A stretch of DNA of 61,107 nucleotides, counting the filler, from Nitrospinae bacterium RIFCSPLOWO2_12_FULL_45_22 (GTDB lineage Bacteria; 2-12-FULL-45-22), in NCBI GenBank assembly GCA_001803565.1. It is 5 parts of 5 records of this genome, joined end to end, with 100 filler letters (N's around TTAATTAATTAA, not from the genome) between each part and the next. Parts side by side here need not be neighbours in the genome. Positions count along the whole stretch, not along the records: positions 1 to 17,353 come from MHDQ01000048.1; 4 more parts are not named here. One strand, written 5' to 3'. This document shows positions 1 to 61,107 of the stretch, one piece after another. Numbering within the stretch: position 1 is the first letter of the stretch; every line of letters begins with the position of its first letter. Below the pieces are notes generated by a model. That model saw only the letters and a program-made list of their open reading frames with translations, had not been told where the DNA came from and made no database searches. A program made the translations under genes and the position numbers.

Positions 1-977
1 ATAGCAACGGGGGTTTTTTAGAGTTCCACAATGCCTGTGAGGCCAAGCTCCCTCATAACTATGTCCTCAAGCGAGTCAGGTTGGACAAGGGTTTCTTTGA
101 TGAGATAAACTTCCAATATTTTGAAGAGGCCACCACAGAATATGTCTGCAAGGCCCCCTTAAAAGAGAATCTAAAGAAGGTGGCCTTAGATATATCTGAC
201 TGGGAAGAGGTAAGCAATCGCCACAGTGTGGCCGAACGGATGCTCATCTTGCCTAGCTGGTCCAAACCGAGAAGGTTCATCTTTATCAGGGAGAAGATGG
301 ATCAGAATGGTCAGTTGTTGCTCCCAGGCCTCTATAAATACCAGGCTATTGTGACCAATATCGAGGACGAGACTTCCCTGGAGATATGGCAGGACTATAA
401 CCGAAGGGCCAGGATAGAAGGTACCATTGAGGAGCTTAAAGACGGCTTCGCCTGTGAGCAGATGAGTCAACATGAGATCAGAAGAAATCTGGCCTTTATG
501 GCGGTAAAGCTCATTGCTTACAACCTGCATAACTTCTTTAAGAAGGCCTTATTGCCGGATCATGCTAAGGGATGGAAGATCAAGACCTTAAGGATGGATT
601 TCCTCCGGGTCTCAGGAAATATCGTGGGTAATGGCCGTTACCGCCGGATTCGGTTAGCTGCCAATCGGTCCCTTATGGCTTTGGTCGAAGCAGTAAAGGC
701 CAATTTAGAACGGTTCCTTTGGCAGTGGTCTTATTGCTTGATTTATCACCGGGCCTGAACGCTCTGATTTTACTGAACAATTAGGGAAAAGGTAAAACTG
801 GCCAAAAGAGAGGGGTGGTTTGCCCAAAAAGGGCTCATTTTCGCCCTTTTTTCGCCTCGTTGGCTCTTCTTTGTATAAAAAGCGATACATGCCAAGTTAG
901 TTACTGAAAAAATGGATAAAAATTGGTAATTCTTGTCACCGGACCTCTCTTAGCTAAAATTACTTGCCGGTTTCAGG
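1..977 (+). mobile_element. Right part of IS1380-family insertion sequence
   Basis: Transposase plus candidate right end ...TGCCGGTTTCAGG at 965-977 (reverse complement CCTGAAACCGGCA, a CCT start as in IS1380-family ends). The left end is outside the window, so it cannot be matched. Confidence 0.6.
3..758 (+). CDS. IS1380-family DDE transposase, 5'-truncated by window start
   Basis: Frame is open from base 3 (SNGGFLEFH...VRLDKGFF, the R-x-D-x-G-F motif). YNRRARIEGTIEELK carries the Y-x2-R-x3-E-x6-K signature. C-terminal IKTLRMDFLRVSG matches the IS1380 tail. Confidence 0.85.
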   Translation, partial: SNGGFLEFHNACEAKLPHNYVLKRVRLDKGFFDEINFQYFEEATTEYVCKAPLKENLKKVALDISDWEEVSNRHSVAERMLILPSWSKPRRFIFIREKMDQNGQLLLPGLYKYQAIVTNIEDETSLEIWQDYNRRARIEGTIEELKDGFACEQMSQHEIRRNLAFMAVKLIAYNLHNFFKKALLPDHAKGWKIKTLRMDFLRVSGNIVGNGRYRRIRLAANRSLMALVEAVKANLERFLWQWSYCLIYHRA

Positions 978-1268
978 ATAAAAGTACTATTTCAGAAGAA
1001 CTCAAGGTTTTACGAAAAAAAGGCTTGATACCAAATCCAGAACTTGGTAAAATAAATTTCCAAATCGATAAAATCCACAAAAGGACATTAAAAAGATGCA
1101 ACTTCTGGAGAAATTGCTAAATGAATTTCCTCTCATGGCTAAAGCAGAAGAAAAGAAGATTGTGGAAGAAGCGTGAAGACAAGAATCTTCTATCTCGGAC
1201 TCTTCAGTTTTAATCCCAAAAAATTAATTAACCGATATCTTTCTTTATCTTTATAAAGAAGTTAAGAT

Positions 1269-2003
1269 ATGAAACTATTTAAGCTATATCCTCTCTTATT
1301 ATTTAGTATAATCATTCTAGCCTGTGCTACTGGAAGCTCAAGAGAATCTATTAAAGAGGATCGCCGACAAAAAGGCATTCCCGAATCCATATCACAACAA
1401 TGGCAGCGAGAACAAGAAGAACGGATAGTTAAAGTGGGCGAAAAACTCATTGAATTAGCTCCCAACGCCAAAGAGTTCACCTTTCATTTAGCGATTTCAA
1501 AGAAAGATAGCGGAGGAATAATTGACCCTGACTCTGTTAATGCTTGGACGAATGGGTGGCAAATTTTTGTGACCCGGGGGATGATGCGCTTTATTAAAAA
1601 TGATCATGAATTAGCTGTTATTCTCGGACATAAAATTTCCCATGCTAACAGCGTCTCAAGAAAAGTCGTAAAAAGAAATATTGTTGATTACATACAGACT
1701 ATAGCATTTGCAACTGTGGGAATTCCTCCTATTTGGAATACACCGCCAATAGACCCCTCTACGATGAAATTTAACCACGGTGAAGAGAAAAAAAGCGATT
1801 ATGAAGGCCTACAATGGGCTTACAAAGCGGGATATGATATTTCTGGAGGTCCTGCTTTATGGGAACGTTTCTTCACTCAGATACCGGGTTCAGTAAAAGG
1901 TGGATTCCTGTCATCCCATCCCTGGTCAACAGAACGTTTTTTGCACATGCAAGAAATCATCCGTGAATTAACCCAAGCTTCTAGTTCCGGATCAGGAGAA
2001 TGA
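1269..2003 (+). CDS. M48-family metallopeptidase lipoprotein with degenerate zinc motif (HKISH)
   Basis: Lipobox ILAC, VNAW, TRGMM, ELAVILGHKISH, EKKSDYEG, AGYD, FLSSHPWSTER. Confidence 0.85.
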   Translation: MKLFKLYPLLLFSIIILACATGSSRESIKEDRRQKGIPESISQQWQREQEERIVKVGEKLIELAPNAKEFTFHLAISKKDSGGIIDPDSVNAWTNGWQIFVTRGMMRFIKNDHELAVILGHKISHANSVSRKVVKRNIVDYIQTIAFATVGIPPIWNTPPIDPSTMKFNHGEEKKSDYEGLQWAYKAGYDISGGPALWERFFTQIPGSVKGGFLSSHPWSTERFLHMQEIIRELTQASSSGSGE

Positions 2004-2637
2004 ATTTTTTGGATTTGGATTTTTGATAAAACTTGTAGATTGGTTGATCAAAGACCCAATTAATATTTTCAATCAAAATTTCGGAACATTCGGGCCGAAG
2101 GGAGGAAAGATTATAAAAAGAATATAAGATAAATCAAGGAATTACCGTCATGAATCAGGGAACCCCAAGTCCTTTAGTAGACCGAATGTCATATGAGATA
2201 TAGAAGGTGATGTTATTCTAGGGGGATATGTTGTCAAAGTATGAATAGGGTCAAATATTCTTGTATCCTTCGATAGCTGAAAAATTGCTTTTTTCTGCTT
2301 ATGCACTTGACTTTCCTAATCGTTCCTTACACACAAGATATACGATCTATATGTTTCCAAAATACCATATGCTGAAGCAACTTCAGTCAAGCGCATAAAG
2401 CAAGTAATTTTTTATTGACAAATTTTCTACCTTATGTTAGGAAAGCAGTAAGTGTTTAGGGTGGAGATAAAAGAAAATGAAACTAGATTAACAGTTTTCT
2501 ATTTATATCATACCTGAATTTGGAATAAGTTTTCCTTTTAATTTTTTGGAGTGTTGAGATTTCCAACTGACTTTATTGATGGAGGATGTGAAAAAGGTTT
2601 TTAGTATAGTAGCCTTTAAAAGAGGGAGGGAGGTTTT

Positions 2638-3877
2638 ATGTACCGTCTTTATAATGGTTTACTAATTCTTCTTTTTGGACTCTGTATAGCGGCGATTTGC
2701 GTCAATCTTGGTACTGCTTGGGCTTGGGAGAGCGACACTGCCGCAGACCTAAGTCGAGCCATTCTTTTGGAATGAGATACTTACGGATCAGACCAATGGC
2801 TCTGCCGCAGACAGCGTGAATATCAGTGACATACCGGGCGCGGAGCTGCCGTCTCTCGACTCATCGAGCTTAGAGCCACCCCCGGTGGGGAAAGCTTCCC
2901 GGACATCTGTGCCTTTAGCTCTCCTTGATGATAACAGAAAAAACTGGCTCGTTCCAGTGAGTAGCAAAAGTAATCGTATGATGGTCACCATGTCTGGTTG
3001 GGACTCTGTCGGACGAAATTTAGTGTATACGGGATTAAAACTGGACCCCACTGTAAACGAAATCATTCATATCCCCAAAAGCTATCAAGCCGGCAAAATT
3101 TACTTCCTTGAGCTCCAGAGCAAAGGGATAAAGGTTACTGTGCTTGACCCTAAACAAGTAGCTTCAATGGGGGGACCACTTCCATATCTTGAAAACCGTA
3201 AGCTCAGTGGTGGTGGCGGTAACTTTATTCTAAATATAGATAATGATGCATCCCGGAAAAATTTCTTTTATAAAGGGCCATCTGAGATCAAATGGGGAGA
3301 AGAACAGCTTACCAGTTGGGAGCCCGCTTATAGAAGTGTATATAAGGGCAAGGTAATCACTATGTCACAATCCTATGCGAATGCCTCTGTTGCAAATGCG
3401 ATATTAAAAGATGGTTTGTCGGTTGATGGTACTTTTATGTTTTCCTCACAGGCCAGTAGGAATACATTAAACATGATTGGAGAAAAAAACAGGCTTTTTG
3501 TAGGGAATACTTTTGGTGATATAGGTCCAGGTAAGTTTGATGGCCTTACTAAATTTAATTGGACTTTTTCAACAAACAATGCCATTGGAAGAAGGATAAG
3601 TAATCCCCACAGTGCTACAATAATTCCTGAGAATCTAGAATCCACTTTCATTGGAGTGAGAGGAGGTCCATCTTTCGAAATTAGCTCCGGAAACAAGGGT
3701 ATCCTCCCTGGGGGCATATACGTTCCCTCTTCTATGCCATCGGTTAACTTTGTCTCAGGTAGCTTTCGTTTGATAGATATATATAGAACGGAATATATGA
3801 ACATGCTGCAAATCCCTAACCAGTATAATTTTAATTATAATAGGGAGATGCTACAGTTAAGGAGAAATATCCCTTAG
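2638..3877 (+). pseudogene. Exported hypothetical protein split by a frameshift near 2750-2775
   Basis: GGAGG RBS and ATG 2638 give a signal peptide (MYRLYNGLLILLFGLCIAAICVNLGTAWA) that stops at 2775. The next frame is open from about 2762 (FFWNEILTDQ...) into the 2816-3877 ORF. Confidence 0.6.
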
Positions 3878-3888
3878 GTCTCCGATCC

Positions 3889-4704
3889 ATGTTACAACCG
3901 TACAGCTTTCCAGCCCGGGTCACTGATGATCGAGTTGGCTCAACGTTCGCGTGTGGAAGGAATGCACACCTGCAGAGGTGCCGACTTTGGTCCCGAGCTT
4001 TATGTCCGTTTGTATTATTGTTTATTCTAGTAGGCTGCGGTGCGGGCAGGCAGGAGTCCTCGGCACGAATCACGCGAGTGATATCCCCATGTGAGACCGT
4101 CCGCGATGAGCTTGACGCCGTGGTGACAGCAGTTCGAAAAGGAAGAGGCGAAGTTGCAGAGAATCAGCTTAAGAAGGCAGTGGCTCGCGCCCCAGTTTGC
4201 GCGCGAGCACATCTCCTGCTGGCTATGGTATTGCGCGAAAAAGGCAAGCTTACAAGTGCGCTGGAAGAGGCAAACGAAGCAGCACGCTTGGCGCCTGGCG
4301 ACGCAGTAATTCTGAACCTGATCGGAAATATACATGCTGCTATGGCGGCTAGCACGGGAAATCCACAGGAAGCGCTGGAGGAACTCACTATTGCCCGAAT
4401 CACTTATGCGGCCGCTATCAATATCGGCAATCCTGACATTCAATTTTCCAGCATGATCGGACTTCTAGGGATCTATCTGGAGCAAGAGCGGTTGCTTCGC
4501 CGCATCGGGAAACATACCGAGGCAGATGTGCTGCGCGTGGAAATCCAGGCATTTATTAAGGATAATCCCCGAACGAGCAAGACTCTCGAAATCTATGAGC
4601 TGCGCAATCCAACTGCTGTCCCTGTCCGAGTTGATGATCCGATGCACCCCAAGCCTGGCAAACGCACAGAACGACTGAGGCAAACCTTGGAAGGTACGAA
4701 ATGA
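3889..4704 (+). CDS. TPR-repeat lipoprotein (start uncertain, probably downstream of 3889)
   Basis: Lipobox LLFILVGC. TPR-like helices AHLLLAMVLREKGKLTSALEEANEAARLAP and AVILNLIGNIH. Confidence 0.7.
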   Translation: MLQPYSFPARVTDDRVGSTFACGRNAHLQRCRLWSRALCPFVLLFILVGCGAGRQESSARITRVISPCETVRDELDAVVTAVRKGRGEVAENQLKKAVARAPVCARAHLLLAMVLREKGKLTSALEEANEAARLAPGDAVILNLIGNIHAAMAASTGNPQEALEELTIARITYAAAINIGNPDIQFSSMIGLLGIYLEQERLLRRIGKHTEADVLRVEIQAFIKDNPRTSKTLEIYELRNPTAVPVRVDDPMHPKPGKRTERLRQTLEGTK

Positions 4705-4777
4705 GGATACCACTAACGATCGTTATGGAAACTCCGGGCCGGATAGTTTGAATAACAGGACCATAAGCAGATTTATC

Positions 4778-5377
4778 ATGAAAAAGAAGAGGATTATCAT
4801 ACTAATACTGGTGATAGTTATGCTTGGAGGCAGGGTGTCATCGGCCTACGCAAACCCTTATTTATTGCTTGCCCCCATCCTATTTGTGAAAACGATGCTA
4901 AGCGTCTTTGGTCTGATTGGTACTACAAAAGAGGTTGTTAATTTTATTGCATCGAACCCGCCCGGTATTGATGTGCCCCTCATGCGGGAAGATATAGTAT
5001 CGGCGCCGGTTGATCATGTATGGGAAATGCTCCTGAGCTATGTGCAGCGCTGTGGCTATGATGTCCACGTGGCCGCTAAACAGAGTGGTGCGCTCAGTTT
5101 TGGCTTCAGCATCAGTCCCGATGGTGACTACACAATGTCTTTGTACCCCGATAGCAGCGACGTGTGGACCGAGTGGGAAGGTTGGGAAGTGGAATATAAT
5201 GCTAAACTATACGTGACAGTATTTGTCAACCCTATTGGTCCCGGACGCACAAAGGTTAGCGTATGTTCACTGGCCCGGGTCCTCGGAAAGTACAAAAATG
5301 ATGTTTATAACATAGGATGGCGGGGGTCGAGCGGCCGCATAGAGCGCGAGGTACTCAATGCAGCAAGGGGTAGTTAG
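4778..5377 (+). CDS. Exported hypothetical protein, C-terminal DUF3568/BamC-like alpha/beta domain
   Basis: Signal peptide MKKKRIIILILVIVMLGGRVSSAYA. Pattern APVDHVW...TVFVNPIGPGRTKVSV...SSGRIEREVL. Confidence 0.6.
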   Translation: MKKKRIIILILVIVMLGGRVSSAYANPYLLLAPILFVKTMLSVFGLIGTTKEVVNFIASNPPGIDVPLMREDIVSAPVDHVWEMLLSYVQRCGYDVHVAAKQSGALSFGFSISPDGDYTMSLYPDSSDVWTEWEGWEVEYNAKLYVTVFVNPIGPGRTKVSVCSLARVLGKYKNDVYNIGWRGSSGRIEREVLNAARGS

Positions 5378-5926
5378 CAATGGCAACATCATAGTAGGAC
5401 TAGTGCTTTTGACTGTGCTCATCCTATGCAATGTTTGTAGTCTGAAGCCACATAGTGCTTTTGTTTGGGAGGACCCGTTCGGTCATTGCAGCAGCCGCAT
5501 GATTACTAGCGAAACAACAGTTGATAAGATAGTTCCTTTGGCGCCGGAGGAAGCCTGGGCAGCGGCCGTAACAGCGGCTGGGCGAAATGGCATCGTAAGT
5601 GAACTCATGGAGCGGGAGAGAACGGTCGCCTTTTTCGACGAGGATTTCTACTGCCAGGTAATTAAGCTCGCTCCGGTAGGAGAACGAACCCGGGTGNNNN
5701 NNNNNNNNNNNNNNNNNNNNNNNNNNNNNNNNNNNNNNNNNNNNNNNNNNNNNNNNNNCGGGTGATCATAATGGGTGCCCGTATGAAGGGGTTTCGGCTC
5801 CCACAAGAACCGCGAGATCTAACCCATCGCCCTGCCCGTATACTTGAAGCGTTATTGCAGGAGAGATTAGGAGAGAAGAAATGGTTAGATATCCTCAGAT
5901 CGCCAGTCCCATCGCGTTTGCCTTAG
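5358..5926 (+). CDS. Exported hypothetical protein, DUF3568-like, spanning an N gap
   Basis: Hydrophobic N-terminus and LAPEEAWAAA...KLAPVGERTRV. Both gap flanks read CGGGTG; merging them continues the frame (IIMGAR...GEKKWLDIL...) to TAG 5924-5926. Confidence 0.5.
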
Positions 5927-6705
5927 TGATCTTTTGCTTTCCGGCAGTGTATGCTGCCTCGCCAGAGATGGAGTGCTATGGTCATCTCACCGATGCACAG
6001 CTCACTGCTACCGTCCTCACACTTGAGAACGAACAGGTACGGGAGAACCTCCGCGCGATGGGCAGCCGAATAGAGGCAGGATGCAAGAGCGTGCCGATGC
6101 CATGTACTTACCGCGTGATCGTCGATCCGACCATAAATGCCCTCTCAGCACCGCCCTGCTATATATATATCACTACTGGGCTCCTTGATTTCGTGGAAAA
6201 CAAGGACGAGTTGGCAGGGATTATCGCGCATGAGCTTATCCATATCCGTGAAAACCATGCGGAAAAAAGCTTCTTCCGGACGAAGGTAGCTCGTGGCGGG
6301 GACATCGCTGTTATCACAGGCGCTGCTCAAGCAGCCGGGATCATGGCGGAAAAGGCCGTCCCGTTCCTGGGACTAACACCCGCAGGGATAATCCTCAAAG
6401 AGGTGGGAGGTTGGATAGCAGGTCAGGCTGCCGCCGGCTTGGCCGCTGAGGCTGCTACTCCACTAGGTCGGGCAGTTGCCGTTTACATCTACAAGAGCTA
6501 CTCTCACAACCAGGAATTTGCGGCCGATGCGATGGGTGCAAGATGTGCAGCGGCTATGGGATATAATAAAAAAGCGTTGATCGGTTTCTTCGAAAGGCTA
6601 GAGACCCTACCGAAGAATTCATTGGAATTCAATGTGCCAAGCCATTTCTTAAAAGATAGCCCATCTCTAGCCGAGCGGCGACGTAAGCTTGAGACCCTGC
6701 GATGA
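5881..6705 (+). CDS. M48-family zinc metallopeptidase, exported
   Basis: INA, YITTGLL, ELAGIIAHELIH (HExxH), QEFAAD, MGYN; signal peptide ending VYA. Confidence 0.9.
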   Translation: MVRYPQIASPIAFALVIFCFPAVYAASPEMECYGHLTDAQLTATVLTLENEQVRENLRAMGSRIEAGCKSVPMPCTYRVIVDPTINALSAPPCYIYITTGLLDFVENKDELAGIIAHELIHIRENHAEKSFFRTKVARGGDIAVITGAAQAAGIMAEKAVPFLGLTPAGIILKEVGGWIAGQAAAGLAAEAATPLGRAVAVYIYKSYSHNQEFAADAMGARCAAAMGYNKKALIGFFERLETLPKNSLEFNVPSHFLKDSPSLAERRRKLETLR

Positions 6706-6854
6706 CCGTGTATGCTCGGGATTTGCGAATGCTTCCTTTGTGCCCGAAGCGGAAAGGGAGGAATATTTATTAACGAAACATTGGCTAACACTGCATGAAA
6801 AACTGATGTCCAAACCCTTTCGGGCCTCATTTGTACCGGTACCGTTAGCTGAAA

Positions 6855-8159
6855 TTGCGAACAGAGAAAGGAGGCGACCCACTGAAAAATATCTTTAATT
6901 CTGATCAATGGATTCAGGCAGTGCTGGTACTTTTACTTACGGCTGGATGTGCCACTACTCCTAATGCACTATTGGAATCAGATGCGGTGGTAGCAACATC
7001 AGTGAAGCTGAGTGGACCATCGGGGTTGGCGATAGATGATGCGGGGAATTTGTATATCGCGGACACTAAGAACCACCGGATCCTAAAGGTAACAACTGGA
7101 GGTATGATTAGCACGGTTGCAGGTACAGGAAGGCGGAGTGCGTGGGATTGGCGGCAGGGCGGCTTCAGTGGAGACGGCGGCCCGGCAATCTCGGGAGAAC
7201 TGAATCAGCCATCTGGGTTGGCGGTAGATGGTGCAGGGAATCTGTATATCGCAGACAGCGGCAACAACCGGATCCGGAAGGTAACACCCACAGGTATGAT
7301 CAGCACGATTGCGGGCACTGGAAAAGGAGGCTTCAGCGGGGATAGAGGACCGGCAACTTCGGCGAAACTGAATAAACCATTTGGCGTGGCGATAGATAGT
7401 GCGGGAAGCCTGTATATCGCAGATACTTATAACCTCCGGATACGGAAAGTATCCCCCATAGGCGTAATCAGCACAGTGGCGGGCATTGGAAAAGGAGGTT
7501 TCAACGGGGATGGAGGGCAGGCGACTTCGGCGAAACTGACGCCATTTGCTGTGGCTGTGGATGGTGCAGGGAACCTGTATGTCGCGGACTTTTTCAACTG
7601 CCTGGTCCGGAAGGTAAATCCGGCAGGCGTGATCAACACAGTGGCGGGCAACGGGACGTATGGCTTCAGTGGGGACGGTGGACCAGCAACGTTAGCACAA
7701 CTATCTAATCCGACTGGTGTATCGGTGGATAAATTGGGGAATGTGTATATCATGGATCAGAACAACCACTGGATCAGGAAGGTAAACCCAGAAGGTAGGA
7801 TCAGCTCGGTGGTGTACCGCAACGAAACTCCTATAGGGCAATGGGCTGATCCCTTGCTAATAGCGTGGACGAGTGGTATAACTATGGATGGTGAAGGGAA
7901 CCTGTACTTCACTAGCGATGCCGGCAACAGTATACAGAATCTATCTAGACCACAGGGCGGAATTGCTACAGGAGGGACCTCAGGCTTAGTAATAAGTACA
8001 GTTCACAATATAGCTGCGGGCATATGGTATGGCAGGATTGGGATGGACAATCGATCGGTTAAATTCATCTCGTATAATAACAATCTATGGATCGAGAAGA
8101 TGACACCTACGGGTGCTATCAGCACCATGGCTGGCCTAGTCCAATCCAAGGTGAATTGA
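6855..8159 (+). CDS. NHL-repeat beta-propeller lipoprotein
   Basis: Lipobox LTAGC and about five 56-aa repeats (P-x-G-(L/V)AVD-x-x-GNLYIAD-x-x-N-x-RIRKV...GFSGDGGPA). AAGGAGG precedes an in-frame CTG at 6882, a possible true start. Confidence 0.9.
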   Translation: MRTEKGGDPLKNIFNSDQWIQAVLVLLLTAGCATTPNALLESDAVVATSVKLSGPSGLAIDDAGNLYIADTKNHRILKVTTGGMISTVAGTGRRSAWDWRQGGFSGDGGPAISGELNQPSGLAVDGAGNLYIADSGNNRIRKVTPTGMISTIAGTGKGGFSGDRGPATSAKLNKPFGVAIDSAGSLYIADTYNLRIRKVSPIGVISTVAGIGKGGFNGDGGQATSAKLTPFAVAVDGAGNLYVADFFNCLVRKVNPAGVINTVAGNGTYGFSGDGGPATLAQLSNPTGVSVDKLGNVYIMDQNNHWIRKVNPEGRISSVVYRNETPIGQWADPLLIAWTSGITMDGEGNLYFTSDAGNSIQNLSRPQGGIATGGTSGLVISTVHNIAAGIWYGRIGMDNRSVKFISYNNNLWIEKMTPTGAISTMAGLVQSKVN

Positions 8160-8302
8160 TAGTTACAGGTAGAAGATATGATAGCATAACTATTAACGAG
8201 TTTCTTCAAGATAAACCTATTTTCATGCTTCGTGGCGCCCCGTGGGTGCAGGAGGGTTTATCTTGTATTAATGTCTACCTTTAAGTAGACGAGGAGGTTT
8301 AG

Positions 8303-9631
8303 ATGAGAACGATATGGGTGGCTATATTAGCAGTTCTCGTCGTAGGGTGCGCGTTACAGGTGCCACATATACCATTTGCGACGCTCTTTGAAGAGGGACA
8401 TCCGATTGTCGCTAACGCTGGTTCTCCTTCCACAGCCGGTAATAACCTCAGCGGTGGATCAGTTATAGACCCAACACCACTATGGCCAGTAACTTCATCT
8501 TCGCTCGACGTTACGCGAATCCTGTTACTGCCACCGATCCCACCTCTGGAAGCACCAGTCACAGCGGTTGATATAGCATTCGAGATGGCAGCCGAGACTT
8601 TGGTGCTACCGACGCTCAGTACTATGTGGTCTCGTCCTTATGTTCCTGGGCTTTCTCTCTATGAACAAGCTATGACCCGACTCTCCGAACGCCTTTACAT
8701 TGTCCCAGGCGCGCGGGTCACTGGAGGGTACACACCGCTCGGAGTACCCATTGAGCGAAGCATAGTTGGGCTCTCTCCGCAAGTTCCTGTTTCTCCATCC
8801 GAGCGTACTTTCCGTTTCGCTGACCGGGTAGAGAATTTTGTGTTCTCCGAACGTGGGATTGGTCGTGTCGCCGATAGCATCGCGCTTGGCAGCAATGTTG
8901 CCGATTTCATCCATTCGATGCCAAGCGAGCCTATCCACCCTAATATAACCTTGGAGGAAAGCCTGGCGCTTTCCAGGTGGGGGGGGGAAGGCATAGCGCT
9001 TGTGCCAGAAGCCGTAACGACTATTGCAGGTATACCGAATATTTGGGGACCATCGATAGCGATTGGAACGGCGGTCATCAACAGCTATTGGAGGTTTACC
9101 GGTAACCTGATGACCGCAAACAATCAGATGCTCCAAACAAACTTGATCGGACAAGCGTTTGCAGCAAGCCCTGTATATGGGGCACAGATGCTTCAGCGCC
9201 TCCAGATCCCCAGAAGTTTCGAACTCACGGTGCCAAATTTTGCGCTGGTATACAGTGGTAGGTTTATCGATTCAACTTCCTTCTGGAAGCGAGGCCCGCT
9301 GATTTTCTCGCTTCCCGGCATCGAGCTTGGAGGATACCACTTCCAGTCAACTATGACGACCCATATGTCTGTAGGTTCCGGATCGTTTTTCCAAGGTCCC
9401 GTTTTACATCGCCCTTTCACTCTGGGAGGCCTACAACCTATACAAGGCCTGTCGCCTGATTTTGCTCGGATGCTACTAGGCGGCCCTGTAATGTGGGGCG
9501 ATTTCTCACGTGTTATGGGTTTATCGATGTCAGGATATGATGCAGTGAAGTTTCTTAATACGAACTCGAACTGGACGGAGCAGATGCTCCGATTCCAAGA
9601 CCTGCAAGTCCCCCGGGTGTCTGTGCCGTAG
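8303..9631 (+). CDS. Hypothetical lipoprotein
   Basis: GAGGAGG RBS, lipobox LVVGC, 442-aa ORF co-oriented with cluster; no recognised domain. Confidence 0.7.
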   Translation: MRTIWVAILAVLVVGCALQVPHIPFATLFEEGHPIVANAGSPSTAGNNLSGGSVIDPTPLWPVTSSSLDVTRILLLPPIPPLEAPVTAVDIAFEMAAETLVLPTLSTMWSRPYVPGLSLYEQAMTRLSERLYIVPGARVTGGYTPLGVPIERSIVGLSPQVPVSPSERTFRFADRVENFVFSERGIGRVADSIALGSNVADFIHSMPSEPIHPNITLEESLALSRWGGEGIALVPEAVTTIAGIPNIWGPSIAIGTAVINSYWRFTGNLMTANNQMLQTNLIGQAFAASPVYGAQMLQRLQIPRSFELTVPNFALVYSGRFIDSTSFWKRGPLIFSLPGIELGGYHFQSTMTTHMSVGSGSFFQGPVLHRPFTLGGLQPIQGLSPDFARMLLGGPVMWGDFSRVMGLSMSGYDAVKFLNTNSNWTEQMLRFQDLQVPRVSVP

Positions 9632-9693
9632 AACATGGTCTAGGGTGATTATATGTAATGCTCTAAAAAGAGTGTTTTAAAGGGAGGTTCAGT

Positions 9694-10620
9694 ATGTTGA
9701 AGAGGACATATGGGGGGCAAGTGTTTCTCCTTTTTAAAGCCATCTGTCTAACAGCTTCTTTATTTTATTCCAATCTGGTTTTTGCAGAGACGGGAGAAAT
9801 TGATCCTGAGGAGCAGCGCATTGGCTACTTCGTGGATTATTTCACAACTCGTGTGCATGGGAAGATTACAGATGAGCAAATCACGAGACCTATCAAGAAG
9901 CTCGTAGAAGATATCGTGCGCGCTACAGAAAAGCCTGATATGAGTTTCACAGTCCGGGTTTTAAACGACCCTTTGTATGTGAATGCTTCCGTGGCGCCTG
10001 GTGGTTATATTTACGTGGGTAGAGGCCTACTAGACATGTTATCACGCATACAGTCTGAGATGAACGTTGATCCAAGGGATGAGTTGGCTGCCGTTTTAGC
10101 GCATGAGGTGGCTCACGGAATTCATGACCATCCCATATCGACCATACGGCGATTGAAGCGATTAGGTGATATTACACAAGGGTTACGAACTATTGGAACC
10201 ATAGGCGGTCTTGCTGCTGGTGCAATGGCCGGCTATTCACTGGGCACGAGTGCGACAAGTGGGCTCTATGGTTCCACACAAGAATTTTACACAGATATGC
10301 TGACGAGGATAGGAGCAGGTATGGGCATCTCGTTAGGGAATGCTTTTATTGGGTCTACGAGCAAAATGATAGCAATTCTCCTTCATCAAGGGTTCAGTCG
10401 CAACTACGAAAGAGATGCGGACCAGCAGGGGATAAAGTATCTCAGTCTGGCAGGATACGATCCCAAAGCGGTCATCTCGCTCTATCAGAAATTCGACAGG
10501 GTAAAGAGAATGGCACAGAGAAATACAGAGCATGTTCATCATTTTTTGTCTAGTGAATATACCTTGGCAGAGAGAATAAAATATGTTTCTAGACAAGTTC
10601 TTGGCTCTGCGGGAAAATGA
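9694..10620 (+). CDS. M48-family zinc metallopeptidase, exported
   Basis: VNASVAPGGYIYVGRGLL, ELAAVLAHEVAH, FSRNYERDAD, AGYDP; GGAGG RBS. Confidence 0.92.
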   Translation: MLKRTYGGQVFLLFKAICLTASLFYSNLVFAETGEIDPEEQRIGYFVDYFTTRVHGKITDEQITRPIKKLVEDIVRATEKPDMSFTVRVLNDPLYVNASVAPGGYIYVGRGLLDMLSRIQSEMNVDPRDELAAVLAHEVAHGIHDHPISTIRRLKRLGDITQGLRTIGTIGGLAAGAMAGYSLGTSATSGLYGSTQEFYTDMLTRIGAGMGISLGNAFIGSTSKMIAILLHQGFSRNYERDADQQGIKYLSLAGYDPKAVISLYQKFDRVKRMAQRNTEHVHHFLSSEYTLAERIKYVSRQVLGSAGK

Positions 10621-11048
10621 GTCTGCTAATGACTAAATCGATCTTGTTATCCGTGGTTGTCTGCTTAGGGTGTTCCGCTTGCGCCACTTCTCCGTCTCAA
10701 TCTCAACGGTATCCCAGTGGGGAGGTTCCCGTGGCAACGAGCGAGCCAAAGAAGGTTGTTCTCCCTTTGCCTCATAAAGAGGTTTGGACAGCCATAGTAA
10801 GAATGATTCTGTTCGAAGGAGGCAAGATTCAATCCCTTCAAAAGGACAGAAGATTTATTGCATGTGATATGGTGGTGCCCGCTATTGGCATCGTTTTTGT
10901 GAAAGTGGAAGTGCAAGAGAGCGATAGGGGAACTGTACTTGGAGTTACAGCAGCAAGTAAGACACCACCATCCATGGATGTTTCAGAAGTCGTCCTTGAA
11001 AAACTCAAAATAGCCGTAGTACCAACCAAATACGAATGGCTCAAGTAG
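10617..11048 (+). CDS. Small lipoprotein, DUF3568-like
   Basis: ATGA overlap with the M48 gene; lipobox LGC/SAC; LPHKEVWTAIV...VKVEVQESDRGTVLGV. Confidence 0.65.
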   Translation: MSLLMTKSILLSVVVCLGCSACATSPSQSQRYPSGEVPVATSEPKKVVLPLPHKEVWTAIVRMILFEGGKIQSLQKDRRFIACDMVVPAIGIVFVKVEVQESDRGTVLGVTAASKTPPSMDVSEVVLEKLKIAVVPTKYEWLK

Positions 11049-11052
11049 AACT

Positions 11053-11229
11053 ATGATGGTGAAAAAATTTGTAACAGTTAGCCTTGCTCTTTTATTCATA
11101 AGTGTTGGATGTAGTTTCTCCAACTTGACCTCTTCCCATCCCACCTTAAAGGAGAGAATGGAAGAGTCACAGAAAGTCATTGATTCGCTTCCCTCAATTA
11201 AGAAGAATGAAAAAGAACGGAAAGAATAA
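11053..11229 (+). CDS. 58-aa lipoprotein carrying the M48 C-terminal H-P-x4-R motif (absent from the ORF track)
   Basis: Manual translation MMVKKFVTVSLALLFISVGCSFSNLTSSHPTLKERMEESQKVIDSLPSIKKNEKERKE*; lipobox SVGC; starts 4 nt after the upstream stop. Confidence 0.7.
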   Translation: MMVKKFVTVSLALLFISVGCSFSNLTSSHPTLKERMEESQKVIDSLPSIKKNEKERKE

Positions 11230-11617
11230 CGTTTCTCCACTAAGGTCTTGGAAAGAAATATGTTTATTCATCGCTTGGTTGTGTGGTGGATGCGGATCAA
11301 TTCCGAATCTACCCACATCCGTGGAAAGTTCACAGATCTTTCCTGTCCAATATTCCGTTATGTGGAACATTGTTAAAAAGTTCATCCCATGGCAAGTCAA
11401 ATACGAAGATGAATCGATGGGTTTTGTTGTATATGACACCTTTTACGGTGGGGAAAGTGTGACCATTAATTTACTTATAGAAGAAGTTGGCGCGAATCGC
11501 ACAAAAGTAATTGTCATACCAACGTTTCCATCATTAGCTAAATTATCTCCTGGAAAAGCAGAAAAAACCGTACTGCAAATGCTGTCTTCGGCAGTGGAAA
11601 AGGAGAAACGAAATTGA
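11180..11617 (+). CDS. Small lipoprotein, DUF3568-like (start uncertain)
   Basis: Lipobox LCGGC; PVQYSVMW...INLLIEEVGANRTKVIV resembles the 4778 protein. Confidence 0.6.
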   Translation: MIRFPQLRRMKKNGKNNVSPLRSWKEICLFIAWLCGGCGSIPNLPTSVESSQIFPVQYSVMWNIVKKFIPWQVKYEDESMGFVVYDTFYGGESVTINLLIEEVGANRTKVIVIPTFPSLAKLSPGKAEKTVLQMLSSAVEKEKRN

Positions 11618-12273
11618 CGATTCTCGTACGGATTCTAGCTGTTCTACTAGCGATTTCGTTGATAGGCCTTCCAGGCTGTGCCGGGAAAAGATTCACTCTC
11701 CAAAAAGAAATCTTTATTCTATCCGAGCTTAAGGGCGGCAAAACTTTGTCCATACAATTATTCAAAGTGACGTCTATACCAAAATATGACGCGGAGCCAA
11801 TTGATAACTTAAGACGATATTTAGCGGAAAAACTTGCATCGTCGCTTCGCGGGCTTAATGTATTCAGCAACTGTGTCATTTTGGGCGAGAATGAGAAAGC
11901 TCAGACTGATTTACTCCTTGAAGGAGATATTACTGCTGTGGATGAAGGAGAACCTGCAGGAATATGGCAGCGCAGCTTTGGTTCCATTGACCCCAAGAAC
12001 TGGGCCTTATTTGCTGTGCAGGCAAGAATCATTAAGAATCAAGATTCATCGATAGTTTACAAGCCTACAGAGATAAGCGCAGGGAGAACAGATGCGGAGG
12101 AACTAATAAGAGCTGGCTCCAAGAATCTGGCTGCGGGCATTGCTGGATTCAGAGCCGAACATTGTCTCATAGGGTGTGGACCAGTCACCGAGGATATGCG
12201 CGAAGTAATTGATTCGGTAGTATGGAAAATCACAGAGGATCTAAAGAGCGAATTATCTAAGACTGTGGATTAA
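11614..12273 (+). CDS. Lipoprotein, possibly DUF4410-like
   Basis: TTG start overlapping the previous stop; lipobox LPGC; DLLLEGDITAVDEG motif. Confidence 0.65.
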   Translation: MTILVRILAVLLAISLIGLPGCAGKRFTLQKEIFILSELKGGKTLSIQLFKVTSIPKYDAEPIDNLRRYLAEKLASSLRGLNVFSNCVILGENEKAQTDLLLEGDITAVDEGEPAGIWQRSFGSIDPKNWALFAVQARIIKNQDSSIVYKPTEISAGRTDAEELIRAGSKNLAAGIAGFRAEHCLIGCGPVTEDMREVIDSVVWKITEDLKSELSKTVD

Positions 12274-12520
12274 ATTGTGTAAATGCTTTTTTCCATGTCT
12301 AACGGCCTTAGTGAGAAGGAAAAAAGATAGCTATTATCCGAACTATGAATATCCCAATGTGCCCTGAAGCGTTTTGATTTGCATAGATTAATCAACTCTT
12401 GTAGACTTGCGAATTAAACCAGCCTGATTTTCCAAATTATATTGACCTGGAAAGAGGGGGTTTTTCCGGATTAATCCAGATTTTTTGCAGATTATTCCAG
12501 CGATTAAAATAATGTGGAAA

Positions 12521-12556
12521 GGGAGGAGCACCCGGTGGGTACCGGGGTCTCCTCCC
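12521..12556 (-). terminator. Hairpin just downstream of the transposon operon
   Basis: GGGAGGAG (12521-12528) pairs with CTCCTCCC (12549-12556); the loop holds a variant of the 17-bp insert. Confidence 0.45.
12529..12545 (+). repeat. 17-bp palindromic insert, variant copy
   Basis: CACCCGGTGGGTACCGG. Confidence 0.65.
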
Positions 12557-12565
12557 ACCATAATA

Positions 12566-12928
12566 TTATTCAGCTAAGCTATCCAGGATAGCTAACAGGA
12601 TGGGATAGCAGTAGGGATCTGGAGAGACAAAAGGCTCCTCCGGGATGATATCGGTGGAATAGAGGACGGAGGGGCTAAAGGATTTTACTGAAGAGAATTC
12701 CTTTTGAATTGCATCTAGCAAGGGTTGTTGGTTAGATTCCTCCAGGCAAGTAGCGATCCTTAAGGATGCAGAGAAGGCCTGCTGGAGGGCCTTTAGAGAG
12801 TTGGTAACGGCCTCTGGTGGGCAGGCAGAGGGGAAGCGGGTTTTGAAGACTGCTACCCCCTGGTTATCCAGGGCGACCAGATAGAGGTGGGAATTAGTTT
12901 GTTTAATACCGAGATATAGTTTCATCAT
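12566..12928 (-). CDS. 120-aa hypothetical protein, N-terminus resembling the IS110/RNase H-like first strands
   Basis: AAGGAGG RBS before ATG 12928. MMKLYLGIKQTNSHLYLVALDNQG resembles Y-x-G-I-D...H...L-D-x-x-G with Asp replaced by Lys. Confidence 0.6.
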   Translation of the reverse strand: MMKLYLGIKQTNSHLYLVALDNQGVAVFKTRFPSACPPEAVTNSLKALQQAFSASLRIATCLEESNQQPLLDAIQKEFSSVKSFSPSVLYSTDIIPEEPFVSPDPYCYPILLAILDSLAE

Positions 12929-12950
12929 TCTTCCTCCTTTGGTTAAGGTT

Positions 12951-13760
12951 TCATGATATTTCGGTGACGGCCTCCCGTACATGGTCGCCATCAACAATTT
13001 GACTCTTTTTGCTGGCACAGGCCATAAGGGAGGCCTGGGCCAGGAGGTTAACTTTTCTGGGGATACCTTTGGAGGCCTGATAGATGGCCTCTATAGCCGG
13101 CTCCGAGAAGAGAGGATTAGTAACCCCTACGCGGTTCAGGTAGTGTTTTAGATAAAGAGGTAGTTCTTTACGGGTGAGGCCCTCCAGGTGGTAGCGCATG
13201 ATGATCCTTTGGTTTAAGGGCTCATTGATATTGAGGCCTAGCTTTCTGCGTAGCTCTGCCTGGCCAACCAGGATGAGGGTAAGGTGATCCTGGCTATCCA
13301 TATGGTAGTTGGTGAGGAGCCTGAGCTCCTCCAGGGCCTCTATGCGGAGTAAGTGGCCTTCGTCCACAATCAGGAGAGGAGAGATCTTTTTACTCTCTAC
13401 CATGCGCTCTATCTCCTGGTGTATCTGGATATAGAGTTTGGCCCTGGAGCTTGGGGCAATAAGCCCTAGCAGCTCTGCCAGGGACTTATAGAGATCCAGG
13501 ACACTCCCAGTCGTATTGGGGAAGTAGAGGGGCTTATAGAGGCCTGGGTTAAGGGTGGTGCAGAGGGCCCGGCACCCAGAGGGTACCCGGGTGGTTTTTC
13601 CGCTTCCTACCTCACCGGTTACCAGGCCGATGCCCCTCTTTTTTACCAGGTAATCTAACCTGGTAGAGAGTTCTTTGAAGTGAGAGCTCAGAAAGAGCTC
13701 CTGAGGTGGGATATCTTTAGGGAAGGGTTCACCGGTCATACCGAAATAGGTCTTATACAT
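12951..13760 (-). CDS. ExeA-like AAA+ ATPase (transposition helper)
   Basis: MYKTYFG...PF start, Walker A GEVGSGKT, Walker B LLIVDEGH, LILVGQ, SKGIPRKVN. Confidence 0.92.
   Translation of the reverse strand: MYKTYFGMTGEPFPKDIPPQELFLSSHFKELSTRLDYLVKKRGIGLVTGEVGSGKTTRVPSGCRALCTTLNPGLYKPLYFPNTTGSVLDLYKSLAELLGLIAPSSRAKLYIQIHQEIERMVESKKISPLLIVDEGHLLRIEALEELRLLTNYHMDSQDHLTLILVGQAELRRKLGLNINEPLNQRIIMRYHLEGLTRKELPLYLKHYLNRVGVTNPLFSEPAIEAIYQASKGIPRKVNLLAQASLMACASKKSQIVDGDHVREAVTEIS
13573..13589 (+). repeat. 17-bp palindromic insert in the ATPase gene
   Basis: CACCCAGAGGGTACCCG; encodes RVPSGC after Walker A. Confidence 0.9.
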
Positions 13761-14115
13761 GGTCTTTGTCCTCCTTTCTGGGTTGGTTTTGGTAGTAGTT
13801 TTGGTGTACTAGCTCTACATAGTTGATACCTGATCTTCTGATCTTAAGGGGCGAGGTAGAAGAGACTAGCTCTTTGCTATCATCATCCCTTTTTACGAAG
13901 CAATTTTCGTAGGCCTTGGTGGGGGTAGCGACCTGCTCTAGCTTCCCTTCAAAATAGACCTTTACCTGGGACTTATCCTGGGGGTTGAAGCGGATCTCTA
14001 CCCCTTTGCCAACCAGGTGGGCTGGGGCCTCATATAAGATGCCATCTAGAGAGAAGGTGCGGTCGTTATAGATCTTCCGCTTCATACGGTGGAGGAAGAT
14101 CTCTTCCAGGTCCCT

Positions 14116-14178
14116 GGAGTTTGGGAGTTAGGGAGTTAGGGAGTTGAAAACTCCACAACTCCTGAACTCTACAACTCC
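14116..14178. repeat. Octamer tandem-repeat hairpin inside the transposase
   Basis: Four GGAGTTNG-type units followed by four AACTCYNN-type units. Confidence 0.85.
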
Positions 14179-14255
14179 TCAACCCTACGAGGCGCATCCA
14201 CTTGTCCAGGGGTGTCTCATTGAGGCTGGAGTGGATGGTTCTGTGGTATTCACCT

Positions 14256-14272
14256 CGGGTACCCCCTGGGTG
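14256..14272 (-). repeat. 17-bp palindromic insert in the transposase
   Basis: Minus strand CACCCAGGGGGTACCCG; encodes HPGGTR. Confidence 0.9.
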
Positions 14273-14593
14273 CCAGGCCCAGAGTCTGGAGTTAAGGTCT
14301 TCCAGTCCCTTGATCTTTTCCATATCAAACTGGTTAAGGAACTGCATACGCAATGTCCTGAAAAATCTTTCTGCTTTTCCCTTTCCCTGTGGGACATAGG
14401 CCTTAGAGTGGATAAGGATAATACCCAGACTGGCACAGACTACCTGGAGGTGGTGGCTTCGGTACACTGACCCGTTATCGCAATAAAGCCTTAAGGGCAC
14501 GCCTTTTTTGAGCAGGGCCTGCTTAAAGGCATGCTCAAAGGAGAGCAGCCCCTCATCAAAATAGAACTGGGCATGGGGGACTACCCGAGTGGC

Positions 14594-14610
14594 CGGGTAC
14601 CCTCTGGGTG
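14594..14610 (-). repeat. 17-bp palindromic insert in the transposase
   Basis: Minus strand CACCCAGAGGGTACCCG; encodes PPRGYP. Confidence 0.9.
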
Positions 14611-14821
14611 GGAGGAAGGCATAGAGATAAGTTTTTCTCCTCCTACCGGTTTGAGGGACAAGGATCCTGGGGCCATGGAGGCAATCACTCTGATACAACT
14701 CCCCTGGGTAGGCATATTCAAAATGGCGTCGGTCTTTAGCCGGGCTTTCCTGATGAACCAGTCCTTGATTTACCAAAAGGCGGTGGATGGTGGAAGGAAC
14801 AATCCTTTGGTGAGGGGGTAT

Positions 14822-14838
14822 CGGGTGCCCTATGGGCG
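14822..14838 (-). repeat. 17-bp palindromic insert in the transposase, variant
   Basis: Minus strand CGCCCATAGGGCACCCG; encodes PPIGHP. Confidence 0.8.
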
Positions 14839-15481
14839 GTGCCAGTTCCAACTCCCGGGCGATGATAGTTGCCGAGCGGGAGGGGTTTTCTTCCTTGAGG
14901 GCGATAATAAGCTCGGCCAGCTCCGGAGGAAGGGTCCTGCTCTGTCCCTGATCCGAACGTTCTTTGGGCTTAAGGGCCTCAAAGCCTCCCCGGCGATACC
15001 TGGTCATCCAATCTTTCAGGGTAGCCGAGGCAATGCTGGTCCGGGCGCTATGGGGAAGGGAGTAGGTTTGGCTGACCTTTTCCCTGAGCAGGGCGCTCTT
15101 TTCCCCGGGGCAGAACTCCCGGCTGAAGAACTCTGAAATTACACCGAACCTGAACAATGCGATGTCATCCTGCTTCTTTTCATCCATGATAAACCTCCTT
15201 GAGAAAAAGGGTTAAATGATAAAAACGATCCCATCGATTATGGGGGTCAGGGTAGCATCCCTTGCTAGCCCATGCTATGCAAGATCTGTGTGGGTGGTTG
15301 CGGTGAGATCTGGCCTGGCATTTGGTGGGTTGGATTAATTTGAAAAAAAAGGGTAGAAATCCCCCTTCCCAGGAGAAAAATTAGAGGGTTAGAGGAAAGG
15401 TCCTGGTCGTATCAGCCTTTGAGGAAGCAAAGAAAATGGAGTTTAAACGTTCCTACAGGGTAACGGATTTAAGTGTGGTTG

Positions 15482-15505
15482 CCTGTCTGCCAAGGCACAG
15501 GCAGG
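15482..15505. repeat. 24-bp imperfect palindrome
   Basis: CCTGTCTGCCAAGGCACAGGCAGG. Confidence 0.6.
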
Positions 15506-15523
15506 AAGGAAAAGACTCGTTGG

Positions 15524-16081
15524 TCAGAGTAATGCTCGATAGAAATGGAGGGAAAAATATTGGTTAGTAGCCGCAAAGAGTTGGCCACTATCCTGGGCCA
15601 GACCAAAGAAGAGGGAGAGATGCTGGAATATGTTCAGAGTCTTTTTCATCCCTTTGAGGGGCAAAGCCCCTCTGATCCTGGAGATCTTTTTCTGCCAGCG
15701 TTTACACCAATACTGAGCCCGTTGATAAGAGATATCTGGGCGGCCAATGGCTTCATTACACCCTTTATAGGTTTTCCCCTGGCTACGGTGCCAGAGAAAG
15801 CTCTCCACCACTTGCACAGGTTTACCAATACCCTGGCAGAGAAAAGTGGGCAAGAGAGCAAAGGTACTGGCACCCATGGGGTACCCGGCTTTGCAAAGCG
15901 AACGTTTTATCCAAACTACCAGTTGCCCACACCATCGGCTATAAAAGCCATGCCCAATGACCTCATTCCCTCTTCGGCAGTTAGGGCAGAGATCTATCTT
16001 GGGAAAGTGGTTATATTTTCCTTGCGCCGCATAATCCTTGACAGAGATACCAAAATCGTATACGATCATCCTTGGTTGCAA
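15524..16081 (-). CDS. DUF6431-like zinc-ribbon/HTH protein
   Basis: CPNC...GHGFYSR...IKRSLCK...TFALLPTFL; located upstream of the DDE integrase. Confidence 0.75.
   Translation of the reverse strand: MQPRMIVYDFGISVKDYAAQGKYNHFPKIDLCPNCRRGNEVIGHGFYSRWCGQLVVWIKRSLCKAGYPMGASTFALLPTFLCQGIGKPVQVVESFLWHRSQGKTYKGCNEAIGRPDISYQRAQYWCKRWQKKISRIRGALPLKGMKKTLNIFQHLSLFFGLAQDSGQLFAATNQYFSLHFYRALL
15871..15887 (+). repeat. 17-bp palindromic insert in the DUF6431 gene
   Basis: CACCCATGGGGTACCCG; encodes GYPMG. Confidence 0.9.
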
Positions 16082-16297
16082 GGGGCCCTTGAAGACATTC
16101 TTTGCAGGATTAGCACATCTAATCCCGAGCAGTCTTCAAGGGCTTTGCTGTTTATAGGGGATCTTTCTGAATAAATTGGCTCTTTTTTATATCACAAGGC
16201 TGGATGATTGTGAATAAATTTTAGGGATTCTGGATAAAATAATTACTGGGGTTACAGGTGGGAGGTCAGGCCGTTCGACCCTCCTTGGCTCTGTGCA

Positions 16298-16834
16298 ATG
16301 TTCGGTATTGGAATTGTGCTCCTCTCGCACTTTCCCTTTGTTGTAAAGCGGAACAAAAGCGCACAGAAGTTTAATACTGAAAGTTTCCGCGCAGGAGTAG
16401 GAGCCGTCATCTACAAAGCCGATTGGCTGGTTCTGGCCTTTGAGCGATCGGACAGATCCGGGTCTTGGCAGCTCCCACAGGGCGGCGTTGAACATCGCGA
16501 GACTTTAGAACAGGCGCTGTTCCGCGAGATAAGAGAAGAAACCGGGTTGACTCGGGACCATCTAACCATTTGCCTAGAGGTACCGACCTGGATGGGATAT
16601 GAGTTGCCGCTAGACGCGCGCAGCGAGAAGACTGGTCGAGGTCAGATTCACAAGTGGTTTTTCTTGGAGTTCGTGGGAAACGAAGCTGCCATCAATTTGA
16701 AGGCCGGCGGCGAGTTCAGAGCTTGGCGGTGGAGCGATCTTCGGGAACTCGCTGACTCAGCGGTTGAGTTCCGCCGCCCAGTCTACAGTCAATTGGTTGC
16801 AGTCGCAGCCGCGAAGGTCTGGCAGTCTACCTAA
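16298..16834 (+). CDS. NUDIX hydrolase, RppH-like, as an integron gene cassette (start uncertain)
   Basis: FRAGVGAVI, WQLPQGG-x5-E-x7-REIREETGL Nudix box, GQIHKWF, EFRAWRW; the stop codon lies inside an attC-type ACCTAAC. Confidence 0.88.
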   Translation: MFGIGIVLLSHFPFVVKRNKSAQKFNTESFRAGVGAVIYKADWLVLAFERSDRSGSWQLPQGGVEHRETLEQALFREIREETGLTRDHLTICLEVPTWMGYELPLDARSEKTGRGQIHKWFFLEFVGNEAAINLKAGGEFRAWRWSDLRELADSAVEFRRPVYSQLVAVAAAKVWQST

Positions 16835-16867
16835 CACGGCGCTGCACCTGACTGCCTACAGCCTCCG
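16829..16867 (+). other. Left arm of an attC site, interrupted
   Basis: ACCTAAC inverse core followed by an arm ending CAGCCTCCG, the same 9-mer found in the intact attC at 17201. Confidence 0.7.
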
Positions 16868-17072
16868 GTGCGCTGCAGTAGTTCATGCAGCATCCCCATT
16901 GTAGATGGGAAGGATTCAGAGGACATCCTTGGGTCAGCGGCTCACCTAAACCCGAAAGGGCGAGGGGACAAGAGCCTGCCGACAAAGCCGGGAACGGAGA
17001 GAAGACGCTGAAACCGTTGCTCGGCGAGACCCGCGTGACAGGGCGAAAGCTCAACTGCCTGAAGTCCAATCC
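16868..17072 (+). ncRNA. Group II intron 5' (domain I) remnant
   Basis: Begins GTGCG exactly where the attC arm breaks; GNRA-capped hairpins CCCGAAAGGG and GCGAAAGC; no RT ORF or domain V follows. Confidence 0.6.
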
Positions 17073-17200
17073 CATTCGGTCGATGGATAGCCTCTGGCTA
17101 CAGCGTCTAAGGGAGAAAATGGGGACAGATTTATTTCTCCGAGTGTGTGCATGGGCCGAGGAGCGGATGGACCAGAGACAGCTGATCAGAACCTTCCCGC

Positions 17201-17288
17201 GCCTAACAACCCAGTGGAGCCGACGCCCAACAGCCTCCGCTCCTGCGTCGCTCCGGCTGTTGGGCGCGGCTCACCGGGAGCGTTAGGG
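17201..17288 (+). other. Integron attC site (88 bp)
   Basis: GCCTAAC...GTTAGGG cores; arms GAGCCGACGCCCAACAGCC and GGCTGTTGGGCGCGGCTC pair with an extrahelical base. Confidence 0.88.
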
Positions 17289-17353
17289 GAGCAGCCGACA
17301 AGGCTGCAATCTTATGGGGTGAAAGTCCCCTGCCGTCAATTGCTCGATTCAGA
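17289..17353 (+). ncRNA. Probable 5' end of a second group II intron, cut by the contig end
   Basis: GAGCAGCCGACAAGGCTGCAATCTTATGGGGTGAAAGTCCCC: degenerate GTGCG start and a GGGGTGAAAGTCCCC domain-I-type hairpin. Confidence 0.45.
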
Positions 17354-17397
17354 NNNNNNNNNNNNNNNNNNNNNNNNNNNNNNNNNNNNNNNNNNNN

Positions 17398-17409
17398 TTA
17401 ATTAATTAA
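17398..17409. other. Artificial contig linker
   Basis: TTAATTAATTAA (stops in all six frames) between N runs. Confidence 0.95.
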
Positions 17410-17454
17410 NNNNNNNNNNNNNNNNNNNNNNNNNNNNNNNNNNNNNNNNNNNNA

Positions 17455-20400
17455 GACAACATATTTACTATTCGATTCTACAAACCCAGAATTGAAGGGT
17501 TGTTTGCCCGGATTGAAAGGTGGACTCATAAAACTACGGGTGAGATTAAATGGCGGGTAATCACCAAAGAGAACGTAACCACTCTTTTTGGCTGGAGCAT
17601 CAATTCCAGGATTGCCGACCCCAGGGATGCCAATAAAATATTTGAATGGCTGCCTGAATTTATCTTTGACGACAAAGGCAATTGCACTCATTACATCTAT
17701 AAGAAAGAAGACGACAAAGGATTTAACCCTTCTCTGTTGCACAATAGAAACCGCACTGAAAACGGAAATATTACTTACACCAATCTGTATTTAGAAAAGG
17801 TGCTATACGGCAACAAAACGCCTTACAAAGTTTTCACCGACCCGTTCCCCCCTGAAACAGATTACCTTTTCCAAACGGTATTTGATTACGGAGAGTATGA
17901 CACTAACGCCCCATATAACAAAATAAAAGATTGGGATTTCAGAATTGATGCTTTTTCAGAATACAAATCCGGCTTTGAAATAAGAACCACACGACTCTGC
18001 AAAAGGGTTGTGCTGTTTCACTATTTTACGGAACTTCCCGGCGGCTCGGCTTTGGTAAAATCCCTCAACTTTGCATACGACACTTCAACCGAAGAAGATT
18101 TTACCTTCTTAAAATCCATCACCGCCTATGGATATATTAAGAAAGCCGATGGGACCTATACAAATAAAAATCTTCCTTCTACCGAATTTGGATATCAGAA
18201 ACACGAGTGGAACAAAGATGTCAAATCCATTTCACCGGATGCTCTGGTTCATGCGCCTACCGGATTGGATGAGCCGCTATATCAATTCACTGATTTATTT
18301 AGCGAGGGGCTCTCCGGAATATTAACCGAACAGGCCGATGGCTGGTATTACAAGCACAATCTGGGTGATGGCAAATTTGAGCAGGCAAAATTAGTTTCTC
18401 CTAAACCCTCTTTTGCCGGTTTGGGCNNNNNNNNNNNNNNNNNNNNNNNNNNNNNNNNNATGAGAACGAATGGCAGCCATTCCGTACTTTTGAAAGCCTT
18501 CCAAATATTGATTTGGGTAATGCCAATACCCGTATGTTTGACCTGAATGGTGACGGCATGCCTGATGTTTTAATAACCGAAGATAATGTCTTTACATGGT
18601 ATGAATCTGCTGGTAGAAAAGGTTTTACGCAGGTTTATAAAACGCCTAAATCTTTTGATGAGGAGAAAGGCCCGCATCTTGTATTTGCCGACCCCAAACA
18701 AGCCATCTTTCTGGCAGATATGTCAGGCGATGGCATGACGGATATTGTCCGCATTCGCAATGGAGAGATTTGCTATTGGCCCAACATAGGTTATGGCAGG
18801 TTCGGCGCTAAAGTCAGTATGGACAATGCCCCTGTTTTTGACCATCCTGATTCTTTCAATCCTGCCTATTTGAGATTAGCCGATATTGACGGCTCAGGCA
18901 CTACGGATATTATCTACCTGGGCAAAAACAGATTCAGTTGCTGGAAAAATTTGAGCGGCAATTGTTTCAGCTCCACAGCCTTTGAGATAGATGCCTTCCC
19001 GGAGATACACAATCAATCCAAAATAACGGTAACCGATCTGCTTGGCAATGGCGTAGCCTGCATAGTATGGTCCAGCAATCTAACTAAGGATGCAACTGCC
19101 CCTTTAAAATACATAGACCTGATGAACAGCAAAAAACCGCACATCATGGTCTCTTATAAAAATAATCTGGGCAAAGAGGTAACCCTTGAATACACACCTT
19201 CCACCAGGTTTTATATTGAAGACAAGTTGGCAGGAAAACCATGGGTTACCAAACTGCATTTTCCGGTGCATTGCATATCCAGAACCGAAACCAGAGACAG
19301 GATTTCAGGCTATCGCTTTGTGAGTTCCTATAAATACCACCACGGCTACTATGACCATGCCGAACGGGAGTTCAGGGGTTTTGGCATGGTGGAGCAAACA
19401 GATGCGGAAGACTTTGACCATTGGGTAAAGGGCAATGCCAGTAATATTGTAGATAAAACCCTTCATCAAGAACCTGTCACTACAAAATCCTGGTTTCATA
19501 CCGGGGCATTTTTAAGCAAGGAAAAAATACTCAACCAGTTTGCACATGAATACTGGTATGAAGAAATGGACCGGCAGGGCTTTGCAGTGGTCAATCATGA
19601 ACAGCCTTTGCCCGATGCCCGGCTTATCGCTGCCCCGGGATTAGGTGCATCCATCATAGACCACCTCAGCGCAGAAGAATGGCGGGAAGCCCTTCGGGCT
19701 TGTAAAAGTATGGCATTGCGTTCAGAGGTATTTGCAAAGGATGCCCCGCTTGTTGGCGCTACACCTGCTCAACGTCAGAAAGAATTAACCCCCTATTCCG
19801 TTGCCACGCATAATTGCGTCATTGAACTCCTGCAACCCAAAGGCAAAAACAAACACGCTATTTTTGCAGTGAAGGAAAGCGAAGCCATCACCTACAGCTA
19901 CGAGCGAAACACCGAAGACCCACGCATTGCCCACAACCTGAATATAAAATTAGACGAATATGGAAATGTATTGGAATCGGCCGCTGTTGTATATCCGAGA
20001 ATGTTGGCAGATGCTGCATTGCCTGCTGAGACACAACAAGCTCAAAATACTACTGCCATTATTTATACCCAAAATCATTTTACCAATGATGTGATAAGTG
20101 ATGATGAATACCGTTTGCGGTTGCCATCAGAAGTAAAAACCTTCGAATTGAAGGGTGTGACTAAAGCCAATCCTTTATACTCACTAAATGATTTTGAGAA
20201 TATCCTTACGGCTGCCAATGAAGCAGATTATCACCAGATAGATGCCAATCCTGCCCCCGGAACTTCTCAGAAAAGATTAATCGAGCATATACGAAATATC
20301 TTTTATAAAAATGACCTTACCGGCGCTTTAGCCTTACATCAGTTGGAATCATTGGCGCTGCCTTTTGAAAGCTATCAATTGGCTTATACCCCAGCCCTTA

Positions 20401-23400
20401 TTGCCGATATTTTTGGCGCAAAGGTTAATGCAGCCCTGATGTTGGAAGGTAAATTCACACACAGTGAGGGAGATGACAATTGGTGGATACGTTCGGGAAC
20501 TACTCAGTTTATTCAAGGCACTGAAACGGCTGCGGATGCACAAGGCCGGTTTTACATTCCGGTATCCTATAACGATCCCTATGGTGCTGTTACCAATGTA
20601 GAATACGATGCCTATTTCTTATCACTAAGGGTAACAACGGATGCATTAGGAAATAAGATTACAGGAAAGGTAAATTACAGAACCCTTTTACCAAGATGGT
20701 TAAAAGACCAAAATGCAAATATTTCCGAGGCGCTATACAATGAGCTAGGATTTCTCAAAGCCCTTGCTATCGAGGGCAAAGACAATAATAATGATGAAAT
20801 TGGAGATCAGGCAGATGACCTGCTTGGTCTAACAGAACATGAAACCATATCGGAATCGGGACAATTGTTCTCGTTTTTCAATTCTGCGAAAAAATTTAGA
20901 TATAAACTAGTTGATCTAGATGCAGAAAAGTTATTGGGAAACGCCACTGTTCGTTTTGTATATGATTTTGATGTTTATAAAAATTCTGGTAAACCAGCGA
21001 TTGTGGTTTCAATAGCCAGGGAAACTCATCACAAGAAGCCTGACGGTTCTACTAACAGTTCAAGTCTTATCCAACTCAGTTTTGAATATTCAAACGGCCT
21101 TGGGCAGGTGGTAATGAAGAAAGTGCAGGCCGAGCCTGGAGTTGCATTAATAAGTAACGGCGATGGAACATCATCAGAAGTAGATACCACTCCATATCTC
21201 AGGTGGATTGGTAATGGCAGAACCATTCTCAACAATAAAGGGAATCCTGTTAAACAGTATGAACCTTATTTTTCGACAAATCATAAATACGAAGATGAGA
21301 AAGAATTACTAGAAATAGGCGTTCCGACGCTAATGTATTATGATGCTCCGGGGCGGCTCATCAAAACCGAAATGCCGGATAGGACATTTTCAAAAACTGA
21401 ATTTGACTCATGGAAGCAAAGCATCTATGATCCCAACGATACCATTTTAGAGTCTTCATGGTATCACAATCGCACCAACCGCCTGATAGACGCTGAACTG
21501 ATCGCCGAAGGCAAAGACCCCGTTAAAGAAAAAATTGCCGCGGACAAAGCTGCCAAGCATGCTAATACGCCTAATGTTCAGCACTTTGACACTTTGGGGA
21601 GGCCTGTATTATTCATTGATCACAATAAAAACATAAGCACTGATGCAGATGAATTTTACCATACTAAAGTAAAATTAGACACTGAAGGCAACCTGCGAGG
21701 CGTAACCGATGCACGGGGCAATGTGGTGATGCAACACAAATACGATATGCTGGGCAATAAAGTATATCAAAACAGCATGGATGCCGGACAGAGATGGCTG
21801 CTGGTCAATATCCTCGGAAACCCCTTACGCACATTGGATGAGCGCAATCATGAGTTTCAATATTTTTACGACATCGTGCACCGACCTACGCAAAGCAAAG
21901 TATTAGGTGGCGATGGCGATACCCCGCTTGACCATATTTTTGACAGAATATTTTACGGAGAAACAGAGCCTAATCCTGAACTGAAAAACCTCAGAGGGCA
22001 GATTGTAAGACACTACGACACCGGAGGACTAATAGAAACACCTGAATACGACTTCAAAGGTCAACCCAAATCAATCACCAGAAAATTATTTAAACATTAC
22101 AAAGCCGTAGCCAATTGGATAGATGCCAATCTGGTAAATGACTTAGAAACAGAAAGCTTTACTTTCATCACAGAAATAGACGCCCTCGGCAGAGTTACAA
22201 GACAAACCGCTCCTGACGAAAGTATCACCACACCTTCATATAACGAAGCAGGTTTGCTCAATAGCGAAAGCGTGACCCATGCTGACCCCGCTATTACCAC
22301 TACCTATATCAAGGATATTGACTACAACGAAAAAGGGCAGCGCAATAAAATCATCTATGGTAATGATGTCATTACTAAATTTTATTACGATAAAGAGACC
22401 TTCCGGCTCAAACGATTAGAAACCAAAAGGCAAAACAATGAGGTCTTGCAAGATTTATACTATACCTACGATCCTGTTGGAAATATTATTACCATAGAAG
22501 ACGAAGCTATTCCTATTAGTTTTTTTGCCAATTCACTTATAGAGCCTTTAAGCGAATACACCTATGATGCCCTCTACCGCCTGAGAGAAGCCACTGGTAG
22601 GGAAAACAATGCCGCATTAACTTTCAATAGCAAAGACAACTGGAATGATGCTGCCTTTATGCACCAGTTGAACCCCGGCGACCCAATGGCAATGAGGAAT
22701 TATACACAACAATATCAATACGATGGTGTGGGAAATATCTTACAAATGCGGCATCTATCAGCCGGTAGCAACTGGACAAGAGACTACAATTATCAAGCAG
22801 CGAACAACCGGTTAATCAGCACACAGGTTGGAGCAAATACCTACACCTACCCACACCATGCACAACACGGCTTTATGACCGCCATGCCGCATTTGGAAGA
22901 GATGGGCTGGAACTTTAAAGAAGAACTAATAAAAACCATACGCCAAAAACGCACCGATGGCGGCACACCTGAAACCACTTATTACCAATACGATGGGCAA
23001 GGGCAACGGATAAGAAAAATAACAGAAAACCAGGCTGACGCTGGCTTTACTACAACCAAAAAAGAAGAACGGATATATATCGCGGGCTATGAACTTTATA
23101 AACAACACAGCGGCACAGATGCCGGATTAGAGCGCACCAGCCTGAGCCTGATGGATAAACAGCACCGTTTTGTGATGATAGATACCGAGACTAAACCCAG
23201 GGTGGTATTGGGTATACCTATGGGGCGAACCAGCCCAGACCAAACTGTACGCTACCAGCTCCACAACCATCTCGGTTCGGCATCGTTGGAGTTGGATGAT
23301 GCAGCACGGGTCATCAGCTACGAAGAATACCATCCCTACGGCACCACTGCTTACCAGGCTAAAAACTCCGCCATAAAATCCGCCGCCAAGCGTTATCGAT

Positions 23401-24512
23401 ATACGGGCATGGAGAGGGATGAAGAAAGTGGGTTGGAATACCACGGGGCGCGGTATTATGCACCTTGGTTGGGCAGGTGGATAAGTGCAGACCGAGCGGG
23501 ATTTGTGGATGGTGCAAATCTTTATTCGTTTGTCAGAAGTAATCCGGTAGTGCGCAATGATCCGACTGGGCGTGCCAGCGAGCCGAAACGACAAGTCCAG
23601 AGGTACGATGTTGATGCACATGGGAAATTCGAAGGCACTGAACGACATGGTGGCAAGAACCTACAATCTCACCACCCCATCCAGGACAAATTCTCTGAGC
23701 AGAACATCGCAGGCTACGACAGGAATAAGGCACCAGGTCATCTATTAGAGACAGGGTCAGGTGAAGAACATACGATTATTTCTAACGAGCAGCGAAAGCA
23801 ATCTCCATCGGGCAAAGACAGTGGAATTAAGAGTTGGGACGAAAAAAGCTACTCTCGAGCAAGAGAAGAGGCAGTACGTCAATATGAAAAAGCGGGGCTG
23901 ATTGACGAGCAAAAGAAGGGGGTAAAGGCTCTGATGGAGTCCGATTCCTATCATTTCGGCTTGAACGATACGGTGTCCAAAGATGCGAGCGGAAAAAACG
24001 TGGTCAACAAGAACGCCAGATTGCTTGAAAATATGGACATCAAGTCGCCCATTACGGATAAAGATATGGCCGGGGTCGATTTTGACAAAGCATTCGCCGA
24101 TGATCCGGCACCCGGGTTCAGCGGGAAGCCGAAGGACATTCTCGAAGTGAGTTCGGAAAGGGCCAAAGAGCTAGCAAAGGCCGGAGAAGCAGCCGGAGAA
24201 AAAGGCGCTAAAGAAGCGCCGGGCATGTTAGCCAAATTTGCCAAAGGTGCCGGCGAAGTTCTCGTAAAGAAAGGTGGAAAGGTAATTCCCTTCGCAGGTA
24301 CGGCAGTCGGTGTTGGGCTTGCTGCAAACGAGGCTTATGCTGGGAATTATGCCGCAGCATTTGTTGAAGCCGCTGGTGCATCGGAGATACCCATCGTCGC
24401 TCAAGTGGCGGATGTCGGAAGTCTGGCGGCCGACATTGGTTGGGTAGCCAAAGATGTCCTCGACCCAGAGCGGAAACTGGAGGACTGGTACTACCGTACG
24501 TTCCTCAAGTGA
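17455..24512 (+). CDS. Tc toxin TcB-TcC fusion (SpvB/FG-GAP/midN-midC/RHS core plus variable toxin tip), 5'-truncated, internal N gap at 18427-18459
   Basis: SpvB-like FARIERW...FEIRTTRLC; FG-GAP-like DLNGDG, DMSGDG, DIDGSG; EREFRGFG; PVKQYEPYFS; RHS core YAPWLGRWISAD...NPVVRNDPTG. The post-gap frame (ENEWQPFRTF) joins the 18513 ORF. Confidence 0.93.
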
Positions 24513-24632
24513 CGTAACGCACACCTGAGGGAGGAGCAATGGGAGACAGACCACGATGGGAAGACAAGGGGTCAAATCTTTTAAAATGACAAATATTCCC
24601 ACTGGTTTTGCATATTTACTTAAAGACAACCA

Positions 24633-24884
24633 GGGTAGGCTTGCCCTGCCCTATACCCATAAATAATGCTGAACAATTAATTCCATGTTTGCTATGCTGT
24701 AGCCAGGTAGGGTAGGCATTGCCTACCATTTATTTTGATTTATGTGGGTAATTTGTGCGGATGTGGAATGGGTAAAATGTATGGGAATGTATTGACAACG
24801 AACGGTTTATTGTAATGGTGGGACATGCTTGCCTTTCCTCATAATTATTGATGGGTTTGATTTGGCAGGCGATGCCTGCCCTAC
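24633..24884. repeat. GTAG-type REP palindromes upstream of RAYT
   Basis: GTAGGGTAGGCATTGCCTACC (24707-24727), inverted GGCAGGCGATGCCTGCCCTAC (24864-24884), degenerate copy at 24633-24654. Confidence 0.8.
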
Positions 24885-24915
24885 AAAAATATTGCATGGA
24901 TAGAAATATACAAAC

Positions 24916-25464
24916 ATGCCTAACTATCGGAGGGTACGTATACCGGGTGTAACCTATTTCTTTACGGTTGTTACTTACAAACGGCGAAAAATCCTGACGA
25001 TGCCGGAGAGCAGGCAAATTCTGCGTGCCATGATTAACGAGGTGCGGCAACAACGTCCATTCACGATTTGTGGATGGGTGCTTCTACCTGATCATATCCA
25101 TTGTATATGGACTCTTCCGGAAAATGATGACGATTATTCCAAACGCTGGGGCTTGATTAAGGCAGGGTTCTCCAAAAAGGCTAAGGAGATGTTTCATCGG
25201 GAAAACTGGATGAGCGACTCAAAACAAAAATACCGGGAAGCAACGATCTGGCAAAGACGGTTTTGGGAACACATGATTCGTGATGAAGATGATTTCAGGC
25301 GACACATGGACTATCTGCATTTTAATCCGGTAAAGCATGGATTAGTTAAATGCGTGAAGGATTGGCCATATTCCACGTTTCACCGGTGTGTGGCAAATGG
25401 TACATACCCCTAGGATTGGGGTGGTGATGGGAAAGACAGCATGGATGAGGATTTTGGCGAATGA
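24916..25464 (+). CDS. rayT: REP-associated tyrosine transposase (RAYT) with in-frame TAG at 25411-25413
   Basis: TYFFTVVT, VLLPDHIHCIW (HUH), IWQRRFWEH, YLHFNPVKHG, WPYSTFH; typical DWG...FGE tail continues past the TAG. Confidence 0.9.
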
Positions 25465-25466
25465 GA

Positions 25467-25487
25467 GTAGGGTGGGCATTGCCCACC
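25467..25487 (+). repeat. GTAG-type REP downstream of RAYT
   Basis: GTAGGGTGGGCATTGCCCACC. Confidence 0.85.
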
Positions 25488-25704
25488 ATTATTAGATACA
25501 CACGGCGATAGAGGTAAATGAGGTATATATATGATGTTGATTTTTCCGGACGAAAGATAAGGGTCAGGTCTACACTCTTTACAATGGGAGAGAAATTGAG
25601 GGAAAAGAAATGCTCTTGTTATTGATTTCTTGATTTTGACCTATGGCTGATACAAAGAAACCATAGATGCAATATAAATTTTAAGAGTTACAGAGGGGAA
25701 CATT

Positions 25705-26325
25705 ATGATACCATCATTCAGAACCATACTTGACACCGCCAAAGACCTTGAAAGTCTTTTTGGCAATGTAAAAAACAAGCTGCTCAATAATCCCACAGAA
25801 GCCTCTGCGAAACTGGCTGAGGTGTTGGGAGAGTTAAGCCTGATACTGGAATTTGTAGAAAAGGAAACTGTCCGTTACTTAGAAATCATTTTCTTACCGG
25901 ATAAAAGTAATTTTATCCCATGCAGATCTGCTTTGCTTTCATTGGAAAGCGGTTATGTAACCATCAAAGGTTACGAAGCACGTGGACATTGCCATAAGAT
26001 CATGAACATCTACGAAAGGTATTTGGATCGTTGGTTCAGCAAAGTGCTGGATGCCCAGGAAGCACAGCAAATCAAATCGATGTTTGAACGAATGAACTCT
26101 GCCGATGGAGACATGATTGACGGCATCAAAGAAATCACCCGATGGCTGAAAAATGAATCAGAAGCCATTCTTCAAATGGTGGATGCGGATCAATTGGATA
26201 TGGCAAACCAACAAATTAAATCTGCAAGATTGGCTGTACAGCAAACCCGTAGGGACATAGTAGAAGCATTGGCGCAATTGAAATTGTTGCAAGCGAGTTT
26301 TATTGTTTCTTCACAGACCTTGTAA
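25705..26325 (+). CDS. Hypothetical all-helical protein upstream of the TcA-like gene
   Basis: GAGGGG RBS; 206-aa ORF; no signal peptide; coiled-coil-like C-terminus. Confidence 0.75.
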   Translation: MIPSFRTILDTAKDLESLFGNVKNKLLNNPTEASAKLAEVLGELSLILEFVEKETVRYLEIIFLPDKSNFIPCRSALLSLESGYVTIKGYEARGHCHKIMNIYERYLDRWFSKVLDAQEAQQIKSMFERMNSADGDMIDGIKEITRWLKNESEAILQMVDADQLDMANQQIKSARLAVQQTRRDIVEALAQLKLLQASFIVSSQTL

Positions 26326-26359
26326 TGAATTGAATGAAACGAAATAAAGGAGGGATACA

Positions 26360-29300
26360 ATGGCAAATCAAATTGAAGACCAAAAACCAAACCTCGTTCT
26401 CGGACGGGTGGTTGACAGGCTCAACCGCCCATTGTCAAATCTCATCGTGCAGGCTTATGACCGCGATATGCGTGGCGAGGAGCTATTGGGAGAAAGTATT
26501 ACCGATAGAGAGGGGAAATACGAAATAGCCTGGTCTCATAGCCAGTTGAGTGGCAGGGGTAAAAAAGAAGCGGATATTGTCATTAAGGTATTTACACGGG
26601 AAAAGAAGACCTTGCTCTATGCGTCAGATATGGACAGGATAAGGTTTAATGCCTCGCCAAGGGAAGAGATCAACATCACTATTGAAACGGCAATAGAGCC
26701 CGAAGTGGTAGAGTATGATTACATCTTGAAACAAGTGACTTACTTAGCCGGTAAGGTAGCTATTACCGATTTGCAGGAAAGCAAAGAACACCGTGACATT
26801 ACCTTTCTCTCTAAAGAAGCGGAAATACCCACAGAAAAAATTGAACACCTGGTGGTGGCTCATCGCATGAGTAAGGCATCTAAAATAGATGCTGCCTTTT
26901 TCTATGCCCTGCTCCGTAAAAATACACTGCTGAAAAATGATTTTATTAAATCATTCCATGCAAGATTAATTATTGACATTAATACCGACATACAAACGCT
27001 TCTGTATGATGCAGCATTAGCAGACCCAAAAACCATTCAACGCGATGCGGAGACTGCCGTTAAAGAGATGATCGTTTCTTCCAAAGTTGCCAAAGAATGT
27101 AAGCGAAATGCGGAGCTATTGCAGCAATATAAAAAGAAGGCGGAAGAATACTACAAAAACGAACACCCCCGCAAAGTGCTGAACATCATCAGCCGCTTTG
27201 TGCTTGAAAACAAGATCGATGAGATCGGTAAAATATTTCAGGAAAACAAAAATGACCTTAATCTCTTTCTGCAAAAAATAACAGATGCTTCTTTCTTCAG
27301 CAGCAAAGAAAAAACAACTCAGGCAAAAACGAGCCTTGCCTTAGGAGAATTGTTGGGATTTGATGACCTCATCATCAGCCAGATTAGCGAATCACAAAAA
27401 ATTAAAAGACCGGAGGATGTAAAAAAATTAGCCAAACTGAACAAAGCAGCATGGAAAGATGAATTAACCAAAGCAGCAGGCAAGATAGACCTTGCCGGAA
27501 AGCCCCTGGATAAGAAGATGCTCGATCTTCATGCTTCCTCTATTGTGAGAAAAATGGAAAAGACATATCCCACTATGGCCTTTACCGCACAATTGGAAAG
27601 GGAGAAAAAGCTCATACTGAAAAACCAAAAGGAAATTACCGCCTTTTTATCAAAACACGAGGGTTTTGACTTACAGCATCATAATGTGGACATCTACCTG
27701 AAAGATAAAAAGGTAGCTAAGAAAGAAAGTGAAGCCATTCGGGAAGAATTAAAATCTGTGCAGAGGGTATTTAAATTGGCGCCGCATTACAGCAAAACCA
27801 ATGCACTGCTAAAGGAGAAAATTCACTCCGCACAAAGCATTGCTGCCATAGGCGAAACCCGCTTTGTAAACGAAATTGCCCCAAAAGCAGGCATTAAATC
27901 CGAAGAAGCCAAAATCATTTTCAGGAGGGCAGAAAGAACTAATACAGCCGCCATGCTTATTGTTGGTGAATTGCAGGATACCATGCGGGCTATGGATGTA
28001 CCAGCTTTGGAAATGAAATCGCTTGCCATGAAATTGGAGGCTGTAAGCAAGGATTTCCCCAACCTGAAATCGCTCTTTAAACTCACAGACCTATGTGCCT
28101 GCGAGCATTGCCGTTCGGTATATAGCCCTGCGGCGTATTTGGTAGAAATATTACAGTTTCTGGATAAGAGAAGTGTAGTTGACCTTACTGTTCCTGCACC
28201 ACCGCCGCCGGCAGTTCGTCCTACTGTAAAGATTGCCAAAGATGTATTATTTGAACGTAGACCTGATTTAGGCGAGATTGACTTAAGCTGCGAAAATGCC
28301 AATACTCCTGTTCCTTATATTGACCTGGTGTGTGAACTATTAGAGGCAGCAGTTGCACCTGATGCTGGGATAGATTACACAGGTGTGCTTTCAGATGGAG
28401 CGGATCCGTTGAAAGGTAAAATATCAAATGGCCTGCTCAATACGCTGGTAGCGGCAGGTATGCCCGTAACCGATCAGGCACAGATTTTCGAAACGGAAAC
28501 AACAACGGGATTATCAGACACCTTACCTCATTATTTAAGGGATAAAAAGGCTATTTGCAAAATTATTCACAATGGTGGGAACAATTATACCGTTTTCCGT
28601 TTGCGCCAAACCTTATCCACCGCAGAAGAATTAGCGGCTGCACCTGAGTATGTGAATTCCGATGCTTACAATACTTTAAAAACTGCTAAGTACGCTTTCA
28701 AACTTCCTTTCGATTTATACCATGCGGAGGCAAAAGCCTATTTCACCCGATTTGATATTTCCAGAGACAAGCTTATGGATGATTTTCAATCGGCAGGAAA
28801 TCCGGCTAATGCAGCTATTGCCGCTGAAAAATTGGGATTGACTGATGCAGAAAGACAACTGATTGTAACAACTAAAGACAATTTGATTGACCAGCAATTG
28901 TATTGGAATGCCCCAGACCAGTGGGATACGCCCCCTGTTTCCGGAAATGTTTTGGTTTATATGAAAAGGGTAGATCATTTTCTTGACAAAACAGGACTTA
29001 CATACAAAGAATTGGATTTACTGCCTTCTTTAAAATTCATTGATCCGGCTGATAAGCTTTTCATCGAACACCAATACGATGATCCTAATGCATCTGAAAA
29101 AACGATTTCATGCGATACCACAAAAAAGTATATAGCCAATCTTAATGAAGATACTCTTGATCGCATTCATCGTTTCCTTAGTTTGCAAAAGAAAACAGGC
29201 TGGAAATTTGAAGTATTGGATGAAATTATTTCACAAAGCAAACTTGGCAACGGGCAGTGCAATGATACTTGTTTAATCAAGGCTGCCGATTTGCTAAAAC

Positions 29301-32300
29301 TCTCAGAAGAAACAGGCATCAAGATTGAAGAGTTGGTAGGATTTTATAAAGAAATACCGCATCAGATATTTAAAGAAGATGCTCCAAAACCTCTATACCA
29401 CCAGGTATTCCTGAACAAAGCAAAAAATGGATTTATTGATGAGGGACTATTACCGGAAAAAGTTGATGGCTCTCAATTGTTGAGCAATTTCAAAACCAGC
29501 CTATCTGCTTGCCTGCAAATCAAAGAGCAGGATTTAGATAAGTTATTGCCTCTGCTGCCTGATGACAACCTGACATTTTCCAACCTGAGTTACCTGTTTG
29601 CCGCTTCAAGGCTGATGAAGAAACTGAAGCTTAAAGACGATGATTTCATAATACTTACGGAGCTCACTGGCATAAATATTTCCGATTCACCGGAAAAGAC
29701 TTTGAAGTTCGTTAACGCGGCCAACGACCTGAATAAATCCCCTTTAAAACTCGCCGACGTTAAATTCATGCTCCGACATGAAGCAACCAATCTCGTCGAC
29801 AGAGAAATCAAAGATGAGAAAATCAAACAGGTACTGGAAAAATTGCAGAAAGAGTATCAACGTAATTTTAGCGCCAACAAATCACCTTTCGTTGCCAATT
29901 TATCCGCAGACGAGCAGAAAGAAACATTGCAAACTGCTTTATCCAAACTGAGCGGCATTGGAGAAGAAGATGTAAAGACGTTTATAAAATTCATTGATAG
30001 AGACTGGACATCAGCGAATGATGCAAAGACCTTTACGAATAACAAATTAAATGGCCTGTTTGATACAGCATTGATTAAAGCCAAAATTGATGCTTTGGCA
30101 GCAGCACCAGGCCCTGACATCAGTAATGAACAGAAGGATTTAATCAAGGCCTTCTTAGATTCTATTGCCGCTTATCAGCTTCAAATCGGCAAGCAGTCTA
30201 TTCTTGAACAAACATTAGCAACTGCTTTCAAAGCAGATTTGGAATTGGTAAAGATTGTTCTGAAGCATGCTCAATTAAAACAACCTGCACCGGGTAGTGG
30301 TCTCTTATCTCAGATACTTCTTTCTGATACTTTGATTGATACGGATATAACTCATGTTACGCCTATTTTACCACCCATCACCAATGTTGCTTTTCCCAAT
30401 CAGTATCGTGCCCTCAGGCTGACGCATAAGCTCTTTCCTTTGGTCAATTCTTTTAAATTGGGAAATCAAGAGATAGAGTGGTTTTTCAAGAATAATAAAG
30501 ACTTGAGCTGGTTTGAATGGGATAGCATTCCTTATGAAGCAGGGCAGACAGCGATTGATTATGCCAAATATGCGGCTTTTGCCGGAATGATTGATCTGGC
30601 AAAACAACTTACTCCGGTACCCAATCAGGCAGATGCAGAAAATCCAATTACTTTCTTGTCTGTGGCAGAAATGCTCTTACCGGCTAGCGGTACCATGAGG
30701 AATCAATTTATAGAGGCATTTTCTCTACTGACAGGCTACATCAAAGAAGATGTAGATACTGTTGATGCACATTTATTTCCGGTATTCAACCTAAGCAATT
30801 ACAGCGACGTAAAAACCTGGCAAGCCATTAGTGATTGTGCAGAGCATCTGAGAAAATTAGGCTCAACGGTTGTCCAGGTAAAAGAATATATTAAGCCGGT
30901 TTTAACAAGTACCGATACCCATCTCTTGCGTACAGCCCTGAAAGCCCGCTACGATGAAGACACATGGCTAAGCACACTCAAAGAAATCATGGATGCTATC
31001 CGTCCTCAAAAAAGGGATGCTTTGGTGGCTTATCTGTTAGCTGTACACCCTGAAATGAAAGACGAGAACGATTTGTATGATTATTTCCTGGTAGATGTGG
31101 AAATGGAAGCCTGTATGCCTTCATCCAGAATTGTTCAGGCACATGGAACCATTCAACTTTTTGTGCAGCGTTGTTTGATGGGACTGGAACCGAAAGCAGC
31201 AGCCGATGTAAACAACGATAAAAGCTGGGAGCAATGGAAGTGGATGAAAAATTACCGAGTATGGGAAGCCAACCGCAAGGTGTTCCTGTATCCCGAAAAC
31301 TGGATTGAGGCGGAACTCAGAGACGACAAGTCCTTCTTGTTTACAGAGTTGGAAAATGAGTTGCTTCAAAACGAGCTTAGGGATTTCACTGCAGAAGAAG
31401 CTTTGATCAAATACCTTGAGAAATTAGATAACATCGCATTTCTGGAAGTTATGGCTACATGGTACCAGTCGGATATTAAAACTATGCATGTATTTGCCCG
31501 AACCAAAGGAGGCGACCCTGCCATTTACTATTACAGAAGATTTGAAAAAGAACGCTACTGGACACCCTGGGAAAAAGTGGAATTGGATATAACCGGAGAT
31601 CACCTGTTGGCATTTATCCGAAACAATCGCTTGTGCCTGGCATGGCCTGTTTTCAGTGAAGAGCCTGATCCAAATCCTCAATCTACAGTTCCCAACAGTA
31701 CTCCAGGAACAGTGATTAACAATGACAAACCCAAGCGAAAACTCAAAATCCAGCTTGCCATCAGCGAGTTTGCCAATAAAAAATGGCAACCGAAAAAAAT
31801 ATCTCACGGAGCTATTAATACTCCATCGGGATATGGAAATTATACAACTGAAGATTTACCGAGAGATATATACAATTTAATATACGTTGAAGATTCTGAA
31901 CAAATAAGGATATTTAGTAGAGCAGATAAAATCAATGATACAGACTTTAAATTTGATGGTGCTTTTAACCTTTCAGGGTGTAAAGGATATCCTGAATTGG
32001 TATTTTTAGGGAATTTTTATTTTCCAGATTTCTATCCTGATTTTAATGATACTCAATTAAAATACCAAAGATATATTGAAGCAAATGAATTAGTGGGAGA
32101 TAATTTATCGGTTAAGAACGGAATCTCATTTTTCAGTTTCTATGAAATTTTGGGTAAAACTCCAGGGACATTCAGGTTGTCATATCCGCATCAACTGACC
32201 CAGATTGACCTGGTAGCGTTACTTTTTCAATATTTACTGATGTATGCTTATGGTTCTAATAAAGCATATCTTAGCTATTACGAACGTTTCCTGAAAATTC

Positions 32301-32308
32301 CATTAGGT
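26360..32308 (+). CDS. Tc toxin subunit A-like protein (VRP1-like and neuraminidase-like domains), 3'-truncated
   Basis: CACEHCRSVYSPAAYLVEIL, RRPDL, YDYFLVDVEM, SSRIVQA, QLFVQRCLMGLE, YRVWEANRKVFLYPENW, YYYRR, WTPWEKV. Confidence 0.93.
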
Positions 32309-32352
32309 NNNNNNNNNNNNNNNNNNNNNNNNNNNNNNNNNNNNNNNNNNNN

Positions 32353-32364
32353 TTAATTAATTAA
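32353..32364. other. Artificial contig linker
   Basis: TTAATTAATTAA between N runs. Confidence 0.95.
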
Positions 32365-32409
32365 NNNNNNNNNNNNNNNNNNNNNNNNNNNNNNNNNNNN
32401 NNNNNNNNC

Positions 32410-33390
32410 GAGATGGGTATAATCTTCATGATTTTACTTATCGGCCTGGAGACCCATGTCAGCCAATTACGCCGAATAGGCAAAACCGCAATTTTAGTAG
32501 CACTTATAGGCGTAGTTGTACCCTTTGGGGTAGGGTACATACTGGGCGAGGCCCTGGGTTATCCCTGGAAGACCTCCCTTTTCCTGGGTAGTATCCTTAC
32601 CGCCACCAGTGTTGCGGTTACGGTAAGGACCTTTATGGATCTGGGGATGGCCCGCTCCTCTGTTTCCCAGACCATCCTGGCGGCGGCGATAATAGATGAT
32701 ATCCTGGGCCTGCTGATCCTGGCGGTGGTACTGGCCTTTGCTGGTACTGGAGAAGGAGGGGGGCTGATAAGCAAATTGGAAAAGGCCGGCTTATTTTTCT
32801 TTGTAATCCTCCCCCTCGGGTGGTGGTTAGTGCCTCGGGTTATTGCCTTAGTGAGACGTATGGAAGGTGAAGGGACTACCTTCACCACGATATTAGGTAT
32901 TACCTTTCTATTTGCCTTCCTGTCCCACTGGGCTGGGCTAGCCAGCCTGATCGGGGCCTTTCTAATCGGGCTCATCTTTGGCCAGCTCCCCGAGGCAGAA
33001 AGGATCTCAGAGGAGATTAAGCCCCTTTATTATTTCCTGGCACCGGTATTCTTCGTCTCTATAGGAGTTCAGGTTGACCTTTGGGAGTTCTCTACCGCCA
33101 TAGTCTTTGCCTTACTCCTTACCCTGGCAGCTATCATTACCAAGGTGATAGGGGGGCAAGCAGGCGCCTATTTGGGTGGACTTAGCCGGAAAAAAGGGCT
33201 GATAATAGGGGTAGGAATGGTGCCTCGGGGTGAGGTGGGTCTGATCGTAGCGGGGATAGGGCGGCAATGGCACCTTATTGATGATGCAGTATTTTCTGCC
33301 GCGGCTTTTATGTGCCTCCTCACTATTTTGCTACCTCCTTTGTTCATAAAGCTATTAATCAAATTATATCCCGAAGAGCTGGAGGGATAG
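32410..33390 (+). CDS. CPA2 cation:proton antiporter, 5'-truncated
   Basis: IGLE, ATSVAVT, AAIIDD, APVFFVSIG, GMVPRGEVGL; many TM segments. Confidence 0.92.
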   Translation, partial: EMGIIFMILLIGLETHVSQLRRIGKTAILVALIGVVVPFGVGYILGEALGYPWKTSLFLGSILTATSVAVTVRTFMDLGMARSSVSQTILAAAIIDDILGLLILAVVLAFAGTGEGGGLISKLEKAGLFFFVILPLGWWLVPRVIALVRRMEGEGTTFTTILGITFLFAFLSHWAGLASLIGAFLIGLIFGQLPEAERISEEIKPLYYFLAPVFFVSIGVQVDLWEFSTAIVFALLLTLAAIITKVIGGQAGAYLGGLSRKKGLIIGVGMVPRGEVGLIVAGIGRQWHLIDDAVFSAAAFMCLLTILLPPLFIKLLIKLYPEELEG

Positions 33391-33392
33391 CC

Positions 33393-33809
33393 ATGAAGGT
33401 CAAGGATTGCTATCAGCAGGTCACACCGCATGCGGATCTCGTCAGAGAAGATACAAAAATCGAGGATGTAATAAAGGTAATGTCGCGTAATCCAGCCTCC
33501 AGGGCAGTATTTGTGGTCAATGAAAAAGAAGAATTGGTAGGTATTGTAAGCATGCAACAGCTCTTGAATATTATGGGGATAGAATACTCTAAAGAAGATT
33601 CTATAACCCTGATCTCTCAGGTAATGGCCAAGACGGCCGCTGACATAATGATCCCCCCTCAATGGGTTTCACCGGAAGACGATCTACAAGAGGCCCTGAA
33701 GCTCGCGGTACAGCACAGCCTTCAAGATATCCCCGTAGTATCTGAAGGGAAAGTAATAGGTAATCTAGACTGCTTCGAAATAATCAATAACCTGGGCCGC
33801 TCTTCCTAA
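33393..33809 (+). CDS. CBS-domain pair protein
   Basis: GGAGG RBS then ATG 33393; VFVVNEKEELVGIVS and IPVVSEGKVIG. Confidence 0.9.
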   Translation: MKVKDCYQQVTPHADLVREDTKIEDVIKVMSRNPASRAVFVVNEKEELVGIVSMQQLLNIMGIEYSKEDSITLISQVMAKTAADIMIPPQWVSPEDDLQEALKLAVQHSLQDIPVVSEGKVIGNLDCFEIINNLGRSS

Positions 33810-33846
33810 TTATTGTCAGGATTTTTATTACTATCAAATAGATAAT

Positions 33847-35781
33847 ATGATACCAGAGATATCCTTTTCTCCCCTCTTGCTTATTACCTTGCTGGCCCTT
33901 GCTGTCCCAATACTATTCTCCCATATTAGGGTAGTAAGCTTACCTATAATAGTCGGGGAGATATTATGTGGGATATTGGTGGGTGAGGGTGGTTTAGGGC
34001 TCATCGGAAAAGAGCCATGGTTAGATTTTCTCTCCTCTTTCGGCTTTGTTTATCTTATGTTCCTTTCCGGGCTAGAGATCGATTTTAGGGTAATGTCTCC
34101 CTATCTGGAGCGTAAAGGTAAAGGCTTAAAATTTTATCTGAAAAATCCGATTATGATAGGACTTTTGTCTGCCGGATCAACCCTAACTGTTTCTTTGGGC
34201 CTCTGCTACGCCCTCCGACTCCACTGGCTGATAGCTTTGCTCCTCTCCACTACCTCTATTGGTGTGGTAGTACCGGTGATTAAAGAGGGACGCTTCTCTT
34301 CTACTCCTTATGGTCAGACCCTCTTATTGGCTACTATGATGGCGGACTTTCTTACCATGTTTCTCTTTACTATTGGTGTGGCCATCGTCTCTAAGGGTTT
34401 CACCTTTGAGTTCCTCTTAATATTGGGTATTTTTGTAGCTTTTTTTGTGATATACCGTGTTGGTCATATCTTTGCTGGATATATGGCGGTTCAGAATATT
34501 ATTAAGGAACTCTCCCATGCTACTTCTCAGATTAGGGTACGGGGTTGTTTTGTCCTGATGTTATTCTTTGTTGCTCTTTCCCAGCAACTAGGGGTTGAGA
34601 TTATCCTCGGTTCTTTCCTAGCCGGGGTTATTATATCGCTAATTTCAGATAAGGAAGGCTCAGACCTTCATCAAAAATTGGATGCCATAGGCTATGGATT
34701 CTTTATCCCCATCTTCTTTATCATGGTAGGAGTTAGCTTAGACCTCACCCCCCTTTTATCTTCTCTTCAATCCGGTTCAGCACAGGGCAAAGAGACCTTC
34801 TGGCTAATCCCATTATTGTTAGGGCTGGTTTATCTGGCTCGGGGCTTGCCCATATTTGCCTTCAGGCTCCTTTATCCCTGGCGACATTCCATCGGGGCAG
34901 GTGCTTTGCTATCTGCCCAGTTGAGTCTTAGTATTGCCGGGGCCATTATCCTCCTTAGAATGGGTTTGGTTGACCAATCCTTATATGCTGCCATCATATT
35001 TATGTCTGTCTTGACTTGTATCCTTTCCCCTATTGCTTTTCGCTGGTTAGTTTCAGTAGAACCAGCAATAGAGAAGAAGCAAATAGTAATCCTTGGAGCT
35101 AATGAGATAGGTTGCCTCCTGGCTGATAGGTTAACCAGCCTTGGCGAGCAGGTGAGACTTGTAGATAAAGATCCATATCGAGCAGAACGGGCCGGGCGAT
35201 TAGGATTAGAGGTCTCAGAAATTGATTTTGCTACCGAAGAAGGTTTAAGGCTCGCAGGGTGTGACAAGGCAACGGCCCTTGTGGCGGTTACTAATGATGA
35301 TGATACCAATATCCATGCCTGTCAGCTAGCGAAGAATACTTTCGGTATTGAACATTTAGTTTCGGTGATAAATAACTTGGACAATCTAGGGAAGGCAGAA
35401 GATACTGGGATCAAAGTGGTAAATCCCACTTTTTCTTTAGTAAATGGACTGCATAATTTTATCCACCATCCCAGCCTGGCCGAACTACTGAGCGAACAGG
35501 TCGTTGGAAAGAATGTAGTGGAGATACCCTTGTATGGGTCTAATTTCTTGGGACGACCCTTAAGAGAGCTTCAACTACCGGGTGATTGTCTTATCCTTTC
35601 TATTAAGAGAACCGGAGAATTTCTGGGACCCCGGGGCAATACTATATTGAAAAAAGGGGATAGCATAACTATATTAGGGAGTGCGGAATTTGTAGCAGAG
35701 CTAAGTGACCAGCAACCAGAACCAACTTTTTCCCTTAGGAGTTATTTCAAAAGATTCAGCCAAAGATTTCGGAGGGGGTGA
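33847..35781 (+). CDS. CPA2 monovalent cation:proton antiporter with TrkA-N and TrkA-C (RCK) domains
   Basis: MFLSGLEID, STTSIGVVVP, FFIPIFFIMVG; ILGANEIG, AVTNDDDTN; PRGNTILKKGD. Confidence 0.92.
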   Translation: MIPEISFSPLLLITLLALAVPILFSHIRVVSLPIIVGEILCGILVGEGGLGLIGKEPWLDFLSSFGFVYLMFLSGLEIDFRVMSPYLERKGKGLKFYLKNPIMIGLLSAGSTLTVSLGLCYALRLHWLIALLLSTTSIGVVVPVIKEGRFSSTPYGQTLLLATMMADFLTMFLFTIGVAIVSKGFTFEFLLILGIFVAFFVIYRVGHIFAGYMAVQNIIKELSHATSQIRVRGCFVLMLFFVALSQQLGVEIILGSFLAGVIISLISDKEGSDLHQKLDAIGYGFFIPIFFIMVGVSLDLTPLLSSLQSGSAQGKETFWLIPLLLGLVYLARGLPIFAFRLLYPWRHSIGAGALLSAQLSLSIAGAIILLRMGLVDQSLYAAIIFMSVLTCILSPIAFRWLVSVEPAIEKKQIVILGANEIGCLLADRLTSLGEQVRLVDKDPYRAERAGRLGLEVSEIDFATEEGLRLAGCDKATALVAVTNDDDTNIHACQLAKNTFGIEHLVSVINNLDNLGKAEDTGIKVVNPTFSLVNGLHNFIHHPSLAELLSEQVVGKNVVEIPLYGSNFLGRPLRELQLPGDCLILSIKRTGEFLGPRGNTILKKGDSITILGSAEFVAELSDQQPEPTFSLRSYFKRFSQRFRRG

Positions 35782-35864
35782 ACTACCAAAAATTGATCTT
35801 AGTCACGAACGGACACATATAAACAAGAATTTAAATCACCCTGGATTATGAAGCGTTCTAAGCA

Positions 35865-35919
35865 GAGCGACGAAACAATCTAATCAATTAGAGATTGCTT
35901 CGCTAACGCTCGCAATGAC
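35865..35919. repeat. REP-like imperfect palindrome
   Basis: GAAACAATCT...AGATTGCTTCGCTAACGCTCGCAATGAC. Confidence 0.55.
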
Positions 35920-35948
35920 ATTAATAAAACATTTGCATCCCTGCGCTT

Positions 35949-36815
35949 ATGAGCCTTGATAAAAATTCGGCATTAACTCACGAAAGCAATATAAATGATA
36001 ATCTAAGGGCTACCAACCTGTTCCAGGCTATTGATCAGATAAGGGAGCGCCTTAAGCGAGCGGCAAAGGTATTGCTCCTATTAGATTATGACGGGACTCT
36101 GGTACCTATCGCAGAGAAGCCGGAATTAGCATTATTGCCAGAAAATACTCGTTCTTTATTAAGACAGCTTAGTGACTATCCCAGAGTAATATTGGGAGTA
36201 GTAAGTGGCAGGTCTTTAGCCGAAATAAAGGAGCTAGTTAATCTAGAAGGGATTATTTATGTCGGTAATCATGGCTTAGAGATGGACCTGCTAGCGGGCC
36301 ACTATGTATATCCTGAGGCGAAAGGCTTTTTATCCCAGATGAGAGAGTTAAAAGAGATATTATCTCAATACTTACCAGATTTCCCGGGCAGTTTATTGGA
36401 GGACAAAGGGTTGCTCTTAAGCCTCCATTACCGGAAACTGGCTCCGAATAATGTCCCAGCCCTCAAAACGCTATTGGAAAGGACATTAGCAGGCTATAGC
36501 CAGAGGTTAGAAATAGCTAATGGTAAGAAGGTATGGGAGATAAGGCCCAGGATCGCCTGTAACAAGGGAAGCGCCGTTTTAACTATTTTAGAATCCCTAT
36601 CGATCTCAGAACCAGATCCCTTACCTATTTATCTTGGTGATGACAGAACCGATGAAGATGCCTTTAGGGCCTTAGCTGATAAGGGGATAACTATCCGCGT
36701 AGGGGATAGCCCTTCCCCTACCTTGGCCCATTCCTATCTTACTGAACAGAAAGAAGTCCTGGAATTTTTAAGACTCCTGTACCAAGAATTTAAAGCCCAG
36801 GCTCAGAGCAATTAA
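35949..36815 (+). CDS. otsB: Trehalose-6-phosphate phosphatase (HAD)
   Basis: LLDYDGTL, VVSGR, GNHGLE, LHYR, GKKVWEIRP...KG, YLGDDRTDEDAF. Confidence 0.93.
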   Translation: MSLDKNSALTHESNINDNLRATNLFQAIDQIRERLKRAAKVLLLLDYDGTLVPIAEKPELALLPENTRSLLRQLSDYPRVILGVVSGRSLAEIKELVNLEGIIYVGNHGLEMDLLAGHYVYPEAKGFLSQMRELKEILSQYLPDFPGSLLEDKGLLLSLHYRKLAPNNVPALKTLLERTLAGYSQRLEIANGKKVWEIRPRIACNKGSAVLTILESLSISEPDPLPIYLGDDRTDEDAFRALADKGITIRVGDSPSPTLAHSYLTEQKEVLEFLRLLYQEFKAQAQSN

Positions 36816-36820
36816 CATAA

Positions 36821-36930
36821 TCGGCCTATCCGGTTGACTCTTGTACATACTATATATTGCGGTTAAAATCCCATAAATCAACGATTTGTAACTATATCTC
36901 GTATCTACGAGAGTGAAGCGGATAGGCCGG
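36821..36930. mobile_element. 110-bp MITE, IS1595-family-like ends, 8-bp TSD
   Basis: About 30-bp imperfect TIRs ((T/C)CGGCCTATCCG...); TAACATAA duplicated at 36813-36820 and 36931-36938. Confidence 0.8.
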
Positions 36931-36938
36931 TAACATAA

Positions 36939-37055
36939 TTAGAGGCTATAGAAATAGACTCTTGGCATAGGTACTCCTTCTGGGATTCTTTGATTATCCA
37001 GGCTGCCATAAGAGGGGGTGCGGCCTTGCTGTTACCAGAAGAGCTGAACAAATAA
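36939..37055 (+). pseudogene. PIN-domain (VapC-like) C-terminal remnant
   Basis: LEAIEI...YSFWDSLIIQAAIRGGAALLLPEELNK*; no start codon. Confidence 0.7.
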
Positions 37056-37155
37056 ATATCAGCCAATTTTCCTTGACATGGAGTAGGGATGAGGAATAAA
37101 GTAATGTCGTTCTTTCTGGTTAGTCAATATCAAATATTAATAGGAGGGTTTCAGT

Positions 37156-37590
37156 ATGGCCAAGAAATTATTAGTATATGATGAATTGGAAGTAGGGCGA
37201 AAGTTTAAACCCGCTACCTATACCTTAACCAAAGAGACTATTGGGAAATATGCTGAGGCAGTAGAAGACCGAAACCCCCTTTATCTGGATGAAGCCCAGG
37301 CTAAAAACTCGGCCTTTAAAGGGCTCATCAGCCACCCTACTACCGCCGCTATTTATAGCCTGGCGTCCATTATGACTGAAGGGGAGATGCCGCCAGGAGG
37401 GATCCATGCCAAACAATTTTTCGAGTTCCATACACCGGCCCGGCCCGGCGATGCCTTGACTACTACTGCCACGGTAGTGGATAAATATATCAAGCGCGAG
37501 AAAAAATATGTAGTCTTCGAGACCACCACGGTCAACCAGAAAGGAGAAAAGATAGTTACGGGCAAGATGACTGCTATTATCCCCCAATAA
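37156..37590 (+). CDS. MaoC-like hot-dog dehydratase subunit (HadA-like)
   Basis: YAEAVEDRNPLY, HPT, IHAKQFFEFHTPARPGD. Confidence 0.88.
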   Translation: MAKKLLVYDELEVGRKFKPATYTLTKETIGKYAEAVEDRNPLYLDEAQAKNSAFKGLISHPTTAAIYSLASIMTEGEMPPGGIHAKQFFEFHTPARPGDALTTTATVVDKYIKREKKYVVFETTTVNQKGEKIVTGKMTAIIPQ

Positions 37591-37602
37591 TAAACGCCGA
37601 GG

Positions 37603-37666
37603 AGCGAACAGTAAGCAGTAAGCGGTGAAGAGTTAACTACTCACTCCTCACGGTTCACTGCTCACT
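37603..37666. repeat. Heptamer tandem-repeat hairpin, intergenic
   Basis: AGTAAGC-type units followed by CTCACTG-type units. Confidence 0.75.
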
Positions 37667-37690
37667 ATTAACCAGAAAAGGAGGATCGAA

Positions 37691-38116
37691 ATGCCCACCC
37701 CTAGTTTTGATCAGATAAAGATTGGTGATGAGATACCCGCTATTTGCAAGACCATAACTCAAGAAAAGATCAACCGCTATGCAGATGCATCGGGTGATTA
37801 TAATCCTATCCATGTAGACCCCGAATTTGCTAAGAATACCATGTTCAAAGGAACTATAGGCCATGGTATGATGACCCTGGCCTATATCTCTGAGATGATG
37901 ACCAACTGGTTAGGGAGCGGCTGGATATATGGTGGTAATATGGAGGTAACCTTTTTTGCCCCTACCCGGCCAGAACTTAGCTATGCGATTAAAGGCAAGG
38001 TAGTGGATAAGAAGGAAGAGGCGGGTAAGAAGGTTGTGGAATGCGAGATCTGGTGTGAAGACCAGGACGGTAATAAAGTAGTAGCGGGCAAGACCTCTGG
38101 CCAGCTCCTAACCTAA
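37691..38116 (+). CDS. MaoC family dehydratase (HadB-like)
   Basis: Hydratase motif YADASGDYNPIHVD; TIGHGM. Confidence 0.92.
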   Translation: MPTPSFDQIKIGDEIPAICKTITQEKINRYADASGDYNPIHVDPEFAKNTMFKGTIGHGMMTLAYISEMMTNWLGSGWIYGGNMEVTFFAPTRPELSYAIKGKVVDKKEEAGKKVVECEIWCEDQDGNKVVAGKTSGQLLT

Positions 38117-38127
38117 AAGAAGGTGAT

Positions 38128-39492
38128 TTGAGCCCTTTGAAGATTAATTATACCTGTCAGGGTTGTGGTTATATGGCCCCGAAATGGCTGGGGCGATGTC
38201 CTGACTGTGGAGAATGGAATACCTTTGTCGAAGAAAAAGAGGCCCCAGCAAAAGCCGCTAAGGAATATAGGAGAGGGCAAACATCCAGTCGCTCACCTGT
38301 CCCGATAACCCAGGTCTCTGGTCAGGAAGAAGACCGGCTAGCAGTGGGTATGCCCGAATTTGACCGGGTATTAGGTGGCGGTATTGTCCCGGGCTCTGTA
38401 GTATTGATCGGGGGTGACCCCGGGATAGGCAAATCTACCTTATTGCTCCAGTTGTCGGGTAAGATAACTGCTGGGAGCAGTACTATCCTCTATGTTACTG
38501 GAGAAGAGTCTACCAGCCAGACCCGCCTGAGGGCCAATCGCCTGGGTGCCCTTTCTGATAATCTCTATTTATTGGCGGAGACCTGCCTGGAGGATATTAT
38601 TCCCCATATTGAGCAGCTCCGGCCTGCGGCCGTTATTATTGACTCTATCCAGACTATATATACCCAGCAATTGCCTTCCACACCGGGTAGTATAGGTCAG
38701 GTACGGGAAGTAGCGGCAGAGCTGATGGGCCTGGCTAAGGGCTGGCAGATACCTATCTTCCTCATTGGTCATGTTACTAAAGAAGGGGCTATAGCTGGAC
38801 CTAAAGCCCTGGAGCACATGGTAGATACGGTATTATATTTTGAAGGGGAGCGGGGCCACTCCTTTCGTATCTTACGGGCGGTAAAAAATCGCTTCGGTTC
38901 GACTAACGAGATAGGGGTCTTTGAGATGGGGAGTAACGGCTTAGTAGAAGTCAGTAACCCCTCAGAGATATTTTTGGCAGAACGGCCCAAGGGGGCTTCA
39001 GGTTCTATAGTGGTCTCGAGTGTAGAAGGTACCCGCCCTATCCTGGTAGAATTGCAGGCCCTGGTTACTCCTACCAACCTCGGTACTCCCCGGAGGATGG
39101 TTACCGGCTTGGATTATAATCGCGTTGCCTTGATGATTGCGGTTTTAGAGAAGCGTGCTGGCTTCCACCTCTTTGGCGAGGACATCTTTCTAAATATTGC
39201 TGGTGGTGTAAAGATAGAAGAGCCAGCCGTAGACTTGGGCATTGCCCTGGCTATTGCCTCCAGCTTCCGGGATAAACCTATTGATAACCATACAGTAGCT
39301 ATCGGTGAAGTGGGCCTGACTAGTGAAGTTAGGGGAGTGCCGCAACTAGAGCTCAGGGTTAGAGAGGCAGCCAAGTTGGGCTTCCAGCGGGCCATAGTTC
39401 CCCGTAGTAATATGCTAAAGCTGAAAGACCCCTTACCTATCGCTCTAGTCCCAGTAACCAATATCAAGGAGGCCCTGGAGGAACTTTTGTGA
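38128..39492 (+). CDS. radA: DNA repair protein RadA/Sms
   Basis: C4 zinc finger, GDPGIGKST, KNRFG, Lon-like C-terminus. Confidence 0.97.
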   Translation: MSPLKINYTCQGCGYMAPKWLGRCPDCGEWNTFVEEKEAPAKAAKEYRRGQTSSRSPVPITQVSGQEEDRLAVGMPEFDRVLGGGIVPGSVVLIGGDPGIGKSTLLLQLSGKITAGSSTILYVTGEESTSQTRLRANRLGALSDNLYLLAETCLEDIIPHIEQLRPAAVIIDSIQTIYTQQLPSTPGSIGQVREVAAELMGLAKGWQIPIFLIGHVTKEGAIAGPKALEHMVDTVLYFEGERGHSFRILRAVKNRFGSTNEIGVFEMGSNGLVEVSNPSEIFLAERPKGASGSIVVSSVEGTRPILVELQALVTPTNLGTPRRMVTGLDYNRVALMIAVLEKRAGFHLFGEDIFLNIAGGVKIEEPAVDLGIALAIASSFRDKPIDNHTVAIGEVGLTSEVRGVPQLELRVREAAKLGFQRAIVPRSNMLKLKDPLPIALVPVTNIKEALEELL

Positions 39493-40244
39493 GCCCCAGC
39501 TCAACACCTTTCACCATAAAATTGCAGGTATTTGAAGGGCCCCTCGACTTATTACTCCACCTGATTAAGCAGAATCAAGTAGATATATACGATATTCCTA
39601 TTGCCTTAATTACTGAGCAATACGTGGAATACCTGGAGTTGATGACCCAACTGAACCTCGATTTTGCCAGTGAATTTCTCGTTATGGCAGCTACCTTGAT
39701 CGAGATAAAGTCCCGGATGCTCCTCCCCGTCATACCTGACCCGGAAGGACAAATAAACCAGCAGACGGATGATCCCCGGGAAGAGCTGGTACAAAGATTA
39801 CTGGAATATCAGAAGTTTAAAGAGGCCGCTCTAGCGTTACGCAAGCATGAGGGACACCAGGCAGAAGTATTTACCCGGATAGAAGATGATAGTACAGAAT
39901 CCGAAAAAGACCTCTTTCTGGATGTTAGTATGTTTGATCTCCTGGAAGCCTTCCGGCGGTTGCTGCAGGAAAAGGCCCCGGAGCAAATCAGAGAGATAAC
40001 CCGAGATGAAATCCTCCTGATTGACAAGCTTAGCTATATCCTGGAGCAATTGGAAAAGAGAGGAGGCAAGCTCTCTTTCCTTTCTTTAACCGAGGGTATG
40101 AACCATAAGCTGGAATTGATCGTTACTTTCCTGGCCTTATTAGAATTGGTTCACCATAGACTGATCAAGCTCAGGCAATCCCGTCCGTTTGGCCAGATAT
40201 GGATATGGAAAGATGAATCGGCAGCAAGCCAAGGGCATAATTGA
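39489..40244 (+). CDS. scpA: Segregation and condensation protein A
   Basis: FEGPLDLLLHLI, EFLVMAATL, TFLALLEL. Confidence 0.96.
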   Translation: MSPSSTPFTIKLQVFEGPLDLLLHLIKQNQVDIYDIPIALITEQYVEYLELMTQLNLDFASEFLVMAATLIEIKSRMLLPVIPDPEGQINQQTDDPREELVQRLLEYQKFKEAALALRKHEGHQAEVFTRIEDDSTESEKDLFLDVSMFDLLEAFRRLLQEKAPEQIREITRDEILLIDKLSYILEQLEKRGGKLSFLSLTEGMNHKLELIVTFLALLELVHHRLIKLRQSRPFGQIWIWKDESAASQGHN

Positions 40245-40824
40245 AACCTTACTCTTTATCTCCACCAGACCACTAACTCTGGAGCGGTTAAGAGAGGTAT
40301 TTGACCGGGAGATTAACCGAGCTGCAATAAAGACTATCCTGGATGAGTTAATCGCTGAGTACCAGGGTAGGAATTTGCAACTGGTCGAGATAGGTGGTCG
40401 CTATCAGTTATGTACCCGGCCAGAGTACAGCCCCTGGATCAAGAAATTTTATCAGATAGAAAAGAGCACTAAGCTCTCGCAGGCAGCGTTAGAGACCCTG
40501 GCCATCATTGCTTATAAGCAGCCCATTACCCGGGTAGAGATCGAGGAAATCCGGGGCGTGGAGAGTGGTGGGGTGTTACGGACGTTGCTGGAAAAGAAGC
40601 TGGTAAAGGTTTTGGGCCGTAAAAATGTCCCGGGTAAGCCTTTGATGTATGGCTCTACCTGGGAATTCTTGCAATATTTTGGCCTGAAAGACTTATCTGA
40701 ACTCCCTTCTTTAAAAGATAAGGAACTTCAAGACCCGGCCGGGCCGGCGGAGTCCGTTGTCCAGCCCCTCTGCGGTGATATTAATTCCCCACAAGATATT
40801 GAGCAATTACGAATTCCTGATTAA
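40213..40824 (+). CDS. scpB: Segregation and condensation protein B
   Basis: LSQAALETLAIIAYKQPITR, IRGV, FLQYFGLKDLSELP; ATG 40213. Confidence 0.96.
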   Translation: MNRQQAKGIIETLLFISTRPLTLERLREVFDREINRAAIKTILDELIAEYQGRNLQLVEIGGRYQLCTRPEYSPWIKKFYQIEKSTKLSQAALETLAIIAYKQPITRVEIEEIRGVESGGVLRTLLEKKLVKVLGRKNVPGKPLMYGSTWEFLQYFGLKDLSELPSLKDKELQDPAGPAESVVQPLCGDINSPQDIEQLRIPD

Positions 40825-40948
40825 AATAAATATGCCTATTGACTTAGCTCCTAAAATAAACTGTAACTATGCGGTTTTATTGATGAATTAGATATTTGAA
40901 TAATCTGCACAGTTTTGCTCCTAAAGCCTTTACAGAAGAAGATTGAGC

Positions 40949-41131
40949 GTAACTACTCAGGTAGGCACAAAGGCACAGAGCACCAAAGGCACAAAGTCGA
41001 GAGATCTAAAGAGAATGCTAAGTTCCTATAAGGTATTTACAAAGGGGTGTGTGGACAGGTTGTGTTCTGCATTTCGGTCGTATATAACTTTGTGCCTATG
41101 TGCCTTTGTCTCTTTGTGCCTGAATAGTTAC
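40949..41131. mobile_element. 183-bp MITE with 12-bp TIRs, 8-bp TSD and internal octamer repeats
   Basis: GTAACTACTCAG...CTGAATAGTTAC; GATTGAGC duplicated at 40941-40948 and 41132-41139; GGCACAAA-type repeats in both arms. Confidence 0.85.
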
Positions 41132-41261
41132 GATTGAGCTAGATTTATTAGGAGCTAAATGCATAAGCATTAATTTTTATTTTTTTTTGTTGACATTTCT
41201 TTTATTCTGGTCTACGGNNNNNNNNNNNNNNNNNNNNNNNNNNNNNNNNNNNNNNNNNNNN

Positions 41262-41273
41262 TTAATTAATTAA
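41262..41273. other. Artificial contig linker
   Basis: TTAATTAATTAA between N runs. Confidence 0.95.
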
Positions 41274-41317
41274 NNNNNNNNNNNNNNNNNNNNNNNNNNN
41301 NNNNNNNNNNNNNNNNN

Positions 41318-41483
41318 CATATCTATCTCCTTTTTGAAAAACCACAACTGGCTGCTGAATGCCTATCTCTTTAATACTACTTGCGAGTTCACCAATACCC
41401 TCTTTAATATTTGCCTTTCGCACATTTGAAAGGCTTATGTCAATTTTATCTAACGGAAGATATTCAAAATTTAGTTTCCTCAT
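41318..41483 (-). CDS. ParB N-terminal-domain protein, 3'-truncated
   Basis: LDKI...NVRK...ELASSIKEIGIQQPVVV. Confidence 0.75.
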
Positions 41484-41590
41484 TTTATCGAACCCCCTGG
41501 GTATAGATTTAAATCTTTTACCTCCATAAACAGGGATTTTGTTTGAGCAAAATTTAGAGACAAGAGTTTTTCCCTAAAACTTTTCAGACG

Positions 41591-41718
41591 TTTAGCCACA
41601 GAGTCACGGAGGACACAGAGTAGCAGCAGGGCCTTGCCCTGCCATAAAGGTAAAAGCTTTAAGCAGAGCAAGGCTCTGCAACTACCCTTCCTCTGAGTTC
41701 TCTGGGCCTCTGTGGCAA
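41591..41718. repeat. Nested palindrome: nonamer-repeat arms enclosing a GTAG-type REP pair
   Basis: GCCACAGAG...ACACAGAG / CTCTGAG...CTCTGTGGC around GTAGCAGCAGGGCCTTGCCCTGC and GCAGAGCAAGGCTCTGCAACTAC. Confidence 0.65.
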
Positions 41719-42270
41719 TATTAAAAAAGCTAATATCTCTCTAAACTGGGGAAAAATTAATGTCTCTTTGCAGACTTAAAAAGGCTATAAACAAAATCCC
41801 TGATAAACTTAGCTTATCCAGCTTAGCATTTTATCAGATTTTGGGCTGAAATTTCTTTTCATTTATATCCCGATTATGAGGTTATTGTGGAACANNNNNN
41901 NNNNNNNNNNNNNNNNNTGTGGAACAAATATCATCGGGCAGGTAATGCCAATTATCGGTATAAAAACCTCCTGTTCTACCAAGCCGGGTAATTACGTCTT
42001 TGATTATAGGGGGTTTTTCAACACCAGGATAGCCGGTAAGGAGTATATTATTTTTTATAAAATAAGACCAGAGTTATCAGGAATTAATGACCGTAAGGTG
42101 GCGGCAACTTGCCCGCGAATTTGTTGTCGGGTTCGTAGCCTGAGCTTCCGGCTTGAGAATGAGGATGGGCCAGAAGGCCGTCCTACAGTGCCCGATCTAT
42201 GGCATGCTTATGGTATTTTTTGAATTAATGTATCCCACTAGGGAAAATAACTGGCGGGGTAGTATCCAAT

Positions 42271-43146
42271 CTATGCGAGTACACCATATTCCTTGAGGGT
42301 AGCTTGTAGGCGGTTCAGGTTGGGCTCGGCCATAGAGCATAATGGCAAGCGCAATTCGCCGCTGATCTTACCCATTAAAGCTAAGGCGGTCTTTACTGGT
42401 ATCGGGTTAGTCTCCAGGAACATAGCGTCATTTAAGGGCCTTAATTTGTACTGTAGGGCCTTTGCCCTAGCCAGGTTACCCCCCTGGAAGGCTCGCACCA
42501 GCTCCGCCATATCGCGGGGCGCTACATTGGCCACTACGGAGATTACCCCTTTACCGCCTACAGCCAGGATAGGCAAAACTAAAAAATCATCGCCCGAGAG
42601 GACAATAAAGTCTTCGCCACACAGGGCAATAATATCTATTATTTGCTGGAGGGAACCCGAGGCCTCTTTTATCCCCACAATATTCCCTATCTTAGCCAGG
42701 CGTGCTACTGTAGAAGGAAGGAGATTAACGCCGGTACGGCTGGGGACATTATAGAGAATGATCGGTATTTCTACTTCAGAGGCAACCTTGCAGAAGTGCT
42801 GATACAAACCCTCCTGGGTAGGTTTGTTATAATAGGGCGTGATCATCAGGGACGCATCGGCACCAGCCACTAGTGCATGTTGGGTAAGACTAACGGCTTC
42901 TTCCGTAGAATTAGACCCGGTACCGGCTATTACGGGTACCAGCTTCCTTACCGCATCAACGGTTATCTCAACCAGGTGTTGATGCTCTTTATGGGACAAC
43001 GTAGCGGACTCACCAGTAGTACCGCAAGGGACAATACCATTCGTCCCATTATCCATCTGATACTCTATCAGTTCTCTTAGCCCTTTCTCATCCACCCTAC
43101 CATCCCTAAACGGGGTTACTAAAGCCACTATTGAACCAGTAAACAT
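42271..43146 (-). CDS. dapA: 4-hydroxy-tetrahydrodipicolinate synthase
   Basis: GTTGES, TPYYNKP, LYNVPSRTG, GIKEASG, ETNPIPVK. Confidence 0.97.
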   Translation of the reverse strand: MFTGSIVALVTPFRDGRVDEKGLRELIEYQMDNGTNGIVPCGTTGESATLSHKEHQHLVEITVDAVRKLVPVIAGTGSNSTEEAVSLTQHALVAGADASLMITPYYNKPTQEGLYQHFCKVASEVEIPIILYNVPSRTGVNLLPSTVARLAKIGNIVGIKEASGSLQQIIDIIALCGEDFIVLSGDDFLVLPILAVGGKGVISVVANVAPRDMAELVRAFQGGNLARAKALQYKLRPLNDAMFLETNPIPVKTALALMGKISGELRLPLCSMAEPNLNRLQATLKEYGVLA

Positions 43147-43249
43147 CAAGCTGTTCCTCCCTACCTAGTTGTCAGAGGCCAGGGGTCGGGGATCAGGAAA
43201 AGGATAATTCTCTCTAGCGATCTCTGTTCCCTGAACACTGATAACTGAT

Positions 43250-44074
43250 TTATTTAAGGGCTTCTTCCCAGAGATAGCCCTGATAAATAACCTTAGCCGG
43301 CCCTTCCAGATATACTTCCGAAAATCCTTCGCCCGTCCTTTGAAAAAATATAGTCAATACCTCACCACCATAAGTCTCTACCGCCACAGGAGAGCCCATA
43401 CCTTTCCAAACAGAGGCCATTAAAGCGCTGGCTATTGCCCCGGTACCGCAGGCCATAGTCTCATCCTCTACCCCCCGCTCATAAGTCCGGATAGCGATCC
43501 TATCGGGGCTTATGATCTTGACAAAATCGGCATTAGTCCCAGCCGGAGAGAATTCAGGGTGGAAGCGGATCTGTTTCCCTACTTCTACCACGGGATACTT
43601 CGCAAGATCATCTACCAGACAGACCAGGTGGGGCACACCGGTATTAATAAATCCCCCCTGGATAGACCGATCTTTCAGGCTCAAGTCTATCTGCGGTCGG
43701 AGATTGTATGGCTCAGTCATCTTTAGTTTCACGCCGGTAGTGGTTACCTCGGCCTGGATGATCCCGGCCTGGGTCTCAAAAGATAGCTGGGCAGGGGCTA
43801 TCCCCAACAGATGGGCCAATTTAGCTACACATCGCCCACCATTGCCGCACATCTCTGCCTCACTGCCATCGGCATTAAAAAACCTCCATTTAAAATGGGC
43901 TCTAGTAGAAGATTCTATCAGTATCAGACCATCCGCCCCCACTGAGAAGCGCCGGCGGCAGACTTGCTGGACAAAAGGCCGTATGCCCTCGCTATCCAAC
44001 CCCTTATTCCGATCATCTATGAGGATAAAATCATTCCCACTGGCACTCATTTTATAGAACAGTATCTTTTGCAT
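43250..44074 (-). CDS. dapF: Diaminopimelate epimerase
   Basis: GNDF, EMCGNG, NTGVPH, ERGVEDETMACGTG. Confidence 0.97.
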   Translation of the reverse strand: MQKILFYKMSASGNDFILIDDRNKGLDSEGIRPFVQQVCRRRFSVGADGLILIESSTRAHFKWRFFNADGSEAEMCGNGGRCVAKLAHLLGIAPAQLSFETQAGIIQAEVTTTGVKLKMTEPYNLRPQIDLSLKDRSIQGGFINTGVPHLVCLVDDLAKYPVVEVGKQIRFHPEFSPAGTNADFVKIISPDRIAIRTYERGVEDETMACGTGAIASALMASVWKGMGSPVAVETYGGEVLTIFFQRTGEGFSEVYLEGPAKVIYQGYLWEEALK

Positions 44075-44160
44075 GAGTCTCTTCCCTTACGTTGGTCTGG
44101 GCAAGGCATCTATTATGCAGAGCAAGCTCTACCACTACAGTCTACAAAACAGCTTAATGA

Positions 44161-45423
44161 CTATCTTAAGAAAGCTGGGATCGCTTCGCCCCGAATAAGG
44201 TCTTCATAGCTCTCTCTTTGACGGATAACATAATATTGGCCATCTTTTACCAGGACCTCCGCTACCTTAGGGCGCGAATTATAATTAGAGGCCATAGAGA
44301 AACCATAAGCCCCGGCTGACATAACCGCCAATAAATCGCCCGCTGAACAAACCGGTAAGGGCCGATCCCTGGCCAAAAAATCGCCACTCTCACAGATAGG
44401 TCCGACCACATCTACCGTGTGAGTTGTAGCTTGCTTATCTTTTAGCATTACATGCTGGATAGCCTGATAAGAGCCATAGAGGCTAGGGCGGATCAGATCA
44501 TTCATACCACCATCTACGATAACAAAATTCTTTTCAGTAGTGGATTTAGTATAGAGCACCTGGGTAATCAGGACCCCGGCATTGCCTACTATAACCCGTC
44601 CGGGCTCAAAGATGACCGTACAATTCATTTTTGCCATATGGGGAGTAAGGGCTTCAGCAAGCTTTTGGGGATGGGGTGGCTCTTCATCGTTATAGGTTAT
44701 TCCTAATCCTCCCCCCAGGTCCAGATATTGAACCACTATATCTTCCCTTTTGAGCTCATCCAGTAGATAGGCAAGTCTTTTTACTGCTTCAACAAAGGGC
44801 CCGGTCTCGGTTATCTGGGAGCCGATATGGGAATGAATACCGAGAATTTGCAGATTTTTTGCTTTTTTAGCTAATCTGTAATGATCCAGGGCTTTAGAGA
44901 TATCTATCCCAAACTTGTTTTTCTTGAGCCCAGTAGATATATAGGGATGAGTCTGAGGGTCTACATCTGGATTTACCCGTAAGGCAATAGGGGCCTTTAT
45001 TCCCATTTGCCCTGCCAACTCATCAATGGCCTCGAGCTCCTGGCCGGACTCTACATTGAACATTAAGATACCCGCTTCTAAGGCATATCTTATCTCTTCC
45101 TTACTCTTGCCTACACCGGCATAGACAATCTTCTGGGGATCAGCGCCGGCCTTTAATGCCCGGTATAGTTCGCCGCCTGAGACTACATCTAACCCTGCCC
45201 CTTCTCTAATGAATATCCGCAGGATAGCCAGGTTAGAATTGGCCTTCATAGCAAAGCATATCAGGTGAGGTATACCCTGGAAAGCAGTATCAAAGGCCAG
45301 GTAATGACGAAGTAATGTCTTATAGCTATAGAGATAGAAAGGAGTTTTTACTTCCTGGGCGATTTTTAGGACAGAGATCTCCTCACAGTATAATTCTCCA
45401 TTTCGGTAATGAAAGAAATGCAT
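44161..45423 (-). CDS. lysA: Diaminopimelate decarboxylase
   Basis: FAMKANSN, HIGSQ, EPGR, GPICESGD, MASNYNSRP. Confidence 0.97.
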   Translation of the reverse strand: MHFFHYRNGELYCEEISVLKIAQEVKTPFYLYSYKTLLRHYLAFDTAFQGIPHLICFAMKANSNLAILRIFIREGAGLDVVSGGELYRALKAGADPQKIVYAGVGKSKEEIRYALEAGILMFNVESGQELEAIDELAGQMGIKAPIALRVNPDVDPQTHPYISTGLKKNKFGIDISKALDHYRLAKKAKNLQILGIHSHIGSQITETGPFVEAVKRLAYLLDELKREDIVVQYLDLGGGLGITYNDEEPPHPQKLAEALTPHMAKMNCTVIFEPGRVIVGNAGVLITQVLYTKSTTEKNFVIVDGGMNDLIRPSLYGSYQAIQHVMLKDKQATTHTVDVVGPICESGDFLARDRPLPVCSAGDLLAVMSAGAYGFSMASNYNSRPKVAEVLVKDGQYYVIRQRESYEDLIRGEAIPAFLR

Positions 45424-45649
45424 AGTTTAAACCCCTGCTCCTCGGCAAAATTTGGGTAAGTGAGCTTTATCTGCCACGAAGGCATGAAAACACCTAGAGA
45501 GCGTAAAACGCAAAGCTAAAAGTGCAAAGCTGAGGACTAATCACCTTAGTTTTACCTTTTGCGCTTTACGCTTTGAGCCTATTAGTTACTTAGAGTCTGA
45601 ATGGTAACAAGAATGTAGCATAGGAGAGGATTTGTGTCAAACCTGACAA

Positions 45650-47005
45650 CTATTCTCTCTTTATAGGGAATACCTGTATTTTTTCAGAGAAAGGACTTTC
45701 ATTAGGGGGCGAGGCATTATCTACCGCGGTAATCGCATAAAAATATACCTGGCCAGGCTGAATATCCTGGTCTCTGAAAGTCGTTTCAGAGATGGGTGAG
45801 GTAGTTATCCGCTGATAATGCTCTTCAGTAGTACTTTTTCGGTATACATAATATCCCAAAAGATCTGGCTCAGAATTAGGATTCCAGTTCAGGACAATGC
45901 CGTCTCCTTTATTAACACCTACTAACCCCTGAGGCGCCAGAGGGGGATAAGTATCCCGTAGGGTAACGGCTACCTCATTAGAAGCCGGACCTTCATGCCA
46001 CGGAAGGGCATCTGTAGTAACTGCCCGCACTACATAGACATAAGTCTCTCCATTAGTTAACCCGGTATCTACATAAGAATTGTCTTTTATTAGCTCTTCA
46101 TTTAAGGGATAGAAGGGATAATCACTATCTCCCCCTCCTTTTCTATAAAGGTTAAAACCCTCCAATTCTGTTAGCGGAGTTCCATCAACTCGCGCCCTGG
46201 GAGGGGACCAGGCCAACCATGCTTTACCTTCACCCCGGATAGCAACGAGGTTCGTTGGTGGGTCAGGGGTGGGCGAGAGCCATACCTGAGCAATATTTGA
46301 TGGCTGACTGGGCAGACCACTCTTGTCAAAACTGATTACCAGATAGCTATAGCCTCTATCAGCCTTGAGCCCTTCGGGGAACTTAGATAAACTTCTGTCC
46401 TTATAAATTACATAATCATCTTCCAGCTCCACTCCTTCCAACCTCTCTAACAATATTTGATCAATCCGTTCGTATCCTACCAGGTATTCATCCTCACCCC
46501 TTTCCTGGATTGAGGGGAGCTTGATAAAATCGGCAGGCTCTTCCTGGCCTAGATGCTGAACATCTTTTTCATCTTTATCTGGCCCCTCAGCTTCCAGGGC
46601 TGATTGTGGTTCCTCCAGGGTATTAATAAGCTCTTCTGTCTCTACCTCGGTTTCCAGGGAGTAATCTATCTGCTTATCAGCCGGTACAGAACGATACAAG
46701 GGAATATATGCCTCTTCTTCGGTGTCCCCTTGTTCTTTTCTATAGACTTCAAAACCATCGAGGTCTAATAGCTTGGTATCATCCACCCGCCTGGTAGGAA
46801 TAGCCCATTTTAGAATAACCTCATTATTTTTGGTATAGACTTCCAGGTCAGTGATCTTCTCCGGGGCAAACTCTTCGGGGGGTAAGGGTGGGGCCTTGAT
46901 CCCACAACTTATAATAAGCAGTAAGCAGTAAGCAGTAAGCAGTAAGGAGTAAAAACTATTTCGTGCTAATGGTCTACTGATCACCGCAAACGGCTTACAG
47001 CTCAC
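45650..47005 (-). CDS. Fibronectin type III-domain lipoprotein
   Basis: Lipobox IISC then GIKAPPLPP; three FN3-like units (...YVYVVRAV, GYYVYR...YFYAITAVD). Confidence 0.85.
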   Translation of the reverse strand: MSCKPFAVISRPLARNSFYSLLLTAYCLLLIISCGIKAPPLPPEEFAPEKITDLEVYTKNNEVILKWAIPTRRVDDTKLLDLDGFEVYRKEQGDTEEEAYIPLYRSVPADKQIDYSLETEVETEELINTLEEPQSALEAEGPDKDEKDVQHLGQEEPADFIKLPSIQERGEDEYLVGYERIDQILLERLEGVELEDDYVIYKDRSLSKFPEGLKADRGYSYLVISFDKSGLPSQPSNIAQVWLSPTPDPPTNLVAIRGEGKAWLAWSPPRARVDGTPLTELEGFNLYRKGGGDSDYPFYPLNEELIKDNSYVDTGLTNGETYVYVVRAVTTDALPWHEGPASNEVAVTLRDTYPPLAPQGLVGVNKGDGIVLNWNPNSEPDLLGYYVYRKSTTEEHYQRITTSPISETTFRDQDIQPGQVYFYAITAVDNASPPNESPFSEKIQVFPIKRE

Positions 47006-47025
47006 TGCTCACTCCTCACGGCCAC
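46915..47025. repeat. Heptamer tandem-repeat hairpin overlapping the argH end and the lipoprotein start
   Basis: (TAAGCAG)x4 plus TAAGGAG, and opposite arm GCTTACA/GCTCACT/GCTCACT/CCTCACG. Confidence 0.8.
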
Positions 47026-48406
47026 TCTTTTGGGCCCTTAATGCCTGGACCCGCCTCAATATATTCTCTTTTGCGGTACCACCATAAGCCTTTTTACTTT
47101 CTATAGCTTTTTCCACGGAAAGTCGCTGAAAGAGGTCAGAGCCAAATTCCTGCGCAAAGGCTTTATATTCCTCGAGAGATAGTTCCCGAAGGGTTTTTTT
47201 GTTCTCCAGGCAAAAATTCACTAACTTACCTACGGCCGCATGGGCCGTTCTAAAGGGGACATTTTTGCCCACCAGATAGTCTACCAATTCTGTTGCCAAC
47301 ATAAACTCATCCTGGCTGGCCGCGGCCATAACTTCTCTGTTTGGCCGGACATTCTCCAGGAAACGGTTAAGGACCTTTAGGGATTTTTTTATGGTATTAG
47401 CAGTATCGAATAAAGGTTCCTTATCTTCCTGTAGGTCCTTATTATAGGAGAGGGGCAGGGCCTTCATAACGGTTAATAGGGCCATCAGGCTGCCATATAC
47501 CCGGCCGGTCTTGCCCCGGATAAGCTCTGGTATGTCAGGGTTTTTCTTATGAGGCATGAGGCTACTGCCAGTGCAGAAGGCATCTGCTATAGTAATAAAA
47601 TTGAATTCCGCTGAAGACCATAACACCAACTCTTCACAAAACCTGCTTAGATGCATCATCAGGATAGCAGAATGGGCCACAAACTCTATCACAAAATCCC
47701 TATCACTGACACTGTCTATACTATTGGTAGATACAGCAGAAAAATTTAGCAGTTCTGCGACATATTGCCGGTCTATGGGCAGAGAGGTACCCGCTAACGC
47801 CCCGCTGCCCAGAGGCATAATATCTACTCTTTTGAGACCATCCAGGTAGCGCTGTCTGTCCCGCTCCAGCATATCAAAATAAGCCAGCAGTTGATGAGAG
47901 AAGAGGACGGGTTGGGCCCGCTGCAGATGGGTATAGCCGGGCATTACACAATCAATATAATCTTCTGCCATATGGAGCAAGGTGTTTTGTAGGGCAGTAG
48001 TACCTCTTTCTATCTCCTGGATAGTATCTCTGAGATAGAGCCTTATATCCAGGGCTATCTGATCGTTACGGCTGCGGGCAGTATGGAGTTTCTTTCCTAC
48101 TTCCCCTATCTTTTCTATCAGCCTATGCTCAATATGCATATGGATATCTTCTAGGGCCGGGTCAAACTTAAAACTACCCGCTTCTATTTCCTGCTGGATA
48201 TCTTTTAACCCCTTGATAATAGCCTGGGTATCCGCATCAGAAATAATCCTGACTTTGGCTAACATCTGAGCATGGGCAATACTCCCCTCTATATCATATT
48301 TATAGAGAACCTTATCAAACGATATAGAGGCCGAGAATTCCTCTACCAGCTTATCCGTCTCCTGGGTAAAGCGTCCTGACCAAAGTTTAGAAGACTTTTT
48401 GACCAT
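47009..48406 (-). CDS. argH: Argininosuccinate lyase
   Basis: LWSGRF, HTARSRNDQ, PGYTHLQRAQP, GSSLMPHKKNPD. Confidence 0.97.
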   Translation of the reverse strand: MVKKSSKLWSGRFTQETDKLVEEFSASISFDKVLYKYDIEGSIAHAQMLAKVRIISDADTQAIIKGLKDIQQEIEAGSFKFDPALEDIHMHIEHRLIEKIGEVGKKLHTARSRNDQIALDIRLYLRDTIQEIERGTTALQNTLLHMAEDYIDCVMPGYTHLQRAQPVLFSHQLLAYFDMLERDRQRYLDGLKRVDIMPLGSGALAGTSLPIDRQYVAELLNFSAVSTNSIDSVSDRDFVIEFVAHSAILMMHLSRFCEELVLWSSAEFNFITIADAFCTGSSLMPHKKNPDIPELIRGKTGRVYGSLMALLTVMKALPLSYNKDLQEDKEPLFDTANTIKKSLKVLNRFLENVRPNREVMAAASQDEFMLATELVDYLVGKNVPFRTAHAAVGKLVNFCLENKKTLRELSLEEYKAFAQEFGSDLFQRLSVEKAIESKKAYGGTAKENILRRVQALRAQKSGREE

Positions 48407-48423
48407 ACGGAATAGCAACCTCC

Positions 48424-49119
48424 TTAGAAGAACCGTTGCCGGTAAAGGGATTGATAGATGAAATTAGCTAAGGTAGTTATATCAAAAACCGGTCGGCATA
48501 CCGCTTCCTGCACGGCCGTGGCATAGGGAGCCATATTAGCACATTCCAGGACTATAGCTCCTACGGTTGGGTTTTCTTCAACGAGTCTCCGGGCCGCTCC
48601 CACCATATCTTGCTCTGCCTGGACAATATTCAGTTCTTTCTTGTTTTCTAATATGGCACAATTCAGTTCCTGGCCAGATTCCAGGCCGATAATAGCTATT
48701 GGTATACTAACGCCCCCTATGGCTTTTAGATGTTCTTGCCCCAGGAGTCTGGAATCTATAGTAATCACCCCTACCTTCTGGTCTTTGCTTAGTAGGTGGT
48801 ATGCCAGGGGTATTTGGAGCAGGCTAGAAATAAGGACAGGGATTTTTACTGTTTCTGCTATCTCTTGCTGATATATAGCCAGGAGGCCACAGGTAGAGGT
48901 AATGGCTGCTACGCCTTCTCTTTCTAATTCCTGGGCAGCATCTTGTAATACCTTAAGTAACTTTTTATCCTGGTCTTCCTTGAAAAACTGCGGGGTTATA
49001 CCTTTTACTACCTTATAAATAACCGGAAAATCCCAGGTTTCAGCCCCCCCAGCATCCCCGGGGATCCGAGGAAATTGGGTATCTAACATTATGATACCCA
49101 TAGGGGCTTGTGCTTTCAT
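48424..49119 (-). CDS. Aspartate/glutamate racemase family protein
   Basis: GIIMLDTQFPRIPGD, ITSTCG, IVLECANM; ATG 49119 just after the upstream stop. Confidence 0.85.
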   Translation of the reverse strand: MKAQAPMGIIMLDTQFPRIPGDAGGAETWDFPVIYKVVKGITPQFFKEDQDKKLLKVLQDAAQELEREGVAAITSTCGLLAIYQQEIAETVKIPVLISSLLQIPLAYHLLSKDQKVGVITIDSRLLGQEHLKAIGGVSIPIAIIGLESGQELNCAILENKKELNIVQAEQDMVGAARRLVEENPTVGAIVLECANMAPYATAVQEAVCRPVFDITTLANFIYQSLYRQRFF

Positions 49120-49120
49120 C

Positions 49121-49912
49121 CTATTTCTTTTGTCTCTCCAGTGCCCTTTTAGCAAAGAGGGCAGCTCCCACAGCCCCGAATAATTGGGGGTCCACAGCCG
49201 GAGAGGTAGCCAGCTTCCGCCCAATCTTATCCTCGATCATCTTCACTACCCCAACGTTCTTAGAAACGCCACCGGAGATAATGACCTGCTCCTCTACTCC
49301 TACTCGATACAACATCGAGACCAGACGGTTAGCAACCGAGTTATTTATACCAGCGCAAATATTGGCCTTAGACTTCTTTTCTGCCATTAAGGAGACTATC
49401 TCGGCCTCGGCAAAGACGCTGCACTGGCTGCTAACTTCTAAAATCTCTTTCCCGTCTAAGGACAATGGGCCCAGGTCTCCAATATTGATATGGAGGATCT
49501 TGCACATGGTCTCTAAAAACCGGCCTGTTCCGGCGGCACACTTGTCGTTCATAACAAAATCCTTGACCGTCCCGGTATCGTCTACCCGGATTACCTTGCA
49601 GTCCTGACCACCAATATCTATTACTGTGCGGATATTGTTGTTTACCCAATGGGCACCTTTGCCGTGACAGGAAATCTCGGTAATGTTCTTTGTGGCAAAG
49701 GGGATATTGACCCGGCCATAGCCGGTACCGACACAGTATTCGATATTTTCCAGGGTTAAGCCAGCCTCTTTCAGGGCTATATCCATAGACATCCTGGCCG
49801 TCTGCTCGCATACCGTCGTGGAGGGAATTAAACTGGTACCGCTAATCTCACCATCCTTCATAATTACCACTTTACCCGTGGTAGAGCCTATATCACAGCC
49901 TGCTACAATCAT
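49121..49912 (-). CDS. 2-hydroxyacyl-CoA dehydratase activator (ASKHA ATPase, 4Fe-4S)
   Basis: GCDIGSTTGK, TGYGR, TEISCH, DIGGQDCK, NDKCAAGTGRF. Confidence 0.93.
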   Translation of the reverse strand: MIVAGCDIGSTTGKVVIMKDGEISGTSLIPSTTVCEQTARMSMDIALKEAGLTLENIEYCVGTGYGRVNIPFATKNITEISCHGKGAHWVNNNIRTVIDIGGQDCKVIRVDDTGTVKDFVMNDKCAAGTGRFLETMCKILHINIGDLGPLSLDGKEILEVSSQCSVFAEAEIVSLMAEKKSKANICAGINNSVANRLVSMLYRVGVEEQVIISGGVSKNVGVVKMIEDKIGRKLATSPAVDPQLFGAVGAALFAKRALERQKK

Positions 49913-50044
49913 CCTCTCTTCCTCCCTAAAGTTCTCAGGTTGTTTTCACCAAAAAAAATCATGGTAACATAATAAGCAATAAAATAATTATCTGTCAAGC
50001 CAATGAGATCTCTGGAGAATCTATCCGGGGCACCAGAATGCCTC

Positions 50045-50364
50045 TCAGCCCTCCGAGGTCTGGTCTTCTAATTTACGGGATTCTTCGATAATCTTTTCAA
50101 ATAGTTTTACCAATGATTCGTTATCCCAGGGCCCCTTATTTTTCCCCTGGAGCCGGGTTAAGATGCTATTTTCTCTGGTAGGATCATGGATAGGAAGACC
50201 TCTTTCTTTTTTTAGAGAGCCCATTTTTAAAACTAATTTTGCCCTCTCATTCAATAGGGCCAGGATCTGATCATCAATAGAGTCAATCTGCTTTCTTAAC
50301 TCTTCNNNNNNNNNNNNNNNNNNNNNNNNNNNNNNNNNNNNNNTCTTAACTCTTCTATCCCCAT
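50045..50364 (-). CDS. Chorismate mutase (AroQ type), spanning an N gap
   Basis: MGIEELRKQIDSIDDQILALLNERA...DPTRE...ESRKLE after merging the duplicated gap flanks (TCTTAACTCTTC). Confidence 0.88.
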
Positions 50365-50536
50365 AACCCCTGAGCTACCATGCCTAAAAATTCCATCCGT
50401 GGTACTACCCTCTTTGTTGAATGGGTTAAATTTTATTATATTTCATCGCCAGGGACAAGGAATTTTTATTTATTCGGTTTGTGCAATTTTAGACTTTATA
50501 TTATAATCTCCCTGCATTTATTTTGATTTAGTCCTT

Positions 50537-51360
50537 ATGAAAACAGAGACCCTATTTGATTATCTTGATTATGAGCCTGATGAGACGCTGAAGCTTGTCG
50601 TCTCATCCATTGAAGGGCTTTCCTCAGATGGAGAAGGCTTCTTAGCTGGTATTAAGGGTGATTGGGGTACAGGTAAGACATCTATACTAAGGGCGCTGGA
50701 GGGTTATTACAGATACTTCAAAGAATTTCCGGTCATATTCTTTGAGGCCTGGAAGTATCAGGATGAACACCACCCCTTGATTCCCCTCCTTATTAAGCTC
50801 GAAGACCTCCTCAGGGATGTAAGATCAGAAAAGGTCAGGTCCCTTGGGAGGGATATAGCTAAGATTTCTAAGGTGCTTTTTCTCTCAGCCGCTGATATTG
50901 CTTTAAAGACAATAGGTGCGGGTGAAGTAAAGGATATTGCGGAGGTCTTCAAGCTGGTAGAATCCCTGGAAGAAAGGGCATATGAAAGAAAGGTCGAGCA
51001 CGATAGACTCTTTGACTTTATGAGAGACTCTATAGCGGAGATAGTAAAATATACCCCAAAAAGAACAAGGTACTTTACTGACCGGGCCAATAGATGGAAA
51101 CAATATGCCAACGGGTGGCAATTGCCAGATTATGAAGGCAAGAGGTTTGTAATCATAATAGATGATCTTGATAGGTGTTTGCCTGGCAAGGCATTTTCCC
51201 TTATAGAGAGCATAAGGTTTTACCTTCAGAACAAAAATACCATTGTTATCCTCGGTATCAATGACAAAGTGCTGGCAAGATACATAAACGACTACTATTC
51301 ACTGAAAGGTTCTAAGGATACTAAAGATGTTGTCTTTGATGGTGATGACTTTCTGGACAA
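50537..51360 (+). CDS. KAP-family P-loop NTPase, 3'-truncated
   Basis: GDWGTGKT, FEAWKY, FVIIIDDLDRC. Confidence 0.9.
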
Positions 51361-51404
51361 NNNNNNNNNNNNNNNNNNNNNNNNNNNNNNNNNNNNNNNN
51401 NNNN

Positions 51405-51416
51405 TTAATTAATTAA
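51405..51416. other. Artificial contig linker
   Basis: TTAATTAATTAA between N runs. Confidence 0.95.
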
Positions 51417-51460
51417 NNNNNNNNNNNNNNNNNNNNNNNNNNNNNNNNNNNNNNNNNNNN

Positions 51461-52252
51461 CTTTTTTTATTACATTATTTACGATCGGCTCAGAGAAAAA
51501 CCGATGAAAATCTTATATCAAATAGTTCTGCGAAAATCGGTGTTAAAGAATCTTTTCAAGAAGCTTGGACTGACGTTGCAAATTTTTTATGTAAAAGTGG
51601 ATGGGAAATACAAAACTTAATAGTTAGAGTTCAGAATCCAACGCTTTTCGACATTAAATTGAACAAGAAGTTTATAAAATTTGCAGTTGATAATAATTTG
51701 AAAACTCCCAAGGCTGTGGCATATACCATCTTCCCACATAAGCTATACAAAAAATGCGGAAACGCTACCAATTTATTTAATGCCTATAATAGGCGAAGAG
51801 GTCTCTATGAACGCTTAAAAATTCGTCAACCTAATACCTGGGGAACATATTTTAAAAGGATGACACACTATCCTACATCTGGCGGTACAATAAATCAACT
51901 TGCTAATATTATTGGAGCCATTAATAATCGTGGATATATTAGCAAGGCCGCATATACAATTATTATACAAAAAGCTGGGAGCGAAACAATTAGACCACGA
52001 GGAGGGCCATGTCTTAATTATTTGGCTATTCAACTCGATCCAAATGAAAGAACACTGGGGATATTAGCAGTTTACCGAAATCATGATTTTCTAGAAATGG
52101 CATATGGAAATTATTGGGGATTGTGCAATTTAATAGATTTTATGGCAAGGGAAACAAACTTTAACCCGGGATATCTGACATGTATCTCATCCCGTAGCTA
52201 CGTTAAGGATAAAAAGAGTTGCTTTAAAAAATTTGTAGATTCTACGCTATGA
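51461..52252 (+). CDS. Divergent thymidylate-synthase-fold protein, 5'-truncated
   Basis: Frame open from the contig start. SFQEAW...EIQNLIVRVQNP, NQL, GGPCL (catalytic Cys), YRNHDF (R-S-x-D equivalent), AYGNYWGL, PGYLTCIS. Confidence 0.75.
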   Translation, partial: LFLLHYLRSAQRKTDENLISNSSAKIGVKESFQEAWTDVANFLCKSGWEIQNLIVRVQNPTLFDIKLNKKFIKFAVDNNLKTPKAVAYTIFPHKLYKKCGNATNLFNAYNRRRGLYERLKIRQPNTWGTYFKRMTHYPTSGGTINQLANIIGAINNRGYISKAAYTIIIQKAGSETIRPRGGPCLNYLAIQLDPNERTLGILAVYRNHDFLEMAYGNYWGLCNLIDFMARETNFNPGYLTCISSRSYVKDKKSCFKKFVDSTL

Positions 52253-53283
52253 GGTACCACCAACCGCCGTTTCTTTTACAAGAATGTAAAATCGAAGTAA
52301 CTTATAGCTGCCCACTGGTATGTATTCACTGTTCAAGCGATTCAACACCAGAAAGTACAATAGAAATTTCTAAAGAGAAATGTTTAAAAATAGTCGAAGA
52401 AGCAATTGCTCTAGGTACTCAAAAAATAACATTTTCTGGCGGTGAACCTCTCGAATGGAATGGATTTGAAGAAGCCACCACGTTTGCCTCAAGTAATAAA
52501 GTTGAGGTGATCGTTTATTCCTCAGGTAATATTTCACACTTAGAAAATAAAATGAAATCATTAGCATCTTGCAATATATCAACAATTATTTTTAGTATCT
52601 TTGGAAGTTCTTATTCCACACATGAAGTAATAACAAGAAGGAGAGGTAGTTTTAATAATACTATAAATGCTGTTAAAGCAGCAAAAAAAGCCGGGTTAAA
52701 TGTTGAGTTTCACTTTGTACCGCTATCAATAAATTATAAAGAATTGCCAGGTATTTTTAATCTGGCCAGATCTCTAGGTGTAAAGAAAATTAGTGTACTT
52801 AGATTTGTCCCGCAGGGAAGGGGTTATCTTATAAGACGCTACTCGTTAAATAAAATACAATATTTGGAACTGAAAAAAATGATTGAGGCTGCCAGGAAGA
52901 ACGGGTATAATGTCAGAACTGGGTCCCCTTTCAATTTCTTATTACTGAATGACAAACCGGAATGTTCAGCAGCAATTGATCGCATTATAATCGGACCAGA
53001 TTTAAGAATTTATCCCTGTGATGCCTTTAAACAAATAAAGGCTGAAGATCTAGTGGGAACTTTAGAATATTCTGCTATTGATCGTTGGACTCTATGGGAG
53101 TGTTGGGAAAAATCTCCTTATCTCAAGGCCATACGTGAGCACCTTACAACTAATTTCGCTAAGCCATGCAATAATTGTAGCGTACTTGAATTGTGTCTAT
53201 CAGGGTGTCTTGCACAAAAAGTTTTAATATCTAATGATTTAAGAAAACAACCCGATCCTATGTGTATCAAGAGTGGGAAATAG
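52249..53283 (+). CDS. Radical SAM protein with SPASM domain
   Basis: CPLVCIHC (CxxxCxxC), FSGGEP, PQGRG, C...IYPC...CNNC...CLSGC...DPMC. Confidence 0.93.
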   Translation: MRYHQPPFLLQECKIEVTYSCPLVCIHCSSDSTPESTIEISKEKCLKIVEEAIALGTQKITFSGGEPLEWNGFEEATTFASSNKVEVIVYSSGNISHLENKMKSLASCNISTIIFSIFGSSYSTHEVITRRRGSFNNTINAVKAAKKAGLNVEFHFVPLSINYKELPGIFNLARSLGVKKISVLRFVPQGRGYLIRRYSLNKIQYLELKKMIEAARKNGYNVRTGSPFNFLLLNDKPECSAAIDRIIIGPDLRIYPCDAFKQIKAEDLVGTLEYSAIDRWTLWECWEKSPYLKAIREHLTTNFAKPCNNCSVLELCLSGCLAQKVLISNDLRKQPDPMCIKSGK

Positions 53284-54475
53284 GATTGTATCGATGAGAA
53301 ATTTTAAATCTTTCTCAAAAGAAAAACGATTCGATGAATTTAAAAAAGCAGTTCAATACTGCTCTATATGCCCCAGGTTATCTAAAAGAACCAAAGTATT
53401 ATCCGATTTAAATGGAAATATAAACTCTAAGGTTCTCTTTATTGCCGAAGCGCCGGGCCGCTTAGGAGCAGATCGTACTGGAATTCCATTATGTGGAGAT
53501 CGTACTGGGGACATATTTGAGTCGCTAATTAGTAATATTGGTTGGAAAAGAGAACAAATTTTTATTACAAATACTGTTTTGTGCAATCCAAGGCAGGAAA
53601 ACGGTAATAATGGCACCCCCACTAAAGAAGAGATTTTTAACTGTTCCTTATATTTGGGAATGACAATAGAACTAATTGATCCAGGGGTAGTTGTCCCAAT
53701 GGGCAAAACAGCCTTAGAGGGATTAACTTTGCTTTATCCACACTTTATTTCCCTAAAAAAAGATATCGGGAAAATTATTCCATGGAATGGAAGATATATT
53801 TTTCCACTTTATCATCCAGGTCCAAGAGCATTGGTACATCGATCAATTATCAAACAAAGAGCTGACTATATGCTTTTAGCAAAACAAATCGATCCATTGA
53901 AAGGGCGCAAAATAAAAAAAACCAAAAAGCTTTCATCTCAATTATCCCTTCTTAGTGTGAATAGAACTCCACTACATGAAATGGTTTTACTTTTTGTTAA
54001 TAAGTTTAAAGAATTGAGTATTTTTAAGCTGACAAAACTGCTTTATCTCACAGATATTTTGGCCCTAGAGCAATTGGGAAAAACATTAAGTGGGGAAATT
54101 TATTTAAGAAAACAGGAAGGGCCTTGGGTACCCAAATTAAATGAAGTTTTAAAGTCAATAAAAAGCTCAAACATTGAAATTAACTATAAAAATAAAATTC
54201 CCTATATAGTAATAGGTCCAAATCCAATTCCCGAATCCCACCTTGATGAGAATGCACTATCTGTTGTCTTAAGAGTTATAGAAAAATATGGAAATATGAG
54301 CAATGCTGAAATAAAATCCGCTGCATATCTCACCGAGCCAATGAAATATATTCTTAAACGGGAGAAAGGAGGTAGAGATATGCGTAATATACCTGTAATT
54401 TATAAAGAGAAAACAGCTATAGAATTGGACAACAAAGGTGATCTGGTGAAAGTAGAAGAGAAAGTTACTGTGTAA
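53273..54475 (+). CDS. Uracil-DNA glycosylase (family 4/5-like, Fe-S) fused to a DUF4065/Panacea-like domain
   Basis: CSICPRL, FIAEAPG, TNTVLCNP, PTKEEIFNC, YHPGP; C-terminal KLTKLLYLTD...EGPW...YGNMS...AYLTEPM. Confidence 0.85.
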   Translation: MGNRIVSMRNFKSFSKEKRFDEFKKAVQYCSICPRLSKRTKVLSDLNGNINSKVLFIAEAPGRLGADRTGIPLCGDRTGDIFESLISNIGWKREQIFITNTVLCNPRQENGNNGTPTKEEIFNCSLYLGMTIELIDPGVVVPMGKTALEGLTLLYPHFISLKKDIGKIIPWNGRYIFPLYHPGPRALVHRSIIKQRADYMLLAKQIDPLKGRKIKKTKKLSSQLSLLSVNRTPLHEMVLLFVNKFKELSIFKLTKLLYLTDILALEQLGKTLSGEIYLRKQEGPWVPKLNEVLKSIKSSNIEINYKNKIPYIVIGPNPIPESHLDENALSVVLRVIEKYGNMSNAEIKSAAYLTEPMKYILKREKGGRDMRNIPVIYKEKTAIELDNKGDLVKVEEKVTV

Positions 54476-54868
54476 GGAAGAAAAGGGGTTAATAACGGCT
54501 TTATAATTTATTCCATCCCGCATTATTAATTGGTCCGGCTCAAAATTCTTGTAATAAAGGAAAGGCGAAAGTACGTTTAGTTGGCGAATGCTAGGAATAC
54601 CAAATTGTCCAAAATGAGGGAACTTTAAAATAGCAGTAACATCCAATGACTATTCAAATGATTCCCATCCTTTTTATTTCGATTTACTTCTTGAATTTTA
54701 AGCCCAACCTGTTTCAATTGATCTTCACCACCAATTTCAAAGCCTGAGTTGGATATAAGGTCATTAACCTTTTCATTATTCCTTCCGTTACTCATTGGTT
54801 AATCTCCCTATATATCTTACGGTAACGGTATAAGAAAGGCCGGTGCTTTATGAAACGCTTTTTAACAT

Positions 54869-56023
54869 CTAATTTTGCGGTCTATTCAATCTCCGTTGTT
54901 GTTCCAATCTGCGCCGTTCAGCTTCGATCTCACGCTTCAGGATCGCCGGGTCTGGCAACTGGAGTTTGTAACGTGAAGCGAATACCTTGTTATTCAGTCC
55001 ACCAAGGGCATAGTGCACCACGGCCTCATCCTTTTCGGAACAAAGAATCAGCCCGACCGGTGGCTCTTCGCCTTCGATCACCTCATTCTCCCTCAGGTAA
55101 TTCAAATACAGGTTCATCTGACCAGCATCGGCATGGGTGAATTTGCCGACCTTTAGATCGATGACCACAAGACAGCGAAGCCCTCGATGATAAAAAAGAA
55201 GGTCCAGGTAGTAGGATTCACTCCCAATCTGAAGCCTTTTCTGTCGGGCAACGAATGTGAAACCATAGCCTAGTTCCAAAAGGAAATCTGCCAGGTGCTG
55301 GATGAGGGCGTTTTCAAGATCTTGTTCCGAAATCGGTTCTGGAAGACCGAGGAATTCGAGAACATACGGGTCTTTGATTGCTTCTTCAGCACTAACCCGA
55401 TCTCCAGCCTCCTCTGCTTTTTTAAGTAATTCTCCCTTCTTTTTCGAAAGAGCAATACGCTCGTAAAGCATGGAGTTGATCTGGCGATCAAGTTGCCGAA
55501 CAGACCAGCCGGCCCGTCGGGCTTCTTCCTCATAGAAATCGCGCTTTGCCTTATCGTCTATCGCCATAAGACGGATATAGTGAGACCAAGAGAGGGAAAA
55601 GATTTCAGAGGCTACGCCAATAAATTTTGCAGACAGTGTCTGCGATTTCTCCCTTGTTGAAATAGGCGGACCAGAGGATAGGAATTTCGCAGACGGTGTC
55701 TGCGAAATTGGCCAAGTTACATAAAACAGCCTCATTTGCTCCAGGTTACGTTCCGAAAAACCACGCCCAAACCTGGCAATTAAATCTTTTGAAAGTTTTT
55801 TTAATAACTCTCTTCCATAATCTGCTCTTCTTTTTCCTTTCTGCTCAAACTCAACGATTCGCCTTCCGATCTCCCAGTAGGTTATAATTAAGATTTTATT
55901 GACTGAACGGGCTGCTGTATGCCGGGCCTGTTCTAACAATTCACTGACGCCAGTCAGAAGACCAGAGTAGTCTTGATGATCTATTATTTTTATCCCCTTA
56001 TCTTTAGAGTTTTTCTTCATCAT
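54869..56023 (-). CDS. YhcG/DUF1016 PD-(D/E)XK nuclease-domain protein
   Basis: YWEIGRRIVE, GRGFS, LSWSHY, KDPYVLEFL, FVARQ, DLLFYH, GQMNLY. Confidence 0.93.
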   Translation of the reverse strand: MMKKNSKDKGIKIIDHQDYSGLLTGVSELLEQARHTAARSVNKILIITYWEIGRRIVEFEQKGKRRADYGRELLKKLSKDLIARFGRGFSERNLEQMRLFYVTWPISQTPSAKFLSSGPPISTREKSQTLSAKFIGVASEIFSLSWSHYIRLMAIDDKAKRDFYEEEARRAGWSVRQLDRQINSMLYERIALSKKKGELLKKAEEAGDRVSAEEAIKDPYVLEFLGLPEPISEQDLENALIQHLADFLLELGYGFTFVARQKRLQIGSESYYLDLLFYHRGLRCLVVIDLKVGKFTHADAGQMNLYLNYLRENEVIEGEEPPVGLILCSEKDEAVVHYALGGLNNKVFASRYKLQLPDPAILKREIEAERRRLEQQRRLNRPQN

Positions 56024-58893
56024 ATCTCTATCTTATCTGATCTGATTACACCTTCACGGCCGCAATATACCCGCAGGTCACATTCCTTGCAGACCTTATT
56101 CTCTGGCTTCTTACGTATCTCGTAATCTTTCTTGAGAATCTGCTCAACGACATGGTCAAAATAAATACCCGCTTCATTCACCATCTCGAAGCGATAGGGA
56201 AACTGCATCAGGGCCTCATCTCGACTTGATTCACCTGTCCAATAAAGGAGAAGCCTCTCTGCTCTTTTGCCATACCGCCGCTCAAGGATGTGACCATAAA
56301 TACAAAGTTGTTTGTAGTAGCTATCGAGTCTTAGATCATCCTCAAGGGGTCGAGGCTGTGACTTAAAGTCAAGGAGTTCTAACTTGTCATCCGTCCCCAG
56401 TAGGAGGTCGATCTTGCCGGTAAGAATGTAATCATCCTTTTCCACGGATACATCGACCTCAGTCTCAATAATGCGGTCCATCTCGGCCCGATTCTGATTG
56501 AAATAGTTCATGACCTGAAAGAAGGCATTATCACGCTGCACCTTACCAATGGGACGGATTCCCCGGGTAATAAGATGGCGGAAATTGAAATCGAACAACT
56601 CTCGAATCTTCCCCTCTGCTAACTCATCGGCTCGTTTATCCAAGGCCCGGCGGTGAATATCCTCGATGGTCTGATGCACCAGGGCCCCGAAAAAGATTTC
56701 CGCTGATCGGGAGGGAGTGAAGTCATAGTCCCTAAAGAACTGGTATTGCCTGGGACAGGTCTCATAAACTTTGAGGTCACTGGTGAAGCTGAAAGTCTTC
56801 TTTATGGTCATACGACTCCTCAGGCGAAAGAAGAGCGACTGGAGGAGATCTTTCCTCACATAAGGCCATTGAGGTAAACCCTGCCAAATGGGTTTAAAGT
56901 GGGGCTTGGGCTGTTCTGTGGAAGTGAGCACTAACATCTTCTCTGGCCGTGAGAAAGCAACGTAATAAAGACGCATTCGATCGAAGGCTGTGATCCTGTT
57001 TTCCGGCTCAAAGGGTTCTCTGTGATAAAAAGGTAACAGATGTCTTTCGACATCTTTTGGCGAAGAGAGCTGTTTGTCAAGGGAACCAACGATAACCACC
57101 GGGAATTCCAACCCTTTGGCCTGATGGATAGTCATCACCTGGACATACCCTTTGGGAAAAGGTTGATCGGGGTCCTCATACTCGTTGATCCCGCCTATAT
57201 AGAGGAGACGCAGAAAGCTGTTGAAAAAATGGAGGCAAAGAAAATCCCGGTTGCGGTGTGAGACAATGGTATAATGATAGTAGTTCTGAAATATGTTCAA
57301 CAGTTGGGAGAAGATGGCAAGGTTACGTGCCCGGTTCTCATTCTTGACCATGGAAGCAAATGGCTCATGGGCTAATAAGTGATAAAAGTAATCGGCCAGC
57401 CTGCGATCGAGGGTTTCACCCTCCTGTAATAGCCGGATATCGGCCACGAATTGTTGGATACAGAGGGAAAGAGGATGGGGATTCCCGAAGTTACGGCCCA
57501 GTTCAATGAGGCAATCATCCACATAGCTCACCATTTCATTAAGACTCTTCCCCTTAACTTCACCGCGTCCTTCTCCGTAATATCCGAGCAGGATTGCAAA
57601 ACAGGCCACCATATATCGGATCTCTTCGTTCTCAAAATAACCCCGGGCACGAGGACAAAAAGCCGGAATCCCTTTAGCTTCCAATGCCCGGATATAGTGG
57701 CCACTGTGTTCCAGACGCACGCTGTGCAATAATAGCGCTACCTGGCTGTAGTCTTCAATGACCCGGGCCTCTTTCAAAAAATGGATGAGATCTGCCACTC
57801 GACTTCCCTCATCTTTTCTGGATTCACCCCATATGGAAAAGACAGCCGGATATTCTGGAAAAATTCCTTCAGGGTCAGGGACGATCTCCTTGTCATACCG
57901 GAACTGGGAGGCAGAGACCGGATTGCTCCAATCGTGGCTCGACATAAATTTGTTATATGCCTTTATAATCTTCTCGTGGGAGCGGTAGTTAATGGCTAGT
58001 TTACAAATCTTACAGGCAGTAAAATTTTCCTGAAATTCGAGGAAGTTTCTTACAGTGGCTCCACGAAACCGATAAATACTTTGATCCTCATCACCGACTA
58101 CGCAAATGTTATTCTGCGGGTTGGCCAGAAGGAGAAGGAGTTGTTCTTGAATATAATTCGTGTCTTGGTATTCATCTACCATGATAAACTTGATCCTTCC
58201 CCTGATGCCCTCACTCGTTCTCGGATTCTGAAGGAGTTGGTAACAGAGCTTTTGCTGGTGGGCAAAATCGATACAGTTTTTCTCATACAAGGCGGTCTCA
58301 TAAGCCCGGTAGGCACCGCCAATGGCCTGGATAAATGGATCAGGCACCGAGAGGAGCCTGTCAGGATCTATCAATTCCTCTGTTATCTTATCAAAGTAGT
58401 TCCGTGCGCCTTCAATAGCAGTCCAGCGTGTTTTCCATCGCTTAAGATATTTCCCATTTAGCTCAGGTCCGATAATCTTATCAAAATTGTCATAGAGAAA
58501 CAGGAGTTGGGTAAGTTCATCAAGGACTTCATAATTATTGCCGAGGGGAGTGAGATGTCTAAAAGTCATCAGGAAATCATTACAAATGCCATGAATCGTA
58601 CCCACGAAGAGGTCTGACATATCGCCAGCGTAATTGAGTTTTTTAGCTGCCGCTGCAATTCGATCCCGCAATTCGAAGGCCGCCTTTTCAGTAAAGGTGC
58701 AGATAAGCATCTCCCGTGGTTGAGCAAGTTGCTGAAGAAGGATGTTAAGGGCCCTTACTACTAAAACCAAGGTCTTACCTGAACCAGGCCCGGCGATGAT
58801 GAGCAATGGGCCCTCAGTATGACCCACTGCTTCGACTTGGCCGCTGTTTAAATCAGGGAATGCGTTGATGATTTGGCCGACAATGCTCATCAA
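56020..58893 (-). CDS. UvrD/REP helicase fused to a C-terminal PD-(D/E)XK (RecB-like, Cys-containing) nuclease
   Basis: AGPGSGKT, TFTEKAA, VDEYQD, GDEDQSIY, TIHQAKGLEF; CPRQY, GKIDL, DFK, QLCIY, CKEC...C. Confidence 0.93.
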   Translation of the reverse strand: MMSIVGQIINAFPDLNSGQVEAVGHTEGPLLIIAGPGSGKTLVLVVRALNILLQQLAQPREMLICTFTEKAAFELRDRIAAAAKKLNYAGDMSDLFVGTIHGICNDFLMTFRHLTPLGNNYEVLDELTQLLFLYDNFDKIIGPELNGKYLKRWKTRWTAIEGARNYFDKITEELIDPDRLLSVPDPFIQAIGGAYRAYETALYEKNCIDFAHQQKLCYQLLQNPRTSEGIRGRIKFIMVDEYQDTNYIQEQLLLLLANPQNNICVVGDEDQSIYRFRGATVRNFLEFQENFTACKICKLAINYRSHEKIIKAYNKFMSSHDWSNPVSASQFRYDKEIVPDPEGIFPEYPAVFSIWGESRKDEGSRVADLIHFLKEARVIEDYSQVALLLHSVRLEHSGHYIRALEAKGIPAFCPRARGYFENEEIRYMVACFAILLGYYGEGRGEVKGKSLNEMVSYVDDCLIELGRNFGNPHPLSLCIQQFVADIRLLQEGETLDRRLADYFYHLLAHEPFASMVKNENRARNLAIFSQLLNIFQNYYHYTIVSHRNRDFLCLHFFNSFLRLLYIGGINEYEDPDQPFPKGYVQVMTIHQAKGLEFPVVIVGSLDKQLSSPKDVERHLLPFYHREPFEPENRITAFDRMRLYYVAFSRPEKMLVLTSTEQPKPHFKPIWQGLPQWPYVRKDLLQSLFFRLRSRMTIKKTFSFTSDLKVYETCPRQYQFFRDYDFTPSRSAEIFFGALVHQTIEDIHRRALDKRADELAEGKIRELFDFNFRHLITRGIRPIGKVQRDNAFFQVMNYFNQNRAEMDRIIETEVDVSVEKDDYILTGKIDLLLGTDDKLELLDFKSQPRPLEDDLRLDSYYKQLCIYGHILERRYGKRAERLLLYWTGESSRDEALMQFPYRFEMVNEAGIYFDHVVEQILKKDYEIRKKPENKVCKECDLRVYCGREGVIRSDKIEI

Positions 58894-59609
58894 AGGAGAC
58901 CCCCCGCCCGGAAGCTAAAGACCTCATCGTTTGAGACGATGATATGGTCAAAGACAGTGATGTTGAGTGTCTTGGCCGCAAGAACAAGGGCTCGTGTAAG
59001 GGTTTTATCATGCTCTGAGGGATTGATATTCCCGTCCGGGTGGTTATGGGCAAATACTAAGACTGATGCCTTCTTTTTTAGAGCCGATTCCATTACTTTA
59101 CGCGGATAGATCGTTGCCCGATCTATAGTTCCCTCGGTCAATGTTTCTAAATCAATTATACGAAAGCGACTGTTAAGGTATATGACTTTAAACATTTCGT
59201 TTGGTTGGGCACCGAGGGCCGCTTTGCAATAATCATGTAGACGATTTGGATCTTCTAAAGATAGGATTTCAGGTTCATTCTTTTCCAGGGTAAGATCGGC
59301 TTGACTTTTAGGTTGTAGATAAAGCGTAGCGGCCTCGCGAATGAAACGAATAGCTAATGGAGCGACTTCGCCAATTCCGGGTATCTTCCTCAATTCTTCC
59401 GCTGGGGCATCAAGGACACCCCGGAAAGATCCGAATCTCCTTATGGCTTCTTTAGCCATCATTTTAACATCTTTTCGCGGTACGGCCAATGTGAGCAGGA
59501 ATTCTATCGCTTCATAATCTTGAAAAGAAGCGAGGCCAGTTTTTTTAAACCTTTCACGCAGACGTTTTCTGTGGCCGAGATAATGTTGGGCTGCAGAGTT
59601 TGATTTCAT
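58890..59609 (-). CDS. radC: RadC-family JAB-domain protein
   Basis: GHRKRLRERF, HhH IPGIG, AHNHPDG...PSEHD...DHII. Confidence 0.93.
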   Translation of the reverse strand: MKSNSAAQHYLGHRKRLRERFKKTGLASFQDYEAIEFLLTLAVPRKDVKMMAKEAIRRFGSFRGVLDAPAEELRKIPGIGEVAPLAIRFIREAATLYLQPKSQADLTLEKNEPEILSLEDPNRLHDYCKAALGAQPNEMFKVIYLNSRFRIIDLETLTEGTIDRATIYPRKVMESALKKKASVLVFAHNHPDGNINPSEHDKTLTRALVLAAKTLNITVFDHIIVSNDEVFSFRAGGLL

Positions 59610-59821
59610 TTAACCAGCAAGGTACAGATTTGGATAGATACACATATTTACCTTTACCAGCTATATCATGATGGCTATTACCAAACTTTTATATAATCTT
59701 TTCTTCCTGCAATTTCCATAGACCTTCTCGTGACAGCCCTAATAGGCCACAATAAATCTCTTCGGTATGTTTACCTAGGGCCGGGGCACCGCGATTTTAG
59801 GTAGAATAGGTGGAGACCTAT

Positions 59822-61105
59822 CTAGGAGGGGAGTTTACCATGCCTTTGCAGATCATCCGCTACCTCTTTTAGCCCGAATCTCTCTAATGTCTCCCGCTTA
59901 GGGGCACCGCCAGTGATATCCCAACCCCGCAGTTGATAATATTCATCCTTTAGCTTCTCTAATTCTTCTGGGTCAATAGATACTTTAGTCTTTTTGTCCC
60001 GATCTGATTTCATCTCACGGTAGAAACCTTTGGCTAATTTATCATCCGCCCGGCTCAGGCCCTCTCGCACCTCAAAGGCCCTTTGCAGATGCCGTACCCG
60101 GGCTGAGGTTTCTATGAGAGATCCCACCGGGGTATCAACTCCGAAGCCTATACTCAAGATATGAGCCATATGTTTCGGTGTTATCGGGAGGCCAATAAAG
60201 GGGGTCATCCAGGTACATATACCTAATAAGTCTCCCAAACCATTTAGGTCCTCATTATAACTTACAAACGGTGCCTTCCCTTCTGTCAACCTGGGATCAG
60301 CGGCATCTCTTGTCCCAGCTATTTGCTTTGAAATAGCTTCCCATTTCTTTAACCTATTCTCTAAATCTTCTTGATCACCACTCATGCCAAAAGTTAAAGC
60401 AGTATCCATTTCGCTGACTATAAATCCTTTTATCCCCTCACCCGTGGCCGATACGGCAGTGGCCAACCCTATTCCCTTAAGAGGTGGGATGTGAGTATCC
60501 ATCGGAGACCCTTTGGCATGTTGAAGATACTCTTCTGCCCCTCTACCGATCTTCTTTGCTGCCTCTACTATCCCTTCGGCCAGAAGGTCCCCGATCTTTT
60601 CTCGCTGAAGTATCTTCCGGCTAATTTCTAAGATAGCCTCTCGGCTCCCATACTGCATGGGTATGCCATCAGTATCATCCTCGGTAATTATCTTATTTTT
60701 GTATAATTCCATTAGCCAGGCAATGATATTGGCCAGGGAACGGGCATCTATGCCAGCCTTCTGGCACAAAATCATGACCTCCCAGAATACCTTCATATCG
60801 GTATTCCTTAGGTCCCAGGTTAGATCAGCATAGGGACTGCATTTTACTACCCCGGCACCTATCCCAGAAATCTGATAGGAATCCATACAGGCTACAGGAC
60901 AGCCAAAGCAACCTACCCGCTTATACAGATGCTCTTTTAAAAAACCTTGGAGACTAAGATTCTCAGCCCAGGGTTCACCGATAAGGGAGTAAATAGCCCG
61001 ATATTCCCTATCCTGCCATCCCGTTAGCCCTACAGTGTGAATTTCCTTATAGGATGGGGCTTGTTTTATTAACTCGTGTAGTTTTTGACATTCTTCATAA
61101 AATTT
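59822..61105 (-). CDS. Aldehyde:ferredoxin oxidoreductase family, 5'-truncated by window end
   Basis: Frame open to the window end; GCFGCPVAC, GID, LLAEG, DLLGICTW, YYQLRGWD. Confidence 0.9.
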   Translation of the reverse strand, partial: KFYEECQKLHELIKQAPSYKEIHTVGLTGWQDREYRAIYSLIGEPWAENLSLQGFLKEHLYKRVGCFGCPVACMDSYQISGIGAGVVKCSPYADLTWDLRNTDMKVFWEVMILCQKAGIDARSLANIIAWLMELYKNKIITEDDTDGIPMQYGSREAILEISRKILQREKIGDLLAEGIVEAAKKIGRGAEEYLQHAKGSPMDTHIPPLKGIGLATAVSATGEGIKGFIVSEMDTALTFGMSGDQEDLENRLKKWEAISKQIAGTRDAADPRLTEGKAPFVSYNEDLNGLGDLLGICTWMTPFIGLPITPKHMAHILSIGFGVDTPVGSLIETSARVRHLQRAFEVREGLSRADDKLAKGFYREMKSDRDKKTKVSIDPEELEKLKDEYYQLRGWDITGGAPKRETLERFGLKEVADDLQRHGKLPS

Positions 61106-61107
61106 GG

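Follow-up and report, generated by a model that had tools for sequence, protein, structure and literature searches.

A 58-residue lipoprotein carrying an M48 protease plug beside M48 enzymes without the plug histidine: a possible histidine switch in trans

The H-P-x4-R plug occurs family-wide in M48 proteases, and in BepA its histidine, H246, is the fourth zinc ligand (PMC7950410). According to this and later reports, the H246A substitution or deletion of the plug loop raises BepA activity (bioRxiv 2020.07.07.192476), and the plug, held by R252 and D205, is regarded from bacteria to humans as a conserved element in cis, with its release under active study (bioRxiv 2026.07.01.735768). A separately encoded M48 plug was not found in the open-access literature searched. 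The locus described here, from Nitrospinae bacterium RIFCSPLOWO2_12_FULL_45_22, raises the question of whether such a plug may exist, because a short ORF with a lipobox and an H-P-x4-R motif lies close to M48 genes without the plug histidine. The original prediction was that the plug may be supplied in trans, the alternative being an internally deleted M48 relic.

The short lipoprotein and its operon

The window, by which the whole analysed stretch of DNA (61,107 nucleotides) is meant, joins five contigs, and the short ORF lies on contig C48 (window 1-17353). The host genome (3.67 Mb, 85% complete, with one same-order relative) encodes signal peptidase II (PF01252) and Omp85 and has a diderm envelope, which makes lipoproteins in the periplasm plausible. 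Between transposase genes at 3-758 and 12951-15187 every gene from 1269 to 12273 is on the plus strand, and among them is an operon of the order 9694-10617-11053-11207-11614 with overlapping junctions:

9694..10620 (+): M48 without the plug histidine (His-less), first operon gene; PF01435 E 1.3e-19; HEVAH 137-141, E239, D243 and R294 intact; Glu288 replaces the plug His, with His283 five residues upstream (10540-10542); no lipobox seen
10617..11048 (+): small A7-family lipoprotein; ATGA overlap with 9694
11053..11229 (+): 58-residue predicted mini-plug lipoprotein; signal peptide residues 1-19, Cys20 at 11110-11112; plug HPTLKER at 11137-11157; helix residues 32-45 (single-sequence AlphaFold2)
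11207..11617 (+): second A7-family lipoprotein, 136 residues from the ATG at 11207
11614..12273 (+): lipoprotein, last operon gene; TTGA overlap; weak DUF4410 match (PF14366, E 0.003, below the cut-off)

The 58-mer ORF begins 4 nt past the stop codon of 10617, and its last 23 nt overlap the beginning of 11207, so that it fills the gap in a tightly coupled operon, in which one gene separates it from 9694. Promoter and terminator scans stayed at chance level.

The predicted anatomy of a 58-residue ORF with a lipobox and then H-P-x4-R was borne out, since a lipobox-like SVGC at Cys20 is followed by LTSSHPTLKERM with His29, and the ORF consists of an M48 plug and its trailing helix behind the signal peptide. 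The basic n-region, hydrophobic h-region and lipobox Cys match the lipoprotein pattern, and the 58-mer is predicted to be expressed and lipidated. It has neither HExxH nor the third-ligand Glu, i.e. no M48 catalytic core. The single-sequence AlphaFold2 model of residues 20-58 (pLDDT 81) has a coil over the His, then the helix and no strand, and the helix resembles the last helix of M48 domains.

A broad plug profile was built solely from 115 His-bearing homologues, with zero window proteins included. With this profile the 58-mer (domain score 17.5 bits, sequence E 0.006) ranked second among the 59,765 ORFs obtained from the genome in six frames, rank 1 being an HtpX-like tail at a contig edge, and the mature peptide scored 19.6 bits against a maximum of 8.9 in 20,000 shuffles. 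In NCBIfam a weak match to the HtpX C-terminus was obtained (E 0.07). The frame has the highest codon score of the six (0.055), and contigs from three further runs, all of one strain and hence no gauge of conservation, span the ORF with 0 differences, so it is not an assembly artefact. These results confirm a real ORF with a plug match far above chance. The HtpX-like gene with the top-ranking tail is itself seemingly split over the ends of contigs C9 and C57.

The reading of a chance motif in an unrelated small lipoprotein draws on the lack of any Pfam match to the 58-mer (PF01435 gave none at E 0.1) and on Atlas scores below 0.9. It is largely refuted, and we find it scarcely credible, given the second rank in the genome at 0.5 kb from an M48 gene, the far lower scores of the shuffles and a gene position that is the M48 slot in relatives.

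M48 enzymes without the plug histidine and plug-tailed TPR proteins

Upstream of the operon the following genes are found:

1269..2003 (+): divergent lipoprotein M48, HKISH (catalytic Glu to Lys), plug His kept; PF01435 E 6.7e-12
3889..4704 (+): TPR lipoprotein (TPR_16 E 8e-11) with C-terminal plug HPKPGKR at 4645-4665 (His253 of 271); the actual start codon is possibly farther downstream
4748..5377 (+): A7-family protein of the first cassette
5358..5765 (+): A7-family protein of the first cassette, its end hidden by the N run 5697-5758
5881..6705 (+): second His-less M48; PF01435 E 5.6e-20; HELIH 117-121 intact; Ser260 at the plug-His position, with His255 five residues upstream (6643-6645)

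As was predicted, 5881 (FLKDSPSLAER) and 9694 (FLSSEYTLAER) have an intact HExxH and no plug His, and 1269 combines HKISH with FLSSHPWSTER. The PF01435 scores of 9694 and 5881 are 71 and 72 bits against a cut-off of 20.3, and from their sequences both are M48 proteases with the catalytic residues kept and with predicted proteolytic activity. The plug His (BepA H246) is present in 138 of the 139 other alignment rows and absent from these two. Among database M48s the plug motif is present in 211 of 219, a count from which a false regex match to HPx4R just after HExxH in 9694 and P0001, which is not the plug, was excluded. The closest orthologues, P0001 (65% to 9694) and P0125 (48% to 5881), are His-less too, so the loss of the His is old; further His-less enzymes are encoded at loci L119 and L223. 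In all six the HExxH, third-ligand Glu, Asp and Arg are invariant, and no canonical lipobox was seen by eye, whereas all 11 His-bearing relatives whose N-terminus is intact have a lipobox-like Cys.

The claim that the neighbours had lost their plug holds for the His and not for the rest, since the plug loop, the Arg (R294), the Asp (D243) and the last helix are all kept. The two enzymes are predicted to fold like BepA and 3C37, and their own loops occupy the site in the model, which is zinc-free and was made from a mostly His-bearing alignment. This counts against a plug in trans, for which the own loop, Arg and helix would need displacing.

A brake in cis may also have been rebuilt. Five of the six His-less enzymes (9694, 5881, P0001, P0125, L223) have a His at -5 from the lost plug His, compared with 1 of 211 canonical M48s, and five of six have Glu at 0 or Asp/Glu at -1, the latter found in 0 of 211 canonical sequences. 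Position -5 is that of BepA Glu241, which adjoins the plug helix covering the cleft (bioRxiv 2020.07.07.192476), and the -5 His is a possible relocated zinc ligand in cis. This fits the relic explanation, according to which the 58-mer is what a deletion left of a duplicated M48, has no function and stays open solely through translation coupling in the operon, and the enzymes are either self-braked in cis (by the -5 His or by an acidic residue at 0 or -1, i.e. a shifted His or a Glu/Asp switch) or constitutively active. Against the cis brake stands L119, with a plug donor adjacent and without the -5 His; the enzyme of L223, with no donor found, has it.

The TPR protein 3889, upstream of 5881, carries the second detached plug. 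Taken alone this plug is weak, scoring 7.3-7.4 bits with the broad profile at a genome E of 4.4; BLAST shows the protein to be a homologue of the TPR protein that bears the plug at L119 (E 9e-8, 26% identity), with H, P and R aligned. L119 belongs to the Omnitrophota genome G402, which was the one among the five genomes first examined to have a His-less M48 with a linked plug. There the His-less M48 gene (INAEPGLEER) ATGA-overlaps a TPR gene whose product has HPSYEER and a helix at its end, and two A7 lipoproteins come next. Scored with the independent plug profile, the TPR tail reached 12.9 bits (domain E 0.07 in 1.0 Mb), among the top non-M48 matches of that genome, and its protein has no lipobox by eye. 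The strongest support for a plug in trans is the conservation of H-P-x4-R on a TPR protein that is itself no protease and lies next to His-less M48s in two distant genomes, and the relic explanation leaves it unaccounted for.

The window thus contains two cassettes, in each of which a His-less M48 is accompanied by two A7 proteins and a detached plug; a third such cassette is that of G402. The A7 proteins (10617, 11207, 4748, 5358 and relatives) form one unnamed family, to which no assignment was found in Pfam, NCBIfam or PDB. An A7 lipoprotein follows the M48 in every related locus, in 15 genomes (the host of the window and those of L119, L121, L037, L038, L162-L166, L175, L180, L201, L222, L223), and the family is likely a dedicated M48 partner. 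One member (L180) carries a fused PDZ domain.

The gene 1269 is presumably inactive, judging from its catalytic motif. It has a long branch in the tree, shows no preference for the A7-linked clade and is not placed there; it may serve as a third donor of the plug or represent a stage on the way to the mini-plug.

Several other observations concern the surroundings. Orphan proteins 2816-3877 (353 aa) and 8303-9631 (442 aa, with a lipobox-like start) stand each upstream of one cassette and gave no Pfam or NCBIfam match, and an NHL-repeat (teneurin-type) lipoprotein (6855-8159) is located between the two cassettes. On contig C49 a large gene unrelated to the 58-mer (window 17500-24512) is broken at the N run 18427-18459; by its motifs we take it to be SpvB/toxin-complex-like plus RHS. 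Outer-membrane beta-barrel genes flank His-less cassettes (L223 956-1717 and 3865-4533; L119 5218-5637), as judged from PF13505 and weak PF03349 matches, with L223 956 assigned by appearance only and some of the genes seemingly broken; these neighbours hint at barrel quality control. Among M48s at large, the plug His is kept with the Pro replaced (H-S, H-R, H-A) in L002 1027-2340, L013 1150-2106, L015 3-1073 and P0113, and P0082, P0016, P0130 and P0206 are motif-less M48s outside the clade studied. L263 and L264 are PDZ-type M48s that have the plug His and do not belong to the M48 and A7 unit.

Relatives, controls and the origin of the short ORF

No family of conserved short lipobox-HPxxxxR ORFs, which would have strengthened the original prediction, was recovered: protein databases and 400 genomes gave no homologous small ORF. 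A search of 5.8 billion proteins found only the 58-mer itself, and another of 1.84 billion gave two spurious matches, which are sums of weak repeats. In the 400 genomes there were 14 matches at E up to 0.05, about the chance number, none of them a short HPx4R lipoprotein. Plasmids gave a single match at E 5, the metagenome scan recovered the same strain only, and the viral scan returned nothing. A 63-aa Atlas cluster, 28% of it PF01435, scored 0.81 and 0.87 against a threshold of 0.9 and is a lead only. The 58-mer is too diverged to match any M48 in homology search, and with no homologue at hand selection on the peptide is not measurable. The same-order genome G001 (68% complete) was found to be without the M48 and A7 unit.

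The origin of the ORF is indicated by its place, since the 58-mer lies immediately before an A7 gene, at the place that belongs to the M48, and the segment 9694-10617-11053-11207 can accordingly be read as a tandem duplication of an M48 plus A7 pair. At the equivalent gene position 12 relatives carry a full-length M48, which is a lipoprotein in the 11 with an intact N-terminus. The [ST]SH of the 58-mer plug is common to 9 of 10 clade members and 7 of 242 others, and [ST]L at +2/+3 is shared by the 58-mer and 4 His-less enzymes, compared with 0 of 211 canonical M48s; on a narrow profile of 12 clade plugs the 58-mer scored just 6.6 bits. Probably, to judge from these features, the 58-mer arose as an internally deleted duplicate M48, cut between lipobox and plug. 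To this extent the alternative offered with the original prediction is upheld by the relatives; it does not exclude a regulator role, because a deleted M48 may still regulate.

The control search covered about 1,600 further genome slots, in overlapping groups. It gave 12 genomes, seven of them from one class, in which a related His-bearing M48 is directly followed by an A7 protein, and within 2-19 kb around these units a detached plug was found in 0 of 12, the best non-M48 plug scores being 6.3 and 6.6 bits with no full motif. At the thresholds used, no clade members were found in 151 Elusimicrobiota-group genomes or in 25 other genomes. In quick trees with the plug region removed, a branch sets the A7-linked enzymes, His-less and His-bearing alike, apart (SH-aLRT 96 with 8 rows, 94 with 15 rows). 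Support in quick trees for grouping the His-less enzymes together was 89 for four, 79 for five and 0 for six (SH-aLRT); the His may have been lost once or more often.

The counter-example is genome G1235 (locus L223), which has a His-less M48 (SHLLSGQPGLEKR) and two A7 genes. A donor had been expected there beforehand, and no HPx4R was found in any frame of the 4.8-kb contig (MAG about 0.9 Mb); the three other plug matches of this genome are M48s. In total a detached plug accompanies three of four His-less genes with context, or two of three genomes against 0 of 12 His-bearing ones (Fisher p 0.029, which is overstated because the discovery genome and its kin are included); when the discovery genome is left out, one of two genomes stands against 0 of 12, and p, calculated by hand, is about 0.14. 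The proposal of a plug in trans thus gained a second detached plug at 3889, a TPR-plug gene beside a His-less M48 in G402 and clean His-bearing controls, and lost ground through G1235, in which no donor was found, and the lack of a conserved small ORF.

The relic explanation is favoured by the full-length M48 of relatives, by the missing homologues of the 58-mer and by G1235. It does not account for a remnant whose reading frame is preserved and in which precisely the lipobox, plug and helix survive despite divergence beyond M48 matching. We regard it as the main rival, doubtful on balance and of appreciable probability nonetheless.

It can also be supposed that the detached plugs address another target, as a docking motif or decoy for A7 lipoproteins, TPR partners or housekeeping M48s. 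The enzymes' own loops still filling the site in the model, A7 lipoproteins on the flanks of both donors and the further M48 matches in the genome agree with this, but detached plugs were seen only next to His-less enzymes and in none of the 12 His-bearing A7 units, and such a role appears very unlikely.

A switch in trans and its counterparts

Since BepA becomes hyperactive through the H246A substitution or when its plug is deleted, some other brake is plausibly required where the His is missing. The reading we prefer, held tentatively and at slightly less than even confidence, is that of a split M48 in which the membrane-tethered 58-mer would be a histidine switch acting in trans on 9694. 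The anatomy of the sequences, the conserved loss of the His, the gene linkage and a second donor type conserved in a second genome are what is observed. In the ancestral unit an M48 lipoprotein bearing its own HPx4R plug would have preceded an A7-family lipoprotein. After duplication of the unit 9694 would have kept the catalytic core without lipobox and plug His, and an internal deletion would have reduced the second copy to lipid anchor, plug and last helix. The 58-mer does hold both pieces missing from 9694, the lipid anchor (lipobox by pattern and eye) and the plug His. Tethered to the membrane, it would bind periplasmic 9694 and place His29 on the zinc as fourth ligand, and 9694 would be held latent until the 58-mer is displaced, like the BepA histidine switch in cis. 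By the presumed pairing of donors with enzymes, the TPR protein 3889 would play an equal role for 5881.

The same contact may have the opposite effect, the 58-mer binding to 9694 so as to restore the His for zinc retention or catalysis and to tether the soluble enzyme, i.e. as an obligate two-chain protease. The 58-mer indeed bears the lipid anchor missing from 9694. The equivalent His has a transition-state role in thermolysin-like enzymes. Nor is the fourth-ligand His always a brake, since MepA is reported to be less active without its His and in Ste24/ZMPSTE24 structures the equivalent His is off the zinc. On the other hand BepA, the nearest characterised relative, is reported to be hyperactive on loss of H246, R252 or D205, the TPR donor of L119 is without a lipobox by eye, and in G1235 the enzyme is present with no donor found. 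According to these facts an activator or anchor is unlikely.

If the switch in trans operates, it has several partial counterparts. The BepA (YfgC) switch is alike in the H-P-x4-R and trailing helix and in the fold shared by 9694, 5881, BepA and 3C37; in all described cases, however, its plug is within the enzyme chain, whereas here it is on separate genes (the 58-mer and the TPR protein) and the enzymes are His-less. In the KLIKK-peptidase/potempin pairs of Tannerella forsythia a small lipoprotein gene is likewise linked to a peptidase gene and a dedicated membrane inhibitor is proposed (PMC9890683), but potempins are 98-132-residue beta-barrels unrelated to their targets, while the mature 58-mer is a 39-residue coil-helix and a piece of the target family. 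The 58-mer, if working, would thus be a potempin in logic and a BepA switch in chemistry, and not a potempin by fold. The cysteine- and aspartate-switch propeptides of MMPs, astacin and fragilysin also put a residue at the fourth zinc site in place of water (bioRxiv 2020.07.07.192476), yet they are N-terminal, belong to the same chain and are cleaved off, unlike the 58-mer, which is C-terminal in origin, His-based and separately encoded. In BofA/SpoIVFB a separate small protein is found in a zinc protease cleft (PMC9042235); there the protease is an intramembrane M50, BofA is not enzyme-derived, and the authors favour a steric block without a zinc ligand.

In broader terms the cassettes may represent an M48 subfamily which outsourced its histidine switch, with a portable HPx4R module on a lipopeptide or TPR tail inhibiting the linked His-less enzyme, a conception that is a little easier to doubt than to trust. 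Even with the 58-mer as a relic, a His-less, otherwise intact subfamily with a relocated His and plug-tailed TPR proteins is unreported in the open-access literature searched. If the conception is true, the abundance or location of the partner, or the binding of a ligand by the TPR, would determine how active the protease is, and no M48 inhibitor encoded on a gene apart and derived from the family itself would have preceded this one. A natural split version would demonstrate that a plug can act as a free-standing zinc ligand, would yield a titratable on/off pair for M48 activation studies and would suggest that short plug peptides can inhibit the M48 family, making it a natural template for plug-peptide inhibitors of BepA, HtpX, OMA1 or ZMPSTE24.

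Follow-up and report, generated by a model that had tools for sequence, protein, structure and literature searches.

The window, by which we mean the whole 61,107-nt stretch of DNA analyzed here, carries a Mu/Tn552-like transposon whose genes and hairpins are listed in Table 1. Its place in this group is indicated by HTH_32, rve, Mu-transpos_C, and AAA_22 domains together with its TGTAA...TCTACA ends. Both ends (TGT...ACA, reading TGTAAC... and ...TCTACA) are intact, no target duplication was seen at them, and in public runs loose contig ends from other copies of the transposon fall at 12402 and 16244. The rve match is weak because the domain is disrupted, and an intact relative, P0003, scores 189 bits against the IS481-type core, under the cut-off of 224. 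At the position of the octamer-repeat hairpin, relatives have 36 nt instead; the transposase is split by the frameshift that this gain of 43 nt causes. Loose contig ends at 14148 and 14186 show one arm of this hairpin in other contexts too, in runs X2 and X5.

Table 1. Transposon, genes, hairpins, and 17-nt cassettes in the window
Feature	Position	Strand	Description
Mu/Tn552-like transposon	12400..16256 (3857 bp)	-	homology with L001-L004 and L006 begins and ends here
Terminal hairpin around copy 1	12521-12556		arms GGGAGGAG (12521-12528) and CTCCTCCC (12549-12556); conserved
Copy 1	12529..12545	+	CACCC-GGT-GGGTACCGG; sits in loop of terminal hairpin
150-aa protein	12566..13018	-	no family found; without cassette
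AAA_22/ExeA-like ATPase	12951..13760	-	269 aa
Copy 2	13573..13589	+	loop AGA; AAA ATPase, directly after Walker A GKTT; peptide RVPSGC
Transposase, C-terminal part	13753..14085	-	Mu-transpos_C; other frame than N-terminal part
Transposase, N-terminal part	14066..15187	-	373 aa; HTH_32, weak rve; IS481-like core
Octamer-repeat hairpin, 79 nt	14110..14188	-	GGAGTTNN x4 / AACTCCNN x4; second kind of replacement
Copy 3	14256..14272	-	loop AGG; transposase; WAW-IE-GEYH to WAW-HPGGTR-GEYH
Copy 4	14594..14610	-	loop AGA; conserved D-D of DDE core to PPRGYP
Copy 5	14822..14838	-	G:C stem variant CGCCC-ATA-GGGCACCCG; ELAGH to ELAPPIGHP
185-aa CxxC protein	15524..16081	-	no family found
Copy 6	15871..15887	+	loop ATG; 185-aa CxxC protein; second Cys lost; peptide GYPMG

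Written into this transposon are six copies of a 17-nt palindrome, at the positions, in both orientations, and with the absence from the rest of the window that a sequence-only reading of this DNA had described. The consensus C-RCCC-NNN-GGGY-ACCSG, searched as the pattern CRCCCNNNGGGYACCSG, has six matches of 0 mismatches each within 12529-15887 and none elsewhere in the 61 kb, against 0.08 expected by chance, and 0 of 100 shuffles of the window reached six. Allowing one mismatch added no further matches, while a looser 15-mer with two mismatches gave 25 (10.7 expected), of which 12 overlap the six sites and the remaining 13 are at chance level. A near match at 49644 was rejected as native coding sequence that lacks the letters on either side. 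HIP1 is absent from the window.

Each 17-mer, hereafter cassette, is composed of a C, a 4-bp stem (RCCC/GGGY), a 3-nt loop that mostly starts with A, and the tail ACCCG. In the window, the loop is about 10 times more variable than the stem (6 of 18 vs. 3 of 84 letters differ from AGA/consensus), and the stem occurs as A:T and G:C variants, both of which are also present in the Acidobacteriota genome G052 described below. The stem is thermodynamically weak (-2 to -3 kcal/mol), and the constant part of the cassette contains 0 stop codons across six frames and encodes Pro-x-Gly turns. All six copies are confined to 3.86 kb; a general cassette does not account for six copies in 3.9 kb beside 57 kb of flanking sequence that has none.

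Five of the copies lie in coding sequence, and the peptides quoted for them in the sequence-only reading are correct. Since the cassettes eliminated the D-D pair at the catalytic core (DD in 12/12 aligned homologues at the position of copy 4), the post-Walker-A segment, and one CxxC cysteine (C-TGC/TGT-T in relatives at copy 6), the window's copy of the transposon is, judging by its sequence, dead. Apart from the gene for the 150-aa protein, every gene of the transposon has been broken or changed by cassettes. Copy 1 occupies a site that is a 5-7-nt hairpin loop in relatives, and its loop length also fits a gain of 12 nt. Sites 3-6 are no clear hairpin loops. Sites 2, 3, and 6 have a left flank, GGNNCYGG, in common in the original sequence, which suggests some target preference. 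The earlier statement that the copies fall at conserved motifs is right locally, but in the transposase the ELAGH site, one of three, lies in a variable region, and in other genomes the copies in housekeeping genes lie in variable linkers.

The length of what was replaced is constant. Compared with the relatives L001-L004, each of the five coding copies adds exactly 12 nt, and L006 gives +12 nt at the three sites that it covers. None of these relatives contains the cassette, and the three transposase inserts are missing from 12/12 aligned homologous transposases; of the loci fetched, only L005 has the motif, and it is no independent case, being the contig of the window itself. Two real empty alleles were obtained from contigs of run X3 that represent sister copies about 95% identical to the window's copy of the transposon (11 differences in 218 nt), not the same locus. 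Where the window has a 17-mer, they have 5 nt, ATGCC and ATTGA, with flanks that otherwise match. The site 2 allele, GCAGAGGGCCCGG-ATGCC-GGTGGTTT, was read from X3 contigs whose loose ends fall at 13555 and 13590, and the site 3 allele from a 218-nt contig (record 21) that covers 14193-14422, is 12 nt shorter, and retains ATTGA. The cassette thus replaces 5 nt by 17, for a net gain of 12, and no target duplication was seen at any of the window's sites on alignment to relatives. The in-frame position of the five coding copies, the missing duplication, and the fixed exchange had all been proposed from the sequence, as had a process unlike IS or MITE insertion, which indeed follows from the lack of target duplication. 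The replaced 5-mer lies in different codon phases from one site to another, so the frame is preserved by the +12 arithmetic and not by codon-aware placement. Contigs assembled independently in runs X1, X2, X3, and X5 carry the filled alleles with 0 differences, which refutes an artefact of a single assembly, an explanation that had been considered for these motifs.

The same exchange is seen in unrelated bacteria. G052, an unpublished Acidobacteriota genome in a fragmented assembly on which everything said here of its copies depends, has 52 cassettes vs. a single match to the reversed-pattern control, while 400 other Acidobacteriota genomes have 0-6 matches each, about the control level. The density in G052 is about 1 per 90 kb vs. 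1 per 0.6 kb in the window's transposon. The copies are located in loops of REP hairpins, in a MITE, and in the cassette's own loop, and always substitute 17 nt for 5, as in the pairs TGTA-AAGGA-GCGG to TGTA-17-mer-GCGG, CGTG-AGGGA-GCGG to CGTG-17-mer-GTGG, and GAC-CGTGA-GGGAG to GAC-17-mer-GGGAG. Among 35 distinct REP contexts, 12 hold a cassette or decayed cassette, in a single orientation, and 23 are empty. Insertion into its own loop produces nested copies, exemplified by CACCC-AGAGG-GTACCCG, in which AGAGG has given way to a G:C-variant 17-mer. The geometry agrees with that of site 2 in the window, where the empty allele is CCGG-ATG-CCGG and the exchange took out the loop together with 2 nt from the 3' arm. 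Because 29 of the 52 copies (loop ATA) have been passively spread by a 282-bp MITE, independent events in G052 are far fewer than 52; most of the non-MITE copies are inside another REP family. The compensated G:C variant of copy 5 is found again in G052, and the two stem variants breed true in two phyla. No close relative of the window's transposase was found in G052, the best match being 34% identical over part of the protein.

Two published genomes each have a single in-frame cassette in a housekeeping gene: a phosphomutase gene in G035 (peptide AGYPLG) and a ribulokinase-like gene in G138 (peptide HPEGTR), in both cases at a variable linker. For either gene, the four cassette residues are missing in 9/9 orthologues, and at the DNA level 12 nt are missing in 5/5 (G035) and 2/2 (G138) aligned orthologues. 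Matches in viral contigs were rejected as insertions, since they correspond to native variation of a terminator hairpin. The claim that the motif is concentrated on mobile DNA therefore describes the window well but not other genomes, where REP loops, the cassette's own loop, a MITE, and housekeeping genes are hit.

Written six times into one element and behaving identically in unrelated bacteria, the 17-mer looks like an unusually small piece of mobile DNA. We consider it likely that the six copies belong to a very small, frame-neutral, mobile hairpin cassette that spreads by cut-and-replace, a confidence that covers the reading as a whole and leaves the class of enzyme aside. In such a reaction, exactly 5 target nt would go out and 17 nt come in, the net +12 preserving reading frames. 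The cassette would favor exposed loops of DNA hairpins, its own included, would land in coding DNA as well, and would rely on an enzyme supplied in trans; a single copy of the transposon would have been struck six times. The reaction would act on single-stranded hairpin DNA. As the enzyme, an HUH-type nuclease/transferase specific to single-stranded hairpins is a rather doubtful candidate; it counts against this that no target bases are lost in HUH transposition as known from IS200/IS605. As a broader and tentative possibility, the cassettes may be the work of a dedicated DNA-writing activity that moves horizontally, whether a single-strand transferase specific to hairpin loops or a reverse transcriptase with a short template. 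If so, the cassette would be smaller than any other self-propagating DNA unit so far described in bacteria, self-nesting, harmless to reading frames, and able to accumulate on and kill a transposon.

As had been concluded from the sequence, no responsible enzyme is identifiable within the window, and in G052 we found no RAYT, Ssn, or reverse-transcriptase gene linked to a cassette; the link to RAYT or reverse transcriptase raised earlier is thus not borne out in G052. No motif was seen within the 3.3-kb loci of the two PF01797 (Y1, RAYT-type) genes of its fragmented assembly. One of these genes is flanked by an unrelated 23-nt inverted repeat. The sole PF01541 (GIY-YIG) match in G052 is in a 613-aa frame that we take, from its length alone, to be UvrC, leaving no Ssn-type gene in this genome.

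Alternatively, a reverse transcriptase and an endonuclease might copy a short RNA template into nicked DNA, a second-strand cut 5 nt from the first giving the fixed target deletion. Target-primed reverse transcription yields small target deletions, and the fixed deletion length, constant insert, differing flanks, and much greater variability of the loop than of the stem would all suit such retro-writing, as would four reverse-transcriptase matches in G052, one of them a broken fragment 1.35 kb from a cassette. We nevertheless regard it as unlikely: by eye, the G052 reverse transcriptases look like the common group II intron-like kind and none is flanked by cassettes, G035 has a cassette and no RVT_1 match, and true-breeding stem variants fit DNA-copy templates as well as two RNA templates. 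Scarring by the host or a competitor, that is, a defense-like or transposition-linked process that overwrites mobile DNA with a hairpin, is possible but not favored, and we give it a low probability. The accumulation of six cassettes and the 79-nt octamer hairpin in one 3.86-kb element next to 57 kb of cassette-free flanking chromosome, and the removal of the D-D, the post-Walker-A segment, and a CxxC cysteine, speak for it. So does lineage P0006, only 83% identical, which ends in ...WAWHP and suggests that the same site was struck again, but this recurrence is deduced from two residues only. Scarring is further countered by the cassettes in housekeeping genes and REP loops elsewhere, by the variable region hit at one of three transposase sites, and by the cassette-free relatives L001-L004 and L006. 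It is very unlikely that the cassettes were gained in another, motif-dense genome, from which the dead transposon was later mobilized in trans into its present host. A cassette-rich genome does exist (G052), the transposon ends are intact, and sister copies are present in the same samples, but G052 lacks a close transposase relative, even its cassette density falls far below that of the transposon, and some of those sister copies, about 95% identical, are empty. It is hardly credible, and already disfavored, that the 17-mers are footprints left when a larger transposon excised or products of local template-switch (snap-back) repair, despite the palindromic sequence and altered target, since no target duplication is left and five target bases are gone, a constant outer part with a variable center is the reverse of a footprint, and the longest stretch that each 17-mer shares with its own flanks does not exceed what random positions give (null fractions 0.06-0.71 at the six sites).

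Very small dispersed hairpin repeats (REP, SDR, RPE) are common, and the cassette offers an unusually clean handle on how the smallest of them move, with fixed arithmetic (5 out, 17 in), real filled/empty pairs in several genomes, and self-nesting at one defined position. Its patchy distribution across phyla lends itself to searching for the enzyme by phyletic comparison. Such an enzyme, if found, would be a natural tool for short, defined, frame-preserving DNA replacements. For annotation, the cassette accounts for unexpected 4-residue Pro-Gly inserts in conserved proteins and for contig breaks at such places. The window also presents a case of a transposon inactivated by smaller selfish DNA.

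Among known systems, IS200/IS605 elements depend on a hairpin at each end and on a conserved tetranucleotide in the target, insert 3' of a fixed tetra- or pentanucleotide, and remove no target bases. The cassette is similar in its lack of target duplication, hairpin recognition, and strand and orientation specificity, but its left flanks differ (GG, TA, TG, AC, CC) and 5 nt are lost. The missing duplication and the loss of 5 target bases also set it apart from MITEs, which have terminal inverted repeats and duplicate their target site. Ssn nucleases are not known to insert DNA. Chenal et al. 2025 (PMC11893778) describe Ssn as GIY-YIG single-strand nucleases associated with NTS/SRM hairpin repeats, the NTS being a 30-bp CGTC-tagged hairpin recognized as single-stranded DNA by a small nuclease. 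The cassette is likewise a hairpin repeat with an oriented tag, but G052 contains no gene of this type. Rickettsia palindromic elements (RPEs) are about 100-150 bp long, and we know of no fixed target loss caused by them. They are presented in PMC3733652 as in-frame palindromic repeats in protein genes that are probably still functional, an in-frame placement that the palindromic cassette shares.

The small dispersed repeats (SDRs) SDR4-6 of the Nostocaceae range from 21 to 27 nt and occur inside other repeats and mobile elements. They were reportedly treated by Elhai et al. in 2008. In PMC4390886 and PMC5861425, they are called "very small mobile repeated elements," and PMC4390886 has SDR5 inserted between nt 3 and 4 of HIP1 and does not describe it as replacing bases. 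The cassette is similarly a very small hairpin module with precise insertion points and no known enzyme, but it is smaller (17 nt), replaces bases, occurs in other host lineages, including Acidobacteriota, and has no HIP1 around it in the window, whose host is placed near Tectomicrobia/Nitrospinota by its RadA. REPs are imperfect palindromes, 20-40 nt long, that bear a GTAG or CGTC tag. REPs nested in other small palindromes and intragenic REPs in frame within genes are reported (Di Nocera et al. 2013, PMC3733652), as is the pairing of REP/REPIN elements with RAYT (Y1 HUH) transposases (Bertels and Rainey 2011, PMC3116915). The cassette differs from REPs in its 17-nt length and 4-bp stem, in a tail (CGGGT on the other strand) that is neither GTAG nor CGTC, and in replacing exactly 5 target bases; it differs from a REPtron in that no cassette-flanked RAYT gene was found in the fragmented assembly of copy-rich G052. 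REPtron copies are many, dispersed, and mostly extragenic; of the 52 copies in G052, 29 are carried by the MITE and most others lie in another REP family. What it has in common with REP/REPIN elements is a short hairpin with a single-stranded tag, dispersed copies, compensated stem variants, and in-frame intragenic copies.

A scan of the 61-kb window for the hairpin unit C-R-CCC-NNN-GGG-Y-ACC-S-G (hereafter the cassette) returned six matches with no mismatches, against 0.08 expected, and looser patterns gave nothing above chance outside these six sites. All six copies lie within a single Mu/Tn552-like transposon with TGT...ACA ends, whose DDE transposase gene is now in two pieces; the other 57 kb is empty in the pattern scan, as the sequence-only reading had stated. 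This density, six copies in 3.86 kb of transposon and none in the remainder, is far above that in G052, a cassette-rich unpublished Acidobacteriota genome, and the transposon may be unusually open as a target or may be singled out by some process. No other tripartite family of the form w-N3-rc(w)-w was found in the window, and Rfam matched no families there.

Features of the window and of related loci (positions count along the window unless a locus or contig is named)
Feature	Position	Strand	Description
Host element	12400-16256	-	transposon, 3857 bp, containing all six cassettes
Host-element gene		-	185-aa CxxC protein
Host-element gene		-	DDE transposase (HTH_32, rve, Mu-transpos_C), now in two pieces
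Host-element gene		-	AAA_22 ATPase
Host-element gene		-	150-aa protein
Cassette site 1	12529	+	pattern scan; within the loop of the host element's terminal hairpin
Cassette site 2	13573	+	pattern scan
Cassette site 3	14256	-	pattern scan
Cassette site 4	14594	-	pattern scan
Cassette site 5	14822	-	pattern scan
Cassette site 6	15871	+	pattern scan
Octamer hairpin	14110-14188		79 nt; GGAGTTNN x4 opposite AACTCCNN x4
Inverted array pair	37609-37666		intergenic
Inverted array pair	40963-41121		intergenic
Inverted array pair	46915-47019		intergenic
Tc-toxin-like cluster	17500-32356		interrupted by runs of N
Unusual gene architecture	53273-54475
Unusual gene architecture	56020-58893
N run	17354-17453		44 N + 12 bases + 44 N
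N run	32309-32408		44 N + 12 bases + 44 N
N run	41218-41317		44 N + 12 bases + 44 N
N run	51361-51460		44 N + 12 bases + 44 N
MITE of G052	L149, 1459-1741		282 bp, perfect 34-bp inverted ends
Single cassette-type string	G538:C310:1278-1294		Acidobacteriota; CACCCAAAGGGTACCCG
Single cassette-type string	G311:C44:33230-33246		Acidobacteriota; CGCCCAAGGGGCACCCG

Ordinary chromosome flanks the host element: M48 peptidases are encoded to one side and a NUDIX gene lies to the other, and genes for RadA, LysA, ArgH, ScpAB and others are farther away. RadA is 70% identical to its counterpart from a 'Candidatus Tectomicrobia' MAG and 63% identical to Nitrospinota proteins, and the metagenome runs that contain this stretch come from groundwater, soil and sediment. 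Elsewhere in the window, the Tc-toxin-like cluster comprises an SpvB domain, a 1999-aa protein that combines TcdB middle regions with RHS repeats and ends in a Tox-SHH nuclease domain, and a 1998-aa ABC_toxin_N/neuraminidase-like protein. One of the two unusual gene architectures joins a family-4 uracil-DNA glycosylase to a SocA/Panacea antitoxin-like domain, the other is a 957-aa UvrD-type helicase ending in a Cas4-like nuclease. The runs of N have the look of masking or scaffolding, not of biology.

While the sequence-only reading could only deduce from family consensus that each copy replaces 5 nt by 17 nt, empty alleles, in which the original 5 nt are in place (ATTGA and ATGCC), and relatives shorter by 12 nt confirm this arithmetic. 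The three inserts in the transposase are absent from 12/12 homologous transposases (45-83% identical along the full alignment), which read ELAGH--IPP, AFLDDATR and WAW(I/V)EGEYH at these positions. Likewise, the five coding sites are each exactly 12 nt shorter in four related elements (L001-L004, with DNA about 70% identical), and in a further one (L006, 80% identical) the same holds for all three sites that it covers; the sole other locus with the motif, L005, is the window's own contig. In contigs assembled from four public runs the filled alleles are identical to the last letter, which rules out the assembly artefact that the earlier reading had allowed for. Sister copies with empty sites are present in one of the runs, X3, where a 218-nt contig, with 11 further differing letters, is 12 nt short at 14256-14272 and retains ATTGA, and where the loose ends of contigs at 13555 and 13590 give GCAGAGGGCCCGG-ATGCC-GGTGGTTT. 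The replaced 5-mer falls in different codon phases at different sites, and the frame is thus preserved simply because 17 - 5 = 12. No frame of the cassette's constant part contains a stop codon, and this part, as read from its sequence, encodes Pro-x-Gly turns. It is established that a constant unit of 17 nt takes the place of exactly 5 nt, without duplication and in widely different flanks. Some target preference exists: on the left, sites 2, 3 and 6 are flanked by GGGCCCGG, GGGCCTGG and GGTACTGG, all original sequence, and in every case seen a G or A directly follows the cassette.

Among proteins related to the transposase, a 97% identical variant (P0241) has all three inserts and a different N-terminus. 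In P0006, from a lineage only 83% identical, sites 4 and 5 are empty and the protein ends in '...WAWHP'; a loop xTA in the site-3 cassette would place a stop after HP, and it is a lead that site 3 might be filled as well, which such an end would fit. A search for shorter transposase fragments gave only two distant matches. In other copies of the transposon family (P0247/P0253, P0249, P0254 and P0255) a break lies close to the catalytic GK-IER motif, in P0247 as a 31-nt deletion, and several contigs of at least 4 kb carry only a C-terminal ORF beginning MQFLNQ. In the window, the octamer hairpin takes the place of 36 nt in the transposase, whose frame it shifts, and one arm of the hairpin is present in different contexts in runs X2 and X5. 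The intergenic inverted pairs of tandem heptamer/octamer arrays (CAGTAAG.../...CTCACTG and AGGCACAA.../...TTGTGCCT, with about 90 nt between) may belong to a related repeat class.

The cassette recurs outside the window. We scanned 401 Acidobacteriota genomes with the reversed pattern as control, and the background of 0-6 matches per genome was close to that control, whereas G052 gave 27+25 matches versus 1+0. The stricter CACCC-ANN-GGGTACCCG matched in 5/401 genomes, with 45 copies in G052 and one each in G035, G039, G138 and G281, against a single control match in total. Among 60 relatives of G052, the family was absent from those searched, and its distribution is thus patchy. In the published genomes G035 and G138, CACCCAGAGGGTACCCG lies inside genes encoding ..PRAAGYPLGAAPI.. 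and ..DAAPHPEGTRLGK.., which we read, from their sequences, as a phosphogluco/phosphomannomutase-like gene and a ribulokinase-like FGGY kinase gene, respectively. Exactly four residues are missing in 9/9 orthologues of each gene in related genomes, and orthologues alignable as DNA lack 12 nt in 5/5 and 2/2 cases, respectively. Across the 151 genomes of G035's family there are five single matches, two of them properly paired cassette-type strings, versus five in the control. The strings in G538 and G311 are single and properly paired.

Of the 52 copies in G052, the 29 with loop ATA were carried along passively, many of them to contig ends, by a 282-bp MITE that is bounded by 34-bp inverted ends and holds the cassette 45 nt from one terminus. 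The MITE itself is found at many contig ends and also occurs in deletion forms (L131, L150 and L138) and in a mini form of about 100 nt (L163). Most other copies occupy the apex of hairpins of a REP-like family; the 12-nt tag of this family was counted 68 times, versus four in the control. Of 35 distinct REP contexts read, 23 are empty and 12 hold a cassette or decayed cassette, always in a single orientation, and the two kinds differ by the same 5-to-17 exchange at two places in the REP loop. At the first, empty contexts read TGTA/AAGGA/GCGG and CGTG/AGGGA/GCGG, versus the same flanks bordering the 17-mer; at the second, GAC/CGTGA/GGGAG becomes GAC/17-mer/GGGAG. Several copies are nested (CACCC/AGAGG/GTACCCG to CACCC/CGCCCAAGGGGCACCCG/GTACCCG), a G:C stem variant, the same as that at window 14822, replacing the loop and two 3'-arm bases of another cassette. 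This geometry agrees with the empty allele of window site 2, CCGG-ATG-CC/GG. One locus (L165) has the appearance of triple nesting, and another (L167) is chimeric, the left half of a REP being joined at a cassette to the right half of a MITE. Two contig ends terminate at cassettes inside a stretch that we read, from its sequence, as a single molybdopterin-oxidoreductase-like gene. Hairpin loops, the cassette's own included, are established as favoured targets.

Viral contigs contain 91 stretches matching CACCCNNNGGGTACCCG, and we read 92 matches in 91 viral loci, whose loops are enriched for A-first (42/92) and AGA (10/92). Insertion was rejected for the AAG/AGG family (nine contigs), which turned out to be a native terminator hairpin whose stem variants are compensated and equal in length; consequently, no viral match is counted as a cassette. 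The phage terminator hairpin GAAAG-CGGGNNCCC-loop-GGGNNCCCG-CTTTC (L056, L076 and L247-L262) has many such variants, two of which resemble the cassette by chance of sequence. No transposase relatives were found in the viral contigs.

As for the activity responsible, we propose a reaction on single-stranded hairpin DNA, with the enzyme supplied in trans. The earlier view that this enzyme cannot be identified in the window holds, since Pfam and NCBIfam searches of its 39 ORFs gave no HUH, reverse-transcriptase or small-nuclease candidate. The main rival explanation is retro-writing with a fixed second-strand offset. A search of G052 with RVT_1 found one broken reverse-transcriptase fragment 1.35 kb from a cassette and no other association, and the reverse transcriptases of this genome look, by sequence, group II intron-like. 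The motif flanks neither of the two Y1 genes found there with Y1_Tnp, so that the link to RAYT or RT genes suggested for checking is not seen in G052, which also has no Ssn-type GIY-YIG gene and no close relative of the window transposon. A flank-templated (snap-back) origin of the 17-mers was excluded by testing them against their flanks, and the cassette sites are not what excision of a larger element would leave as footprints.

The finding is real, recurrent and no artefact. The cassette motif strings are absent from the main texts of the literature searched, and work on small dispersed repeats and in-frame palindromes came down to REPs, SDRs, RPEs and HIP1. The closest kinds are REPs with their RAYTs, including intragenic and nested REPs (PMC3733652), the small dispersed repeats of Nostocaceae (Elhai 2008, as cited in PMC4390886 and PMC5861425), Rickettsia palindromic elements and Ssn/NTS (PMC11893778). 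The cassette shares with these kinds a hairpin-plus-tag architecture and the nesting and in-frame habits, but departs from each family in its defining tests, among those run. It is a new and very small form among the dispersed hairpin DNAs, marked by a defined exchange of 5 nt for 17 nt.
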